This document shows positions 1-64,000 of a stretch of DNA of 64,000 nt, one piece after another. The notes under the pieces are model-generated. The model was given only the letters and a program-made list of their open reading frames with translations, had not been told where the DNA came from and did no database searches. The translations under genes and the position numbers were made by a program. The stretch is from Macrostomum lignano. Its lineage: Eukaryota. The stretch covers positions 310,001 through 374,000 of the forward strand of contig NIVC01000031.1 of assembly GCA_002269645.1 (NCBI GenBank), read 5' to 3'. Positions within the stretch are counted from its first letter, which is position 1. Every line of letters begins with the position of its first letter.

Positions 1-88
1 GGTGAGTAAGTATTACAGAGTAGTAGGAGGTTGATAGTCCGTAGGGCGGGGCAAAGACCAGTAGGCAGAAAACAAAATATAATTGAAT

Positions 89-385
89 GAGCACTGGTTA
101 CAACAAGGTCAGTGTGCTCTCTCACTCAGAACACACGGAGAACATGGCCTGCACCTCTGTGTTGGAGTTGCGTATTAAGGGTGGGCGACTGGCTTTTTAT
201 GTACAAGGCTTCTAAGATCTTGAGCTTGTGATCAGATGGGCATTGATCGATGATTTTAAAACGTTCTTCAGGTGTACATTTAGAGCAACTGTTACATTCC
301 AAAAGGTGGGTTTGGATGGCCGACGGTTTGAGCCAGTGCTCCCTGGTTCTAGTGTGCAGGTGTCTTTTGGTCTTAGTGCAATAAT
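89..385 (-). mobile_element. 5'-truncated Penelope-like element fragment (GIY-YIG endonuclease C-terminal part) inside the EMC8/9 intron
   Basis: The minus-strand peptide KTKRHLHTRTREH...SAIQTHLLEC...FKIIDQ...LKILEALYIK..SPTLNTQL fits the PLE GIY-YIG pattern. The 13-bp direct repeat AATATAATTGAAT at 76-88 and 386-398 is a candidate TSD. Confidence 0.7.
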
Positions 386-1003
386 AATATAATTGAATAA
401 ACCGTTTAACAGGTATTCCCTCAGGTTGGCTCAGAAATTTTCTGCTTGTGTTTTGACATGCTTGAAAGCAGTTTGTTTGCAAGTGTAACAGCCGCCTCAT
501 TATGTCTCTTTTGTGACTTTGTGACTTTAACCACGTCTAATGCGGAGGAGAGGCGACTTTTCTATCACAAGCGCGTCACGTGACTTGTAGAATCGCAAAA
601 AGAGTTGCAAAAACATATTCCGAAAATCGTTGTGTTGGTGCTATACTTTCTACTAAATTAGTAGGCTAGTTAGAGCGCTTCAAACATAACTCTGTGACTC
701 TCTAAATAAAACGCTTCAAAGTGACTCTCTTGGAAGACTCTTTAATGACTTTTTGGCGACTTTAACCGTGACATTCCGTCGTTTTTTCCTTTTTTTCCTA
801 TAGAGTCACTTCTTTCTTATTTTATCTGTTTTACCTGCCTGCCACGACTCTGAAACGACTTTGGGTCAAGGGTGGGATTATGTGGCAGATATATTGTAGA
901 AAGTAAATTAAAGCATTTTGCCGATATGTATCGTAGTTAATAAAATTTCACGCGATTTTATTTTTTTCAATTAAATCTCTACTAATAACAACAATTAAAC
1001 CAG

Positions 1004-1366
1004 GCTAACGAGCTGCTTAACGACGCCTCACCTGATGGTGTCGGCGCTCATATCTATCAGAAGATTGCCGAGAATTGCCCCCTGCCGAGAAGTCTGTACA
1101 TTCTAGTCGATAACAAAGCTATTGATCGGAAATGCTCCACAATTCCATTGATTTATTATCAACGTAAAGAAGCTGGACAAAGCCAGAAACTTGAACGACT
1201 GCCTAATTCAGCCGTTGCTATTGACGGCGAAGAAGATTGCTTAGAAACGCTGGCTAACCTGTTAGTGAGGCAGGCCTATCGAAGTCTGGTGGACTTTGAC
1301 AATCATCTGGACGATATCGGATTGGACTGGACAAACTCTAGGCTGGCTGAGCAGATTCGGAACTGA
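1004..1366 (+). CDS. EMC8/9: ER membrane complex subunit 8/9 (UPF0172), terminal exon
   Basis: GTGAGT donor at 2 and CAG acceptor at 1001-1003. The exon reads ANELLNDASPDGVG...LVDNKAID...AYRSLVDFDNHLDDIGLDWTN, matching the EMC8/9 signature LVDFDNHLDD..DWTN. Stop at 1366. Confidence 0.9.
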   Translation, partial: ANELLNDASPDGVGAHIYQKIAENCPLPRSLYILVDNKAIDRKCSTIPLIYYQRKEAGQSQKLERLPNSAVAIDGEEDCLETLANLLVRQAYRSLVDFDNHLDDIGLDWTNSRLAEQIRN

Positions 1367-1458
1367 TCTGCCAGCATACAAGCTATCAACTTGGCGTTTG
1401 GTTTCCACTTTTTTAACACATTGATAGAGCAGTGGTAAAAATATTGATTGACCACTTC

Positions 1459-2354
1459 AACTGGCCCTAGAATCGCCCCATAAACTGGCCATAGAATCGC
1501 CCCAAAAACTGGCCCTACAATCGCCCCTAAAAACTGGCCATAGAATCGCCCCAAAAACTGGCCATAGAATCGCCCCAAAAATGGCTCTAAAATCGCCCCA
1601 AACACTGGCCCTAGAATCGCCTCATAAACTGGCCCCAGAATCGCCCCATAAACTGTCCCTAGAATCGCCCCATAAACTGGCCCTAGAATCGCCCTATAAA
1701 CTCCCTAGAATCGCCCCATAAACTGTCCCTAGAATCGCCCCATAAACTGGCCCTACAATCGCCCCTAAAAACTGGCCATAGAATCGCCCCAAAAACTGGC
1801 CATAGAATCGCCCCAAAAATGGCTCTAAAATCGCCCCAAACACTGGCCCTAGAATCGCCTCATAAACTGGCCCCAGAATCGCCTCATAAACTGGCCCTAG
1901 AATCGCCCCTTAAACTGGCCCTAGAATCGCCCTATAAACTCCTTAGAATCGCCCCATAAACTGTCCCTAGAATCGCCCCATAAACTGGCCCTAGAATCGC
2001 CCTATAAACTCCCTAGAATCGCCCCATAAACTGTCCCTAGAATCGCCCCATAAACTGGCCCTAGAATCGCCCTATAAACTCCCTAGAATCGCCCAATAAA
2101 CTGTCCCTAGAATCGCCCCATAAACTGGCTCTAGAATCGCCCCAAACACTGGCCCTAGAATCGCCTCATAAACTGGCCATAGAATCGCTCCATAACTAGA
2201 ATCGCCCATAATATGGCCCTAGAATCGACTCATAAACTGGCCATAGAATCGCTCCATAACTAGAATCGCCCATAAACTGGCCCTAGAATCGCCTCATAAA
2301 CTGGCCCTAGAATCGCCCTTTAAACTGGCCCTAGAATCGCCCATAAAATGGCCC
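1459..2354. repeat. ~24-bp minisatellite (AAACTGGCCCTAGAATCGCCCCAT)n
   Basis: Tandem units visible directly, about 37 copies with variants. Confidence 0.95.
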
Positions 2355-3020
2355 TTTTAAATTTTACTTTCCATTGAATAAGCTATGATGAACGATAAAA
2401 TTAAATGTTGTGCATTGTTGTATTTTTGCTTTAGTCACTCACTGGTAGCGTGTTATTGTTGGCAAAAATTATTAAACAATTGCTTATTTATGTTTATTGT
2501 CATGATGTAAATCTTTAAAAACAGGTTTCAGAGTTGAGTTAATAGTACTGTGTTAAGAAATTTTATAAATTTTATTATTGCAAAATTCCTGTGCCATGAA
2601 GTTTGTAGCTTAATAATAATAATAATTTAAATTAATACTGACAATATTTATGTGAAATTATAAATATATATTTCATAACATCATTATACTGTATATGCTG
2701 GGTCTTCCATACTTCCTACTAATGTTTCATAGGAATTCTGGCGTTGATTACTCTCAATTGGCTATTTGTTGTACAAATTGAATTAAATTATTCACTTAAC
2801 CAACTTTAAAAAGTGCTATGGATTGTGAGTGAACTTTGAAATACTGTGCAATTTAAAAAATATGCTAATAGAATTAATATATAATGCTTCTTTTGTTAAA
2901 ACGTTATTAAATAATAAATATATAGAGGGTTATATGCTTGATATTTAGTCTGTGTGAATGCTTGGATAATGTCTTTAAAAGTCTTTAATGTCCATTCTTT
3001 CATAATTAATAGCTATTAGA

Positions 3021-3870
3021 TTAGAATCCTAATTGAATAGCCTGACTATTAGCTAGTAGAATCCTACTTAAATAGCCTAAGTAATTAGCTATTAGAATCC
3101 TAATTGAGTAGCCTGAGTGTTCGCCATTAGAATCCTAATTGAGTAGCCTAAGTATTCGCCATTAGAATCCTAATTGAATAGCCTGAGTATTAGCTATTAG
3201 AATCCTAATTAAATGGCCTGGCTCTAAGCTATTAGAATCCTAATTGAATAGCCTGAGTATTAGCTATTAGAATCCTAATTAAGTAGCCTGAGTATTAGCT
3301 ATTAGAATCCTAATTAAGTAGTCTGAGTATTAGCTATTAGAATCCTAATTAAGTAGCCTGAGTATTAGCTATTAGAATCCTAATTAAGTAGCCTGAGTAT
3401 TAGCTATTAGAATCCTAATTAAGTAGCCTGAGTATTAGCTATTAGAATCCTAATTAAGTAGCCTGAGTATTAGCTATTAGAATCCTAATTAAGTAGTCTG
3501 AGTATTAGCTTTTAGAATCCTACTTAAATAGCCTGAGTATTAGCTGTTAGAATCCTAATTGAGTAGCCTGAGTATTAGCTATTAGAATCCTACTTAAATA
3601 GCCTGAGTATTAGCTATTAGAATCCTAATTAAGTAGCCTGAGTATTAGCTATTAGAATCCTAATTGAGTAGCCTGAGTATTAGCTATTAGAATCCTAATT
3701 GAGTAGCCTGAGTATTAGCTATTAGAATCCTAATTGAGTAGCCTGAGTATTAGCTATTAGAATCCTAATTGAGTAGCCTGAGTATTAGCTATTAGAATCC
3801 TAATTGAGTAGCCTGAGTATTAGCTATTAGAATCCTAATTGAGTAGCCTGAGTATTAGCTATTAGAATCC
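3021..3870. repeat. 35-bp minisatellite (TAATTGAGTAGCCTGAGTATTAGCTATTAGAATCC)n immediately upstream of the SLC35F5 ATG
   Basis: About 24 tandem copies; the array ends 36 nt before the ATG at 3907. Confidence 0.95.
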
Positions 3871-3906
3871 GAATCCATTCCTGAGCCTAATGACCTCGCA
3901 GCGGTC

Positions 3907-6322
3907 ATGAGCCAGGATTCTGCACCAGCTACATCATCGGCAACAGTTAGAAATGTAAATAATTCTAATAGAAGTTCGCGATGTTCTTCTCAGCAGCAGC
4001 AACAGCAGCAGAAAGCTGTGTTCTGTTGCTTTCAGCTGCCCGACATTGTTCAACCGAGAACCCGCCTAGCTGTGGGCATCGCCTGCCTACTCGGAGTAGT
4101 CATTATCTGGGTCTTATCGTCTGAGCTGACCAGATTCATATTCGTACAGCGGCACTTTAATAAGCCGTTTTTTACTACCTATTTCAAAACTGCGCTGTTC
4201 ACTTTGTACTTGACTGGCTTTCTCTGTCTGCCTAATTGGCGACACCTGTGCAGCAAAGGCGCCGCAGGCGGATGGGGCAGCGGGCCCAGCTTTAATCGGC
4301 GCAGACGGCAGCGAGACAGTCGCGGCGGGTACACCAGAGTTGGCGACGAGGAAGACGCGTCAGATGCTGACGAAGTTGACGAAGGCGTTGCTGTTGATGG
4401 CGAAGATGAAGATGTGGATGATGGATTTGAGGATGAAGAAGGCATACCTGCGCTGGTAAGGATGCTGGAATGTTGAGCACTCTGTGTTTTATTTTTTGGT
4501 TTTATTAATAGAAATAGAAATATAATATCTTCTAAAATTGCCCTAAATACTAAAATATAATCTTAAAATAGCCTAGAATCGCCCCTTAAATAGGAATAGC
4601 CTAAAATCGCCCTTAAACTGCTTAAAGAATCGCTCTTCAACTGGCCCTAGAATCGCCATTAAACTGGTCCTAGAATCGCCCCTTAAACTGGTCCTAGAAT
4701 CGCCTTTAAACTGGCCCTAGAATCACCCCTTAAACTGGTCCTAGAATCGCCCCTTAAACTGGTCAGAGAATCGCCCCTTAAACTGGCCATAGAATCGCCC
4801 CTTAAACTGGTCAGAGAATCGCCCCTTAAACTGGTCCTAGAATCGCCCCTTAAACTGGCCCTAGAATCGCCTCATAAACTGGCCCTAGAATCGCCCCTTA
4901 AACTGGCCATAGAATCGCCCCTTAAACTGGCCCTAGAATCGCCCCTTAAACTGGCCATAGAACCGCCCCTTAAACTGGCCATAGAATCGCCTTAAACTAG
5001 CCCTAGAATCGCCTTAAACTGGCCCTAGAATCGCCCCTTAAACTGGCCATAGAATCGCCTCATAAACTGTCCATAGAATCGCCCCTTAAACTGGCCCTAG
5101 AATCGCCCCTTAAACTGGCCATAGAATCGCCCCTTAAACTGGCCATAGAATCGCCTTAAACTGGCCCTAGAATCGCCCCTTAAACTGGCCATAGAATCGC
5201 CCCTTAAACTGGCCATAGAACCGCCCCTTAAACTGGCCATAGAATCGCCTTAAACTGGCCCTAGAATCGCCCCTTAAACTGGCCATAGAATCGCCTCATA
5301 AACTGTCCATAGAATCGCCCCTTAAACTGGCCCTAGAATCGCCCCTTAAACTGGCCATAGAATCGCCTTAAACTGGCCCTAGAATCGCCCTTGAACTGGC
5401 AATAAAATCGCCCTTAAACTGGCACTAGAATCGCCCCATTAACTGGCTCTAGAATCGCCCCTTAAAGTGGGCCTAGAATCGCCCCTTAAAGTGGGCCTAG
5501 AATCGCCCCTTAAAGTGGGCCTAGAATCGCCCCTTAAAGTGGGCCTAGAATCGCCCCTTAAAGTGGGCCTAGAATCGCCCCTTAAAGTGGGCCTAGAATC
5601 GCCCCTTAAAGTGGGCCTAGAATCGCCCCTTAAAGTGGGCCTAGAATCTCCATTAATCCGTCTGTTTCGTCTTTTTTGTTAAAATGCGGCGCTAACACTC
5701 AACTTGCTTTCTAAAATTTGCACTTTATGTATTCTTTTTGTGACGAAAATCAGTTGACCATTTATTTCGGCACTGTTATTATAGAATTGCACTGCATCAG
5801 ATGCGATACGCTTCAATGGGTAAGGTACTGCTAAAATATGGTCATCTAGAAATTAAATAGTTTATTACAAAAATGGTACAATGCGGCTTTGTCTTATTTG
5901 AGTAAACTATTAAGATACCTACCTTGTATGGAATTTTCGAAACTGTTTCTTATTAAAAAATTACAAACTACAGCTGCATCATATTGTGATCCAATACGTC
6001 TGGTGTTTTTAAATTGTTATTGTTACTTCTAAGACGAACTAAGTAGATGACAAGGCATTTTACTCTCACCCTTGGCCTGTACAATCTGTTGAAGTTATTT
6101 GAAAGGTCTAAAAAGGTGCTTTCAGAGTTTTGTTTGAACTAAAATAACTTTGCCATCACAGAGCGATCCTCGCTACGTGCCGGTACGTTTTGACTCGAGC
6201 AGCGACGCTGAGAGTGTGGCAAGTTTGAGCATCAACTCAGACTTGGATTCTGCTCGGCCGGAGCAGGAGGGAGCCGGCTCTGCTTTGAGTGAGTGGCGAT
6301 TTCTGTTTGTGATGTATCATCT

Positions 6323-6378
<56 letters not shown>

Positions 6379-6379
6379 C

Positions 6380-6414
<35 letters not shown>

Positions 6415-6415
6415 C

Positions 6416-6468
<53 letters not shown>

Positions 6469-6469
6469 C

Positions 6470-6546
<77 letters not shown>

Positions 6547-6609
6547 TATTGATAGATAGACAGATAGATAGATAGATAGATAGATAGATATATAGATAGA
6601 TAGACAGAC

Positions 6610-6649
<40 letters not shown>

Positions 6650-9600
6650 TGATAGATAGATAGATAGATATATAGATAGATAGACAGATAGATACATACA
6701 TACATACATAGATAGATAGATAGATAAGAAGATAGATAATAGATAGATTGTAGATAGATAAATTGATAGGTAGATAGTAGATAGATGGTAGATAGGTTGA
6801 TAGATAGATAGATAGATAGATAGATAAATAGATAGACAGATAGGTAGATAGATAGATAGATAGACAGACAGATAGGTAGATAGATAGATAGACAGATAGT
6901 AGATAGATGGTAGATAGGTAGATAGATAGATAGTAGATGGATGGTAGATAGATAGATAGATGGATAGGTAGATAGATAGATAGTAGATAGATGGTAGATA
7001 GGTAGACAGATACGGTCGTAGATAGACTGATTGATTGATTCAGAAGTATTGTGTTTGAAATTGCGTACTTCAATTTTTAGAAGAAATTCATTCGATCAAC
7101 AGTGATCAGACTCGACCTGCGGTTACTTTGACAGGTATTGTAGCTATAGGCTTCTTAGTGTATAATGTTCAAATGAATTGAACTTATCATCTTGTGTGTG
7201 TGTTTTTTAGTTGCCAGTGTTGAATAGGTGTTTTAATCCTTTAGTTTTTACTTTACTAAGCATCCATCGGTGTAGTTGGTGTGCATTAGTTTTAATTATA
7301 ACTTGATGTTGTTTATTGACGTTTTTACTCCATTTACTAATTTACTCGTATTTCTACTAAAGCGCAGCTTTTTTACATCCTCCACTCCTCCATTCCTTTG
7401 AAAGAAAGGGACTCAATCCTTTGAAACTTTTTGCAGCTTGACGGTACGTGTGCCGTGATAAAGAAATTTCTCAATGCTAAAGTGCATTATACATTCGGGA
7501 AAATTGCTTTTTTGCGGCGAGGTAAAGCAGAATTTTCGAGAACAACTGCATTGAGTAATTTCTGATTTCTGATCAATCGGACTTAAATTGCTTGTCCATT
7601 ATAACACAGTATGACAAAACTTTATTGGAGACTTACAATGACTGACTAAGAAATTGGTTGCGTCATAACTGCTTCCTGTGGCTTTTACTCTAACAGACTT
7701 GATGTCATAATTGAATTATATGTGCTACAATTTATGTCGTCGATTGGATGAGAGAGCTAGCCCAGCTTTGAACTGAGGCAGACATAACGAAATAAATAAA
7801 TACAAGATAAATAAAAGAAACGTTATGTTAGCCATGACAAAATCGTCATGTCAACTATAAAGAAACCGTCATGGCAGTCATGTAAGAAGAGTCATGTCAA
7901 GCATAAAAGAAGCGTCACGCGAACCGTAAAAGAATCGTCATGTCAAGCATAAAGACTCATGAGGGAGTTGCTGAAATTCTGAGGCTCACAGTGCGGACAC
8001 TGCTAAGATGCCAAGGGTCAACGACACTGAAACATTTGTAGTTTGTATTCATGAGTTAGGGTTAAGCCTTAAAGGGAGGCTTTGATTCCGGGGCTCAAGA
8101 GTGTTGATATATTTAGGCAAGATAGCTGGAATTCAGGCATGATGCTTTTTTTGCTTTACGCTCGTAAACATCATTTTACTTAAGAAACTAACAATAACGA
8201 ATCATTAAATACTCCCATCTGCAGTAACGGCAGCCACCCCAAGAGACGAGCAATCAGCTCTGCTAGGCTCGAATGCTCAAGCTCAAGCTGATTCAACTAA
8301 CAGTGCTCAATCTCCAAGCAGTTCAGATTTAAATGCTGATGGTAGTCATGGTAACAGCGGTCAATCCAGCGGCGGTGGCAACAGAGGCGTTCGATTCTCG
8401 CGACTGTCCGAGGTTAGGCAGTTAAGCGACAGTCACGCTCATGCCGCCAATATGGCCCGGCTATCCTATGTGGCTTATTTGAGAGCGATTGAGAGTGGTC
8501 GAGATCCTACTGGAAGATTCTTTGGCGTGTCCGGAAGACGGCTGGCTCCCCTGTCTGTTATGGAAGTTGCTAAGGTGGGTTTCTAGTGGTTTATGCTAAT
8601 CCTGTGCTAGCTTGTTTAGAGACAATAGCCAGTCATATACTCTGGAAAACAGGTTTTAAATATTCCAGCTAATCAGAGACCACTGCAGGGTATAGAAAGA
8701 CACACCAGCCAATCAGGGACCTCTAAAGGGTAGAGATTATGACGCCAACCAATCAGAGACCTCTAAAGGGTAGAGATTAAAACGCCAACCAATCAGAGAC
8801 CTCTAAAGAGTAAAGATTGAGACGCCAACCAATCGGAGACCTTTAAAGAGTAGAGATTGAGACGCCAACCAATCAGAAACTTCTAAAGGGTAAAGAGTAA
8901 TTACTAATATATTCCGTTCTATCCCAACAGCTGGCTCTACTATTCTGCCTAGTCTGGTTCCTCGGCAACTGGAGCTATCAAGAGGCTCTGAATCGCAGTC
9001 CAGCCGGTGTAGTCAACGTCGTATCAACTTCGTCTTCCCTTTTCACCCTGATTCTATCATCAATGTTCCCGTCTGATGTTAGAGATAAATTTTCGCTTAG
9101 TAAGCTATTGGCAGTACTGCTGTGCTCCGCCGGAGTGGCCATGATTTCCTGGTCAGACTTGACCGTGTTTCACCAGCACAGTCACGTGCCCTGGGGCACC
9201 GCTTTTGCTCTGCTGGGCTCGCTATGCTATGCCATTTATTTGGTGATGCTTAAACGGAAGGCCAGATCGGAGACTGCGCTATCGTTTCCCATGTTTTTTG
9301 GTGAGATTGGGTTGGGGAATCTGTGGCTTGAGATAGAGTTTGAGATACTGACTGGGAGAGGGGTGATATTAGATGGATAGTGAGACACTGACTGAGAGAG
9401 GGGTGAGATTAGATGGATAGTGAGACACTGACTGAGAGAGGGGTGAGATTAGATGGATAGTGAGACACTGACTGAGAGAGGGGTGAGATTAGATGGATAG
9501 TGAGACACTGACTGAGAGAGGGGTGAGATTAGATGGATAGTGAGACACTGACTGAGAGAGGGGTGAGATTAGATGGATAGTGAGACACTGACTGAGAGAG

Positions 9601-12028
9601 GGGTGAGATTAGATGGATAGTGAGACACTGACTGAGAGAGGGGTGAGATTAGATGGATAGTGAGACACTGACTGAGAGAGGGGTGAGATTAGATGGATAG
9701 TGAGACACTGACTGAGAGAGGGGTGAGATTAGATGGATAGTGAGACACTGACTGAGAGAGGGGTGAGATTAGATGGATAGTGAGACACTGACTGAGAGAG
9801 GGGTGAGATTAGATGGATAGTGAGACACTGACTGAGAGAGGGGTGAGATTAGATGGATAGTGAGACACTGACTGAGAGAGGGGTGAGATTTAATTGATAG
9901 TCGTTCGAGTCGTTCTGATTGATAACACACGTGTCCAAATTGTGTTAATCCCTTATTGATAATAAACCTCTTACAGGTTTCGTCGGCCTGTTTAACGCAC
10001 TGCTCCTGTGGCCCGGCTTCTTTGTGGTGCATTACACGAAAGTGGAATCGTTTCGGTTGCCTAACAATACAGACTGGGGCTTCCTGACCTTGAATGGGAT
10101 TGTTGGAACCACCTTGTCTGAGCTGTTGTGGCTCTGGGGCTGCTTTCTGGCTACGAGTCTACTGGCTACTCTGTCTCTTAGTTTAACCATTCCACTGACT
10201 ATGGCTGCGGACTTCCTTATCGATAAAGTGAGTTCTGTTGGATTTTTGTAGCTATTTGTACATCTGTCAATCTCCATGAAATCAGGAGTGACAATTTCTA
10301 CATCTGTCACTCTCCATGAAATCAGGAGTGACAATTTCTACATCTGTCACTCTCCATGAAATCAGGAGTGACAATTTCGACATCTTACTCTCAATAAAAT
10401 CAGGTGTGACAATTTCTAAACCTGTCACTCTCAATAAAATCAGGAGTGACACTTCTAAAATCCGTCACTCTCAATAAAATCAGGAGTGACACTTCTAAAA
10501 CCCGTCACTCTCCATGAAATCAGGAGTGACACTTCTATAATCCGTCACTCTCAATAAAATCAGGAGTGACACTTCTAAAACCCGTCACTCTCAATAAAAT
10601 CAGGAGTGACACTTCTAAAACCCGTCACTCTCAATAAAATTAGGAGTGACACTTCTAAAATCCGTCACTCTCCATGAAATCAGGAGTGACACTTCTAAAA
10701 TCCGTCACTCTCAATTAAATCAGGAGTGATAATTTCTAAACCTGTCACTCTCAGTGAAATCGAGAGTGACAATTTCTAAATCTGTCACCCTCCATGAAAT
10801 CAGGAGTGACAATTTCTAAATCTGTCACTCTCCATGAAATCAGGAGTGACAATTTCTACATCTCTCACTCTCCAAGAAATCAGGAGTGACAATTTTTAAA
10901 TCTGTCACTCTCCATGAAATCAGGAGTGACAATTTCGACATCTTACTCTCAATAAAATCAGGTGTGACAATTTCTAAAACCCGTCACTCTCAATAAAATC
11001 AGGAGTGACACTTCTAAAACCCGTCACTCTCCATGAAATCAGGAGTGACACTTCTATAATCCGTCACTCTCAATAAAATCAGGAGTGACACTTCTAAAAC
11101 CCGTCACTCTCAATAAAATCAGGAGTGACACTTCTAAAACCCGTCACTCTCAATAAAATTAGGAGTGACACTTCTAAAATCCGTCACTCTCCATGAAATC
11201 AGGAGTGACACTTCTAAAATCCGTCACTCTCAATTAAATCAGGAGTGACAATTTCTAAATCTGTCACTCTCCATGAAATAAGTAGTGACAATTTCTACAT
11301 CTTACTCTCAATAAAATCAGGTGTGACAATTTCTAAATCTGTCACTCTCAATTAAATCAGGAGTGACAATTTCTAAACCTGTCCTTCTCCATGAAATCGG
11401 GAGTGACAATTTCTAAACCTGTCACGTTTAATTAAATCAGGAGTGACACTTCTAAAATCCGTCACTCTCAATTAAATCAGGAGTGACACTTCTAAAATCC
11501 GTCACTCTCAATTAAATCAGGAGTGACACTTCTAAAATCCGTCACTCTCAATTAAATCAGGAGTGACACTTCTAAAACCCGTCACTCTCAATAAAATCAG
11601 GAGTGACACTTCTAAAACCCGTCACTCTCAATAAAATCAGGAGTGACACTTCTAAAATCCGTCACTCTCAATAAAATCACCCACAGGTGCAATACGACTG
11701 GCGCTTTTACTGCGGCAGCGTTCCCGTGTTTCTCTCCTTTGTTATCGTGGCCTTTCTGAGCAACTCTGACGATCCGGACTACGACCCAGCCTTGGCATTC
11801 CTCACCCGGTGCCGGCAGATGCTGTCAGCTGCCGAGCCTACAGTTGGAGTTTCTGGACGAGGCGGAGTTCGTCGATCAGCTGTTGCTAGGCAACCGGTTT
11901 CAGTTGCTAAGCAACAACAACGCCAGCGTCGTCAACAGCATCAACAACAGCACAGGAAATTGGCTAGAAATAATCAGATCGCCCCAGCTGCCATTAATCC
12001 CACTGATGGGTCTATACAGTCGGCGTAA
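3907..12028 (+). CDS. SLC35F5: Solute carrier family 35 member F5; exons 3907-4455, 6162-6288, (7081-7134), 8225-8574, 8931-9300, 9977-10227, 11687-12028
   Basis: All junctions are GT-AG and phase-compatible (662 aa without the optional exon). Motifs: WVLSSELTRFIF...FNKPFFTTYFKT, SDPRYVPVRF, VRFSRLSEVRQL, FCLVWFLGNWSYQEAL, KFSLSKLLAV, PMFFGFVGLF, LWLWGCFL..SL..TLSLSLTIPL. Confidence 0.93.
4570..5650. repeat. 24-bp minisatellite in SLC35F5 intron 1, same family as 1459-2354
   Basis: Unit AAACTGGCC(C/A)TAGAATCGCCCCTT; about 8 identical variant copies (AAAGTGGGCCTAGAATCGCCCCTT) at the 3' end. Confidence 0.95.
6323..7040. repeat. (GATA)n microsatellite, degenerating towards its 3' side
   Basis: Direct reading; it explains the spurious YLSI ORFs. 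Confidence 0.97.
7081..7134 (+). CDS. SLC35F5: Candidate 54-nt symmetric (phase 1-1) exon of SLC35F5
   Basis: TTTTTAG acceptor and CAG|GTATTG donor; open in frame (KEIHSINSDQTRPAVTLT). Confidence 0.55.
8680..8895. repeat. ~40-bp CCAAT-containing minisatellite (GACGCCAACCAATCAGAGACCTCTAAAGAGTAGAGATTGA)
   Basis: About 5 diverged copies in the intron before exon 8931. Confidence 0.85.
9340..9890. repeat. 40-bp minisatellite (GTGAGATTAGATGGATAGTGAGACACTGACTGAGAGAGGG)n
   Basis: About 13 near-perfect copies in intron 9301-9976. Confidence 0.97.
10258..11679. repeat. 40-bp minisatellite with internal inverted repeat GTCACTC/GAGTGAC
   Basis: About 35 copies of GTCACTCTCAATAAAATCAGGAGTGACACTTCTAAAATCC filling intron 10228-11686. 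Confidence 0.95.
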
Positions 12029-12959
12029 TGGTGAAACTGGGGACTACTAGTTCTAGTAGTCTGGAATGGAAACCCAACTTTTCTGCATCTATAAGGATCT
12101 GAAGATTATTAAAGACAATCTATCGTGTGTTGTTTACTGATTTAAATTGGCGCCAAAAAGTTTATAACCGTTGATTTAAATATCATAGTAGTGGAAAATT
12201 ACAATATTTAAACAAATTTTGTACAACCAAAAAGCTAAACAAGAATAGCAAGTTGCTTTGAGTGTTTCGGTTATATTGTAATTTGTTTTACTTGTACTTG
12301 AGTCCTTTTTGGTGCAAATTTGAATTAGAATTAGATTTTTTGAATCGTCTTTTGAGATATATTTTGAGTGTAGTCAAATTTGTTTAAAAAATGTCTCTGC
12401 TGACTTCCTTTCCAGATTTTCAGAGTTGTTTTCATAGCTACTTAACTTTATAAATAATAATGGGTGGGCGCTTGAGCCACATGCGGCTCACCAAGCTGCT
12501 CAGCTCGGCTCTCCTCTCCTCTCATTTCAGCTTCTCTTTCATCTCTTCCGCATATCTATTCTCCCTTCATTCATCTCATCTCTCTTCTCTATTCCTTCTC
12601 CTTCCTTTTATCTGGCCCTTGTGATAAAAACATTGCCCAACCTCTTCCCTATGCCATATTATTATAGAATGAGAAGTACGGAATTTTTTGTTTAAATTCG
12701 CATCTGAAAAAGTACGAGTATAATACGTAAAATCCGGAAATTTGGCGCGAATTTAAACTGCGTCAGTAAAAATCTATCGACAGACTCCTCTGGTTTTATT
12801 TTCTAAATAACAAACCTAACTTAAAACTAACGGTTGAAAATCAACACTATGATTATGATATTTTAGTCTTCCAAACAGTTTTCAATTTTAAATTTGTTAA
12901 GCAGATTAATTTACATTACGACTATAATTGGTTTAATTATTCAATAAATGTCTAGTAGA

Positions 12960-13598
12960 CCCGGTTAAAAAAATAACGGTCGCATTTCAGGGCCCTCGAC
13001 CGTCCTGCGACCGTGATGGCCGGCGTCGACTATTATTGCGACCATTCCAGCGCCCGTTAAGCACGGTCGCCGGATGCGACCATGTGAACGACCGAGTAGT
13101 CGACCATTCTGCACGGTCGATGTGTGCGACTGTGCGACTAATTCTTGCGACCGTGGCATGCGACCGTTGGTAGCGACTGTTCCGTCGACTGTTTTTGCGA
13201 CCGTTCTTCTGCGACCGTCTCTGCGACCGTTACTTCGACCATCTCTGCGACCTTGTCTGCGACCTTGTCTGCGACCGTCTCTGCGACCGTCTCTGCGACC
13301 GTCTGTCGACCGTCTGTCGACCGTCTGTCGACCGTTTTGTCGACCGTTTTGCCGACCGGCTTGCCGACCGTTCTGTCGACCGTCTTGTCGACCATCTCGG
13401 CGACCGTCTCTGCGACCATCTGTCGACCGTTCTGTTCACTGTTCTGTCGACCGTCCGTCGACCGTTTCGTCGACCGTCCGTCGACCGTTTTATCGACCAC
13501 TCTTTCGACCGTTTTTCCCACCACGGTTTCACCGTCCACCGTCCCTCCACTTCGACTGTTTTTTGGGCTTTTGTCGACCGTTTTTTCTACCGTTTTCG

Positions 13599-13649
<51 letters not shown>

Positions 13650-13660
13650 GTCTCTCTCTC

Positions 13661-13749
<89 letters not shown>

Positions 13750-15689
13750 AGCCAGGTGGAAACAGTTGCAGAAAAATCCGCCTTGAGAAGCCCCCCCCAC
13801 GATGGCTTCACCAACTCATCGTTTTTGCCCTTTCTTTACTTAGCTACTTAGAGAATGAAAAAGTGCAAGTGACTTAATGTCCAACAACGTATGGAAAGAA
13901 GCACATGATCAGGTCGTCTATTCGCAACGGAAGCTACGAAATCGGATCGGGACACGTTGAAAATTGTTTCTGCAGAACGCCAGCTGACCCATGTCACGAT
14001 TTTAACTATATGTTTTTTATGCTACCTTATATTTACGGGATTAAGAAAGGCATACTGTCTATTGGAAGTACTTCCTGAAAATGAAACTAATCCTATAAAA
14101 ATAGACGTGTGTAATCAGCTCCAGGTAAACTTCCAATATGCTGCAAGTCCCTTTTACTGAAGCCTTATATCCCTTATAAAAGTATTTTCTGCATTTTGTG
14201 CCTCTAATTAAGGGGCCTTTCTGCCATTTTCTGCTTTCATAACAAAATATTCGTATATTTTTCATTCATGGCAAACTGTGCCTCGTTTTCTAAGCCTATC
14301 CTAGCTTTATCCCATCCTACTACGGAGCCCAACTACTTAATTACATTTGTTGTTCCATTATACGAACCTGTGCATTTTACCTGACGCTTGTGTTCTCTCA
14401 TTGTATGTATACTTTTAGCCAGAAGCAATAATTAATCGATGTGGCCATTATTCCACACCTTTCAGTGACACTACCATAGATGATGGAATTCCATATATGT
14501 GACGAATGTATTTATTCATCTAGAACAGCACAATAAACCAACAACGAAACGGCAACAAGTGCAGCAGCTTCAGTGTGTGGCAAGTTATTGAAAAAATGAA
14601 TTATTTTTTTACCACTTAAACTAACACTTGCTCGTGGCAATTTCCTACTTGGGCAATGTGAGCACCAGTTTTTTCTTTCCCTTACTCCACCTACATTAAA
14701 TCTAGCACCAGCTCGATATTTAAAAATTTATGCTACTTGCCCAACACGGAGCAGCCGTGGTGGGTAAAATAGCAGCAGCAATAGTTATAGTTATAGCAGT
14801 AGCAGTTATAGCAGTTAAAGCAGTAGTTATAATTAGTGTCACAAATGTTCGCGAGCAGCGTGAAGTATGTAGCTATTAATTACTTGCTCACACGAATTTG
14901 AACGTGCAGTTTCCGAAAATGCGAGACACATGCGCCTGGGCGTTTAGCATTTAGCACTGCATTAACCTAAAATACCCATCTTACAATTTCATCTCTCCCC
15001 TCCGTCTGGCCACTTCTCTGTCACTCCTTTGGCATTTGTTCCTTTATGCGCTTCGTTTATATACGCAAATGTTTTTGTTTTTTGGTATTATTGATAACAA
15101 AAAGTAGAAAATAAACAGGGAAGAATGTCTACACTGTCTACGCTTCCTACATTTTCGACGCGTTAAATCTTCAATTTGTCGAAAGTAATAATTAGTAGCG
15201 AAAGAAAGTTTCCGTCTTTACACGCTTTTTTTCATTTTTAGACTTTTAGAACACAATACGATCTAGGGCGACGAAGGGTCGCCGGAGCAATCCAAACAGT
15301 CGCTGAACGGTCGATGAAAGGAGGACGAACGGTCGCAGGACGGGTCACAGGAACGGTCGATGAACAGTCGCAGGAACGGTCGCGGGAACGGTCGATAGAC
15401 GGTCGTGGGAACGGTCGATGGACGGTCGTGGGAACGGTCGATGGACGGTCGCGGGAATGGTCGATGGACGGTCGTGGGAACGGTCGATGGACGGTCGCAG
15501 GAACGGTCGCAGGAGTAGGTCCCCAAACGGTCGCATTGTTAGTCGCAAAGGTCGACGAAAACGACGGTCGAAAATCAACGGTCGACGCGTGACAGGCAAC
15601 GGTCGACGAACGGTCGACATACGGTCGACCAACGGTCGCGGAATGAACAGTCGCAAGCCATTTTGGCGACCGTCTTTTTTTTAACCGGG
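12960..15689. mobile_element. Non-autonomous CACTA/CMC-like DNA transposon
   Basis: 24-bp TIR CCCGGTTAAAAAAA(T/A)(A/G)ACGGTCGC (2 mismatches); 3-bp TSD AGA at 12957-12959 and 15690-15692. Dense subterminal CGACCGT motifs are oppositely oriented at the two ends. No transposase recognised inside. Confidence 0.85.
13601..13740. repeat. (TC)n/(TCTG)n microsatellite within the CACTA-like element
   Basis: Direct reading. Confidence 0.97.
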
Positions 15690-16124
15690 AGAAATCCTTG
15701 GTTTCTTGTGCAATATTTATGACTAAAATATGGTTTTTAATGTTCCCAAATCTTTCTTTTGCACTGTAAAATTTGTATTCAGCTCTTTTTCTGTCTGAAT
15801 GCGTTTCTGCTTTTTTTCTGATCTTGTTAACTCTGATATATGTTTAAGAGGGTGTCAGAATTTTCAATTCTATATCATAGCGATTTTGTGTCTATATTGT
15901 ATTGTGTACAAAATTATACTCGCTTGGCTCATTGAAACCTTGCGCGCGTTTTTTTCTCTGGATCGCCAGTCATTAATTTTCTATAATTAGACAATCTCTA
16001 TTTGATGACGAGTTTTTGTCATTTTTTATTGACTGTTTTATTCTAAACAATCTGTCCGATCAGTGACTGCGGGCTTGAGACACCACCTGTGTGCCTGCTG
16101 ATCCCCCCCCCCCGGATACACTTG

Positions 16125-16910
16125 GTCCCTTCTCTCTCCCTCTCCCTCCCTCTCTTCCTCTCCCTCTCCCTCCATTCCTCTCTGCCTCATCCTCTCTCCC
16201 TCTCTCCCTCTCCTTCCCTCTCTTCCCCTCTCCCTCTCTCTCCCTCTCTTCCTCTCTCCCTCTCCTTCCCTCTCTTCCCCTCTCCCTCTCTCTCCCTCTC
16301 TTCCTCTCTCCCTCTCCCTCCCTCTCTTCCTCTCTCCCTCTCCTTCCCTCTCTTCCCCTCTCCCTCTCTCTCCCTCTCTCTCCCTCTCTTCCTCTCTCCC
16401 TCTCCTTCCCTCTCTTCCCCTCTCCCTCTCTCTCCCTCTCTTCCTCTCTCCCTCTCCTTCCCTCTCTTCCCCTCTCCCTCTCTCTCCCTCTCTTCCTCTC
16501 TCCCTCTCCCTCCCTCTCTTCCTCTCTCCCTCTCCTTCCCTCTCTTCCCCTCTCCCTCTCTCTCCCTCTCTCTCCCTCTCTTCCTCTCTCCCTCTCCTTC
16601 CCTCTCTTCCCTCTCCCTCTCTCTCCCTCTCTTCCTCTCTCCCTCTCCTTCCCTCTCTTCCCCTCTCCCTCTCTCTCCCTCTCTTCCTCTCTCCCTCTCC
16701 CTCCCTCTCTTCCTCTCTCCCTCTCCTTCCCTCTCTTCCCCTCTCCCTCTCTCTCCCTCCTTCCTCTCTCCCTCTCCTTCCCTCTCTTCCCCTCTCCCTC
16801 TCTCTCCCTCTCTTCCTCTCTCCCTCTCCCTCCCTCTCTTCCTCTCTCCCTCTCTCTCCCTCTCCACATCTCCTCATTCTTTCTCTCCCCTTCTCCCTCT
16901 TCCTCTCTCT
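16125..16910. repeat. Compound polypyrimidine (CT-rich) repeat
   Basis: Almost exclusively C/T on the + strand, with recurring CCTCTCCTTCCCTCTCTTCCC blocks. Confidence 0.95.
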
Positions 16911-17164
16911 GCCTATCCCATTTTACATGTCAACCTTCTCTCCCCCCCTCCATACCTTTTCTCCCCGATCTCCACTATTTATCTCTTCCTCTCTCGGGTC
17001 AAAGTCAAATCCCCTTCTTATCTTCGTGTGAGTTATTATTGCAGTATTTTCTTTGTAGATGCGACGGGAAATGGGGCCCAGTCCTCCAGGCTGCAATTTA
17101 ACTGCCGAAAGATTTAGATTCGGGTCAGTGTTGGGGTTTTAAAGAAAGTTTTATACAGTATTAG

Positions 17165-17462
17165 TAATAATAATTGATTACACCTGTCCTAATGCGCCAG
17201 ATGTGCAACCGACAGCTCAGCCGCAGCTATTGCGCGGCTCATCTGAAGGCTGCGTACGGCTGTTTAGTCCAAGGACTGGGGGGTCGCCACACACAGCCTC
17301 AATTACCCCAGCTAATGCTGGCACCCATTTTACAGCTGGGTGAACTGAAGCAATGCAGAGTTAAGTGTCTTGCTCAAGGACACATTATTTTGAGTGGGAT
17401 CGGGAATCGAACCCCGACCTTTCAGTCGTGAGTCAGACGTTCTAACCACTAGGCTGCAACCT
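17165..17462 (-). mobile_element. tRNA-derived CORE-SINE
   Basis: Minus-strand head with A box (CCTAGTGGTTAG) and B box (GGTTCGATTCC). A MIR/CORE-like segment CCCATTTTACAG...GTTAAGTGTCTTGCTCAAGGACAC lies at 17324-17383, followed by a short (TTA)n tail near 17165. Confidence 0.75.
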
Positions 17463-17856
17463 ACAAGCCCGCTGTAGTAATAAAATCCTATTGGATGATT
17501 GATTAGGCATCTTTATCTTTATCTACGAGCTACATATGTATTTGATACTGTGTAAAGCAAGACTTGCGTGTGAACATTTAGGTTGAGCAATATTCGAAAA
17601 TGCTGTTTTTTCAAACTGGATAAACAATTTTAATGGAGTACGCAGTCAGAGCAGTGTGCAATGGCGGAATGAGAGCTCGGCTCACCTGAGATGCTTGATC
17701 TCATGCCGCCGCCACCTACTCAGAAACTGGCTTGTTTGCTGTTGTATTCAAACTAAGATCTGTGTTAGTTTAATAAGGTATTGTGCGAGTAATCAGTGAC
17801 GTACGCGTGGAATTTAATTTTAGGGGCTTTGCAACCTTAAAGTTTGACAAGATTAG

Positions 17857-18683
17857 GTCTCTTGGTTGGCGCCCCTGTCTCTTGGTGGGCGCCTCTGTCT
17901 CTTGGTGGGCGCCACTGTCTCTTGGTTGGCGTCCCTGTCTCTTGGTGGGCGCCCCCGTCTCTTGCTGGGCGCCCCTGTCTCTTGGTGGGCGCCCCCGTCT
18001 CTTGCTGGGCGCCCCTGTCTCTTGGTGGGCGCCCCTGTCTCTTGGTGGGCGCCTCTGTCTCTTGGTGGGCGCCTCTGTCTCTTGGTGGGCGCCCCTGTCT
18101 CTTGGTGGGCGCCTCTGTCTCTTGGTGGGCGCCCCTGTCTCTTGGTGGGCGCCCCTGTCTCTTGGTGGGCGCCTCTGTCTCTTGGTGGGCGCCCCTGTCT
18201 CTTGGTGGGCGCCCCTGTCTCTTGGTGGGCGCCCCTGTCTCTTGGTGGGCGCCCCTGTCTCTTGGTGGGCACCTCTGTCTCTTGGTGGGCGCCCCTGTCT
18301 CTTGGTGGGCGCCCCTGTCTCTTGGTGGGCGCCCCTGTCTCTTGGTTGGCGCCCCTGTCTCTTGGTGGGCGTCCCTGTCTCTTGGTGGGCGTCCCTGTCT
18401 CTTGGTTGGCGCCCCTGTCTCTTGGTGGGTGCCTCTGTCTCTTGGTGGGCGCCCCTGTCTCTTGGTGGGCGCCCCTGTCTCTTGGTGGGCGCCCCTGTCT
18501 CTTGGCTGGCGCCCCTGTCTCTTGGTTGGCGTCCCTGTCTCTTGGTGGGCGCCCCTGTCTCTTGGTTGGCGTCCCTGTCTGTTGGTGGGCGCCCCTGTCT
18601 CTTGGTTGGCTCCCCTGTCTCTTGGTTGGCTCACCTGTCTCTTGGTTGGCGCCCCTGTCTCTTGGTTGGCGCCCCTGTCTCTT
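17857..18683. repeat. 20-bp minisatellite (GTCTCTTGGTGGGCGCCCCT)n
   Basis: About 41 copies, flanked by GATTAG at 17851-17856 and 18684-18689. Confidence 0.97.
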
Positions 18684-18992
18684 GATTAGCGTCCTTTACA
18701 GTACTCCTGTATCTTAAGACCCGTGGATGCCAAATCCAAGAGATGTCCAAGTGAGCTTCTATCATACTTTAAGCATGATTGCCAAACTTTCATTTAGTCT
18801 CTATAGGGGGTGATGGAGGGGTCGCGACCCTAATGGCCTTCCTCTGCGTGCGCCACTAAGCTTAGTCATTGTATTTATCCGATGAGGTCAGGTGGCCATA
18901 AACTGAACTTGCAGGTTGTGAGAAAATCTAAGGCCAGAGGCGAGACAAACTTTTGTGTCGGAGTAAGAAACACGGATTTGGAGGGGGACAGA

Positions 18993-19678
18993 CGTGACAA
19001 AAACAGGTGTAGGGGAGTGACAAAAACAGGTGCAGGGGAGTGACAAAAACAGATGTAGGGGAGTGACAAAAACAGGTGTAGGGGAGTGACAAAAACAGAT
19101 GTAGGGGAGTGACAAAAACAGGTGTAGGGGAGTGACAAAAACAGATGTAGGGGAGTGACAAAAACAGGTGTAGGGGAGTGACAGAAACAGATTTAGGGGA
19201 GTGACAAAAAGATCTAAGGGGAGTGACAAAAACAGGTGTAGGGGAGTGACATAAAAAGATCTAAGGGTGAGTGACAAAAACAGGTGTAGGGGAGCGACAA
19301 AAAGATCTAAGGGTGAGTGACAAAAACAGGTGTAGGGGAGTGACAAAAAGATCTAAGGGTGAGTGACAAAAACAGGTGTAGGGGAGCGACAAAAAGATCT
19401 AAGGGTGAGTGACAAAAACAGGTGTAGGGGAGTGACAAAAAGATCTAAGGGTGAGTGACAAAAACAGGTGTAGGGGAGCGACATAAAAAGATCTAAGGGT
19501 GAGTGACAAAAACAGGTGTAGGGGAGTGACAAAAAGATCTAAGGGTGAGTGACAGAAACAGGTGTAGGGGAGTGACATAAAAAGATCTAAGGGTGAGTGA
19601 CAGAAACAGGTGTAGGGGAGTGACATAAAAAGATCTAAGGGGGAGTGAAAAACAGGTGTAGGGGAGTGACAAAAAAAC
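18993..19678. repeat. ~23-bp minisatellite with two alternating variants
   Basis: GTGACAAAAACAGGTGTAGGGGA alternates with GTGACAAAAAGATCTAAGGGTGA in the 3' half. Confidence 0.93.
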
Positions 19679-20036
19679 AGGTCTGCTTTTTTGCTTTTTG
19701 CTTCCTGAAAAGCAAAATTTTTCGTGGAGTTCTAAATGCAGGCGCAAATTAAGTGAAAAATTTAAATAAAAGTTTGATGCCGCTATTGCAATAACAAATC
19801 CGTTTTTAAGCGTGAATAGTTTTTGTACGTAATAAATGTTTCTAAAATTAGAAACAGTTATACGTCTTACAATTTTCAGTAGTAGTCTTTTCTCCGACAA
19901 TACAGCTGAGTCACACACGGCCTGTTCGCAAAGCACTGCTCCGCTACGCCCTAATTAGGTGAAGTGGCTTCGGCATTTACTGTTGGTTGTCCAATTACCC
20001 GTCTTAAGCAACCCTACACTGTTTCGCACTGGCGGC

Positions 20037-20630
20037 ACCCAAATTGACTCTCCTGACACCCAACTTGTCTCTCTCCTGACACCCAACTTGTCTCTCTCCT
20101 GACACCCAACTTGTCTCTCTCCTGATACCCAACTTGACTCTCTCCTGACACCCAACTTGTCTCTGTCCTGACACCCAACTTGACTTTCCTGACACCCAAC
20201 TTGTCTGTCTCCTGACACCCAACTTGTCTCTCTCCTGACACCCAACTTGCCTCTCTTCTGACACCAACTTGTCTCTGTCCTGACACCCAGCTTGACTCTC
20301 TCCTGACACCCACCTTGCTCTGTCCTGACACCCAACTTGCCTCTCTCCTGACACCCAACTTGTCGCTCTCCTGACACCCAACTTGTCGCTCTCCTGACAC
20401 CCAACTTGTCTCTGTCCTGACACCCAACTTGTCTCTGTCCTGACACCCAACTTGACTTTCCTGACACCCAACTTGTCTGTCTCCTGACACCCAACTTGTC
20501 TCTCTCCTGACACCCAACTTGCCTCTCTCCTGACACCCAACTTGACTTTCCTGACACCCAACTTGACTCTCTCATGACACCCAACTTGTCTCTCTCCTGA
20601 CACCCAACTTGACTCTCTCCTGACACCCAC
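20037..20630. repeat. ~23-bp minisatellite (CCTGACACCCAACTTGTCTCTCT)n
   Basis: About 26 copies with small indels. Confidence 0.95.
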
Positions 20631-21514
20631 CTTGTCTTTGTCTGACAAGCAGCAACGCAGATCACGATAGCTACATGCAAGGTGGATCCGTAAAGTACAG
20701 ATCAAAAGAGACATTTTATCAAGCTTATTAAACTGCTCAAAGCTTCTTTAAAGTGCTTTGGTCAATTAAAGGACTGCTCTATTTCTACTCAGCCATCATT
20801 TTTGTCAGTTTGGTCCATTTCAGCTGTAAGAGTGCCGTATAGTGAAGAATAGAAAAGAAAAATAGCTTTTTAGTCTGAAGCTTACACTGCACAAACACAA
20901 TGTCCACATTGCACACACCATTGACGATCTGGAATGCAAATTCTCAAGCAGAAACCCCCCACCACCACATACACTCGCATCTATTGTCCATTTCTGCGTC
21001 TGTCTATCTCATTCTTTCTCTGTTTTTCTTGATCGCTTCATCTTACTCGCTGCTCGGGTTTGGAGTATGACAAACTGGCTTTGGTTAATTGGCTTGGGGG
21101 GGGGGGCAGCCATTTTTCTGCTTAACCTTTTATATAGTTATAACTGAGAGCTGAAAACTCAGGCCAAACACCCGAGCCTTGCAGCTCGTTATGCTGTGCG
21201 CATTTACTCTGCACATCTTCTCACAAACTGAATTCATTTTATTAGAGGATTGCTAAATCTATGCAGAGAGAATTATGGGCCCCTGCATTCATCAGTTAAC
21301 GACTGTTTGGCTGACTTCTATTGCCACCTGCTGCGATATTGGAGGTGAGACTGGCAGGTTTAATTCAGTATTCACGACTCTGAGAATGTCAAGGTCACGG
21401 CTTAGCTAGCGTTCACAAAATAATATATTATCGAGGTCACAGTCTCATTCACAGATTTCTAGGTCGCACTTTAATTCACGGAATCATAGCATAAATCACA
21501 CTTCCGTTCACGGT

Positions 21515-22036
21515 TACATTCACAGAATCATAATATCACAGTCACATTCACAGAGTCATATAATATCTCAGTCACATTCACAGAATCATATAATATCCTA
21601 GTCACATTCACAGAATCATATAATATCTCAGTCACATTCACAGAATCATATAATATCGCAGTCACATTCATAAAATCATACAATATCACAGTCACATTCA
21701 CAGAATCATATAATATCTCAGTCACATTCACAGAATCATATAATATCCCAGTCACATTCACAGAGTCATATAATATCTCAGTCACATTCACAGAATCATA
21801 TAATATCCCAGTCACATTCACAGAGTCATATAATATCGCAGTCACATTCATAAAATCATACAATATCACAGTCACATTCACAGAATAAATCATATAACAG
21901 TCACATTCACAGAATCATATCATATCACAGTCACTTTACAGAATAATATAATATCACAGTCACATTCACAGAATCATAATATCACAGTCAGCATTCACAG
22001 AATCATATAATATCACAGTCACATTCACAGAATCAT
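21515..22036. repeat. 30-bp minisatellite (GTCACATTCACAGAATCATATAATATCTCA)n
   Basis: About 17 copies. Confidence 0.95.
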
Positions 22037-22132
22037 GTTATCACATGCAATGGCAATCATCCATCAAAAGTCTATAATAACTATTATAACAAGTATTATC
22101 TCCAACCGCCTACCAAAACCCCATCATCACAG

Positions 22133-25100
22133 CAGTGACCGCAGACAGTTTTCAAGCCCAGTTCAGCAGTCCAGTTCACTACGGCTTGGCAATCGCTGGC
22201 ATCAGCTTGGGTGCCGCAATTGTTGCCGCTCTCTTTGTGCTGCTCATCTACTGCCTTGTTAAGCGGCGTCAGAGAGAGGAGTGAGCGATCGATCTTAATG
22301 ACAGTATAGCGATTTTGTTAACTAATTTCAATTTACTAATATTCAGCTGTACAGGTGTAACTCATTGAAACTTGTTATAACTGATGACACTCACTATCTA
22401 ACATTTCTCACGATCGCACTGTCTAACATGTCTAACAGGTTACCACCTTTGTCTAACAGGTGAACACACACACTGTCTAACAGGTGAACACACACACACT
22501 GTCTAACAGATGAACACACACACACTGTCTAACAGATGAACACACACACACACTGTCTAACAGATGAACACACACACACTGTCTAACAGGTGAACACACA
22601 CACACACTGTCTAACAGATGAACACACACACACACTGTCTAACAGATGAACACACACACACACTGTCTAACAGATGAACACACATACACTGTCTAACAGA
22701 TGAACACACACACACACTGTCTAACAGATGAACACACACACACACTGTCTAACAGATGAACACACACACACTGTCTAACAGATTACCACCTTTGTCTAAC
22801 AGGTGAACACACACACACTGTCTAACAGATGAACACACACACACTGTCTAACAGATGAAAACACACACACTGTCTAACAGATGAACACACACACACTGTC
22901 TAACAGATGAACACACACACACTGTCTAACAGGTGAACACACACACACTGTCTAACAGGTGAACACACACACTGTCTAACAGGTAAACACAAACACACTG
23001 TCTAACAGGTGAACACACACACTGTCTAACAGATGAACACACACACACACTGTCTAACAGGTGAACACACACACTGTCTAACAGGTAAACACAAACACAC
23101 TGTCTAACAGGTGAACACACACACTGTCTAACAGGTGAACACACACACTGTCTAACAGGTAAACACAAACACACTGTCTAACAGGTGAACACACACACAC
23201 ACACACTGTCTAACAGATGAACACACACACACTGTCTAACAGGTGAACACACACACACTGTCTAACAGGTGAACACACACACTGTCTAACAGATGAACAC
23301 ACACACACACTGTCTAACAGGTGAACACACACACTGTCTAACAGGTAAACACAAACACACTGTCTAACAGGTGAACACACACACTGTCTAACAGATGAAC
23401 ACACACACACACTGTCTAACAGGTGAACACACACACTGTCTAACAGGTAAACACAAACACACTGTCTAACAGGTGAACACACACACACTGTCTAACAGGT
23501 GAACACACACACACACACACTGTCGAACAGGTGAACACACACACTGTCTAACAGGTGAACACACACACACTGTCTAACAGGTGAACACACACACTGTCTA
23601 ACAGGTAAACACAAACACACTGTCTAACAGGTGAACACACACACACACACACACACTGTCTAACAGATGAACACACACACACTGTCTAACAGGTGAACAC
23701 ACACACACTGTCTAACAGGTGAACACACACACTGTCTAACAGATGAACACACACACACACTGTCTAACAGGTGAACACACACACTGTCTAACAGGTAAAC
23801 ACAAACACACTGTCTAACAGGTGAACACACACACTGTCTAACAGGTGAACACACACACACACTGTCTAACAGGTGAACACACACACTGTCTAACAGGTGA
23901 ACACACACACACACTGTCTAACAGGTGAACACACACACTGTCTAACAGGTGAACACACACACACACTGTCTAACAGGTGAACACACACACTGTCTAACAG
24001 GTGAACACACACACACACTGTCTAACAGGTGAACACACACACTGTCTAACAGGTAAACACAAACACACTGTCTAACAGGTGAACACACACACTGTCTAAC
24101 AGATGAACACACACACACACTGTCTAACAGGTGAACACACACACACTGTCTAACAGATGAACACACACACACACTGTCTAACAGATGAACACACACACAC
24201 TGTCTAACAGGTGAACACACACACACACTGTCTAACAGATGAACACACACACACACTGTCTAACAGATGAACACACACACACACACTGTCTAACAGATGA
24301 ACACACATACACTGTCTAACAGATGAACACACACACACACTGTCTAACAGGTGAACACACACACACTGTCTAACAGGTGAACACACACACACACACACAC
24401 ACTGTCAAACAGGTGAACACACACACTGTCTAACAGGTGAACACACACACACTGTCTAACAGGTGAACACACACACTGTCTAACAGGTAAACACAAACAC
24501 ACTGTCTAACAGGTGAACACACACACACACACACTGTCTAACAGATGAACACACACACACTGTCTAACAGGTGAACACACACACACTGTCTAACAGGTGA
24601 ACACACACACTGTCTAACAGATGAACACACACACACACTGTCTAACAGGTGAACACACACACTGTCTAACAGGTAAACACAAACACACTGTCTAACAGGT
24701 GAACACACACACTGTCTAACAGGTGAACACACACACTGTCTAACAGGTGAACACACACACACACACACTGTCTAACAGGTGAACAGACACACTGTCTAAC
24801 AGGTGAACAGACACACTGTCTAACAGGTGAACACACACACTGTCTAACAGGTGAACACACACACTGTCTAACAGGTGAACACACACACACACTGTCTAAC
24901 AGGTGAACAGACACACTGTCTAACACGTGAACACACACACACACACTGTCTAACAGGTGAGAACGCACACACTGTCTAACAGATGAACACACACACTGTC
25001 AAACAGATGAACACACACACACACACTGTCAAACAGGTGAACACACACACACTGTCTAACAGGTGAGCACACACACTGTCTAACACGCGAACACACACAC

Positions 25101-28100
25101 TGTCTAACAGGTGAGAACACACACACTGTCAAACAGATGAACACACACACACACTGTCTAACAGGTGAGAACACACACACTGTCAAACAGATGAACACAC
25201 ACACACACTGTCTAACAGGTGAACACACACACACACTGTCTAACAGGTGAACACACACACACACTGTCTAACAGGTGAACACACACACACACTGTCTAAC
25301 AGGTGAACACAAAAAATCTGTTCTAAAAAACCCGCATAACTACGGAAACCCTGCAGTGAAAATGATGCAACGAGATCCGACACAGAAGTAAAAAATTCGA
25401 TTAACTCCCGCGGAGGCGCTGGAGTAGTAGCCGGTGCCAGCAACTTCGGCCCGATGGCGCTGCCGGGAGTTGCCAAGCCGGCTGAAGCGGTCAGGAATGG
25501 TGGCAAAGTGCAAACTGCAGATGCTGGCAACGGAGCCGGGGTCAGAGGCGGCAGCGGCAGCGGAGGAGGTGACAGCGGTGGACGAAAGCGAACTCGACCT
25601 GTACCGGCCAATGTTCAGTGTAAGTTGTGCTGGCGTTTTCTGGATTGGTGGATTGACGGATAGATGAGTGATTAGTCACTTTGATGATTGATTGATCAAT
25701 TATTGATTGATTGATTCAGCCATTACTTGAACAGTTGATTAATTGTTTGATTGACTGACTGATTGATTGATAGATTGACTGACTGACTGACTGACTGACT
25801 GACTGACTGACTGACTGACTGACTGACTGACTGACTGACTGACTGACTGACTGACTGACTGACTGACTGACTGACTGACTGACTGACTGACTGACTGACT
25901 GACTGACTGACTGACTGACTGACTGACTGACTGACTGACTGACTGACTGACTGACTGACTGACTGACTGACTGACTGACTGACTGACTGACTGACTGACT
26001 GACTGACTGACTGACTGACTGACTGACTGACTGACTGACTGACTGACTGACTGACTGACTGACTGACTGACTGACTGACTGACTGACTGACTGACTGACT
26101 GACTGACTGACTGACTGACTGACTGACTGACTGACTGACTGACTGACTGACTGACTGACTGACTGACTGACTGACTGACTGACTGACTGACTGACTGACT
26201 GACTGACTGACTGACTGACTGACTGACTGACTGACTGACTGACTGACTGACTGACTGACTGACTGACTGACTGACTGACTGACTGACTGACTGACTGACT
26301 GACTGACTGACTGACTGACTGACTGACTGACTGACTGACTGACTGACTGACTGACTGACTGACTGACTGACTGACTGACTGACTGACTGACTGACTGACT
26401 GACTGACTGACTGACTGACTGACTGACTGACTGACTGACTGACTGACTGACTGACTGACTGACTGACTGACTGACTGACTGACTGACTGACTGACTGACT
26501 GACTGACTGACTGACTGACTGACTGACTGACTGACTGACTGACTGACTGACTGACTGACTGACTGACTGACTGACTGACTGACTGACTGACTGACTGACT
26601 GACTGACTGACTGACTGACTGACTGACTGACTGACTGACTGACTGACTGACTGACTGACTGACTGACTGACTGACTGACTGACTGACTGACTGACTGACT
26701 GACTGACTGACTGACTGACTGACTGACTGACTGACTGACTGACTGACTGACTGACTGACTGACTGACTGACTGACTGACTGACTGACTGACTGACTGACT
26801 GACTGACTGACTGACTGACTGACTGACTGACTGACTGACTGACTGACTGACTGACTGACTGACTGACTGACTGACTGACTGACTGACTGACTGACTGACT
26901 GACTGACTGACTGACTGACTGACTGACTGACTGACTGACTGACTGACTGACTGACTGACTGACTGACTGACTGACTGACTGACTGACTGACTGACTGACT
27001 GATTGATCGATTGCTGATTGATTGATTAATTGATAGCCTAATTAATTACTCGATTGATTGATTGATTGATTTATCAATTGATTAATTGATTCCTTAATTG
27101 ATTTACTGACTGATTGATCGATTATTGATAGATTGATTTGTTGAATGATATATCGATTAAATAACTGATAAATTAGTTTAACAGCAATGTATATATGTGT
27201 CTTCACTTACTCATCGGCAGTGTACATGTGACCCACTCAGAGTGGTAAATCTATCATGAGCGAGAATCGAACCCAAGAACTCAGTAGTATCAGCATCACG
27301 TCTCAATAATCAAATTGTATCGGCTGATTTATAAAATTCCAGCTATTTTCCAACGCACTACTTTCAGACACGAATCCAGCCTTTAGCTCCAGTTCGAACC
27401 AGCTGGATGGAGCAGCGGTTGTGGGCTCGACCACCAGTCTGTTTCGGAATTCCAGCCTTCTGAGACCGGTGTCTTACACGGCTTCGCTTGAGTCCAGTAA
27501 GATTTAAGCTCTGATTGACGTTTGCTATTGTAGATTATGGATGTTGGATGCTGGGGAATATGGATGCTGGAGTATTGATTACGGATAAACGGACGATGCA
27601 TAATGGTCGATGATAGATGCTAGATTAGCGATGATGAATGATGGATGAAGGATGCTGGATTGGGGATGATGAATGCTGGATTGGGGATGATGGATGCTGG
27701 ATTAGGGATGAAGGATGCTGGGTTAGGGATGTTGGATGAAGGATGCTGGATTAGGGATGTTGGGTGAATGATGCTGGATTAGGGATGTTGGATGAAGGAT
27801 GCTGGATTAGGGATGTTGGATGAAGGATGTTGGATTAAGGATCATAGATGCTGGAATGTGATTATCGATAATGGATGCTGAAAGATGAATGCTAGATGAT
27901 GCATGATAGATACCGTATCATTTCGAGCACTTGCATCTATGCATGTCAGAATAATACTCGATCAGGTTTTTGTCTCCCAGCTACATCTCAGTCCCCCAAA
28001 ACCCGCATCAAACCAGACAAACCCAGCGACCGACCGGACTCATTGGCCCCTGGCAAGAGCTCAGCCGCTCTAATCCAGCATCCGCAGGTGCGAACTTCTC

Positions 28101-28708
28101 CCGCAACAACCCTGGATCCGCGCACCTTTCTCAGTCAAGACGGTCTCGGCCCGACATCCCGACGCGCTGTTGCCGTCTCAGACTACTCAAAGCGGCTGTC
28201 TTACGCTGAGCAGCAACCCCAGCAGCAGCAGCAACAGCAACAGCCGCAACAACATCAGAAGCGACTGTCCTATGCTGAACAGCGAGCCAAAACTGGTAGC
28301 AGTGTAGAGCTTGTCAGCGGCCAAGTTTTCGCTTCATCTCCAGTCTCCTACTCAGCTACTAACAGTAGCAGCTCGGGCCAGGACCGCTCCCTGCCCAGAC
28401 AGTCGGCTGCCATGGTTCGAGTCCTGCCAACTCAGATCGAAGAGGAACTTGTTGGCAGAAAGAAGCATCCGGCACCGCCGCCGCCACCGCAGGCTGTGCA
28501 AGTTGGCCCGAGCTTTCCTAAGACAGCAACTAGGTCGGATTCTTTTGCAAGGCAACAAAAACCACAACCGGAACAGGTGGAAGACCCGGTGCCGCCCAGA
28601 CACCGGGGCCTCAACCGGGTCAATCTTGGCGGCGAAGAGGACGGACGAAGCGTGACGAGCACTGTGCTCAAGCAGGAGGGTGAGAATTCTAGTATAAGTT
28701 TTTGTTGA
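22133..28708 (+). CDS. Orphan single-pass (type I) membrane protein, TM and cytoplasmic exons 22133-22280, 25357-25619, 27368-27496, 27981-28679 (or read-through to the stop at 28708); ectodomain exons unresolved
   Basis: TM segment GLAIAGISLGAAIVAALFVLLIYCLV followed by KRRQR. Four GT-AG exons join in compatible phases. The tail has YTNPAF, poly-Q, a repeated KRLSYAEQ and PAPPPP. Confidence 0.65.
22445..25310. repeat. Compound minisatellite TGTCTAACAG(G/A)TGAAC(AC)n, ~22-34 bp variable unit
   Basis: Roughly 100+ copies filling intron 22281-25356. Confidence 0.97.
25777..27000. repeat. Uninterrupted (GACT)n, about 306 units, with degenerate (GATT)n flanks
   Basis: Direct reading. Confidence 0.97.
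27640..27840. repeat. Degenerate ~28-bp repeat (GGATGCTGGATTAGGGATGTTGGATGAA)
   Basis: Several diverged copies. Confidence 0.8.
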
Positions 28709-28726
28709 GTTCTCTATTTTGGATTG

Positions 28727-28740
28727 GTTGCCATAGCAAC
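28727..28740. promoter_or_regulatory. RFX X-box-like palindrome GTTGCCATAGCAAC (others at 34286, 34379, 40504, 51692)
   Basis: Close match to the RFX consensus GTTGCCATGGCAAC; function not shown. Confidence 0.4.
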
Positions 28741-31700
28741 CGTAGCAACCATAGACAGGCATCATTCAGTCACATTTTACATGTAAATTATTTGGCATAG
28801 AGAAGAGAGAAGAGAAATAGGAGACAGGAGAGGCGAGGAAATAGAGGAGAAAAGAGTAGAGGCGAGAGGAGAGGAGAGAGCTGAGAAGAGACCCGAGGGC
28901 CGGATAGAGGGCCGAGGCTTCGCGGGCGCCGCATGTGGAGTTTGCCGACCCGTGGTTCAGATTGCTTTATCACTATGGGATTTCCCTCTATATGGTTTCT
29001 ATTTTTCTATTTTTGGATAGAGGGATACCCACTACCGGCGTGCGATTGGGATTCGTTTAGTCACGTGACTTTTATTACATTTACAATACGAGCTAATTTT
29101 AATTACGCGATCTTCCGCGTTTGTCGCGTGATTAAACTTTTGTGCAACATTTAAAAAATTTAAATTTATAAGTTCAAGGTCTACTATTTTACTAATAAAT
29201 TAAAATTGGATTATAAAATTTTCAGCGAACCTGTAACTTTTCACACGAATTTCAGCTCTGCAAGCTTTTGAATTCCTGGACACGCTGGAGTGATCGAAAT
29301 CGATGAGTTGAGGTGTTCAAGACCCACTTTGTTATTTATAAATTATGCAACTTAAAAAAACACTTTGGTTGGTTCCAATTGTACTATTCGATGAAAAATG
29401 ATTAAATTTAATTTGTTAATATTCGCTATTTTTTTTGTTTAAACGACTATAAAAAGTAAGTGTTTTAAATTGCCCATTTTTTTGTCTAAATGCTCTCGAC
29501 ATTCGTTGCTCGTCCGACAACATATCGGTATATACCCTAGTACAGGTTTCTCATGACTCATGCATGTAACTTATATTGAAAAGAAGTAACCTACGTTTTA
29601 AATAATTTACTTCTCTCAACTTTATTTACTGCTCTGATTCATATGCATTCCTTTGTCATCCAATGTCTGCAGTAACAGTATTAGTTCGTTTAAATTACGG
29701 ACAAAAACCTTAATTTACCATCTTCTTTGTTGTCTCTTTAATATGAACTTTTAGAAAGAAACTATATTTAACAGACTGACAATAAATTTGAACACAAATT
29801 AAATTACTGATCATCTATAAATGCATATTATGTACTTTATTTTGCATTCGATATTTTCGATCGACATGTACACATGATGTACTTCGCAGTTTTCAAATTC
29901 TCTTCTTTAATGATGAACGAGATGATGGCATTGCGATCCTCTCGCGGCTAGCTACATATGATAGATCTTGCTTTTCGGGCGAAGCAAGCGAGTTTCTCAG
30001 CATCCGGGTCTCTAGCAGCACCAGATATTCTCGTGTGGACGACGTCAGGAATTAATTATTGTGGCAAGACCGCCGAGAAGTATATAGCGACGAACTTCTG
30101 GTCAGACGCTCGATCGATCTCGATCCGTCGACTCTCAGCAAAATGGTACGAAGTCCCATAGCTGACATCTGGACATCCTGGGAGTAAATAACCAGGCCGA
30201 CACTCGCCGCAACAAGTACTGCAACCATGAATGCAGGCCGGGAAATACTGATTTCTGAGTTCCTGAAAGTACGCGGTTCTGAGCTACGTAAATGTATATT
30301 GCGTGAGACCGGTGTTATACTTTCGGATATCCGTGTCTTGTGTTGTCCGCCCAGATAGTACAAGTACTTTCTGGATCTCCCCCGGATATTCCAAGCATCT
30401 TAAAGTAATCCGGCCCGGATATCTCAGGCTGCTTTACGTTCTCCGGGGTGCTTCCAGTCTCCGCCCCCCGGAAGTCACAAGCAGGTTGAAATATATCCGG
30501 CCGAAAAACTAAAGGTTTGCTTTGCGATATCCGAATTATTGTGATATGTCCGGGTCAAAAAACGATAATGAAATGTAAAAAATAAAAATAATTTTTGGAA
30601 CAAAAAGACACTATATAAGTGAACGTGTTTCAAGGATGTAAAATTACTGAGTTAGGAAAATCTTTAAAAGTTTATAAATACTATATATAATTTGGTGAAT
30701 GAAATATCCTGGTTGTTGATCATTGTCCTTTAAGTTGGTCGCCCCTTTCGGCCCACAAAAAATTTTATATACCAAATCTTCAATAGAACCCTATGCCGCT
30801 ATAGAAGTTTAGATATAAAAATCAATCCCCATTAAGAACTCCCCACCCTAAAGCCCCCATTCCCCCATATGCCACGGTGGGTGGCTTTGCATGAGCTACT
30901 TTTCATTGTAAAAGGGCGGAGTAAAGAGGCCATGAGAGCGCGCTCTTTATTCCCATTTAATATGCCTCGACGTTTAGTGTTTTGATCTTTTCCCTGAATT
31001 CATTCTCCGTAAAGAGCACACGCCGCTATTGTTCCGGGTGCCTTTTCTTGCCACAATTCCGGTTTCTCACTTTTTAGAACAATTGACCGTCTTGGAAGAA
31101 GAGGCTTTATAATTTACTTTTCTCTCGAATTTTGCGCTTCAAATTGTCCCTCACTTTGGCCAGTAAGTCTCCGGGAATATTGAACGTAGTCGTTCAATAC
31201 GAGCTCGACAAAGAACACTTGGTTTAGAGTCGCTTTTGCCATGTTTTGCCTTGGGTTGTCTGGGACTGGAGATTGCAAAGCAAAGTCACACTTGTCTTGC
31301 AATCTCCGGCCAGAGACTGCAAGCGCATGGAGATTGCAAAGAATAACACCAAGTATCAGTCAGCAGGTACAATAAAACTCCAAGTTTTTACTATCTACCA
31401 TTTTATTTTCCACGTCGAATTTCTTGTTACATCTTTTATTCTTTTTTAGAAAATTGCTAGAATACCATACTTGCAAAGAACGTTCGCGATAAAGTATTCG
31501 TTAATAATTTAAACGTTATAACAAATTTCTTAACAAAAGTTCAAGGTCAAACATTTATCATTCCCAAATTATAAAAATTAAAATTAGGTGTAAATATAAG
31601 TATAGTCTCATTTTCGATAAAATCCTAGCTACACTACAATGCGCACGTGTTTATTAGTGCAGTGATTTGTATTGGCTAATGGGACGGGACTCGGTCGAGG

Positions 31701-32779
31701 AGTGCTCAGCTTAATTTTTTGATACCTTTTTGGCTTTTTTATAGTTTTTTTAAGCAAAATAAATGAACTAAGCGTATTTCCACTGTTTATAATTGGGCCC
31801 AAATGAATCAAGCTAGGCCTAGGACCTAATATAACATTCAATAGAATAAGACTAAGTTTCGAACCAATATTCTCTGCGATTGAATAAATTATAAAGATCA
31901 AATTCCCAAGAGGCCTATGGCTATACAGTTAATACTTAGGCCTGCCTAAAGCAAAGGATTGAATACAAACTGATTTTAATGACTGGGCTATATCTACATT
32001 TTCCTTTAGCCACAAGCCTACTGCTGAGCTCAAGCCAGTAGTGAAAGGGTTAGTGATCTCTTGGAACAATGTGCAAGTTTATTTAAAATTGCGGGAAAGA
32101 GAGGTTTTAGATTTGTCTTCAATTTTAGTATATGCTTTGCTTGCCACAGGGCATAGGTTGGGATGGCAGTTGTTATGCACATGTTGCTATACACCCATGT
32201 GCAGTGGGGAGGCCTATTTATAGAAATATCGATAGATAGGCCCTATATAGACCACCATTTTGTTATCATCCCAATGTAAGTTAGAGAGCCTAAGTGTAAA
32301 TATTTTTTTTAAGTTTTTTCTTTGACAGTATTTTTCTTTTCTTTCTAGGCCCTATGCCTTTTTGCTTTTATTCTATATTTATATTTATATTATATTTATA
32401 TAGTTATAACTATATTGCAAATTCTTTTTTTTTAAACTTATTCTTTATTAGAATTTGCCTTCTATAATTTCTATATATTGGAAATTTTCAAATCATGGGA
32501 ACTTCTCTTAAGTCCTTATATATAAATATTTAAATTTTGAATATTTATTTCTAGTTTAATATTATAGGCCCTAGTTCAATAATGTTATATCAACATAACC
32601 CTATTTTAAGAAGCTTGAAATTGAGAAATTTCTATCATAGGGGCCTATCTTTTAATACATTGTGTCAAATGAAAAATTTTTGTGTTGGCATACAAACCTG
32701 GTGTACAAACAAGGTCTCATTATTTTTTCTGGCATTAAACCCGGCATATACTAATACATGATCCAAACTATTGATTGAC

Positions 32780-32958
32780 CAGTGTTTCTTAGCCTTTTTT
32801 CAGGCTATCCTAATTTATTTATTCACTTGCATTATTTTTTAATGTTTGCGACCCCTTTTATAATCTATATAATGCATCATCAAGTATGACATACTCATAT
32901 ATTTCTTAGTGTTGCAACCCCAAGAAAATGGTTGTGACCCACAGGTTAAGAACCACTG
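32780..32958. mobile_element. hAT/Charlie-type MITE (old)
   Basis: Imperfect 15-bp TIR CAGTGTTTCTTAGCC / GGTTAAGAACCACTG; no matching TSD. Confidence 0.55.
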
Positions 32959-33395
32959 GCCTATACCACCTTCCTAGGCCCTAACTCATAACTGGTTAAC
33001 TTATTGTTTATAACTATTAGTGTTATAGATAGTAATATATAATGTATCATGTATCATAATTGTATAGGCCTTAAGTCTAATTAGCCAACAAGAAACTAAT
33101 AAAGCTAAGCTTAACTTGACAACTTAAAATTTATGATTACTTACTTGAATAAAAATCTAGACTCATTTGAGACTCTAACATGCTTAAAAGTTAGAATACA
33201 GAGTTCTTGGAAAACATTTACAAATTATACTCAATATGTTCAATAATTTCAGCATCTATATAATATAAACTATCCTTGACTAAGTTATATATTCTTAATT
33301 GGTATTTGTTGCCTATTGTCAATCTATTAAATTTAGTAGATAAAGGCTAAAGTAGTACATAGTAGTTAAGTTTTAACAGTATATATATTCTAATG

Positions 33396-33691
33396 CATAC
33401 ATGCGCAACAGTCGGCCGAGTCGGCCGATCCGGCCGACTGATTTGGCAGCCAACCAAGGAAGTCGCAAAAATGCCCACCCAAAAAATACCCACGCAGTAG
33501 TACTAAGTAGCTGACGAGGCATTTTTGCCTGATAAGACAGTCATAGTTACTCCCGCCGTTTACCCAAAGTTGCGTTAATTTTGCTTTAGGGTTTTTTACA
33601 TGTAAGTCGCATTTTTGGCCAAAAACTACGTCGCATTTTTGTTAAAACTAAGTCGCACGGCCGACCGAATTTTGGACGTTGCGCATGTATG
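33396..33691. mobile_element. hAT-type MITE, 296 bp
   Basis: Perfect 14-bp TIR CATACATGCGCAAC and perfect 8-bp TSD TTCTAATG (33388-33395, 33692-33699). Confidence 0.9.
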
Positions 33692-33946
33692 TTCTAATGT
33701 GTACTTATTTATAATGAGTCATCCTATAAGCTATTCTAAATTTGCTATCTATAGTACTTATATAGTTTAATGTAGCTTATCAGAGTCTAGCCTAGTTTAT
33801 TAGATCCAAATTTTATTAAAGATCTTTACTGGACTGATGTTTAATAATTTGATATAACATTTTTCGTTTTTTTGTTTTCAGTAAAAAATTGACAAGCAAA
33901 AGAAAAGAAAAGAAAAGAAATTCTCAAGAAATTGTTCCACTGATAA

Positions 33947-35981
33947 ATGAGTGCCAACACTTGTGGCAGCAAAAGCAGCAACAGCAGCAGCCGCCAAGCC
34001 AAAGACGCTCTGGCCGCTAAGCTCGAGCAATTGACCAAAGAACTGCATAAAAAGCGGCGGCTTTTGGAAAGAAGCGAAGGACACGCGGCAGCAGCCAACG
34101 CAGCCTCTGCCGATGCGGCCACTTCTTCTAAATCTAATCAGGAGAATGACATAATCGATCAAGTAACTGATGACGTCATAATCCCAATGGACACAAGCGG
34201 CGATTTGTTTGAAATCAAATGCGATGATAATGACGTCACCATTCGGATAAAACTGACCCGGGATGCCAGGCTACAGTGCCTGTTAGTTACCATGGCAACC
34301 AGCAGGTAGATCCTGTCGATGTTGATGCAGAATCTTGTTTTGCCTGTTGCGAGATACGGGCTCTCAGTTTGGCACCCGGTTGTTATGGCAACCAAGACCA
34401 GGGTAGGACTGGAGTCATGTGCGCTACTTCTAGCGAGGAGTTCGGCAGTGTGGTTGTGCTGGACACCGGAGCGGACTGTGTGAGCGTGCTGGCCGGTGAC
34501 CGAGTTCGACAGCTCAGCCTGGGCCGCTGCGTTGTTGCCAAGTGTTGCCGGGCTGTTGCTGGGCGAATCCTGCTGGCTGTAGCTTATCCCCAGGCTGTGG
34601 CTCTCATGCTGACAGAGCTGGGCACTTGCGACACTGGCGACCAATCTTGGCCTCATTGGCAGCTGATGGGTGAGCCGCCATAACCAGATCCCCAGATGAA
34701 GCTCCCAGCCTCCCAGATCCCCAGATTAAGCTACCAGCCTCCCAGATCCCCAGATAAAGCTCCCAGCCTCCCAGATCCCCAGATTAAGCTACCAGCCTCC
34801 CAGATCCCCAGATTAAGCTACCAGCCTCCCAGATCCCCAGATAAAGCTACCAGCCTCCCAGATCCCCAGATTAAGCTACCAGCCTCCCAGATCCCCAGAT
34901 TAAGCTACCAGCTGCCCAGATCCCCAGATTAAGCTACCAGCCTCCCAGATCCCCAGATGAAGCTACCAGCCTCCCAGATCCCCAGATAAAGCTCCCAGCC
35001 TCCTAGATCCCCAGATTAAGCTACCACAATACCAGATCCCCAGATTAAGCTACCAGCCTCCCAGATCCCCAGATAAAGCTACCAGCCTCCCAGATCCCCA
35101 GATAAAGCTACCAGCCTCCCAGATACCAGATTAAGCTACCATAGTTAACAATCCACCATTTGCCCCACCAATCCGCAGGCGCGCTTCCCTGGTCAGGTGG
35201 CAGCAGCGTGGATTTTATCCCCACAGCTTCTACAGTTATTTCTGCATCCTCAAGCGGACTCGGCTGGCTCGTGAGCGATGGAGAGGCGGTGCTGCTGGAC
35301 GCGAACTGCTGCTTTGTTGAGCGAAGACTGCTGAACTGCCAGATCAGCTGTGCAGTCTCGTGCAGAGCCGATGGCATCCAAGGCGATCCCAGCAGGCACA
35401 GAGGTGTGAAAATTGCGGGACTCGAGTCCAGCATTGCCTGGCTGTGCTGCCGCTGCCATCAAATCCACTGCTGCCTGACTGCGCCAGCTGAAGGCCAGTC
35501 AGTGCCGGACACAGTTATTAATATTTATTGCAAAGAACTCAGTAGTGAGCAGCAGGTTGCTGACTGCTGTCTCATTTGGTGCGAGTTCAGACTCAAGGAC
35601 CGATTGTTGCTATGCCACTTGCTGTCGGCTGACAACAGCGAAGTCTTGTTGCTGTGCTCAAAAATCAGTACTGATCATAAATCATTACCGTCTGGCACCT
35701 GTTTGATTAGCCGGTTCCGCTTGAGCCGAGAGTCTGAGCCGCTGCATCGATGGGCAGATGTCGTTTGTCTCAGACCCGGCCGACTCTTGGCCATAGACAG
35801 CGGCAGACTGCATCGGTTGGAGTACGGCAGCTGTGGCTTCCAGTCCGCCTGTCTGTCCGATTGCTGCAGCTGGAGACTGGCGTCTCAGCTCCATCGGTTG
35901 CTAGTTAACCATTGCCCGATGCAGCTGTGCCTGCTGCCGTGTGCTTCGGATGACAGCGGCTTGTGTCTCTGCATTGACTGA
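33947..35981 (+). CDS. Uncharacterised Cys-rich protein; segments 33947-34305, 34368-34669, 35179-35981 (a 62-nt intron or a frameshift at ~34.3 kb)
   Basis: Coiled-coil-like N-terminus. The GTGAGC donor at 34670 and the CCGCAG acceptor at 35178 are phase-compatible. The short intron 34306-34367 restores the frame. No family recognised. Confidence 0.6.
34683..35140. repeat. 29-bp minisatellite (CCCAGATCCCCAGATTAAGCTACCAGCCT)n
   Basis: About 15 copies filling intron 34670-35178. Confidence 0.95.
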
Positions 35982-35999
35982 CTGCAGCTGTTGTTCAAG

Positions 36000-36460
36000 T
36001 GCTCAGTAAGCCTGAGTTGGTTAAACTGTACTCAGTAAGCCTGAGTTGGTTAAACTGTGCTCAGTAAGCCTGGGTTGGTTGAATTGTGCTGAGTAAGCCT
36101 GAGTTGGTTAAACTGTGCTCAGTAAGTCTGAGTTGGTTAAACTGTGCTCAGTAAGCCTGAGTTGGTTAAACTGTGCTCAGTAAGCCTGAGTTGGTTAAAC
36201 TGTGCTCAGTAAGCCTGAGTTGGTTGAATTGTGCTGAGTAAGTCTGAGTTGGTTAAACTGTGCTCAGTAAGTCTGAGTTGGTTAAACTGTGCTCAGTAAG
36301 TCTGAGTTGGTTAAACTGTGCTCAATAAGCCTGAGTTGGTTAAACTGTGCTCAGTAAGCCTGAGTTGGTTAAACTGTGCTCAGTAAGCCTGAGTTGGTTA
36401 AACTGTGCTCAGTAAGCCTGAGTTGGTTAAACTGTGCTCAATAAGCCTGAGTTGGTTCAA
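36000..36460. repeat. 29-bp minisatellite (CTCAGTAAGCCTGAGTTGGTTAAACTGTG)n
   Basis: About 16 copies; each contains a CTCAG/CTGAG inverted repeat and GTAAG. Confidence 0.95.
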
Positions 36461-37158
36461 CTGCAGTGCTCACAGATTGTGATTCTGAGTTGATATCGAT
36501 TTTTTAATCAGAATGGAATCTGGAGAGAGTGCAGAAATTCTGATCTAATTCATATTTACAAACAAGAATGATGGCCCGGCAACTGTAATTATGAGCTTAT
36601 GAGGACCATGAAATTGGAATTTTTAGGGCACTGTCGACTGAGAAATGCTTATAAGTAGTATGTATGCTACTTGTAATTTGCTTGGAGGTCATTGATAAAT
36701 TTATAACAAATCTTTCGTTCTGCATTTTTTTCTTATAAAAATAAACTTGCTATGTGTGCCCTGTTTTGTTTTATTAAGGTGAAGTTTATTAAAAGTTCTT
36801 GTAAACTGAATATGAGTGCACTTGTACTTTAAAGGCACAGTTGTATTTTGCAGTGGAAAAGTTGCATTTTTTAATAGTTCAGCATGTGCATAAAATATCA
36901 AATTTTCCGATATATACAGGGTTTATTTCTGCTAAATTTATTAAAACCTTTTGAAGACTTGAGTTTATTCCGCGTTAAAGTAAAAAATTTGTGTTTGTTT
37001 TAGCTTTAATTCAATTTGATTTTCCATTTTCCAAGAAACGTATCTACGTTACGTAAAGAGTCAGCAACTGCAGCAGTTTGGTTTATAAGGTTGTATCATT
37101 AATTTGGTGCATCACTTTCTCTGAGATGGAGTGCATAAGCAGAATCCAGCAGAGATTC

Positions 37159-39270
37159 CGGTCATTACAGTACATGTAGGCTATGAAAAATCGGTCATTA
37201 CAGTACATATGTAGGCTATGAAGAATCGGTCATTACAGTACATGTAGGCTATGAAGAAACGGTCATTACAGTACATGTAGGTTAATAAAAATCGGTCATT
37301 ACAGTGCATGTAGGTTATTAAAAATCGGTCATTACAGTACATGTAGGCTATGAAGAATCGGTCATTACAGTACATGTAGGTTAATAAAAATCGGTCATTA
37401 CAGTGCATGTAGGTTATTAAAAATCGATCATTACAGTACATGTAGGCTATGAAGAAACGGTCATTACAGTACATGTAGGTTAATAAAAATCGGTCATTAC
37501 AGTGCATGTAGGTTATTAAAAATCGGTCATTACAGTACATGTAGGCTATGAAGAATCGGTCATTACAGAACATGTAGGTTATTAAAAATCAATCATTACA
37601 GTACATGCAGGTTAATAAAAATCGGTCTTTACAGTACATGTAGGTTAATAAAAATCGGTCATTACAGTGCATGTAGGTTATTAAAAATCGATCATTACAG
37701 TACATGTAGGCTATGAAGAATCGGTCATTGCAGTACATGCAGGTTAATAAAAATCGGTCATTACAGGTGCATGTAGGTTATTAGAAATCGGTCATTACAG
37801 TGCATGTAGGTTGGTAAAAATCGGTCATTACAGTGCATGTAGGTTGGTAAAAATCGATCATTACAGTACATGTAGGCTATGAAGAATCGGTCATTGCAGT
37901 ACATGTATATAGGTTAATAAAAATCGGTCTTTACAGGTGCATGTAGGTTATTAAAAATTGGTCATTACAGTGCATGTAGGTTGGTAAAAATCGGTCATTA
38001 CAGTACATGTAGGTTAATAAAAATCGGTCATTACAGTGCATGTAGGTTATTAAAAATCGATCATTACAGTACATGTAGGCTATGAAGAATCGGTCATTAC
38101 AGTACATGTAGGTTAATAAAAATCGGTCATTACAGTGCATGTAGGTTATTAAAAATCGATCATTACAGTACATGTAGGCTATGAAGAAACGGTCATTACA
38201 GTACATGTAGGTTAATAAAAATCGGTCATTACAGTGCATGTAGGTTATTAAAAATCGGTCATTACAGTACATGTAGGCTATGAAGAATCGGTCATTGCAG
38301 TACATGCAGGTTAATAAAAATCGGTCATTACAGGTGCATGTAGGTTATTAGAAATCGGTCATTACAGTGCATGTAGGTTGGTAAAAATCGATCATTACAG
38401 TACATGTAGGCTATGAAGAATCGGTCATTGCAGTACATGTATATAGGTTAATAAAAATCGGTCTTTACAGGTGCATGTAGGTTATTAAAAATTGGTCATT
38501 ACAGTGCATGTAGGTTGGTAAAAATCGGTCATTACAGTACATGTAGGTTAATAAAAATCGGTCATTACAGTGCATGTAGGTTATTAAAAATCGATCATTA
38601 CAGTACATGTAGGCTATGAAGAAACGGTCATTACAGTACATGTAGGTTAATAAAAATCGGTCATTACAGTGCATGTAGGTTATTAAAAATCGGTCATTAC
38701 AGTACATGTAGGCTATGAAGAATCGGTCATTGCAGTACATGCAGGTTAATAAAAATCGGTCATTACAGGTGCATGTAGGTTATTAGAAATCGGTCATTAC
38801 AGTGCATGTAGGTTGGTAAAAATCGGTCATTACAGTGCATGTAGGTTGGTAAAAATCGATCATTACAGTACATGTAGGCTATGAAGAATCGGTCATTGCA
38901 GTACATGTATATAGGTTAATAAAAATCGGTCTTTACAGTACATGTAGGTTATTAAAAATCGGTCTTTACAGTACATGTAAGTTATTAAAAATCGGTCATT
39001 ACAGTACATGTAGGCTATGAAGAATCGGTCATTGCAGTACATGCAGGTTAATAAAAATCGGTCATTACAGGTGCATGTAGGTTATTAAAAATCGGTCATT
39101 ACAGTGCATGTAGGTTGGTAAAAATCGGTCATTACAGTGCATGTAGGTTGGTAAAAATCGATCATTACAGTACATGTAGGCTATGAAGAATCGGTCATTA
39201 CAGTACATGTAGGCTACGAAATATCGGTCATTACAGTACATGTAGGCTACGAAATATCGGTCATTACAGT
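37159..39270. repeat. 33-bp minisatellite with higher-order structure (AATCGGTCATTACAGTACATGTAGG + variable 8-9 nt)
   Basis: About 64 copies; three variants cycle. Confidence 0.95.
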
Positions 39271-39780
39271 AAATTTATGTCACTGATCGCTATTAATAAA
39301 ACATGAAATGCACAGCCTCATGTTTCTCAATGCTTTTCTCAAATGCTTCTCAATGGAATCCAACCAGAATCTCACCCGAGTTTCACCAGAATCCATGAAT
39401 TAGCAGCTTTCCGATGTACGTACGCCTAAATGTATCAGGAAATGAAAACAAGAATGTAATGAGTACAAGAAAAATATGCATTTGATATGCAGTTACTATT
39501 AAAAATTGGGTAAAAGTCAATTATAACAATTACTAAGCATTGGATCGAGGGCCAATGCAAACAATCTCTGCAGGGTGAGGCAATTCGTCTGCGGGCGATT
39601 CTCGTGCTTCCAAACTGACGCTTGTAACACACATGCCTCTGGACTTGCTAGTGGGTTGACGAGGGATGATTAAAAATTATGAAAACTTTGCTGACTATTG
39701 AGAGGGTAGGGATGGGAGAAGAGGGTAGAGAGAGAAGAGTAAAGAAGAGGGACTAGAGGGGAGGAGGGGAGACTAAATGC

Positions 39781-40147
39781 AATGTCTAACAGGAGACTCC
39801 CATGTCTAACAGGAGACTTCCGTGTCTAACAGGAGACTCCCGTGTCTAACAGGAGACTCCCATGTCTAACAGGAGACTCCTGTGTCTAACAGGAGACTTC
39901 CGTGTCTAACAGGAGACTTCCGTGTCTAACAGGAGACTTCCGTGTCTAACAGGAGACTTCCGTGTCTAATAGGAGACTTCCGTGTCTACCAGGAGACTCC
40001 CATGTCTAACAGGAGACTTCCGTGTCTAACAGGAGACTCCCATGTCTAACAGGAGACTTCCGTGTCTAACAGGAGACTCCCGTGTCTAACAGGAGACTTC
40101 CGTGTCTAATAGGAGACTCCCGTGTCTAACAGGAGACTCCCGTGTCT
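39781..40147. repeat. 20-bp minisatellite (GTGTCTAACAGGAGACTCCC)n
   Basis: About 18 copies. Confidence 0.95.
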
Positions 40148-40156
40148 GACATCGCA

Positions 40157-40610
40157 GGTGTACTTTAGTTTAAAACCATACTCTGCTATCTACAGTAGTC
40201 TCAAAAGTGTTTCCCATCAAATTCGGTCCAAATGAAAGCAGAAATGCGGTTTTATTCTCATTTTCCTGCTCAAAACAGCGGCGCCCCGCTGAGGTGGCTG
40301 AGCAGCCCCTCATGCCCCGCCATTGTCTCAGTTCAATGCAATGCGAAGCCACTGCAAATACTTATTCATGCACATTGCAGTGCACTCAGTGAGCACAGAC
40401 TCGACTGTCTGCCAGCATCATTGATGATCAGCTGTTCAAAAGAGACGCACAGAATGGCTGACGCTCGTTCGAACAGACTTGAGTCTCAACTCGAGTCTCC
40501 CCCGTTGCCATAGCAACTGGAGCAGCTCTGCAGCGTACGTCTGTCCAGTTAAGGGCACTGCACATCTTGCTCACTGCGTGAGGGGCCGAGCCCTGAGGCA
40601 GCCTCTGACC
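40157..40610 (+). other. Possible coding exon(s), GC-richer and Cys-rich, frame unresolved
   Basis: A CTGACATCGCAG acceptor-like site ends the repeat. Composition resembles the 34-36 kb gene, but no single long frame is present. Confidence 0.3.
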
Positions 40611-40905
40611 TCATGATACTTTTGAAAACAATGGCCAGCTTCATTGAATGCCCAGGCCTTCTTCGTCAGATCTGCCTTCCCCACACTGTTGTGTGCACTG
40701 CACTGAGACGTGAGGCTCAAAAATGACCTGATATTCACCGCCTCGTTGCAAGCAAGATCTTTGAATTGCTTTTATCATTTCTTATATTCTTATATTTCTT
40801 ATATTTTTATCATTTCTGGGTCTTTCTAGGAAGCTAGATTTATAATAACTGACGCAAATGGTCCTTGTCACGACTGTCTTTGGGGCTGTCTGTGAGGCTA
40901 TCTGT

Positions 40906-41418
40906 GGGTCACGGCAAATCAGGACACAGCGGGTCACGGCAAGTCAGGACACAGCGGGTCACGGCAAGTCAGGACACAGCGGGTCACGGCAAATCAGGAC
41001 ACAGCGGGTCACGGCAAGTCAGGACACAGCGGGTCACGGCAAGTCAGGACACAGCGGGTCACGGCAAGTCAGGACACAGCGGGTCACGGCAAGTCAGGAC
41101 ACAGCGGGTCACGGCAAGTCAGGACACAGCGGGTCACGGCAAGTCAGGACACAGCGGGTCACGGCAAATCAGGACACAGCGGGTCACGGCAAGTCAGGAC
41201 ACAGCGGGTCACGGCAAGTCAGGACACAGCGGGTCACGGCAAGTCAGGACACAGCGGGTCACGGCAAGTCAGGACACAGCGGGTCACGGCAAGTCAGGAC
41301 ACAGCGGGTCACAGCAAGTCAGGACACAGCGGGTCACGGCAAGTCAGGACACAGCGGGTCACGGCAAGTCAGGACACAGCGGGTCACGGCAAGTCAGGAC
41401 ACAGCGGGTCACGGCAAG
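40906..41418. repeat. 25-bp minisatellite (GGGTCACGGCAAGTCAGGACACAGC)n
   Basis: About 20 near-perfect copies. Confidence 0.97.
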
Positions 41419-42660
41419 CCAAGCGGTGGCTGTATATTTAACTGAGAACTCTTGAGTAAGCACTGGACTTCCTGCTCCAACAGTTGCTAATAAAAAGTCA
41501 GTCCAAAAATCAAATACAAAAATCAGAGCCGGAAAAAGCGCCAAACCGGTGGCTGAAAAATGTGAAAAATTCTCGGCAACAGAAAATCTGGAGTAGACAT
41601 TGAGCAGTCTGAGCAGATTGGGGAAATTGTGATTGGCTTTGTGCCAGAGTTTCAAAATCAACATTGATCAGCTTAAAACTGAAGTAGCACTCGAGTCAGC
41701 ACAAAAATGTCTCATTGATTAAAAGGAGCAACCGGTAAAACAAACTCGGCAGTCAAAAAAAATTAAATCGGGGCCGAATAATAAAAACTGGCAGGAAAGT
41801 TGATTACACAAAGGATGTAATTAGATAAAGAAACAAGGCAACCGGTTAAACAAAATGGACGCAAGTATCATGAAATTTTTTGTCAAAAAGTAAGCCTCTG
41901 AGGTTCAGGTTTAAGTTAAGCTCCGCTAAAACAAGAAACAGGCCACCAAGTCTTATAAAAGTTGGGTTCCAAAAATATTTGAATTTTCACTGCCGACAAC
42001 TGCCCAACGCCATTGCAGTTTAAGGATAAACAAATGATTAATGCCTCAGGTTCATTGGAAGACCCAATTGATATGCTGATCAGCTCAGATCCGCTCCCTC
42101 ACAGCCCGTCGCTCTCGCAGTCACGATGAGGCACTCAGGAAGCTGTGCCGCAGCAGCTCCGCGGTGTCCGCTCGCTTCCTCGGGTCATAGTCTACGCACC
42201 TGAGGTAGAAGTCCTTCAGGCCGGCTGAGAACCCGTCCGCAATCCGAGGCATCTCCTGCCTTCTATCCCTCAGAATGCCAATATTTACACTTGGCTGGTT
42301 CCTATCAGGAGGCTGCATGGCCGTCATCTCAAACACGGTGCAGCCGAAGGCCCACACGTCGGTCTTGGCTGAGTACGGAATCGAGTCACCCTCGCCCATG
42401 AACAGCTCCGGAGCCATGAAGTAGGTGGTGCCTTTCGGTCCAAAGCCTGTGCTCAGATCGCAGCTCTTCCCGACCTCCTTGGCCAAACCGAAGTCGATCA
42501 GCTTGATGACGCCCTCGTTAGTGAGCATCACGTTGTTGCAGTTCACATCGCGGTGCAGGATGGTGCCGTCTGGGTGGCAGTGCAGGAACTTCAGGCCTGA
42601 GCAGATCTGCAAATTGAGCAGTTTTGAGCAGTCATGAGAGTGCATCTATCCATTCTGGAT

Positions 42661-42912
42661 CCCACCCACACTGACCTGATCTCACACTGATCCCACACTG
42701 TATCCTATGTCTGATCCCACACTGATCCCACACTAATCTCACACTGATCTCACACTGATCCCACGCTGATCCCACACTGATCCCACACTGATCCCACACT
42801 GATCCCACATTGATCCCACACTAATCCCACACTGATCCCACACTGATCCCACACTGATCCCAAACTCATCCCACACTCATCCCACACTCATCCCACACTC
42901 ATCCCACACTCA
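42661..42912. repeat. 11-bp minisatellite (CCCACACTGAT)n in a kinase intron
   Basis: About 22 copies. Confidence 0.93.
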
Positions 42913-43626
42913 CCCCACCCATGCCAGGCAATGCCACAGAACCCAAAGACGCACCTGTCTGGAGAAGTCCCTGACCCCGGACTCCTTGAACGGCTTTTTC
43001 TGACGCTCCATCAGCTCAAAGAGGCTGTGACCCGAGACCAGCTCGGTGAAGATGTACAGCCCATCCGACTTCTGCTCGCACTTGAGGAACTGCAGAATGT
43101 TGGGATGCGAGAGTCGCTTGAGGATCTCAACTCCCCGCTTCTCCATCTCGACGGCTTTCTGCAGCTTCCCCGATTGGCCGGTGCCGCTCAGGGGCAGCAC
43201 CTTGACAGCCACCGTCTGGTTGCGGTCTGTGAGGGCCTTGTACACCTCACCGAATCCGCCACGGCCGATGAGCTGCTTCTTGTTGTCCTGTAGGATGAAG
43301 TCCCAGTCAGTGAAGCTGGGGTCCAGCTGCTTCTTGGTGCTGGAAATGAGGTGAAGGAGTTCGATAAATATTGTCTTGCTTGGGGGCGCTATGAGGAGGT
43401 TGGGGGCGCCATGAGGAGGTTGTGGCATTATGGGGAGCTGCCCTGACAAATTTGTGACGCCCTCGCTTGACTGCGGCGCTGCCGAGAATTTCAGGGCGCC
43501 GATCATCAAAGCGCAATGAATTTTCGGCTAAAATGGGGTCCAGTTGCTTTTTGGCGCTAGAAAACTTGAGTTGAAGGAATTCGTTGAATTTTGTGTTGCT
43601 TGGGGCTTTCTGAGTATTTTGGGACT

Positions 43627-43790
43627 CACCACCCTTCTGCGTCACCACCCTTCTGCGTCACCACCCTTCTGCGTCACCACCCTTCTGCGTCACCACCCTT
43701 CTGCGTCACCACCCTTCTGCGTCACCACCCTTCTGCGTCACCACCCTTCTGCGTCACCACCCTTCTGCGTCACCACCCTTCTGCGTCACC
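43627..43790. repeat. 16-bp minisatellite (CACCACCCTTCTGCGT)n
   Basis: About 10 perfect copies; the same family occurs at 52289-52503. Confidence 0.95.
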
Positions 43791-44059
43791 AACAGCCGGC
43801 GCCACACATTTACAGCGCGGACTCACCGAGTCTCCTCAGGCAGTCCCCCCTCGGACGGCCCAGGCGGCCTGACGCGCTCCCGAGCTCGCGGGCGGGGACG
43901 CGGAGCTGAAGCGCTGTGGGAAGCGATGAGGCGAGTGACTCCCAAATATGGGTTTTTGCGAGTGAGCCCGTTAAATATATCTGGGTCGCTATGGCAGCAC
44001 TTGAACTCTGCCAATGCTTTGTCTGCCTGCCTGACTGCCTGCAAATGGAACTCTGGGTG

Positions 44060-44310
44060 GCGCCATGGGGAGATCGGGAGCGTCAAGGGGAGGTTGGGGG
44101 GCGCCATGAGGAGGTTGGGGACGCCATGAGGAGGTTGGGGACGCCATGAGGAGGTTGGGGGCGCTATGAGGAGGTTGGGGGCGCCATGAGGAGGTTGGGG
44201 GCGCCATGGGGAGATTTCAAGAGCTGCCCTGAAAATCCGTGACGCCCTCGCTTGACTGCGGCGCTGCTGAGAATTTCAGGGCGCCGATCATCAAAGCGCA
44301 ATGAATTTTC
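44060..44310. repeat. 19-bp repeat (GGGGCGCCATGAGGAGGTT) plus ~90-bp block, duplicated at 43380-43525
   Basis: GAGCTGCCCTGA...GTGACGCCCTCGCTTGACTGCGGCGCTG.GAGAATTTCAGGGCGCCGATCATCAAAGCGCAATGAATTTTC is present in two adjacent introns. Confidence 0.85.
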
Positions 44311-46277
44311 GCCAAACAATATTTTCAGTATTTTTAGTGTCAGGCAGCAGTTCTCAGTCAGAACTCACCCAGCTGAGGCGGCAGGCGGCGCTGAGCTGCC
44401 AGCGGGAGGCCGAGAGGCTTCGAGCCGCCGCTGCGTGGAAGAAATCCAGGCCCGCTTTGCTGACTGGGCTGTGCGGCACCAATCAATCTCAACAACATCA
44501 ACCGGTGTTTCGCCATCTTTGTTCTTCAAGCTGAACATTTTGGCTCCGATTTGGTAAAAAATGAACTGAAGAGAGTCGACTGGCTGATGCTTAGCGGCCA
44601 AATGGACGGCGGTGTCACCTTCTTTGTCAGGAACTGTGAGACAGTCGCTGCCGAGCTCCTTCACCAGCCACTTCAGATTTGAATTGTCAGACTTCAGAGC
44701 AGCAAAGTGAAATGCTGTTCTATCCCACAGTCCTCCTTTCAGCCGAAAGCAGTCAGTTCCGATCTGTCTCTTGATCCACTCCAGCGACTCGATGCCCTGA
44801 TGCTGAGCGGCCAAATGGACGGCCGTGACACCGTCTTCGTCAGGAACTGTGAGACAGTCGCTGCCGAGCTCCTTCACCAGCCACTTCAGATTTGAATTGT
44901 CAGGCTTCTCAACAGCATAGTGAAATGCTGATCTATTTCAAAACCCCTTCAGCCGAAAGCATTTAGTTCCGATCTGTCTCTTGATCCACTCCAGCGAGTC
45001 GATGCCCTGAAAAAGAGCAGCTAAATGGACGGCCGTGTCACCGTCCTTGTCAGGAAATGTGAGCCAGTTGCTGCCGAGCTCCTTCACCAGCCACTTTAGA
45101 CAAGATTCGCTTTTTCTGTTCATAGCGGCAAAGTGAGCGACTGTCTGTTCCAATCTATCGACAATTGTCAAACTGCCTCTGCCTCCCCTCTGTTTAACCA
45201 GCTCCATCCAAGATTCGTCCTGATGCAGGGCTGCCAAGTGCACTAGAGTCTCACCATCACCCCTATTATTTCTTTGTGTCAGACAGCCGGATCCGAATCT
45301 GTCAATTAGCAGCTTCAGGCACGACAATCTCACCGGCTTGCAGGCCACGTGATGGGCCAGCGGCATTTTGCGACGCTCTTCAAAGGGAAAATCTTGCCTG
45401 TCGAACGCGCCCACCTCCAGCCAGCTGTTGCTGCCGACTTTACCGCACAGTCGTTGCAGCTCCTCGCTGTCTCCAGCCTCCAGCGCCGCTCTCAGCTTTC
45501 GCTCCATCTCCATGGATACACTCCCAGTGTTTCCCATTGCCGGCTTCTCCTAGCAGCGCTTCTCTGCTGATTTGCTGTCTGCCGCAGCTGTTCCACACGG
45601 CTTTAAACTGAGTGCTTTGCTCTTCTTCAAGCGAATTTGCCCTGCCAGCTCAGCAGCAGCAGCAAAAGTCCCGCTGTCACGGACTGAAATCTCTGAGCTC
45701 TCCCTGTGCAGAGAAATTTGTTTAAATGGACTGAGGCCGATTCTCTTCTCTGACCCAGTGGCTGTGTTTGAGGCCTGATTGGGTGCCAGGGGGTCCGGCA
45801 GCTGCTCTGCTCAGCGGGTGAGAGATGCAGGAGCAGTGAGATGCTGCGAGCTCTGCTGAGTTAAACAATGAGAGCTGACTGTGGCTGCTGCGTGCTCGGC
45901 ATAGCAAGTGCAAATTGTTTTTAGAATGCAGTAGGCATGAGAGAAGAGAGAAGAATGGAAGATATGTATTGCAGAGAGGACTTAAATAGGCTTTAATGCT
46001 AGCACAAACTTAAAGCTAGCTCGTATAGCTATGGGTTGTTAATCATGAGCAACGTAGTATAGGACGCTGGACGATCGCTGGTTGTGAAATGCATCATCGA
46101 GGTGGGAATCCTATATACTAAAAATGAAAATCTTGCTTGCTTGCTTGTAATCGAATATTGACCATATTTCGCCTTTAAAGTGCAGCAACAGTTTTGACTT
46201 AGGCAAGGACTTTTTAATCAGTTAAATAATCTTGTATTGTGAAGCAAGTGGTTTATCTGACAGAAGTCCTTGAGCAA

Positions 46278-49200
46278 CTTGACTTACTTGACTTAGCTGC
46301 AGGGCGGTCCGAAGACGCAGCGGGGAGGCGAGCGTCGCCCATTCCGCTAATCCCTGAAAGACCCGCATAGGCTAGGGCGCGGGGCCGGTCAGGGAGGTCT
46401 GCCGGTCCTGTCTGCAGCGTTGTCTTCGGTGGGGAAGACGGAGGCTCGCTTGGTGGCCCGGAGGAACCGGATGAGCCGTGGGATGTTCTCGGGCCGGCAA
46501 ACGTCGTCCAGGGACGGGTTGGGCCCGAGGTGGTTGAGCCGGTCTCGGTTGAAGGCCGGGCAGTAGCAGACGAAGTGCTTGGCATCTTCGTTCTCGAGGT
46601 TGCAGTAAGGGCAGAGTTCGCTCCGGCGGGCACTTCGGAGGAAACAATGCCTGGCAAAGCAACCGTGACCTGTGAAGGTCATAGTGAGAGCGCGGATATC
46701 TTTTCGATTTTGGTTCAAAAGGATTCTCCGCAGCTTGAGGGACGGATTGGGCACTGCCGCACGGGATTGGCGGCAGTTGGAAATGCCATCCCATCTGCGT
46801 AGATGCAGGACGTCCGCCCAATCGTTAATCTTACGATTAATGACCGTGGCGGGGATTGGGGCCAGGGGCACGGGGCCAAGGAGCGAGCCAGAACTACCCG
46901 CCTTGGCGAGGGAGTCGGCGAGCTCGTTACCTTTGAACCCAGCGTGTCCTGGGATCCACGTGAGCCGGACGGTGTTCCTCCGAGCCAGCTTGTTGAGCTG
47001 CCCGATACAGTCGCGGACTGTTCGGGAGTTCGTAGTGGTGTGACACAGGGCCTGCAAAGCGGCCTGGCTGTCAGAGTGGAAGAAGATTTTTCTGTCCTTG
47101 AAGTCCCTGCAGTGGAGCTCAGCTGCACACGAGCTGATGGCAAGGAGTTCATTCTGGAAGACGCTGGAGAGTCTGCCAGTGTGTTCGGCGTGAGTAGCGA
47201 TCACGCGGCCATTGATAAGGATGAAGACTCCAAAGCCGGATAAACCGTCTTTGGAGGATCCATCAGTGAAGCAGTGAACCTCCTGAGGGGCCCAGCTGTC
47301 GTTGGCGTTCTCCCTGGAAGGGATAGTGACCCCAAAGTGTTGGTGGAGATTTAGGAAGCGCGGCTTAGCGTCCGAAAGGACAGCCGCACTCCCTCTCTCC
47401 TCCAGAACTTTAAGGCACAGGTCAGAGTGCGGCAGGAGCATGCGCTTCGCCATCGCTCTTTGTGGCTTGAAACTAACACCAGTCTCGATGAGCCGGCTGG
47501 TGGTTTTAGCAGCCTCGGGACGGACAAAGATGTCCAGAGGCGGGAGGCAAAAAAAGGCGTTGAGGCCGTCAAAGGGAGCAGAGAGCGGGGCATTCAGGAT
47601 CATGCGGCACGCACGTCCCTGCACCTTTTTGAGGGCTTCGTGGCAGGTTTTAATCTGCAGGGCGCTGGTCCAGATCAGCCCGGCGTAAGTAACGGCCGGT
47701 CGGACCATTGCGGTATAGATCCACCAGAGCCGCTTCGGGGTGAGGCCCCAGGTGGTGCCGACGGCTCTGCGCAGCTTCGCAAAGATCGCGAGGGCTTTTT
47801 TGGTCTTGGCCTGAACGTGGGTAGACCAGCTCAGCCGGTGGTCCAGCGTAACGCCGAGACACTTGGTTTTTTTGCAGGATGGGATTTCCACCCCGTAAAG
47901 CTTCAGTGGGCGAATACGCCAGTTTACCCTGCTGGTGAACATGATTACGACAGTTTTGGTCTCAGAGAGCCTGAGGCCGCACCTGTCCGCCCATTGTTCA
48001 GCAGAGTGAATAAAGTTTTGCAGAAGATCCCTAAGGGTTTCGGGTGACGGTCCGGATGCCACGGCTGTGACATCATCGGCGTAACCGACCTTAAGGATGG
48101 GGTCAAGATGGCTGTCCTGGAGGAGCTCATCGATGACCATGTTCCAGAGAACTGGAGAGAGGACATCGCCCTGGGGGCTGCCTTTGCAGACGGTTACCGT
48201 CCGTTAGTGGCCCAACAGGTGTGCGGTGGCAGTACGGTGGCTGATCATATACATGATCCACCGGGTGAGGTGCGAGTGGGTTCCTCTAGCACGTAGAGCT
48301 CTGTCAAAAGCCTCAAAGAGGACATTATCAAAGGCTCCAACAATGTCGAGGAAGACAGCGAGAGCGTAGCCATTGCCAAGAACGGCTTTCTCCAGCATGT
48401 CAACCAAACCGTGAAGCGCGCTCTCCGTGGACCTGCCTGCCCAAAAGGCGTGCTGGCTCTCACTGAGCGGCTTGTTCTTCAGTTCCACAGAGAGGAGGCG
48501 CCAGAGCACCAGTCTCTCTAACAGCTTCACCAGTGAGGAGGTGAGGCTAATTGGTCTGAAGGATTTAATGGACCGGTAGTCTGGTCGGCCGGGCTTGGGG
48601 ATAAAGACCACCTTGGCCTCGGTCCAGGGTTTCGGAACAAAGCCGAGAACAAGCAAGCTTTCAGAAGCCGGCAAAGGTTTCGCAGGAAACCGGCCCAATT
48701 CACCGCCTCCCGCAGGAAGGCTGGCACAACGCCGTCCGGTCCTGGGGATTTGAAGGGTTTGAAGGAGGAGACTGCTGTAGTAACGCGGTCCTCCGAGATG
48801 ATTGAGTCAGCCAGTACGTGTCCGCCCACTGAGTGATCAGGGGGGTCGGGCCTGGCTGGCTCGTTCGGGAAAAACGCTGTCAGCATCGCTTCCTGTGTTT
48901 CTCCTGGATTCTCAGTGAGTGAGCCGTCGGCTCTCTTGACTGAGGAGAGTTTGGACATTTTGTCCAGGGTGAGGGCTTTAACGATTCTGGAGGTGGGGCG
49001 GGAGCCCTCAAGTTCCTCACAGTATTCGCGCCACTTGTTGGTTTTGGCGTTCCTAACCTGCCTCTTGAACTCGTGGATAGAGTTCAGGTAGGCGGTTTGG
49101 TCGGCCGGGTTTTTAGTTTTTTGGGCCCTACGGTGAAGCCTTTTGGCTCTGCGACGGAGGTCGCCAAGCTGCGGGTTCCACCATGGGGCCGACTGTTTGC

Positions 49201-50458
49201 CTTTATATGCCTTTAGGGGCATGAGGCTTCGAAGGCAGCAGTGAGCGAGTCCGTAAGTGCGGCCGCAAATTCATCTGCTTCCTCGCAGGTGTTGATGGAG
49301 ACTGGAGTGCTAGTGCAACGATAGGTCTCCTCCAGGGCAAGCCTGAAGGCGGTCCAGTCGGTATTCCTAGCATTCCGTTTCCAGTAAAGCTGGCCTGCGT
49401 TTCGGGCGCTGGCCAGCGTGAAGGAGATGAACTTGTGATCGGAGAGGGACGCCTCAGGGAGCACCCGCCACTCCCTAGTGCTCTGGAAGAGCCTGGGCGT
49501 GGTGAGGGTGGCATCCAGCACCTCCGATTGGCATCCGTTATTGAAGGTAGGGGTACTACCCGAGTTACAGAACTCAAGGGTTGTAGTAGCAATATAATCC
49601 AGGAAGTCTTCACCTCTCTGGTTTATATCAGAACTGCCCCAGTGGGTGTGGTGGGCATTGATGTCGCCTGCCACAAGCAGCTCATAATTTCTGGTGGAGC
49701 AGAGCTCGACCAGTGTGACAAGCTCTACTGGGATCATCTCGCCGACGCCCGGTAGGTAAACCGAGGCGATGAGGGTAGTCCTCCCAGGGAGTATGTCTTC
49801 AGACTGGATGACACAGATGTCCCTGGTGGACAGGTCCGATCTGAGCCATTCGTTAATAGAACTGGACACCATGATGCAGGATCTTGGTGCCAGGTTTCCC
49901 TCCCGGGTGTCAGCGGTTAAACACTGGTAGCCGGTGGGGACATGTTGGGGACTGCCCCTTAGCGTCCAAGGTTCCTGGATAAGGATAATCCCTGGCGTGT
50001 ATTGGTCAGTGTGCTTCAAGAGGTTGACTGAAGCAGCAATGCTGTGCTGCAGGTTGACCTGCAAGCAGTGGATGCCCTGGGAGAAAGTCATGTCTACTGT
50101 CCAGGGGAGGAGAAGAGCAACTCATTCTCAGCCTCATCGGTGAGAGTTGAGTCGCCAATTTCCATTGGCTCAGGCTCAGCCGCCTCCCCAGCCGCCGCGG
50201 AGGCGGACACGGCGCCCACGGCAGGTGAGTCACCTAGCCGCGCTACACCGCCCTCCTCCCCAGCGACTGGGGTACGGCTGCTGCCTTCGCCTTGCGCCCC
50301 GCCGTCGGGAGACTGAGCTCGGCCGGCAGCGTCCTCCTGGTGGTAATCCCACCAGTTGGAAGGCTGAGCCGTGCCGTCGTTCAGTTCCCTCGGCTGGCTT
50401 TCAGTGTCTTTGCGAGCGGCACGAGTCTGCTCGAGGTGAAGTCTCAGAGACCCCCAAC
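46278..50458 (-). mobile_element. Non-LTR retrotransposon (APE-RT-RNase H-CCHC; LOA/R1-group-like), 5'-truncated in probable ORF1, ORF2 disrupted
   Basis: ORF2 starts at 50091: QVNLQH..ILIQEPW..GDINAH..SDH (APE), YRSIKSFRPISL, PQGDVLSP, YADD (RT), FTDGS, ELLAI, SDSQAAL, WIPGH.G..GNELAD (RNase H), CPYC...H...C. There are two frameshifts (~49220, ~48660) and one in-frame TAA (48204). The 3' tail is (TAAGTCAAG)2. Confidence 0.92.
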
Positions 50459-51699
50459 TCTCAACCACATCAGCCGGTGTTTCTCCCTTGTTGTTCTTCA
50501 AGCTGAACATTTTGGCTCCGATTTGGTAAAAAATGAACTGAAGAGAGTCGACTGGCTGATGCTTAGCGGCCAAATGGACGGCCGTGTCACCTTCTTTGTC
50601 AGGAACTGTGAGACAGTCGTTGCCGAGCTCCTTCACCAGCCACTTCAGATTTAAATTGTCAGACTTCTGAGCAGCAAAGTGAAATGCTGCTCGATTCTGA
50701 AATTCTTCCTTTCAGCCGAAAGCAGTCAGTTCCGATCTGTCTCTTGATCCACTCCAGCGACTCGATGCCCTGATGCTGAGCGGCCAAATGGACGGCCGTG
50801 ACACCGTCTTCGTCAGGAACTGTGAGACAGTCGCTGCCGAGCTCCTTCACCAGCCACTTCAGATTTAAATTGTCAGACTTCTGAGCAGCAAAGTGAAATG
50901 CTGCTCGATTCTGAAATTCTTCCTTCAGCCGAAAGCAGTCAGTTCCGATCTGTCTCTTGATCCACTCCAGCGACTCGATGCCCTGATGCTGAGCGGCCAA
51001 ATGGACGGCCGTGACACCGTCTTCGTCAGGAACTGTGAGACAGTCGCTGCCGAGCTCCTTCACCAGCCACTTCAGATTTGAATTGTCAGACTTCTGAGCA
51101 GCAAAATGAAATGCTGTTCTATTCCACAGTCCTCCTTTCAGCCGAAAGCAGTCAGTTCCGATCTGTCTCTTGATCCACTCCAGCGACTCGATGCCCTGAT
51201 GCTGAGCGGCCAAATGGACGGCCGTGACACCGTCTTCGTCAGGAACTGTGAGACAGTCGCTGCCGAGCTCCTTCACCAGCCACTTTAGACAAGAACTGCT
51301 TTTTCTGTTCATAGCGGCAAAGTGAGCAACTGTCTTTCTTGATCCATGGACAATTCTCAAGCAGCCACTGCCTCCCTTCTTTTCAACCAGCTTCATCCAA
51401 GATTCGTCCTGATGCTGGGCAGCCAATTGCACTGGAGTCTTATACCTATCACATCTATCTGTCAGACAGCCGGGTCCGAATCTGTCAATCAGCAGCTCCA
51501 GGCACGACGAACTCACCGGCTTGCAGACCACGTGATGGACCAGCGGCATTCGAAGCTCTTCAGAGGGAAAGTCTTGCGTGTCGAAGCCGCCCACCTCCAG
51601 CTTGATGTTGCTGCCGACTTTACCGCACAATCGCTGCAGCTCCTCGCTGTCTCCAGCCTCCAGCGCCGCTCTCAGCTTCCGCTCCATCTGTGTTGCCAT
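50459..51699 (-). pseudogene. Ankyrin-repeat paralog 2 (starts MATQMERK), truncated after ...ETPADVVE and joined to the LINE
   Basis: High nucleotide similarity to 44480-45750. It has three 213-bp double-ANK units, a 1-nt frameshift near 50712, and no kinase exons. Confidence 0.85.
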
Positions 51700-52288
51700 G
51701 GCTACACTGCTTCTCCTAGCAGCGCTTCTCTGCCGATCTGCTGTCTGCCGCAGCTGTTCCACACGGCTTCAAGCTGAGTGCTTTGCTCTTCTTCAAGCGA
51801 ATTCGCCTGCCAGCTCAGCAGCAGCAGCAAAAGTCCCGCTGTCACAGACTGAAATCTCGGAGCTCTCCCTGTGCAGAGAAATTTGTTTAAATGGACTGAA
51901 GCCGATTCTCTTCTTTATCTTCAAGATCAGCTGTATAGGTTAGTTCAACTTTGACGCACTTGTATTAGGGAGACAGAGGGCAGTGTAAAACGATAGCGCA
52001 GTTGGTCGATATGTCGATGTGGAGCAGCGCCGCTGTACGATAAGCGGAGTTCTAAATAAGATAAGCGGGAGAGTAGCCTTATCAGTCTTTCCCAGGGAGA
52101 GTGTGCTTGGTTTTTAGTTCGTTCTGGCTCGCAGCCGAAAAGAAAGTCTTTTATTGCGCGGACTCAGTTTATTGCATAAATCTTCAAAACAGTCCACGGC
52201 GCCCTCCAAAGTCCGAAACCGCGTGTAACTCGCGTCTCTGATAAGGTATAAAATCTACCCTGTTTTCTATATATTCTGGGTCTTTAAT

Positions 52289-52503
52289 GTCACCACCCTT
52301 CTGCGTCACCACCCTTCTGTGTCACCACCCTTCTGCGTCACCACCCTTCTGCGTCACCACCCTTCTGCGTCACCACCCTTCTGCGTCACCACCTTTCTGC
52401 GTCACCACCCTTCTGCGTCACCACCCTTCTGCGTCACCACCCTTCTGCGTCACCACCCTTCTGCGTCACCACCCTTCTGCGTCACCACCTTCTGCGTCAC
52501 CAC
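52289..52503. repeat. 16-bp minisatellite (CACCACCCTTCTGCGT)n, second array
   Basis: About 13 copies. Confidence 0.95.
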
Positions 52504-53032
52504 ACTTCTGCTTTGATGGCTCTGTACGCAAGTTATCGAGGTGCTACTATCAGACCAAAGCAAGGCAAGGGTGTATGGAGCATCAAATACATTCAAATGA
52601 CACAGTAGAGCAGTTCAAGGATGCTGAAAAACCCGTACGAGTCCGTCGACCACAGAGACGATGCATGATGCAGAAAAATCAGCCAGGAAGGTGTATCCAG
52701 GAAGTTCGCAGCAGGCTGCAATTCCTAGTTAAAGTGGATGGCTACTCAGGCTGCTGGATAAACGTCAGGAACTTCGAACAAAACGCTTCGGTTCACAAGC
52801 TTATCAATGCGTGCTGTGACCTATTTTGTCCGATAGAAGTACCGGAATCGTTCTAGTCAGACTCGGGCCTCAGTTCAGAGCCAACGCCTTTGTCAATTTT
52901 CTGAAGAGCTGGGGGGAGTTGAGTCAAGAGTCTCATATTGCCTGACTATCACCAAAGCAATGGAAGGGCGGAATCTGCAGTTAATTCTGCTTAGAATATT
53001 ATCAGAGGATGTTGCCCATACAGCAGCCTGGC

Positions 53033-53161
53033 CTTGACTTAGCTGCAGGGGGCGTCCGGCGGATGCAGCGAGGAGGCGGAGGAGACCGCCCATTCCGCTA
53101 GAAAAAAATATGGAACGCTTCACGAATTTGCGTGTCATCCTTGCGCAGGGCCATGCTAATA

Positions 53162-53192
<31 letters not shown>

Positions 53193-53209
53193 ACTTCCGA
53201 AGCAAGTAC
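53033..53209 (-). mobile_element. U6 snRNA-LINE 3' end chimeric retrocopy
   Basis: U6 (53209-53102) is followed by 69 bp homologous to LINE 46287-46349. Perfect 12-bp TSD CAGCAGCCTGGC at 53021-53032 and 53210-53221. Confidence 0.92.
53102..53209 (-). ncRNA. RNU6: Full-length U6 snRNA copy (retro-pseudogene)
   Basis: GTACTTGCTTCGGAAGTACATATACTAAAATTGGAACGATACAGAGAATATTAGCATGGCCCTGCGCAAGGATGACACGCAAATTCGTGAAGCGTTCCATATTTTTTT. The ACAGAGA box and AGC triad are intact; AAGATT is changed to AATATT and one C is lost in GGCCCC relative to the canonical sequence. Confidence 0.97.
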
Positions 53210-54899
53210 CAGCAGCCTGGCTGGTGTTCCCCACGTCTATCGAAGTCGATATCAAATATGTGCTTTATTTTAATTACAGCGACAAATAACGACGTCATAC
53301 GTCGGCTGAACGTCGGTGTATTGTAAAAGTACATGTCTATTATCGACGGCATTGAACGTCGATGATATGCACCAGGCGACTTAAGAATGAATGCATGGAT
53401 CGAGAATTACCAAGACGGACAATCCCAGACCTGAGGATCAAAGGTCACTGGAGAGACCTCGAGTTAATGCCATCTGGAGAAAAATATCCCGCCAGTTCGG
53501 TTTCAGTACAGCCCACTGCTGCAGTCAAATATAATTTGTTTATTTAGTACACAAGGAACAATTATGACTCGTGAAGGGTAGATGGTGCAGATAATGCACT
53601 CGTTCCGTGAGATATCCATGGCCCCGATATAAAGACTAAGTGCTGAGAGGCAGGGCCGGCAAATAATCTAAAAACAACTTGGCTCTCTATCAGAGAGGCC
53701 CATACAATTAGTAAAATGCAGGTGACAACAGCCAGATCTCTTAAAGGACGGAGCTTGATTTGCGCATCAGTTCAGAACTTTTGAGTGCTTGTGATAATTT
53801 TGATCTGTAGTGTAATAGGTACAATATTCCCTACATGTAAACTGAATGACCATTGAATATGATTTAATATACTACTTTCATCTCACCTTTAATTTTATTG
53901 GAACTGTTGATTCAATTTTTTTGTTTGGTACAGTCTGCAATAAAATCAATTGTTTGATTAGTTTGAATTTTTTCAATGGTCTGAAGACAAACCTCATTCA
54001 CACTGTCAAAGCCATCAAATCACATAACCGGATGTACAAACAAATAAAAGTTGATGTACAAGCAAGGACAAGCCCTGGTGTACAAGACGTGAATTTTCAG
54101 TACTTCTAAGTGGATAGTATTTGAGCTGTAGACCGCTTCAGTGAATTCGTATTTATACTTTTTTGGCTGGACCGGCGTATCTATAAAACTGACAAATGGA
54201 TCAAATAAAATACACGAATACGCTAGTACAGCTAAAATACGCACCATAATTGTACTGAGCTTTTATTTGACGCTCTACTGATAGTAGAAATATAAGGAAA
54301 ATAATCTGAGAAAAAATCAATTGATAATATGTTTAATACTTGTATGCTGTCCTACTCAACTAATCAGCCAGCGGGCAGTTCATCAAGAGTAACGGCAGTT
54401 TCTCCGCCACGATAACTCTGAGTAGGCAGCACGCAGCGACAAGGGGGATCCATGCGGTGTTGAAAATCTTGGTAGCGCCACTGCCGTCCTGGCAAAGCTG
54501 CAGAAAACTGGGAATCATTCCCCACGATCAAATTGTAATTGGGGAATTATCAAATTCACTGAAATGGTAGCGATTTGTCAAGCATTATGGTATATTTCAT
54601 GCAATTAAATTATAATTAAATAAATGTACCAGAGAGGTGTGAAAACTTGGTATTACGATTCAAAGAAAGCGACTTGTAAGTTAGAAATTATGGGTAAATA
54701 TTTTAGCAATCATTTTTTGATAGAATTCCTGATATGACAGCTGGATTCTAAAGAACAAGTTGGCAGAAAATAATTGTGAGTACGCTCGTATAAATGGGCA
54801 CGCACTTGTGACTTAACAGAAAGCATTTCATTAAAAATTAAATGGATCTGTATCTTTGTTGCTAAGTCAAAGTCAGAGAATTTTGAATCAAAAAAAGCA

Positions 54900-55900
54900 A
54901 TTTAAATCGACAAGCCGACATAGCAAAAGAACCCAGGACCTCGCATGAAGTTAGGCAGTCAGCTCTGGGACACTGAAGCAGAAGCAGAGATTCCAGACAC
55001 ATTGTGATGCGGTAGCATGCTAGCATCGGCTTCAGCTTGGAAAATGCCCTCTCTGGTTCGCAGGTCAACACAGGCAGGGCCGCATGGACTGAAATTAAAA
55101 GTTCATAAAAGTTTGGAAACCTGACTTTCTTTCAGGAGCTGCAAGACCAGTGCAGCAGTGGCTGGACGGATCCTCAGAAGTCCTCATTCGTTGACCACTC
55201 TTTCCGCGACAGCATGAACTTCTGCTTCCAACAACAGACGGATCCGGCACCAAGCTGCATTTCTCTGCCTCTTGCACAAGAACCAGCAGCAGTTCCTCAA
55301 TCGTTATGGCGTCTTGAAAATTGGTTGGCAGCAGACAGCTTGGATTGAAAGCGCGCTGCTGTGGCCCAACGAAGCGCAGCTTGATGTCAATTATAACTTC
55401 ATCAGTGTGCCGGATGGTGCACAGCTGTTCTGAAGTCCTCTGCACTGGTGCTGGCACTAATTGACACAGACAGAAGCAATCCTGCCAAGTTCCCAAGGAC
55501 AATTGACACAGACAGAAGCAATCCTTTGCAGGTTGCTTCTGTCCAAGTTATTCAAGTCACCAGTTCATAATTTATTCCAGTGCGTGAGCAATAGTATAGG
55601 ATTTTTCGTTTGATTTCATAAAATTGTCATTTGATTTCGTCCATAAAAGTTGGCAGCGCGGCCATAGAGTCTATGGCAATAAAGTGCGCTGTTTTCCAAT
55701 TGAATTCATAACTTTGCCACTTCATTTCGACATACCCAGTAGAAAGGCAACAGAAAAGTCGATGCGCTTGTCCAGTACAGAAAGAACTTTTAAAAACAGA
55801 AAGCTGTGTATTTAAGTCACATGAGGAAGTAGGCAGTTGCAACAGTGAAATCAGTTATGTCCGCCAAAGTTAATGCTCGTTCGCTGCAACAAGCTACAAA
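54900..55900 (-). mobile_element. Degenerate hAT transposase remnant
   Basis: LPVLTCEPERAFSKLK...R.TM...EVL..FA at 54900-55085 matches the hAT C-terminal dimerisation domain. Weaker CTGQA / ALYCHRL traces lie near 55650-55790. Confidence 0.55.
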
Positions 55901-56323
55901 TTTCACATTATCTGCTGCTCATTGATGCACAGGGGCAGAAACCGCATCACATGTCGTTCCCAGGCAAGGCACTTCGCGGCGGAAATTTCCTCTAGTGCAA
56001 CGTAGCCGCAGCGGAAAAGCACCATGAGTCTCCACTGCGTTAGGTTGATGCCATCAGGCGGATAGGCGGACACCTCCAATAGTTGAACAATTGCTGCGGC
56101 AATATTCGCACCACTTAGTCGAGCATCTCTGCCGTGAGTTGCAGCTGCCAGCGATGTCGGACACAATTGCTCCAGAATCTCTGCTGGGTCCTCATTCTGC
56201 AGCACTGAGCCGTCAGCAGCCTCTGAGACAAGCTCAAAGCTGCACTCTCTTCATCAGAACAGTGCGCCAGTGATTGGTATGGGAGACCTGGCTAATTTGT
56301 CTTGCTTTCAGGCGCCTGAAAGC

Positions 56324-56665
56324 TATCATTTAGGCGCCTGAAATCGCCACAAGGTCGCCAGACACCCGAAGACTTGGGCACCATGTGCAGGGGCGATGAC
56401 CAAGGGCTGTTTGACCTGCGCACGATGCCGAACTGCTCCAGTAGTCGGAATTCTTCTTTGGCCACCGCCAGCTTGTCCGGTGGTAGGCGGCGGGGGTGGG
56501 CATGGACCGGCGGGCCGCTGGTCGGGATGTGGTGTTCAACCCCGTGGCGCGGCTGGGCTCGGGGGAAAATCAGCTCGGTGAGGGCAGGGAAATCTGCTAG
56601 CAGCTGGCAATATGGGTCCGCAACAGCGGCTGCGGAGAGCTGCAAACCAGGGCCGGCTCCGTTGT
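56324..56665 (-). mobile_element. Gypsy pol fragment (start of RT)
   Basis: HHIPTSGPPVHAHPRRLPPDKLAVAKEEF...SPWSSPLHMVPK...WRPCGDFRRLN, truncated at both ends. Confidence 0.88.
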
Positions 56666-59373
56666 CTCTTCGTGCTCTCGGTCGTCGCTGGCTGTCTCGT
56701 CGTGCTCTCGGTCGTCGCTGGCTGTCTCTTCGTGCTTTCGTTCATCGCTGGCTGTCTCGTCATGCTTTCGTTCATCGCGGGCTGATCTTCGTGTCGTCGT
56801 GTGTCGCCAGCTGGTCTTCGTGTCTTCGTGTCTCGCCGGCTGGTCTGTCGTCGTGTGTCATCGGCTAGTTGAGTTTAGAATTTTTGGGACTGACTATTTT
56901 TTCGATTTCACTGTTTGATAACAACGTTACCATTGATACTCAGTTTCACTCACTATTTTGATACTAACTGTTTGCGTAGATTTATCGTTTTTCATTTTTT
57001 CGCTATTTTTTCTTCTCGTCTTGGTCTTTTCTGCCGTGCTGAATGGAAGATCTAAAAAAGGATCGGGCAGTTTTGCGTCGTGCAGTGTCGTTGCTGGTTG
57101 ACAAGGTACAGCTTGTGGTGGCCGCATCAGGTGCTGGAAGTTCGGAAGATGAGATGCAGAGTCTGTTAAACGTGCTGAGTCTGAAGAGGTCCGAGTTGTA
57201 CCAAATTGATCAACAAATCGCTCGGTTTTTCGTTGACGAAAATGGAGAAGAAAGTGACAAGCTTCAAGAGGAAGTTGAACGAAGTAATGGCTACATGCTG
57301 AAACTGGAAGGAGCTGCTACGGGGCTGAAGAGGCTGCTGGACCGTCTTGCTGAATCGAGGAGTCGCGCGGCTTTAGCGTCACAAACGGCTGGTTCTGCTG
57401 GGTCGAGTCGTTGCAACGTAAAGCTGCCAAAACTCACTCTGCCAATATTCGATGGTAGCGATGCAACTCAGTGGCCGGAATTCAGCGGCCAATTCGATGC
57501 TGCCGTTCACAAGAACGACTGCCTATCAGATGTTGAGAAGTTCAGTTACCTCTTGGGTTGCTTGCGTGGTGAAGCTCGGCGTTGCGTCGACAACCTTCAG
57601 CTGACAGGACAAGACTATCATACTTCATGGGAGTTACTCGTAGATCGGTACGGCTCAAAAGAAAATTTAGTCCAACACTTTATGAAGAAGCTAGAAGCCG
57701 TGAAGTGTCCTTCCGACTCTACCCAATCGCTTCGAGCCTTCATTGGAGTTGATGGCTGCGAACGAGCTTGCTCAAGCCCTCGACGAAGTCCGCGCTGAAT
57801 ATCCGCATGGCTTCATCACCTGCTGGAGCGACAGCAGGGACGTTTTGTGGTGGCTCAAGTCGACACAAATTGTGGAAGCCATTCATTCAAAACAGAGTTT
57901 CCAACATTCGAACAGCTGTGGCACCGGAGAAGTGGCGGTTCTGCCCTGGGAGGGACAACCCCGCAGACATTGCGACCCGACCAGTCGTGCCAGGCGCATT
58001 CGATTCATCGTCCCCTTGGTTTCGGGGTCCTGAGTGGCTGTCTCTGGATTCCTCGCTCTGGCCGGAGCAACCTGTGATAGGCGACCAAAGCTCAAATCAT
58101 CGAGAAGATGCACACAGCTGCGCAGTCACACAGACGTCAACGTCAGAGGTACAATCGGCACGCATCCACTCCATCATCGAGGTGCAGCGCTACAATTCCT
58201 TGACTAGATTGCTGCGGGTCTCAGCGTGGGTTCTCCGTTTCATCAGCATTTTAAAACGGACGCGGCAGGCTACGACTGTCGAGCTGACGTCGGCAGAGCT
58301 GTTAAAATCGGAGGAGTTCTGGATTAAATCGCTGCAGTCGCGTGACTTCGAAGCCGACATTCGCAGTCTTCGCGACAGCACTGCCTGCACGCAGCTTAAC
58401 AAGAACCTCTCGCTTTTCTTGGACTCGAAAGGTGTTCTTCGTTGCGCAGGAAGGCTTGGAGACACTCAGCTTTCTGACGACACAAAGTCTCCGATTCTCT
58501 GCCCATTAGACCCCAGCTTCCAGACACTGCTCATCACGGATGCGCATCACAAAGTCGGTCATGGGGGAGCCTCCGCGACGTTAGTCCAACTTCGTGAGCG
58601 ATTCTGGCTACTGAAAGGGCGACAGAAGGTAAAATCTGTGCTCAAATCATGCAACACATGCATTCGATTGCAAGGGTTGCCGTACCATATTGCACAACCA
58701 GCACAGCTGCCGGCATCCCGTGTTACGGCGTGTCGTGCGTTCCAGCATGTTGGCCTCGATTACTGCGGCCCCCTCATCTACCGCAGGGGGGAGGATGACG
58801 GCCAACATAAAGCCTACATTCTATTGTTGACCTGTACTAGCACACGAGCAGTGCATCCCGAACTCGTCACTGACTTGACAACGCAGTCATTCCTTCTGAG
58901 CCTGAGACGCTTCTGTGCCCGCCGAGGTGTACCATCGATTATCTCTGACAACTTCAAAACCTTCCATGCGGCGGCCAGGCTACTGGATGCAGAAGAAGCT
59001 CCATTGCGGACTCAAGCAGGTCAAGATTTTCTGAGCAGCCGCCGAGTCACCTGGACATTCATTCCCGAGCGAGCTCCATGGATAGGAGGCTTCTACGAGA
59101 GGCTGGTCGGCGTAGTGAAATCAGTGCACAAGAAGACAATCGGAAGGGCATTCCTGACCGTCGAGGAGCTGTCGATAGTAATCTGTGAGACGGAAGCGGT
59201 TGTAAACTCAAGACCGCTTGGCTTTGTGTCTTCCGGCGAGCAATCAGAAGTCATCACACCTGGTCATTTCCTCGTTCTGCGCCGCCTGAAAAAGAACCAG
59301 AGGACGAAGCGGAAGTTTCAATGGTCCTGCCGCTTCCTGAAAGGCTCCGAAAGTCCAGACATTTGCTGAACAA

Positions 59374-60586
59374 TCCGTTGGAAAAGTTATGCATCTGCAG
59401 AGGCATAAAAGGTGAGCGGGGTGCACAAAAGAGGCACTTTAGTGGCCTATTTCTTGCATGTTTTGGAAATGCACCTGAGTGCACCTTTTATGCCTAAATG
59501 TCACCAATATTTTTGAAAAGAGGCATGAAAGGTGTAAAATCGGTGAAGTGGTCAGGCAGTAGGTGAATTCTCAATTCTGATTGGTTGCGGCGGTAGGGGC
59601 AGTAAAGGTGCGTAAGGGGCACTGGAGGTGCACAAAAGGTGAACACCAGGCTCACAAGTGAGGCACAGCAGGTGCAGGAAAGGTGCTGAAGGGGCGCAGA
59701 ATGTGCACGAAAGGTGAATTAGAGGTGCATAAGGTGTACATGTGCGGCGTAAATATGTATACAGGTGCATTTCCAAAACACGCTCAAAATAGACCCCTAA
59801 AGTGCCTCTTCTGTGCACCTCGCTCACCTTCCATGCCTATGCACGAATTAACGCATTAATAATTCGTAACAAAAAATTAACTGAGAGTTACATACTCGTA
59901 CATTGCACGCACAGATTGAACATAGAAAAGCTTTATTTACACCTATACTAATCGCTGCTATCCCCTTCCTGATCCTGACAAACCACGAAAGCAAACATTT
60001 CCTGTACTGATAAGTTTTAATGACTTTCAAATACTCAGGAAAAGCTCCGAAAAGTGATGAAAAGGCTTGCATTAGTGAGGAAAAGTTTCCAATAGTGAGA
60101 AAAGATAGTGAGAAAAGCGAGAAAGAAGTGAGAAAAGTGAGAAAATAGTGAGAAAAGCAAAGAACTTCACCAGTTGAAACTTTATCGCCCCTTGCATTGC
60201 CTCTACGCCTAAAGTGCCCACTGTGCATCTTTTATTCACCTTTCGTGCCTCCATTGACCATTGCACACTGTACACTTTTTGTGCACTCCACCGAAGCGCA
60301 CATTTTTTCACCTTTCACTCCACCAATGCCCCCAATTCCTACTTTGTTCACCTTTTGTGCCTCAACGCACACTGTGCACCTTTTATGCACCTAAATCCCC
60401 TACGACACCTGTGCCCCTAACCGCCTAGTTCGTGCCTTAAATTCACCTTCTGACCCTGCAGAGGCACTCAGGTGAACAAAAGGTGCACAAGTGGCACAAA
60501 ATAGGCATAAGAGAGGCGAAAGTGAGGCAGAAGGTGCAAAACTCTTCACCTTTCATGCCTACTTTAAAAACTCAAAATCCAACGGG
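59374..60586. mobile_element. Non-autonomous CACTA/CMC-like element inserted in the BEL integrase C-terminal region
   Basis: Ends (T/C)CCGTTGGA...TCCAACGGG with a 3-bp TSD CAA (59371-59373, 60587-60589). Removal restores HLLNKFWKEWQAQY. It carries many AAAGGTG/CACCTTT subterminal motifs. Confidence 0.85.
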
Positions 60587-61384
60587 CAAGTTCTGGAAGG
60601 AGTGGCAAGCACAGTACATTCTGGCCCTCCGTGAGCGATCATCCAAAGACGGTCGAACATCGAATCGGGAAATACGAGTTGGCGACGTAGTGTTAGTGAT
60701 GGATGCCGGATTACCAAGACTTCAATGGAAGCTTGCGGTTGTCGAAGCTGTGCACCAGGGTCGCGATGGAGTCGCCCGCTCATGCCTACTGCGGGTGGCC
60801 AGTTCTCAAAGTGGTCGAGCTGCTACGCATCTTCGACGGCCAGTGAAGTTGCTGGTACCTCTGGAAGTCTGACGTGTCGTTAGTGGTTTTTTACTCGGCT
60901 GCTGGCTGCGTCTATTCGGTTTTCCTGTGTTCTTTTGGTCATTTTGCTGGTGGCGTTCGGTCGGTGGTCGTTCGATGTCGGTGGCTGTGTGGCGGTCGGT
61001 GGTGGGTCAGTCGGTTGGTTGGTGGTTCTCAGTCGTTGTTGTTCGGTGGTCGGTTTTGGTTGCGGCACGTTGGTTGTTTTTGTAGTTGGTGGTGTTTGTT
61101 CTTACAGTCGCTTTAAGTTTTGTTTTTTTCTTCGAGTCGGTTAGTTCTTGTTTATGTGGTTTGTGTTTTCTGTGTTTTTTCTCTTTCGTCGGTGATTGGT
61201 TTGCGTTTTTTCTGGTAATTTTGCAGTTTATTCACATTTGGTTGATTTTCGTGCTTTTTCGGTTTTTGTTTTTTTCCGCAGTCCGATGTTTTAGCGGCGG
61301 CAATTAATATTTGTTTTTTCTACCTTGTGTTACTTTTCCTTTTGTGAAATGACCTTGACCTCAATCGATCAGGTCATGGGGGAG

Positions 61385-61600
61385 TGTGGCGGAAAAGTTC
61401 ATATTTATTTAGCCCAAATGGTTTTTACATTAAGAGAAAGCCTACTCACCTTTCACCCCCGCTCCGCCCTGTCGTGCAATGTACATCTGCTCGTACACTT
61501 GGCGCCCCCACCCCACGCGTCAATTTCTCTTCGCTTTATCTAAATAAATAAAGTCAAATCAGCCAGCGACCCAGAAGGCCTTTTTCGTATTCTCTCAACA
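61385..61600 (+). mobile_element. Probable 3' LTR of the BEL element (216 bp)
   Basis: PPT GGGGGAG directly before TGTGGCGG; AATAAA inside; ends in CAACA. Confidence 0.7.
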
Positions 61601-61832
61601 AACTCTAAATAGAAAATCAATTGAGTCGTGTCAATTCAATTACACATGTAATTTACCTGATTCCCACATCAAATGAGCCATCAAAGATCGCGAGTACAAA
61701 CAAATGAAAGCTAATGTAATCAAGGACGGCTTAGGTAGGGTTATGAAGGCTTATGTAAAAGCCATGGGATCATACGAAATCCAGCTTTATTTAAATGGCT
61801 GACCAACTTAAGAACAAAATGTATGTACAGAT

Positions 61833-62310
61833 CAGTGGCGTACATAGGATTTTGAAAAGGGGGGATAACTTTTAGGGACAAAATGGTAGACTAATAAAAT
61901 AGCTTTTTTGCAATTTTTTGCTTAAAGTATGCATTTGGAAAGTACCAAAACCATGTTTATTTGGCTAAAAAACTTTACTTTGCTAAAATCAGAAAAAAGC
62001 CGGCAGACTTTTTCTGTCCTGTCTGCGTCATTTTAGGAACTAGGGTTTCACGGAAATATCGTTTAAAACATTTTAATAATAATTTACGGGTGAAATAGGC
62101 CAATTTTTGGCAACTTTGCCAAGTCTAAGCCGCCGTAAAAATTGCAAAGGGGAAATCACCCCCCTCCGAATTTCTTCTGTGCCGGAACGGCACAGGACGT
62201 TCAAGAAAAAGGGCCTTTTTTGCTTTTTTTTCAGAAAACCTAATGCTCGTTTCCTATAAATCATCAAAATGGGGGGTGTATCCCCGTATTTCCCTATTTA
62301 CGCCACGCTG
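61833..62310. mobile_element. Possible hAT-type MITE
   Basis: CAGTGGCGTACATAGG versus CCTATTTACGCCAC(GC)TG form imperfect TIRs; TSD not convincing. Confidence 0.45.
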
Positions 62311-63513
62311 GCATCAGATCGATCGGAAAGAATAAGTTAAATTTTTTGTCAATAAAACCGCATATAGGTTGATATAACAAACTTTATTTTACGATTTTAC
62401 AGATTCCTGACAAATTATTCTCATGTACGTAAAAAAAGTTTGAGTAAAGGACTTAAAAGAAAATTTTGTATTTAAAGTTTTTTATTTAATAATTAAAAAT
62501 GCTTCATTGGATTTGCCACGGTCCCACCGTGGTTAACACGTGGCAATTCCATGGATGTGCCAGGCCTTCTTCAGCAACGTATTCCTGCTATTTTCCCTGC
62601 ATAGTTCTGCGTTTTGGGGCATTATATTTACATGTAGAAAAGGTAGTACCTTCTACTATATTTCCGTATTGCCTTGAAAGTTCATAGTCGCTTGAATTAA
62701 TCTCCATGGCATTACCATTGCAGTAGTTGTCGTCTATTTTTGGATTAGAAGTTTTTTGTACTTTTTTAGTTTTCTGTTAATATACCTACACCATAGCACA
62801 GATATATTGTACTTGTACTTGTGCTTCTATGACATTGAAAAAACTAATGTATTTGATGTTCTGTATTATATAGAATTAGCATTTGTATTTTTAAAATATA
62901 CATGATAAATCTACATGTACAACAGTACATTCCATATCTTAGAATCTTGTCACTGGGTTTACCATTTTTCATGAGGCTCAATATAGTGTATTATTGACAT
63001 AGTAAATTTAAAAAATATGCATAATGGTAATTAAAAAAAAGAATTATCTTTGTAGTTGCCATAAAATTTGATAACTAAAGCTAGGGATAGCCATCAGTTT
63101 TACTTTTAATCTATTTTTGAATTTCAATTTTCAAACTTTAATGTACTCTATACTTTATACTACAATTCTATTATAGCAAATTTATATAATTTTTGTTATT
63201 TATTCATAGGAGTAAAAGAAACCTAGCTAATTGAATAGTTTTTCATGTTTGATTTGCATTTAGAATTAACTTTACTAAGAAATAAAAAGCACTAGAAGTT
63301 CATATAGATATTTTTTTAAAATCACTACAATTTCTATAATGCTGTTTTTATTTCATTTTTAAATTCATGATCAATAGACATGCTATATTGAAAGGTGCTT
63401 GCAATTACCACAAAGGCCAATGCAGTGGAAAACTAATCTGCGAATAAATTATTATGGATTTCTAAAGCCATCAATGCTATTTGATTGTTCACTGTCAACT
63501 GCAATTGAGGCGA

Positions 63514-64000
63514 ATGGCAGCTGCCTCATCAGCAGACAGTGAATGCACAGGAAACTCCAACATCGCAGCCAACTATTTGCTTGAAATGTTAAAACAATTT
63601 CGCCTAGCAAATCCCAGGTCAACAAGTGAAGAATTTATTTTGCATATTCGTGACCAGCTAGGCAGAGTGAATTTTGGTAACTGCTACACAGCTGAAGGTT
63701 GGAGGCAGTTGATGCGGCTGGAATCAACTGTTCTATTAGATTTCTTCGCTTCTGTGCACCCTGATTTCAGAGATTATCAACTCGATATGCTGCTAGAACA
63801 GTGGCATCGGCTGACTGTAGAGGCTGGCTCAGACTGGAATCCGAGTATTTTGTCTCAGTTTGTTGATAATTTGAACTCGTATTTTGTTCGACACGACAAT
63901 TATAAATGTCGACAGGAAATCACTGAGCAGGATGTGCTGTTTCTTTACAGACGATTCGGTATTGTACCCAGTAGACAGAGATTTCGTGCAGCCATCAAAT
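63514..64000 (+). CDS. Uncharacterised ORF, open to the window edge (162 codons)
   Basis: ATG at 63514 with no stop to 64000 in an otherwise AT-rich region: MAAASSADSEC...NYLLEMLKQFRLANP...WRQLMRLE...QDVLFLYRRFGIVP. It is absent from the ORF track because it has no stop. Confidence 0.6.
   Translation, partial: MAAASSADSECTGNSNIAANYLLEMLKQFRLANPRSTSEEFILHIRDQLGRVNFGNCYTAEGWRQLMRLESTVLLDFFASVHPDFRDYQLDMLLEQWHRLTVEAGSDWNPSILSQFVDNLNSYFVRHDNYKCRQEITEQDVLFLYRRFGIVPSRQRFRAAIK

Follow-up and report, generated by a model that had tools for sequence, protein, structure and literature searches.

In mammals, target deletions at sites of L1 integration and deletions by L1–L1 recombination are reportedly well documented, through work attributed to Gilbert 2002, Symer 2002 and Han 2005 and 2008; U6/L1 chimeric retrogenes are said to have been reported in Buzdin 2002. 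In mRNA-5′-exon::LINE-1 chimeras and 5′ transductions, a LINE carries, fused in sense at its 5′ end, the 5′ portion of a host gene (Law and Burns 2025, PMC11838501), and the human mRNA::L1 chimeras show duplications of ~15 bp, contain mostly near-full-length L1 and are often joined at splice donors (PMC11838501). Alongside the U6/L1 chimeric retrogenes (Doucet 2015, PMC4476161; Moldovan 2019, PMC6789731) stand the MINE/WEIRD-MGL chimeras of Magnaporthe, in which MGL is joined to WEIRD RNA, not U6 (PMC2104539). Chimeras of these kinds have been recognised by direct repeats of 10–20 nt (PMC2104539, PMC11838501).

In the Macrostomum lignano locus described here, which lies in a window of 64 kb (the whole stretch of DNA that was analysed), a broken and 5′-shortened LINE retrotransposon adjoins a cut-off copy of an ankyrin-kinase gene, paralog 2, and the ankyrin part, the LINE tail and ORF2 are all on the minus strand (Table 1). 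Specifically, the order along this strand is the ATG of paralog 2 at 51699, the tail, the stop codon TAG, the dinucleotide AC (50093-50092) and the ATG of ORF2 at 50091. As in mammalian L1 deletions, the LINE is 5′-truncated, no target-site duplication accompanies it, its flanks are probably non-contiguous, and the host gene lacks everything 3′ of the junction. Unlike in those cases, the putative deletion concerns a flatworm and a LINE outside L1, which encodes RNase H and has a 3′ end of short repeats, not poly(A). The host 5′ part is sense-fused to the LINE 5′ end as in the mRNA-5′-exon::LINE-1 chimeras, and, as in human promoter co-option, the host promoter could in principle drive the element. 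Distinct from the human mRNA::L1 chimeras, however, the ankyrin/LINE composite has no duplication, is truncated deep in ORF1 and is joined in mid-exon, and both of its parts are broken. The locus is a gene wrecked by a transposon in an ordinary way and does not work as a fusion gene, and on balance it is probably a fossil of gene truncation by a LINE.

Table 1. Features of the ankyrin/LINE locus and its surroundings; positions are those of the 64-kb window
Feature	Position	Strand	Evidence or remark
Paralog 1, reference ankyrin-kinase gene	42121..45749	-	ORFs; Pfam Ank, Pkinase; P0004
LINE 3′ flank	45750..46277	-	528 nt, unique; neither resumes the ankyrin exon nor matches downstream of paralog 1
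LINE 3′ UTR	46278..46388	-	ends GCTAAGTCAAG then TAAGTCAAG; no poly(A)
LINE ORF2: AP endonuclease, reverse transcriptase, RNase H, C-terminal Cys/His motif	46389..50091	-	Pfam
LINE ORF1 C-terminal part, ~118 codons + TAG 50096-50094 (supported attribution)	50094..50450	-	phmmer, tblastn and blastp against P0018; no Pfam family
Junction bases	50451..50458	-	8 nt GTTGGGGG; match neither ankyrin paralog nor the LINE relative
Paralog 2 ankyrin-repeat coding region	50459..51699	-	Pfam Ank_2, Ank_4; cut inside exon at 50459
Paralog 2 upstream region + 5′ UTR	51700..51914	-	homologous to 45543-45749 of paralog 1; blastn 95.7% identity, 207 nt
U6::LINE chimera	53021..53221	-	Rfam U6; LINE 3′ match; 12-nt duplication

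The LINE and the tail upstream of its ORF2

ORF2 matches the Pfam families Exo_endo_phos_2 (E 7e-21), RVT_1 (E 3e-15) and RNase_H (E 2e-13), so that an AP-type endonuclease, which makes up the first 292 aa of the ORF starting at ATG 50091, is followed by a reverse transcriptase, the arrangement that defines a non-LTR retrotransposon. The nearest solved endonucleases in the PDB are those of TRAS1 (1WDU, E 8.8e-10) and R1Bm, and the LINE endonuclease appears closest to the R1/TRAS group, as judged from nearest-neighbour hints. Like the members of the R1/TRAS, I and Jockey group, the element has two ORFs, a tight junction between the ORF1 stop and the ORF2 start, and an AP endonuclease closest to TRAS1 and R1Bm; its RNase H is as in the I and LOA lineages, accompanied by the reverse transcriptase and the C-terminal Cys/His motif. 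A word-index search with the endonuclease returned one protein automatically named 'jockey' (30% identity), and a metagenome scan returned one distant LINE, L001 (33% identity), whose upstream ORF carries DUF4780. No copy of the LINE is present in a second M. lignano locus of 20.8 kb (L002), which is unrelated to the ankyrin/LINE locus. At the other end of the element, the terminus GCTAAGTCAAG is common to the 4.2-kb LINE copy (46297-46287, with one extra TAAGTCAAG) and the U6::LINE chimera (53043-53033), so that independent insertions share one defined end of the LINE on its 3′ side.

The tail, SWGSLRLHLEQ...LLFSSPGQ, comprises 121 stop-free codons (50459-50097) joined in frame to the ankyrin sequence. 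Its sole database relative, found by phmmer among 1.84 billion representatives (E 2.5e-27), is the M. lignano protein UniRef A0A1I8FVG9, hereafter P0018, a gene model made of concatenated LINE copies. The tail matches P0018 residues 356-442, with 89% identity over 65 aa in tblastn and 69% over 95 aa in blastp. In P0018, this segment follows an ORF1-like domain (residues 76-344) in the same reading frame; that domain is homologous to residues 636-913 (E 9e-36), which lie directly upstream of an endonuclease and a reverse transcriptase in P0018 itself. Additionally, P0018 holds a piece 90–100% identical to the 3′ part of the present ORF2, with a match that reaches 46292. An ORF1 upstream of ORF2, with 50450-50097 as part of it, is thus supported by one concatenated gene model. 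Because P0018 places the segment after an ORF1-like domain and the ankyrin exon elsewhere continues differently, these comparisons support the tail as the C-terminal part of the LINE ORF1, not host sequence, as the original prediction had proposed for its ~120 aa; the template for this attribution is a concatenated, mis-annotated gene model and not an intact copy. In contrast with R1/TRAS, I and Jockey, the ORF1 tail is without CCHC knuckles, and the ORF1 core, seen in P0018 alone, matches no Pfam family. A DUF4780-like assignment of this core was dropped, as Pfam gave no support and hhalign returned E 0.06.

It is very unlikely that the tail is instead LINE 5′ UTR or host sequence that is open by chance. 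Such an origin would agree with the missing Pfam domain, with the lack of any cysteine or zinc-knuckle motif, with the acidic, low-complexity composition, and with the nature of the one relative, a concatenated gene model. Of the sense frames, one is open and the other two contain 4 and 7 stops, and dinucleotide shuffling leaves all 121 codons open in 5.6% of cases, a rate that would likewise agree with this origin, and openness by itself is therefore weak evidence. Against this, P0018 reads the segment in the same frame after the ORF1-like domain, the tail stops 2 nt before the start of ORF2, only a single frame is open, and the canonical ankyrin exon continues otherwise. The word-index protein search found no match for the tail, a result of little weight since the same search missed P0018.

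Nothing in the 64-kb window matches the ORF1 core (P0018 residues 1-355), and the LINE copy is therefore 5′-truncated inside ORF1; both the ORF1 core domain and the LINE 5′ UTR are missing from it. TAG-AC-ATG is the native ORF1/ORF2 junction of the LINE, and the in-frame join of ankyrin to ORF1 is a one-in-three accident. The alignment of the paralogs ends at 50459 and the tblastn match to P0018 starts at 50450, leaving 8 nt between them, which may be either filler or diverged LINE sequence. The locus thereby provides the native ORF1/ORF2 junction and the GCTAAGTCAAG-repeat 3′ terminus of an undescribed Macrostomum LINE family, and it reveals that the public gene model UniRef A0A1I8FVG9 consists of LINE copies strung together.

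Ankyrin-kinase paralogs and the lesions of the locus

In paralog 1, the ankyrin exon runs from the ATG at 45537 to a donor at ~44367 and is interrupted by an in-frame TGA (44940-44938), and the kinase exons lie at ~43350-42950 and 42606-42121. The gene is 100% identical to the annotated family member P0004 across the splice junctions, and the matches of the kinase exons are nearly all from M. lignano, in line with an origin of the window from this species or one very closely related to it. Paralog 2, the coding region of which contains 3.4 copies of a 213-nt tandem unit (TRF), matches paralog 1 from 51914 to 50459 (45749-44487 in paralog 1). As originally described, and as blastn and the alignment confirm, the match stops at ETP(A/V)DVVE and is followed by the stop-free tail, AC and the ATG of ORF2; in the DNA its last bases are GTTGAGA. 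Unlike the tail, P0004 and a second annotated family member, P0015, read on past the break as ...RSAKRAWISSTQRRLEASRPPAGSS..., and the exon of paralog 1 continues 120 nt beyond the break point to GG/GTGAGT at ~44367, which protein P0004 confirms. Since paralog 1, P0004 and P0015 all run ...RSAKRAWISSTQRRLEASRPPAG... to the GTGAGT donor, the break in paralog 2 lies inside the exon. Specifically, 120 nt of this exon, the introns and the kinase exons are missing from paralog 2. On the upstream side, the homology between the paralogs ends abruptly at 51914/45749, 207 nt before the ATG (blastn), and the sequence beyond it in paralog 2 (51915-52290) is unique within the window. The two genes are mosaic, with 78–100% identity along the first 1.2 kb, where the alignment is reliable, a pattern that would fit old family members with gene conversion and not a fresh retrocopy.

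Both partners of the composite carry lesions. The ankyrin frame of paralog 2 contains one extra base near 50713-50715 (AAA, compared with AA in the sister units), next to the position 50712 that had been flagged beforehand. This +1 frameshift, ~250 nt upstream of the ankyrin/LINE junction, splits the frame into ORFs 51762-50659 and 50636-50094, so that the frame opened by the ankyrin ATG ends at 50659 and does not extend to the ORF1 stop. Two frameshifts disrupt ORF2, one near 49215-49218 (C4 in place of the required C5) and one near 48690, as does a TAA in frame (48206-48204). As assembled, the ankyrin part of paralog 2 and the LINE ORF2 are both pseudogenes, and the locus therefore has no working mechanism. 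Moreover, neither the word-index protein search nor phmmer found an annotated protein in which the tail stands beside ankyrin repeats. As it stands, the proposal that a host promoter drives an ankyrin::ORF1 fusion with a downstream pol is not supported, in view of the shifted ankyrin frame, the two frameshifts and the TAA of ORF2, and the lack of an annotated fusion protein in these searches. For annotation, paralog 2 is a LINE-truncated pseudogene, and the open frame of ankyrin plus tail should not be entered as a novel protein.

The four lesions include three 1-nt indels, two of which fall in short homopolymers (A3 versus A2, C4 versus C5) while the third is placed approximately, near 48690, and these indels may be long-read assembly errors; the M. 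lignano genome is a hidden polyploid with a PacBio assembly (PMC8629364, PMC10468722). On the improbable reading of the composite as a true RNA chimera, discussed below, and provided that these indels are such errors, an ankyrin-ORF1p fusion could still be encoded here and be translated before ORF2. There is, however, only a very slim chance that the ankyrin/LINE junction itself, possibly along with the indels, arose by misassembly of a repeat-rich, partly duplicated genome: the junction joins two unrelated unique sequences and not a shared repeat, where collapses occur, and the in-frame TAA of ORF2 is a substitution, not an indel.

Origin of the ankyrin/LINE junction

In blastn searches at word sizes 9 and 7, the sequence 3′ of the LINE does not resemble the remainder of the ankyrin-kinase gene, and no second copy of either flank exists in the 64 kb. 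No k-mer of at least 10 nt is shared between 46150-46300 and 50400-52600, and the 14 nt that follow the LINE end have no match with at most 3 mismatches near either candidate 5′ boundary. Likewise, no duplication pairs 51915 and above with 46277 and below, or is found anywhere within 1 kb upstream. The 4.2-kb copy thus lacks a flanking target-site duplication, and the earlier observations that the LINE 3′ side does not resume the ankyrin exon and that no duplication is visible hold under these flank, k-mer and mismatch searches. Matches of 7–9 nt (AATACAAG at 45–55 nt from both ends; TTGCTCA in the ankyrin coding region) were rejected as chance because several 8-mer matches are expected.

We somewhat favour a LINE-associated loss of the 3′ part of the ankyrin gene over an RNA-level chimera. 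In this scheme, reverse transcription would have been primed at a nick close to 46277, on the 3′ side of paralog 2; the 5′ end of the cDNA would then have been connected with a remote break further upstream, within the ankyrin exon, and the intervening DNA deleted. Later recombination between two LINE copies in the same sense could have led to the same result. Either route would leave a 5′-truncated LINE (the last ~118 ORF1 codons, the junction, ORF2 and the 3′ UTR) head-to-tail against a truncated ankyrin-kinase gene, with the LINE 5′ end meeting a point inside the paralog 2 exon through up to 8 nt of filler. Of the two origins offered in the original prediction, an insertion that removed the kinase exons is the better supported and a template switch fails the flanking-duplication test. 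The putative deletion is deduced from absence, and nothing downstream of paralog 1 corresponds to the 528-nt 3′ flank, so that a simple, recent whole-gene tandem duplication is not demonstrated. A tandem duplication of the whole gene was set aside on the same comparison, which is uninformative if the paralogs are old; reading the ankyrin segment as a long target-site duplication was rejected in view of the 528 nt of unique sequence between the LINE and paralog 1. The abrupt start of homology 207 nt upstream of the ATG would also be expected of an mRNA-derived copy, and at a distance of 2.6 kb lies a genuine RNA chimera made by a related LINE, both of which speak against a deletion.

In an RNA-level origin, which we regard as unlikely, the reverse transcriptase, while still within ORF1, would have jumped from the LINE RNA to the mRNA of an ankyrin-kinase gene and copied that mRNA as far as its 5′ end. 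Other routes would be ligation or splicing of the two RNAs, or read-through from an ankyrin promoter into a LINE resident in a different member of the family (5′ transduction). Integration of the composite cDNA 528 nt upstream of paralog 1 would have followed. Several features agree with this: the ankyrin part is the 5′ partner of the LINE in the same orientation; the homology with paralog 1 begins abruptly before the ATG, as the 5′ end of an mRNA might, with UTRs 95–97% identical; both flanks are unique; and the parent gene has the whole copied stretch within one exon, so that no intron speaks against an RNA origin and intron loss is no guide. Additionally, a related LINE 3′ end takes part in the genuine, duplication-flanked U6 chimera nearby, and mRNA-5′-exon::L1 chimeras are known in humans (PMC11838501). 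However, the ankyrin/LINE composite has no duplication, unlike the nearby U6 chimera with its perfect one, and the composite would need to have landed beside a member of its own parent family. A TTTAAA box and an acceptor-like site, TTTCTCTGCACAG, lie downstream of the start of the shared region, which may thus contain promoter or outron DNA absent from mature mRNA, and no spliced-leader sequence was found at the 5′ boundary 51914/45749. That an RNase H-bearing, non-L1 LINE, while still in ORF1, jumped from its own RNA to an ankyrin-kinase transcript that was locally abundant, and integrated beside the parent family as a true RNA chimera without a conventional duplication, is in our view improbable; if it did, the composite together with the adjacent U6::LINE would mark a LINE family prone to template jumping or RNA ligation.

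The ankyrin segment could also have been placed beside a pre-existing 5′-truncated LINE by a DNA rearrangement apart from LINE integration, through non-allelic recombination, replication template switching or a segmental duplication breakpoint. The ankyrin-kinase family is large and locally repetitive, with 210–213-nt units and mosaic identity, its 100% identical patches suggest gene conversion, and a paralog 1 intron carries an internal duplicate of the kinase-exon start; the junctions without duplication and the 8 unassigned nt would suit such an event as well. Nevertheless, two independent events would be required where one suffices, a breakpoint exactly at the LINE 5′ end is the product of LINE integration itself, and neither flank has a second copy in the window; we regard this origin as decidedly unlikely compared with the LINE-associated deletion.

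The neighbouring U6::LINE chimera

A full-length U6 snRNA copy (53209-53104; Rfam 104.8 bits, model positions 1-105) with its T-run is followed by the terminal 68 nt of the 3′ end of a related LINE (53100-53033; 81% identity over 68 nt). A perfect 12-nt target-site duplication, CAGCAGCCTGGC, flanks this composite at 53221-53210 and 53032-53021 and occurs exactly twice in the window, compared with 0.02 occurrences expected; the terminal GCTAAGTCAAG abuts the duplication. The U6::LINE chimera is genuine and, with its perfect duplication, shows that the LINE family can yield RNA chimeras. In both the U6 and the ankyrin composite, the 5′ partner has the same orientation as the LINE and the LINE reaches its terminus, whereas direct repeats of 10–20 nt surround the U6 composite and not the ankyrin one. 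Of the two chimeras that a template switch would, in the original prediction, have produced from one LINE family within 3 kb, U6::LINE passes the flanking-duplication test and the ankyrin/LINE composite fails it. The U6 junction itself would be compatible with either template switching or RNA ligation before reverse transcription.

The anatomy of 53021-53221 is exactly that of the U6/L1 chimeric retrogenes and of Magnaporthe MINE/WEIRD-MGL: in common with U6/L1, it has a full-length U6 with a U-run, then a LINE 3′ fragment that extends to the terminus, and a direct repeat around the whole. Unlike in U6/L1, the partner is a non-L1 LINE without poly(A). Within the literature on M. lignano non-LTR retrotransposons, we found no report of U6::LINE-type chimeras in Platyhelminthes. 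The U6::LINE chimera is the more interesting by-product of the analysis, and it extends the U6-LINE anatomy from mammalian L1 to a non-L1, non-poly(A) LINE of a flatworm.

Structure of the ankyrin/LINE junction

The two ankyrin-kinase paralogs, the LINE and the tail joining it to paralog 2, the truncated gene copy, all lie on the minus strand (table). Paralog 2 aligns at 51914-50459 with paralog 1 at 45749-44487, the last matching bases being GTTGAGA, at ...ETP(A/V)DVVE. Beyond this point, paralog 1 and two database proteins of the family, P0004 and P0015, have 40 further exon codons (...RSAKRAWISSTQRRLEASRPPAG...SAG) followed by an intron, and the break in paralog 2 thus falls within an exon rather than at a splice site. 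Past the break, the reading frame of paralog 2 stays open for another 121 codons (SWGSLRLHLEQ...LLFSSPGQ, 50459-50097), ending in TAG at 50096-50094, then AC and the ATG of ORF2. The original prediction had described this run correctly to the base. The 8 nt at 50458-50451 match neither the ankyrin nor the LINE partner.

Coordinates of the main features in the window
Feature	Position	Strand	Support
Paralog 1 upstream region and 5' UTR	start ~45749, ATG 45537	minus	
Paralog 1 ankyrin exon	ends at GG/GTGAGT donor near 44367	minus	Pfam Ank
Paralog 1 kinase-domain exons (two)	~43350-42950, 42606-42121	minus	Pfam Pkinase
LINE ORF2	opens at ATG 50091	minus	AP endonuclease, reverse transcriptase, RNase H, C-terminal Cys/His motif
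U6 snRNA, full-length	53209-53104	minus	Rfam 104.8 bits, model positions 1-105
BEL/Pao-like LTR-retroelement remnant	57043-59369	plus	
BEL/Pao-like LTR-retroelement remnant	56292-56645	minus	

The tail is open solely in the frame that continues the ankyrin repeats, the remaining two frames containing 4 and 7 stops. The stretch is 65% G+C, however, and its dinucleotide shuffles are likewise open in 5.6% of cases; an open frame alone is weak evidence. The tail matches no Pfam family, has no further copy within the window and gave zero matches in a word-index protein search. A phmmer search of 1.84 billion representatives returned a single real relative (E 2.5e-27), P0018 (UniRef100_A0A1I8FVG9), a 3,935-aa M. 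lignano model publicly named 'RNase H domain-containing protein'. P0018 is plainly a gene-prediction artefact concatenating LINE copies, and comprises at least three copies from two related families together with other repeats. Between its residues 1991-2497 and the 3' part of the window ORF2, as far as 46292, identity is 90-100%, which places the family of the window LINE in P0018; residues 982-1829 form a related endonuclease-RT element 45-61% identical to the window LINE. Residues 356-420 match window 50450-50259 with 89% identity (69% across 95 residues in the wider alignment). In P0018 this tail-like segment comes straight after a domain at residues 76-344. This domain has a homologue at 636-913 (34% identity, E 9e-36), which lies immediately upstream of the endonuclease of the second element (988-1164). 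Because it follows the ORF1 core domain in P0018 and in the window stops 2 nt short of ORF2, the tail is very probably the C-terminal region of LINE ORF1, as originally proposed; this assignment is supported by a single mis-annotated model. A tail of any other origin is very improbable. TAG-AC-ATG is the native ORF1/ORF2 junction of the LINE. A DUF4780-like identity of the ORF1 core found no support in Pfam or hhalign (E 0.06).

State of the LINE copy and of the ankyrin genes

Residues 1-355 of P0018 have no match in the window, so the LINE copy is 5'-truncated inside ORF1 and lacks more than 1 kb of ORF1 as well as the 5' UTR. ORF2 carries Exo_endo_phos_2 (E 7e-21), RVT_1 and RNase H (E 2e-13) domains, the nearest solved structures to its endonuclease being those of TRAS1 and R1Bm. 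The element ends in GCTAAGTCAAG plus one extra TAAGTCAAG (46297-46278). As far as we found, the family is undescribed, a targeted literature search for M. lignano non-LTR retrotransposons having returned nothing relevant.

The ankyrin frame of paralog 2 (ATG 51699) contains an extra base near 50713-50715, AAA versus AA in a sister repeat unit, and reaches a stop at 50659. ORF2 has lost 1 nt in a C-run near 49215-49218, is shifted again near 48690, and carries an in-frame TAA at 48206-48204, a substitution. Long-read errors could account for all three indels. As a weak negative, no database protein linking ankyrin repeats to the tail was found by word-index or phmmer searches. With these lesions, a working ANK::ORF1 fusion is not supported as assembled, nor is the functional, host-driven fusion that had been envisaged.

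Paralog 1 is 100% identical to P0004 across both splice junctions, and its last kinase exon retrieves almost exclusively M. lignano proteins, so the window derives from M. lignano or a very near relative. It has an in-frame TGA at 44940-44938 (minus), where sister repeats have TGG (GGLW versus GF*N), and the public model P0004 begins downstream of it; paralog 1, our reference, could be a pseudogene too, or be translated from a start further downstream.

Origin of the junction and the U6::LINE chimera

The 528 nt beyond the LINE 3' end are unique, neither resuming the ankyrin exon nor resembling sequence downstream of paralog 1. Upstream of paralog 2, a further 376 nt are unique within the window. 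The LINE 3' flank shares no target-site duplication with the ANK/LINE junction, nor with the point upstream where ankyrin homology begins. These flank comparisons bear out two earlier observations, that no duplication is visible and that the ankyrin exon does not resume.

We lean towards a LINE insertion in which the gene lost its 3' part. The cDNA 5' end would have joined a distant break at integration, or two same-sense LINE copies would have recombined later. Such an insertion explains every feature through known LINE behaviour, and is in keeping with a gene family that is large and clustered locally, its members being mosaically 78-100% identical where they align reliably. Alternatively, the chimera could have arisen at the RNA level, by template switch, ligation, splicing or 5' transduction from an ankyrin promoter: both partners have the same orientation, homology sets in abruptly at 207 nt ahead of the ATG, the flanks are unique and a U6 chimera lies close by. 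However, the locus lacks the 10-20-nt direct repeats by which such chimeras are recognised (PMC2104539, PMC11838501), and the composite would have had to land next to its own gene family. An RNA-level origin is unlikely, the template jump originally suggested as one of two options is unsupported, and the resemblance to human mRNA-exon::L1 chimeras (PMC11838501) is superficial only. Unrelated DNA rearrangement and misassembly, taken together, are also unlikely. In its workings the locus resembles a LINE-mediated gene truncation, and the family does nothing here that is new in kind.

The neighbouring U6 copy, which has lost a single base in the conserved CAUGGCCCCUG stretch, is followed after its T-run by CTAGCGGAATGGG...GCTAAGTCAAG, the terminal 68 nt of the 3' UTR of a related LINE (81% identity to 46349-46287). 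On either side of the composite stands a 12-nt target-site duplication without mismatch, CAGCAGCCTGGC (plus strand; 53021-53032 and 53210-53221), whose two occurrences are the only ones in the window (expected, 0.02). This is the classical anatomy of mammalian L1 U6-LINE chimeras (PMC4476161), although the LINE partner at 53021-53221 is non-L1 and non-poly(A), and is found in a flatworm. Template switching may produce such a U6-LINE chimera; alternatively, RtcB may first ligate U6 to LINE RNA, which is then reverse-transcribed (PMC6789731). The U6 chimera fixes the LINE 3' terminus, and shows that the LINE group of the ankyrin locus can mobilise chimeric RNA. Of the two neighbouring chimeras proposed at the outset, U6::LINE is genuine; its presence is no proof that the ankyrin junction formed likewise.

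Other repeats in the window

Within the paralog 1 intron, the beginning of the first kinase exon is duplicated at 88% identity (44155-44311 versus 43380-43526). The intron also holds an 8-copy 20-nt repeat (TGGGGGCGCCATGAGGAGGT, 44054-44213) that is present at the real kinase exon as well. A 16-nt minisatellite, TCACCACCCTTCTGCG, occurs in this intron (43626-43791) and upstream of paralog 2 (52289-52511) in 10 and 14 copies, with 96-100% matches inside each array, 98-99% identity between arrays and unrelated flanks; it may be a dispersed satellite or the leftover of a third gene copy. On the strand opposite to paralog 2, and some 230 nt upstream of it, 52144-52178 (plus) matches the M. lignano spliced leader (CGGTCTCTTACTGCGAAGACTCAATTTATTGCATG; PMC8629364) at 27/35 bases, with no GTAAG donor after it. 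This match may represent an SL RNA gene copy in decay, or else a trans-spliced mRNA that was retrocopied and left its 5' end here.

In the BEL/Pao-like remnant, a gag ORF (DUF1759, E 8e-23) leads directly into an integrase zinc-binding domain ORF (E 2e-11). Neither a protease nor an RT domain was seen in between, so the element has undergone internal deletion or rearrangement. Many long low-complexity tandem arrays (6200-7100, 13000-13900, 16000-17100, 17800-18700, 19900-20700 and 40850-41450) produce spurious long ORFs on both strands, as is typical of the repeat-rich M. lignano genome.

Follow-up and report, generated by a model that had tools for sequence, protein, structure and literature searches.

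A probable U6 snRNA/LINE chimeric retropseudogene in a Macrostomum flatworm

Introduction

Chimeric retropseudogenes in which U6 snRNA is joined to L1 were reportedly described in mammals by Buzdin in 2002 and by Garcia-Perez in 2007. Partners other than L1 have been reported as well: Doucet et al. (2015; PMC4476161) count 40 U6-L2/Mon-1 chimeras in the platypus, give L1, L2 and RTE elements together with AnolisSINE2 as partners of U6 in the lizard Anolis, and conclude that U6 chimeras are a general property of non-LTR retrotransposons. The same chimera architecture is known from that work for L1, L2 and RTE. In crocodilians, the SINEU elements carry a 5' part derived from U1 or U2 (the paper mentions no head derived from U6), and they are presumed to have been born by template switching (Kojima, 2015; PMC4494074). 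In Magnaporthe grisea, the WEIRD-MGL chimeras (MINE) fuse a LINE with the WEIRD RNA, an RNA reported as not homologous to U6 (Gogvadze, 2007; PMC2104539).

The unit described here lies in a 64-kb stretch of DNA from the flatworm Macrostomum lignano, the whole of which is called the window. An earlier note, made from the sequence alone, had presented it either as a chimeric retrocopy or as a candidate U6-headed SINE. Most likely, the unit is a processed, non-functional U6/LINE chimeric retropseudogene, and it is known from one locus. A literature search, admittedly incomplete, turned up neither a U6/LINE chimera from an invertebrate nor a SINE headed by U6.

As in the mammalian U6/L1 chimeras (Moldovan 2019, PMC6789731; Doucet 2015, PMC4476161), a full-length U6 ending in oligo-T is joined head-to-tail with a 5'-truncated LINE 3' end, and the product is promoterless, inert and flanked by a target-site duplication (TSD), which measures 10-20 bp in the mammalian cases. 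Unlike them, the flatworm unit has a partner that is not L1, bears an RNase H and has a TRAS1/R1-like endonuclease, and it ends not in a poly(A) tail but in a 3' UTR, structured by prediction, that terminates in a 9-nt repeat unit. The closest functional analogues are U6-L2/Mon-1 in the platypus and U6-L2 Acar, U6-RTEX-2 and U6-AnolisSINE2 in Anolis (PMC4476161), which also combine a non-L1 "stringent" LINE partner with a short 3' segment ending in a simple repeat. According to the same paper, most U6 parts in the platypus are 5'-truncated and their TSDs measure 1-9 bp, whereas the flatworm unit has a full-length U6 and a TSD of 12 bp; the LINE clade also differs, being L2 or RTE in the vertebrate cases and R1/I/LOA-like in the platyhelminth unit. 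With SINEU the unit shares a snRNA-derived 5' part, the lack of an internal promoter and an inner oligo-T, but SINEU are multi-copy, have a common internal structure and have no LINE that shares their tail, while the flatworm unit is single-copy and its LINE partner is present (PMC4494074). With WEIRD-MGL it shares the nature of a non-mammalian fusion between a small RNA and a LINE, as well as direct repeats, which measure 10-20 bp in MINE (PMC2104539); the 5' partner is different.

The earlier note had cited U6/LINE chimeras as well described for mammalian L1 and had inferred that one made by an LOA/R1-group-like LINE in an invertebrate would extend the pathway. The premise that a non-L1 partner is new has been overtaken, since U6 was already reported in chimeras with L2 in the platypus and, in Anolis, with RTE and L2 besides L1 (PMC4476161), and the locus is a taxonomic and LINE-clade extension of a known process rather than a new pathway.

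Anatomy of the insertion

The insertion unit lies on the minus strand, inside the remnant of an integrase, and its parts are given here from its 5' to its 3' side, followed by the target.

53210..53221, minus strand: TSD copy on the 5' side of the element, GCCAGGCTGCTG, an exact 12/12 repeat
53102..53209, minus strand: full-length U6 snRNA retrocopy from the +1 G through T7 (Rfam RF00026), reading GTACTTGCTTCGGAAGTAC...GTTCCATA and then T7; it starts with GTACTTGC and ends with CCATA plus T7, the T-run lying at 53108-53102
53101..53101, minus strand: lone junction C, placed by alignments of the tail with LINE ends
53033..53100, minus strand: LINE 3' terminus of 68 nt, TAGCGGAATGGGCGG...CTGCAGCTAAGTCAAG, defined by LINE-end alignments and a covariance model and made up of two predicted hairpins and one terminal TAAGTCAAG unit; the full LINE-derived sequence (53100-53033) is TAGCGGAATGGGCGGTCTCCTCCGCCTCCTCGCTGCATCCGCCGGACGCCCCCTGCAGCTAAGTCAAG
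53021..53032, minus strand: TSD copy on the 3' side of the element, GCCAGGCTGCTG, an exact 12/12 repeat
52690..53009, plus strand: frameshifted retroviral-type integrase core remnant (rve), the insertion target, recognised in a stitched translation

The insert is 177 nt long, the 30-nt sequence spanning the junction between U6 and tail is CCATATTTTTTTCTAGCGGAATGGGCGG, and the pre-insertion (empty) site is expected to have read GGGGAACACCAGCCAGGCTGCTGTATGGGCAAC. The LINE-derived part had been given as 69 bp joined directly to U6; its match to a LINE holds, while its length is to be read as 68 nt plus one unassigned C. The perfect 12-bp TSD claimed around the unit is borne out, the 12-mer having exactly two perfect copies in the 64-kb window, at 53021-53032 and 53210-53221, which bracket U6 and tail together. 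The chance of a 12/12 match abutting both ends of the unit is about 4^-12. Where the LINE end (..CAAG) meets the beginning of the TSD, no microhomology past one G is evident.

These features bear on the idea that the unit did not arise in one event, and represents instead two sequential insertions, a genuine U6 gene with an adjacent LINE fragment, or an assembly artefact. No specific support for it emerged from the one assembly used. Against it, a single perfect TSD pair encloses both U6 and tail with no internal, second duplication within them, the U6 starts exactly at +1 beside the TSD, inside the integrase remnant and without promoter elements, and a target duplication is not something that misassembly creates; an origin of this kind is therefore extremely improbable.

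The U6 part

In an Rfam scan of the whole window, U6 is the single match above threshold (RF00026 positions 1-105, 53209->53104 on the minus strand, E=3e-26), with 104.8 bits at a gathering score of 44; together with the T7 end, this agrees with the earlier description of a complete U6 running from the 5' G to oligo-U. A permissive Rfam rescan of the window at E<=1 gave no further U6 fragments. The 5' stem-loop is kept, with the lineage-specific stem GUACUU/AAGUAC fully paired, and because this species-type 5' stem is intact, the source is taken to be a native U6. In the core, otherwise invariant, two changes from the Rfam consensus are found (AGAAG>AGAAU, and the loss of one C from GGCCCC), which fits either a pseudogene that has aged slightly or a source gene that was itself a variant.

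The promoters of U6 genes are external (type 3). In this locus, the +1 G (53209) directly abuts the TSD, upstream of it only the TSD and then the integrase remnant are found, and a TATA is absent at -25 to -32 from the U6 +1. Judged on the TATA and on the upstream content, the U6 unit is a retrocopy without a gene promoter.

The LINE-derived tail and the resident LINE

A relative of the tail resides in the same window, and its features are the following.

46278..50091, minus strand: resident non-L1 LINE, ORF2 region, broken by frameshifts (Pfam Exo_endo_phos_2, RVT_1 and RNase_H)
49213-50091, minus strand: APE endonuclease domain of the LINE
48204-48698 and the start of 46389-48140, minus strand: reverse transcriptase (RT) of the LINE
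46389-48140, minus strand: RNase H of the LINE and a C-terminal Cys/His motif
46278..46352, minus strand: LINE 3' terminal module, ending in (TAAGTCAAG)x2, scored at 92.7 bits by the covariance model; of the same family as the tail and of a different subfamily

The stop codon of this LINE lies at 46389 and its 3' UTR measures about 110 nt. The LINE had been placed 7 kb from the chimera; it is indeed nearby, its end lying at a distance of 6.7 kb. The domain order is APE, RT and RNase H according to Pfam, and among PDB structures the APE is closest to the endonucleases of TRAS1 (E=9e-10) and R1Bm, with no L1 endonuclease among its PDB matches at E<=0.01. The similarity of the APE and the presence of RNase H support a non-L1, R1/LOA/I-group-like LINE, in accordance with the earlier assignment to a non-L1, R1/LOA-group-like element. 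The LINE ORF has its best homologues among proteins of Macrostomum lignano (71%, 60% and 54% identity), whereas other named taxa reach at most 36%, and an exact look-up of the ORF returned nothing on record. No TSD was found for the resident LINE, nor for a unit composed of the LINE and the ankyrin ORF that lies upstream of ORF2; this ankyrin ORF is without similarity to ORF1 of related LINE contigs.

Over its 68 nt, the tail shares 80% identity, with small indels, with the resident LINE's end and 81% with the end of a LINE on L001, an independent JGI metagenome contig whose LINE protein is 58% identical to the resident one; the two LINE ends are 78% identical to each other. On L001 the module directly follows the stop codon (TTAGCGGAATGGGCGG..CGCCTCCTCGCTGCATCCGC..CCCTGCAGCTAAGTCAAAGTAAGTCAGTAAGTCAAC). 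In the window, the 16-mer CTGCAGCTAAGTCAAG occurs solely in the tail and at the LINE 3' end (46287-46302, minus strand). A covariance model of the tail, built from the chimera, the resident LINE and L001, matched four sites and no others: two in the window, with 92.7 bits for the resident LINE and 81.4 bits for the chimera (E=2e-22), one on L001 with 92.4 bits, and, as a weak echo of 19.8 bits, one in a more distant LINE contig (L003). From its match to two independent LINE copies, the 68-nt segment is an authentic LINE terminus down to the terminal TAAGTCAAG unit. The earlier note had made its reading depend on the tail being a LINE 3' end in other copies, and this was found at the termini of both the resident LINE and L001. 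It had also spoken of a match to the end of the resident LINE: homology is confirmed, an exact match is not, the identity being 80% with indels. Since the identity reaches only 80%, the resident copy is a relative and not the source of the tail, and no source LINE copy was found in the sequences examined.

RNAalifold predicts two hairpins on the three tails. Hairpin 1 would be GGCGG-loop-CCGCC, with a loop that varies in length and sequence (TCTCCT in the chimera) and a closing pair changed from G-C to A-U, and hairpin 2 would be GCUGCA...UGCAGC, with one G-U change. The three tails have the stems in common and differ in the loops, with one compensatory pair and one G-U change, and the folding energies of the single tail sequences are no better than those of shuffled controls; the predicted hairpins are suggestive only. 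In two distant relatives (L002 and L003), the LINE ends have a hairpin-like motif rich in GC and, after it, simple repeats, (GAT)n and (TGAG)n. Such an arrangement is typical of the 3' ends of "stringent" LINEs.

The divergence of the tail from the known LINE copies is also a ground for an alternative in which the chimeric event is the same and the 3' part comes not from a LINE mRNA but from a short non-autonomous partner, such as a SINE or a deletion derivative carrying the LINE tail. The tail is about 20% off both known LINE copies and has a hairpin-1 loop of its own, and precedents exist in U6-Mon-1 of the platypus and U6-AnolisSINE2 of the lizard (PMC4476161). However, no such element is present in any sequence examined, the LINE copies are just as divergent from each other, and the divergence would be accounted for no less well by a LINE subfamily not yet seen, so that a partner of this type appears improbable.

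At the junction, the lone C falls outside U6 and is matched by a T at the same position in both known LINE copies; it could be a non-templated nucleotide, a variant of the source copy or a later mutation. The conservation between the LINE copies runs on for about 8 nt upstream of the junction (CAGGGRTTAGCGG), and the breakpoint is therefore not at a module or functional boundary. The idea that U6 joins the LINE precisely where the conserved 3' module begins, an arrangement that would favour a SINE, was considered and rejected on the same ground.

Proposed formation of the chimera

The chimeric retrocopy proposed in the earlier note is upheld: the unit combines a full-length U6 with oligo-T and a genuine LINE 3' terminus, surrounded by one TSD pair, with no promoter context. 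The combination of a full-length U6 and its oligo-T with a 5'-truncated LINE end in the same orientation, a terminal repeat and one TSD is the signature of a single event of target-primed reverse transcription (TPRT) by LINE machinery. Starting from the observed anatomy, the LINE origin of the tail, the TSD and the absence of promoter context, the steps of TPRT and of joining can be inferred by analogy with the L1, L2 and RTE chimeras. A non-L1 LINE of R1/I/LOA-like type, bearing RNase H, would have nicked the target inside the old integrase remnant, and its RT would have primed TPRT at the LINE's own structured 3' end, with its two predicted hairpins and short terminal repeat. After copying about 68 nt of the LINE, the cDNA would have continued through an entire U6, up to the U6 5' end, and a staggered cleavage of the second strand would have generated the 12-bp duplication.

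Two routes may account for the joining. By template switching, the RT would have jumped from a broken or short LINE template to the oligo-U end of U6; alternatively, a ligation of RtcB type would have joined U6, with its 2',3'-cyclic phosphate, to a LINE fragment with a 5'-OH before reverse transcription. A ligation route to U6/LINE chimeras has been described, and the major human form of U6 has five U (PMC6789731). The extra C and the T7 of the unit could stem from non-templated addition as the RT jumped to an oligo-uridylated U6, or from a variant source LINE. As it reads, the sequence would be compatible with either template switching or prior ligation and does not discriminate between them. 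The chimeric copy itself is inert.

The possibility of a SINE family

A different interpretation is that the unit belongs to an amplifying, SINE-like family with a U6 head and a LINE tail, spread from one or a few master copies by means of the retained LINE 3' module. In its favour, the 68-nt tail is common to the unit and its partner LINE, as in a SINE, and holds both predicted hairpins and the terminal repeat, which is all that a stringent LINE would need; moreover, the U1/U2-headed SINEU exist without an internal promoter and in spite of internal oligo-T runs (PMC4494074). Several observations speak against it. In the 64-kb window, apart from the LINE itself, there is no second U6 or tail (covariance model with filters off; Rfam at E<=1), and neither is present in 43.5 kb of further M. 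lignano DNA, which brings the Macrostomum DNA covered to about 107 kb, with a single copy. Because one unit is found in 64 kb and none in 43.5 kb, a hyper-abundant U6-tail family is unlikely. In addition, the head is cut off from the tail by T7, a Pol III terminator, so that the whole unit does not appear transcribable; the promoters of U6 genes are external and no TATA is found at -30; and the junction is off the module boundary.

Pattern scans with the junction and with the tail alone gave no match in metagenome, genome and viral contigs; since the host genome is absent from all of these collections, as is the tail-bearing L001 from the metagenome set, the negatives carry no information on it. 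A protein-database search with four concatenated frames spanning the junction, equally uninformative, gave 243 matches, all of them spurious ORFs of U6 only and none extending into the tail.

For distinguishing a SINE from independent chimeras, Kojima (PMC4494074) considers whether the copies have a common internal structure, whether there are master copies and whether a LINE partner is lacking, and none of these three was found in the sequence examined. The U6-headed SINE of the earlier note is accordingly not sustained, given one copy in that amount of Macrostomum DNA, the internal T7 terminator and the lack of an upstream promoter. It is unlikely that a stringent Macrostomum LINE of R1/I-like type mobilises a SINE-like family with a U6 head to which the unit belongs or which it founded, and its membership in a family already amplifying is likewise unlikely. 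If true, this would be the first class of SINE with a U6 head, spreading despite an internal Pol III terminator, for instance by read-through or as a Pol II transcript, along the lines suggested for SINEU.

Significance

As a chimeric retropseudogene, the unit extends the formation of U6-LINE chimeras to Platyhelminthes and to a LINE that bears RNase H and has a TRAS1/R1-like endonuclease. It favours a preference for U6 that is general to non-LTR retrotransposition, or to the chemistry of the U6 3' end, over one peculiar to L1. The locus also illustrates how the birth of a SINE from a stringent LINE could begin. Being single and inert, the copy does not evidently affect the function of the host. 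RNAi and transgenesis are both feasible in Macrostomum lignano, and for this reason template switching and RtcB ligation could be tested against each other outside mammalian cells.

Target site and surroundings

The integrase peptide was obtained by stitching the flanks after removal of the insert and of one repeat copy, and by translating them with frameshifts. It matches Pfam rve with E=2.3e-6 and a score of 28.2 bits, which falls short of the curated cut-off (32.6), and in the PDB it is best matched by the integrase of foamy virus. What can be recognised of it runs up to 53009, which leaves 11 nt to the TSD. Over 97 aa it is 32% identical (E=1e-10) to the integrase of a polyprotein of Gypsy architecture (PR-RT-RH-IN) encoded in another M. 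lignano stretch (L004), and it has no similarity to the BEL/Pao integrase at 57768-59369 in the window. The remainder of the element that carried the integrase is absent around the remnant. The insertion site had been described as a dead Gypsy integrase: the frameshifted rve confirms that it is a dead integrase, whereas its attribution to Gypsy, at 32% identity and with an rve score below the cut-off, is plausible and unproven.

The stretch L004 (22.7 kb; GCA_002269645.1, NIVC01000558.1) is colinear with the window over 34.4-45.9 kb, with 87-98% DNA identity. The homology stops at the ankyrin gene, short of the insertion site, and no empty orthologous site was recovered from it. The invertebrate host supposed in the earlier note is a Macrostomum flatworm (Platyhelminthes, Macrostomorpha), by these homologies M. 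lignano or a close congener. Elsewhere in the window, exons of a protein kinase (42121-43509) share 86-94% identity with a large kinase family of M. lignano.

Ankyrin sequence upstream of the resident LINE

Ankyrin repeats (segment A, 51916-50450) precede ORF2 of the resident LINE, and they were compared with two related sequences:

Window 50094-51916 (-), ankyrin region before the LINE ORF2, compared with B and L004
Window 44059-45912 (-), part of an ankyrin-kinase gene (B), compared with A
L004 (NIVC01000558.1) 7980-10437, M. lignano paralogue of the ankyrin-kinase gene, compared with A and B

Segment A matches B, the ankyrin-kinase gene that lies immediately downstream, over its 5' part at 88-97% identity, and the L004 paralogue of that gene at 92%. 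It starts about 165 nt downstream of the point where the homology between B and L004 begins. It terminates mid-exon and is followed in frame by about 360 nt of unique sequence leading to a stop codon, which sits 2 nt before the ORF2 ATG. Segment A could be a captured ORF1, or it could, together with the LINE, be a second chimera made by the same LINE family, in which the 5' part of an mRNA was joined to the LINE; a target duplication was looked for at the unit formed by A and the resident LINE and was not found. A could also be a segmental duplication.

Tandem arrays

A 16-bp tandem array accompanies these ankyrin sequences and is kept at 95-99% in the paralogous locus of M. lignano. Several minisatellite arrays of the window are colinear with the M. 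lignano scaffold at 88-98% identity:

Window 43546-43901, GGTGGTGACGCAGAAG-type 16-bp array between the ankyrin and kinase exons of the ankyrin-kinase gene
Window 52210-52581, second occurrence, upstream of A
L004 11032-11650, array of the paralogous locus
Window 40906-41761 and L004 13542-14306, example of a colinear minisatellite stretch

Positions 1-41500 are dense with long minisatellite arrays (periods of 8, 16, 20, 23-29, 33, 35 and 40 bp).

Related sequences in metagenomes

A LINE of the resident family was found in environmental DNA:

L001 (JGI 3300038379, Ga0394873_0189874) 638-2520, metagenome contig

It shares 58% protein identity and the same 3' module with the resident LINE, so the source sample contains flatworm-like DNA; the metagenome collection open to pattern scans does not include this contig. 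Among the spurious ORFs crossing U6 copies in public metagenome assemblies, one, P0079 (ENA contig, 204 aa), has L1 ORF1 domains in addition (Pfam PF02994/PF17490) and presumably represents U6 beside L1 sequence from contaminating mammalian DNA.

BEL/Pao-type element

The window also holds an LTR retroelement remnant:

57043-60872 (+), BEL/Pao-type remnant, including a DUF1759 gag-like ORF
57768-59369, Integrase_H2C2-containing ORF
60483-60872, DUF5641 ORF

Within it, positions 59396-59488 and 59751-59843 form an inverted repeat of 93 nt.
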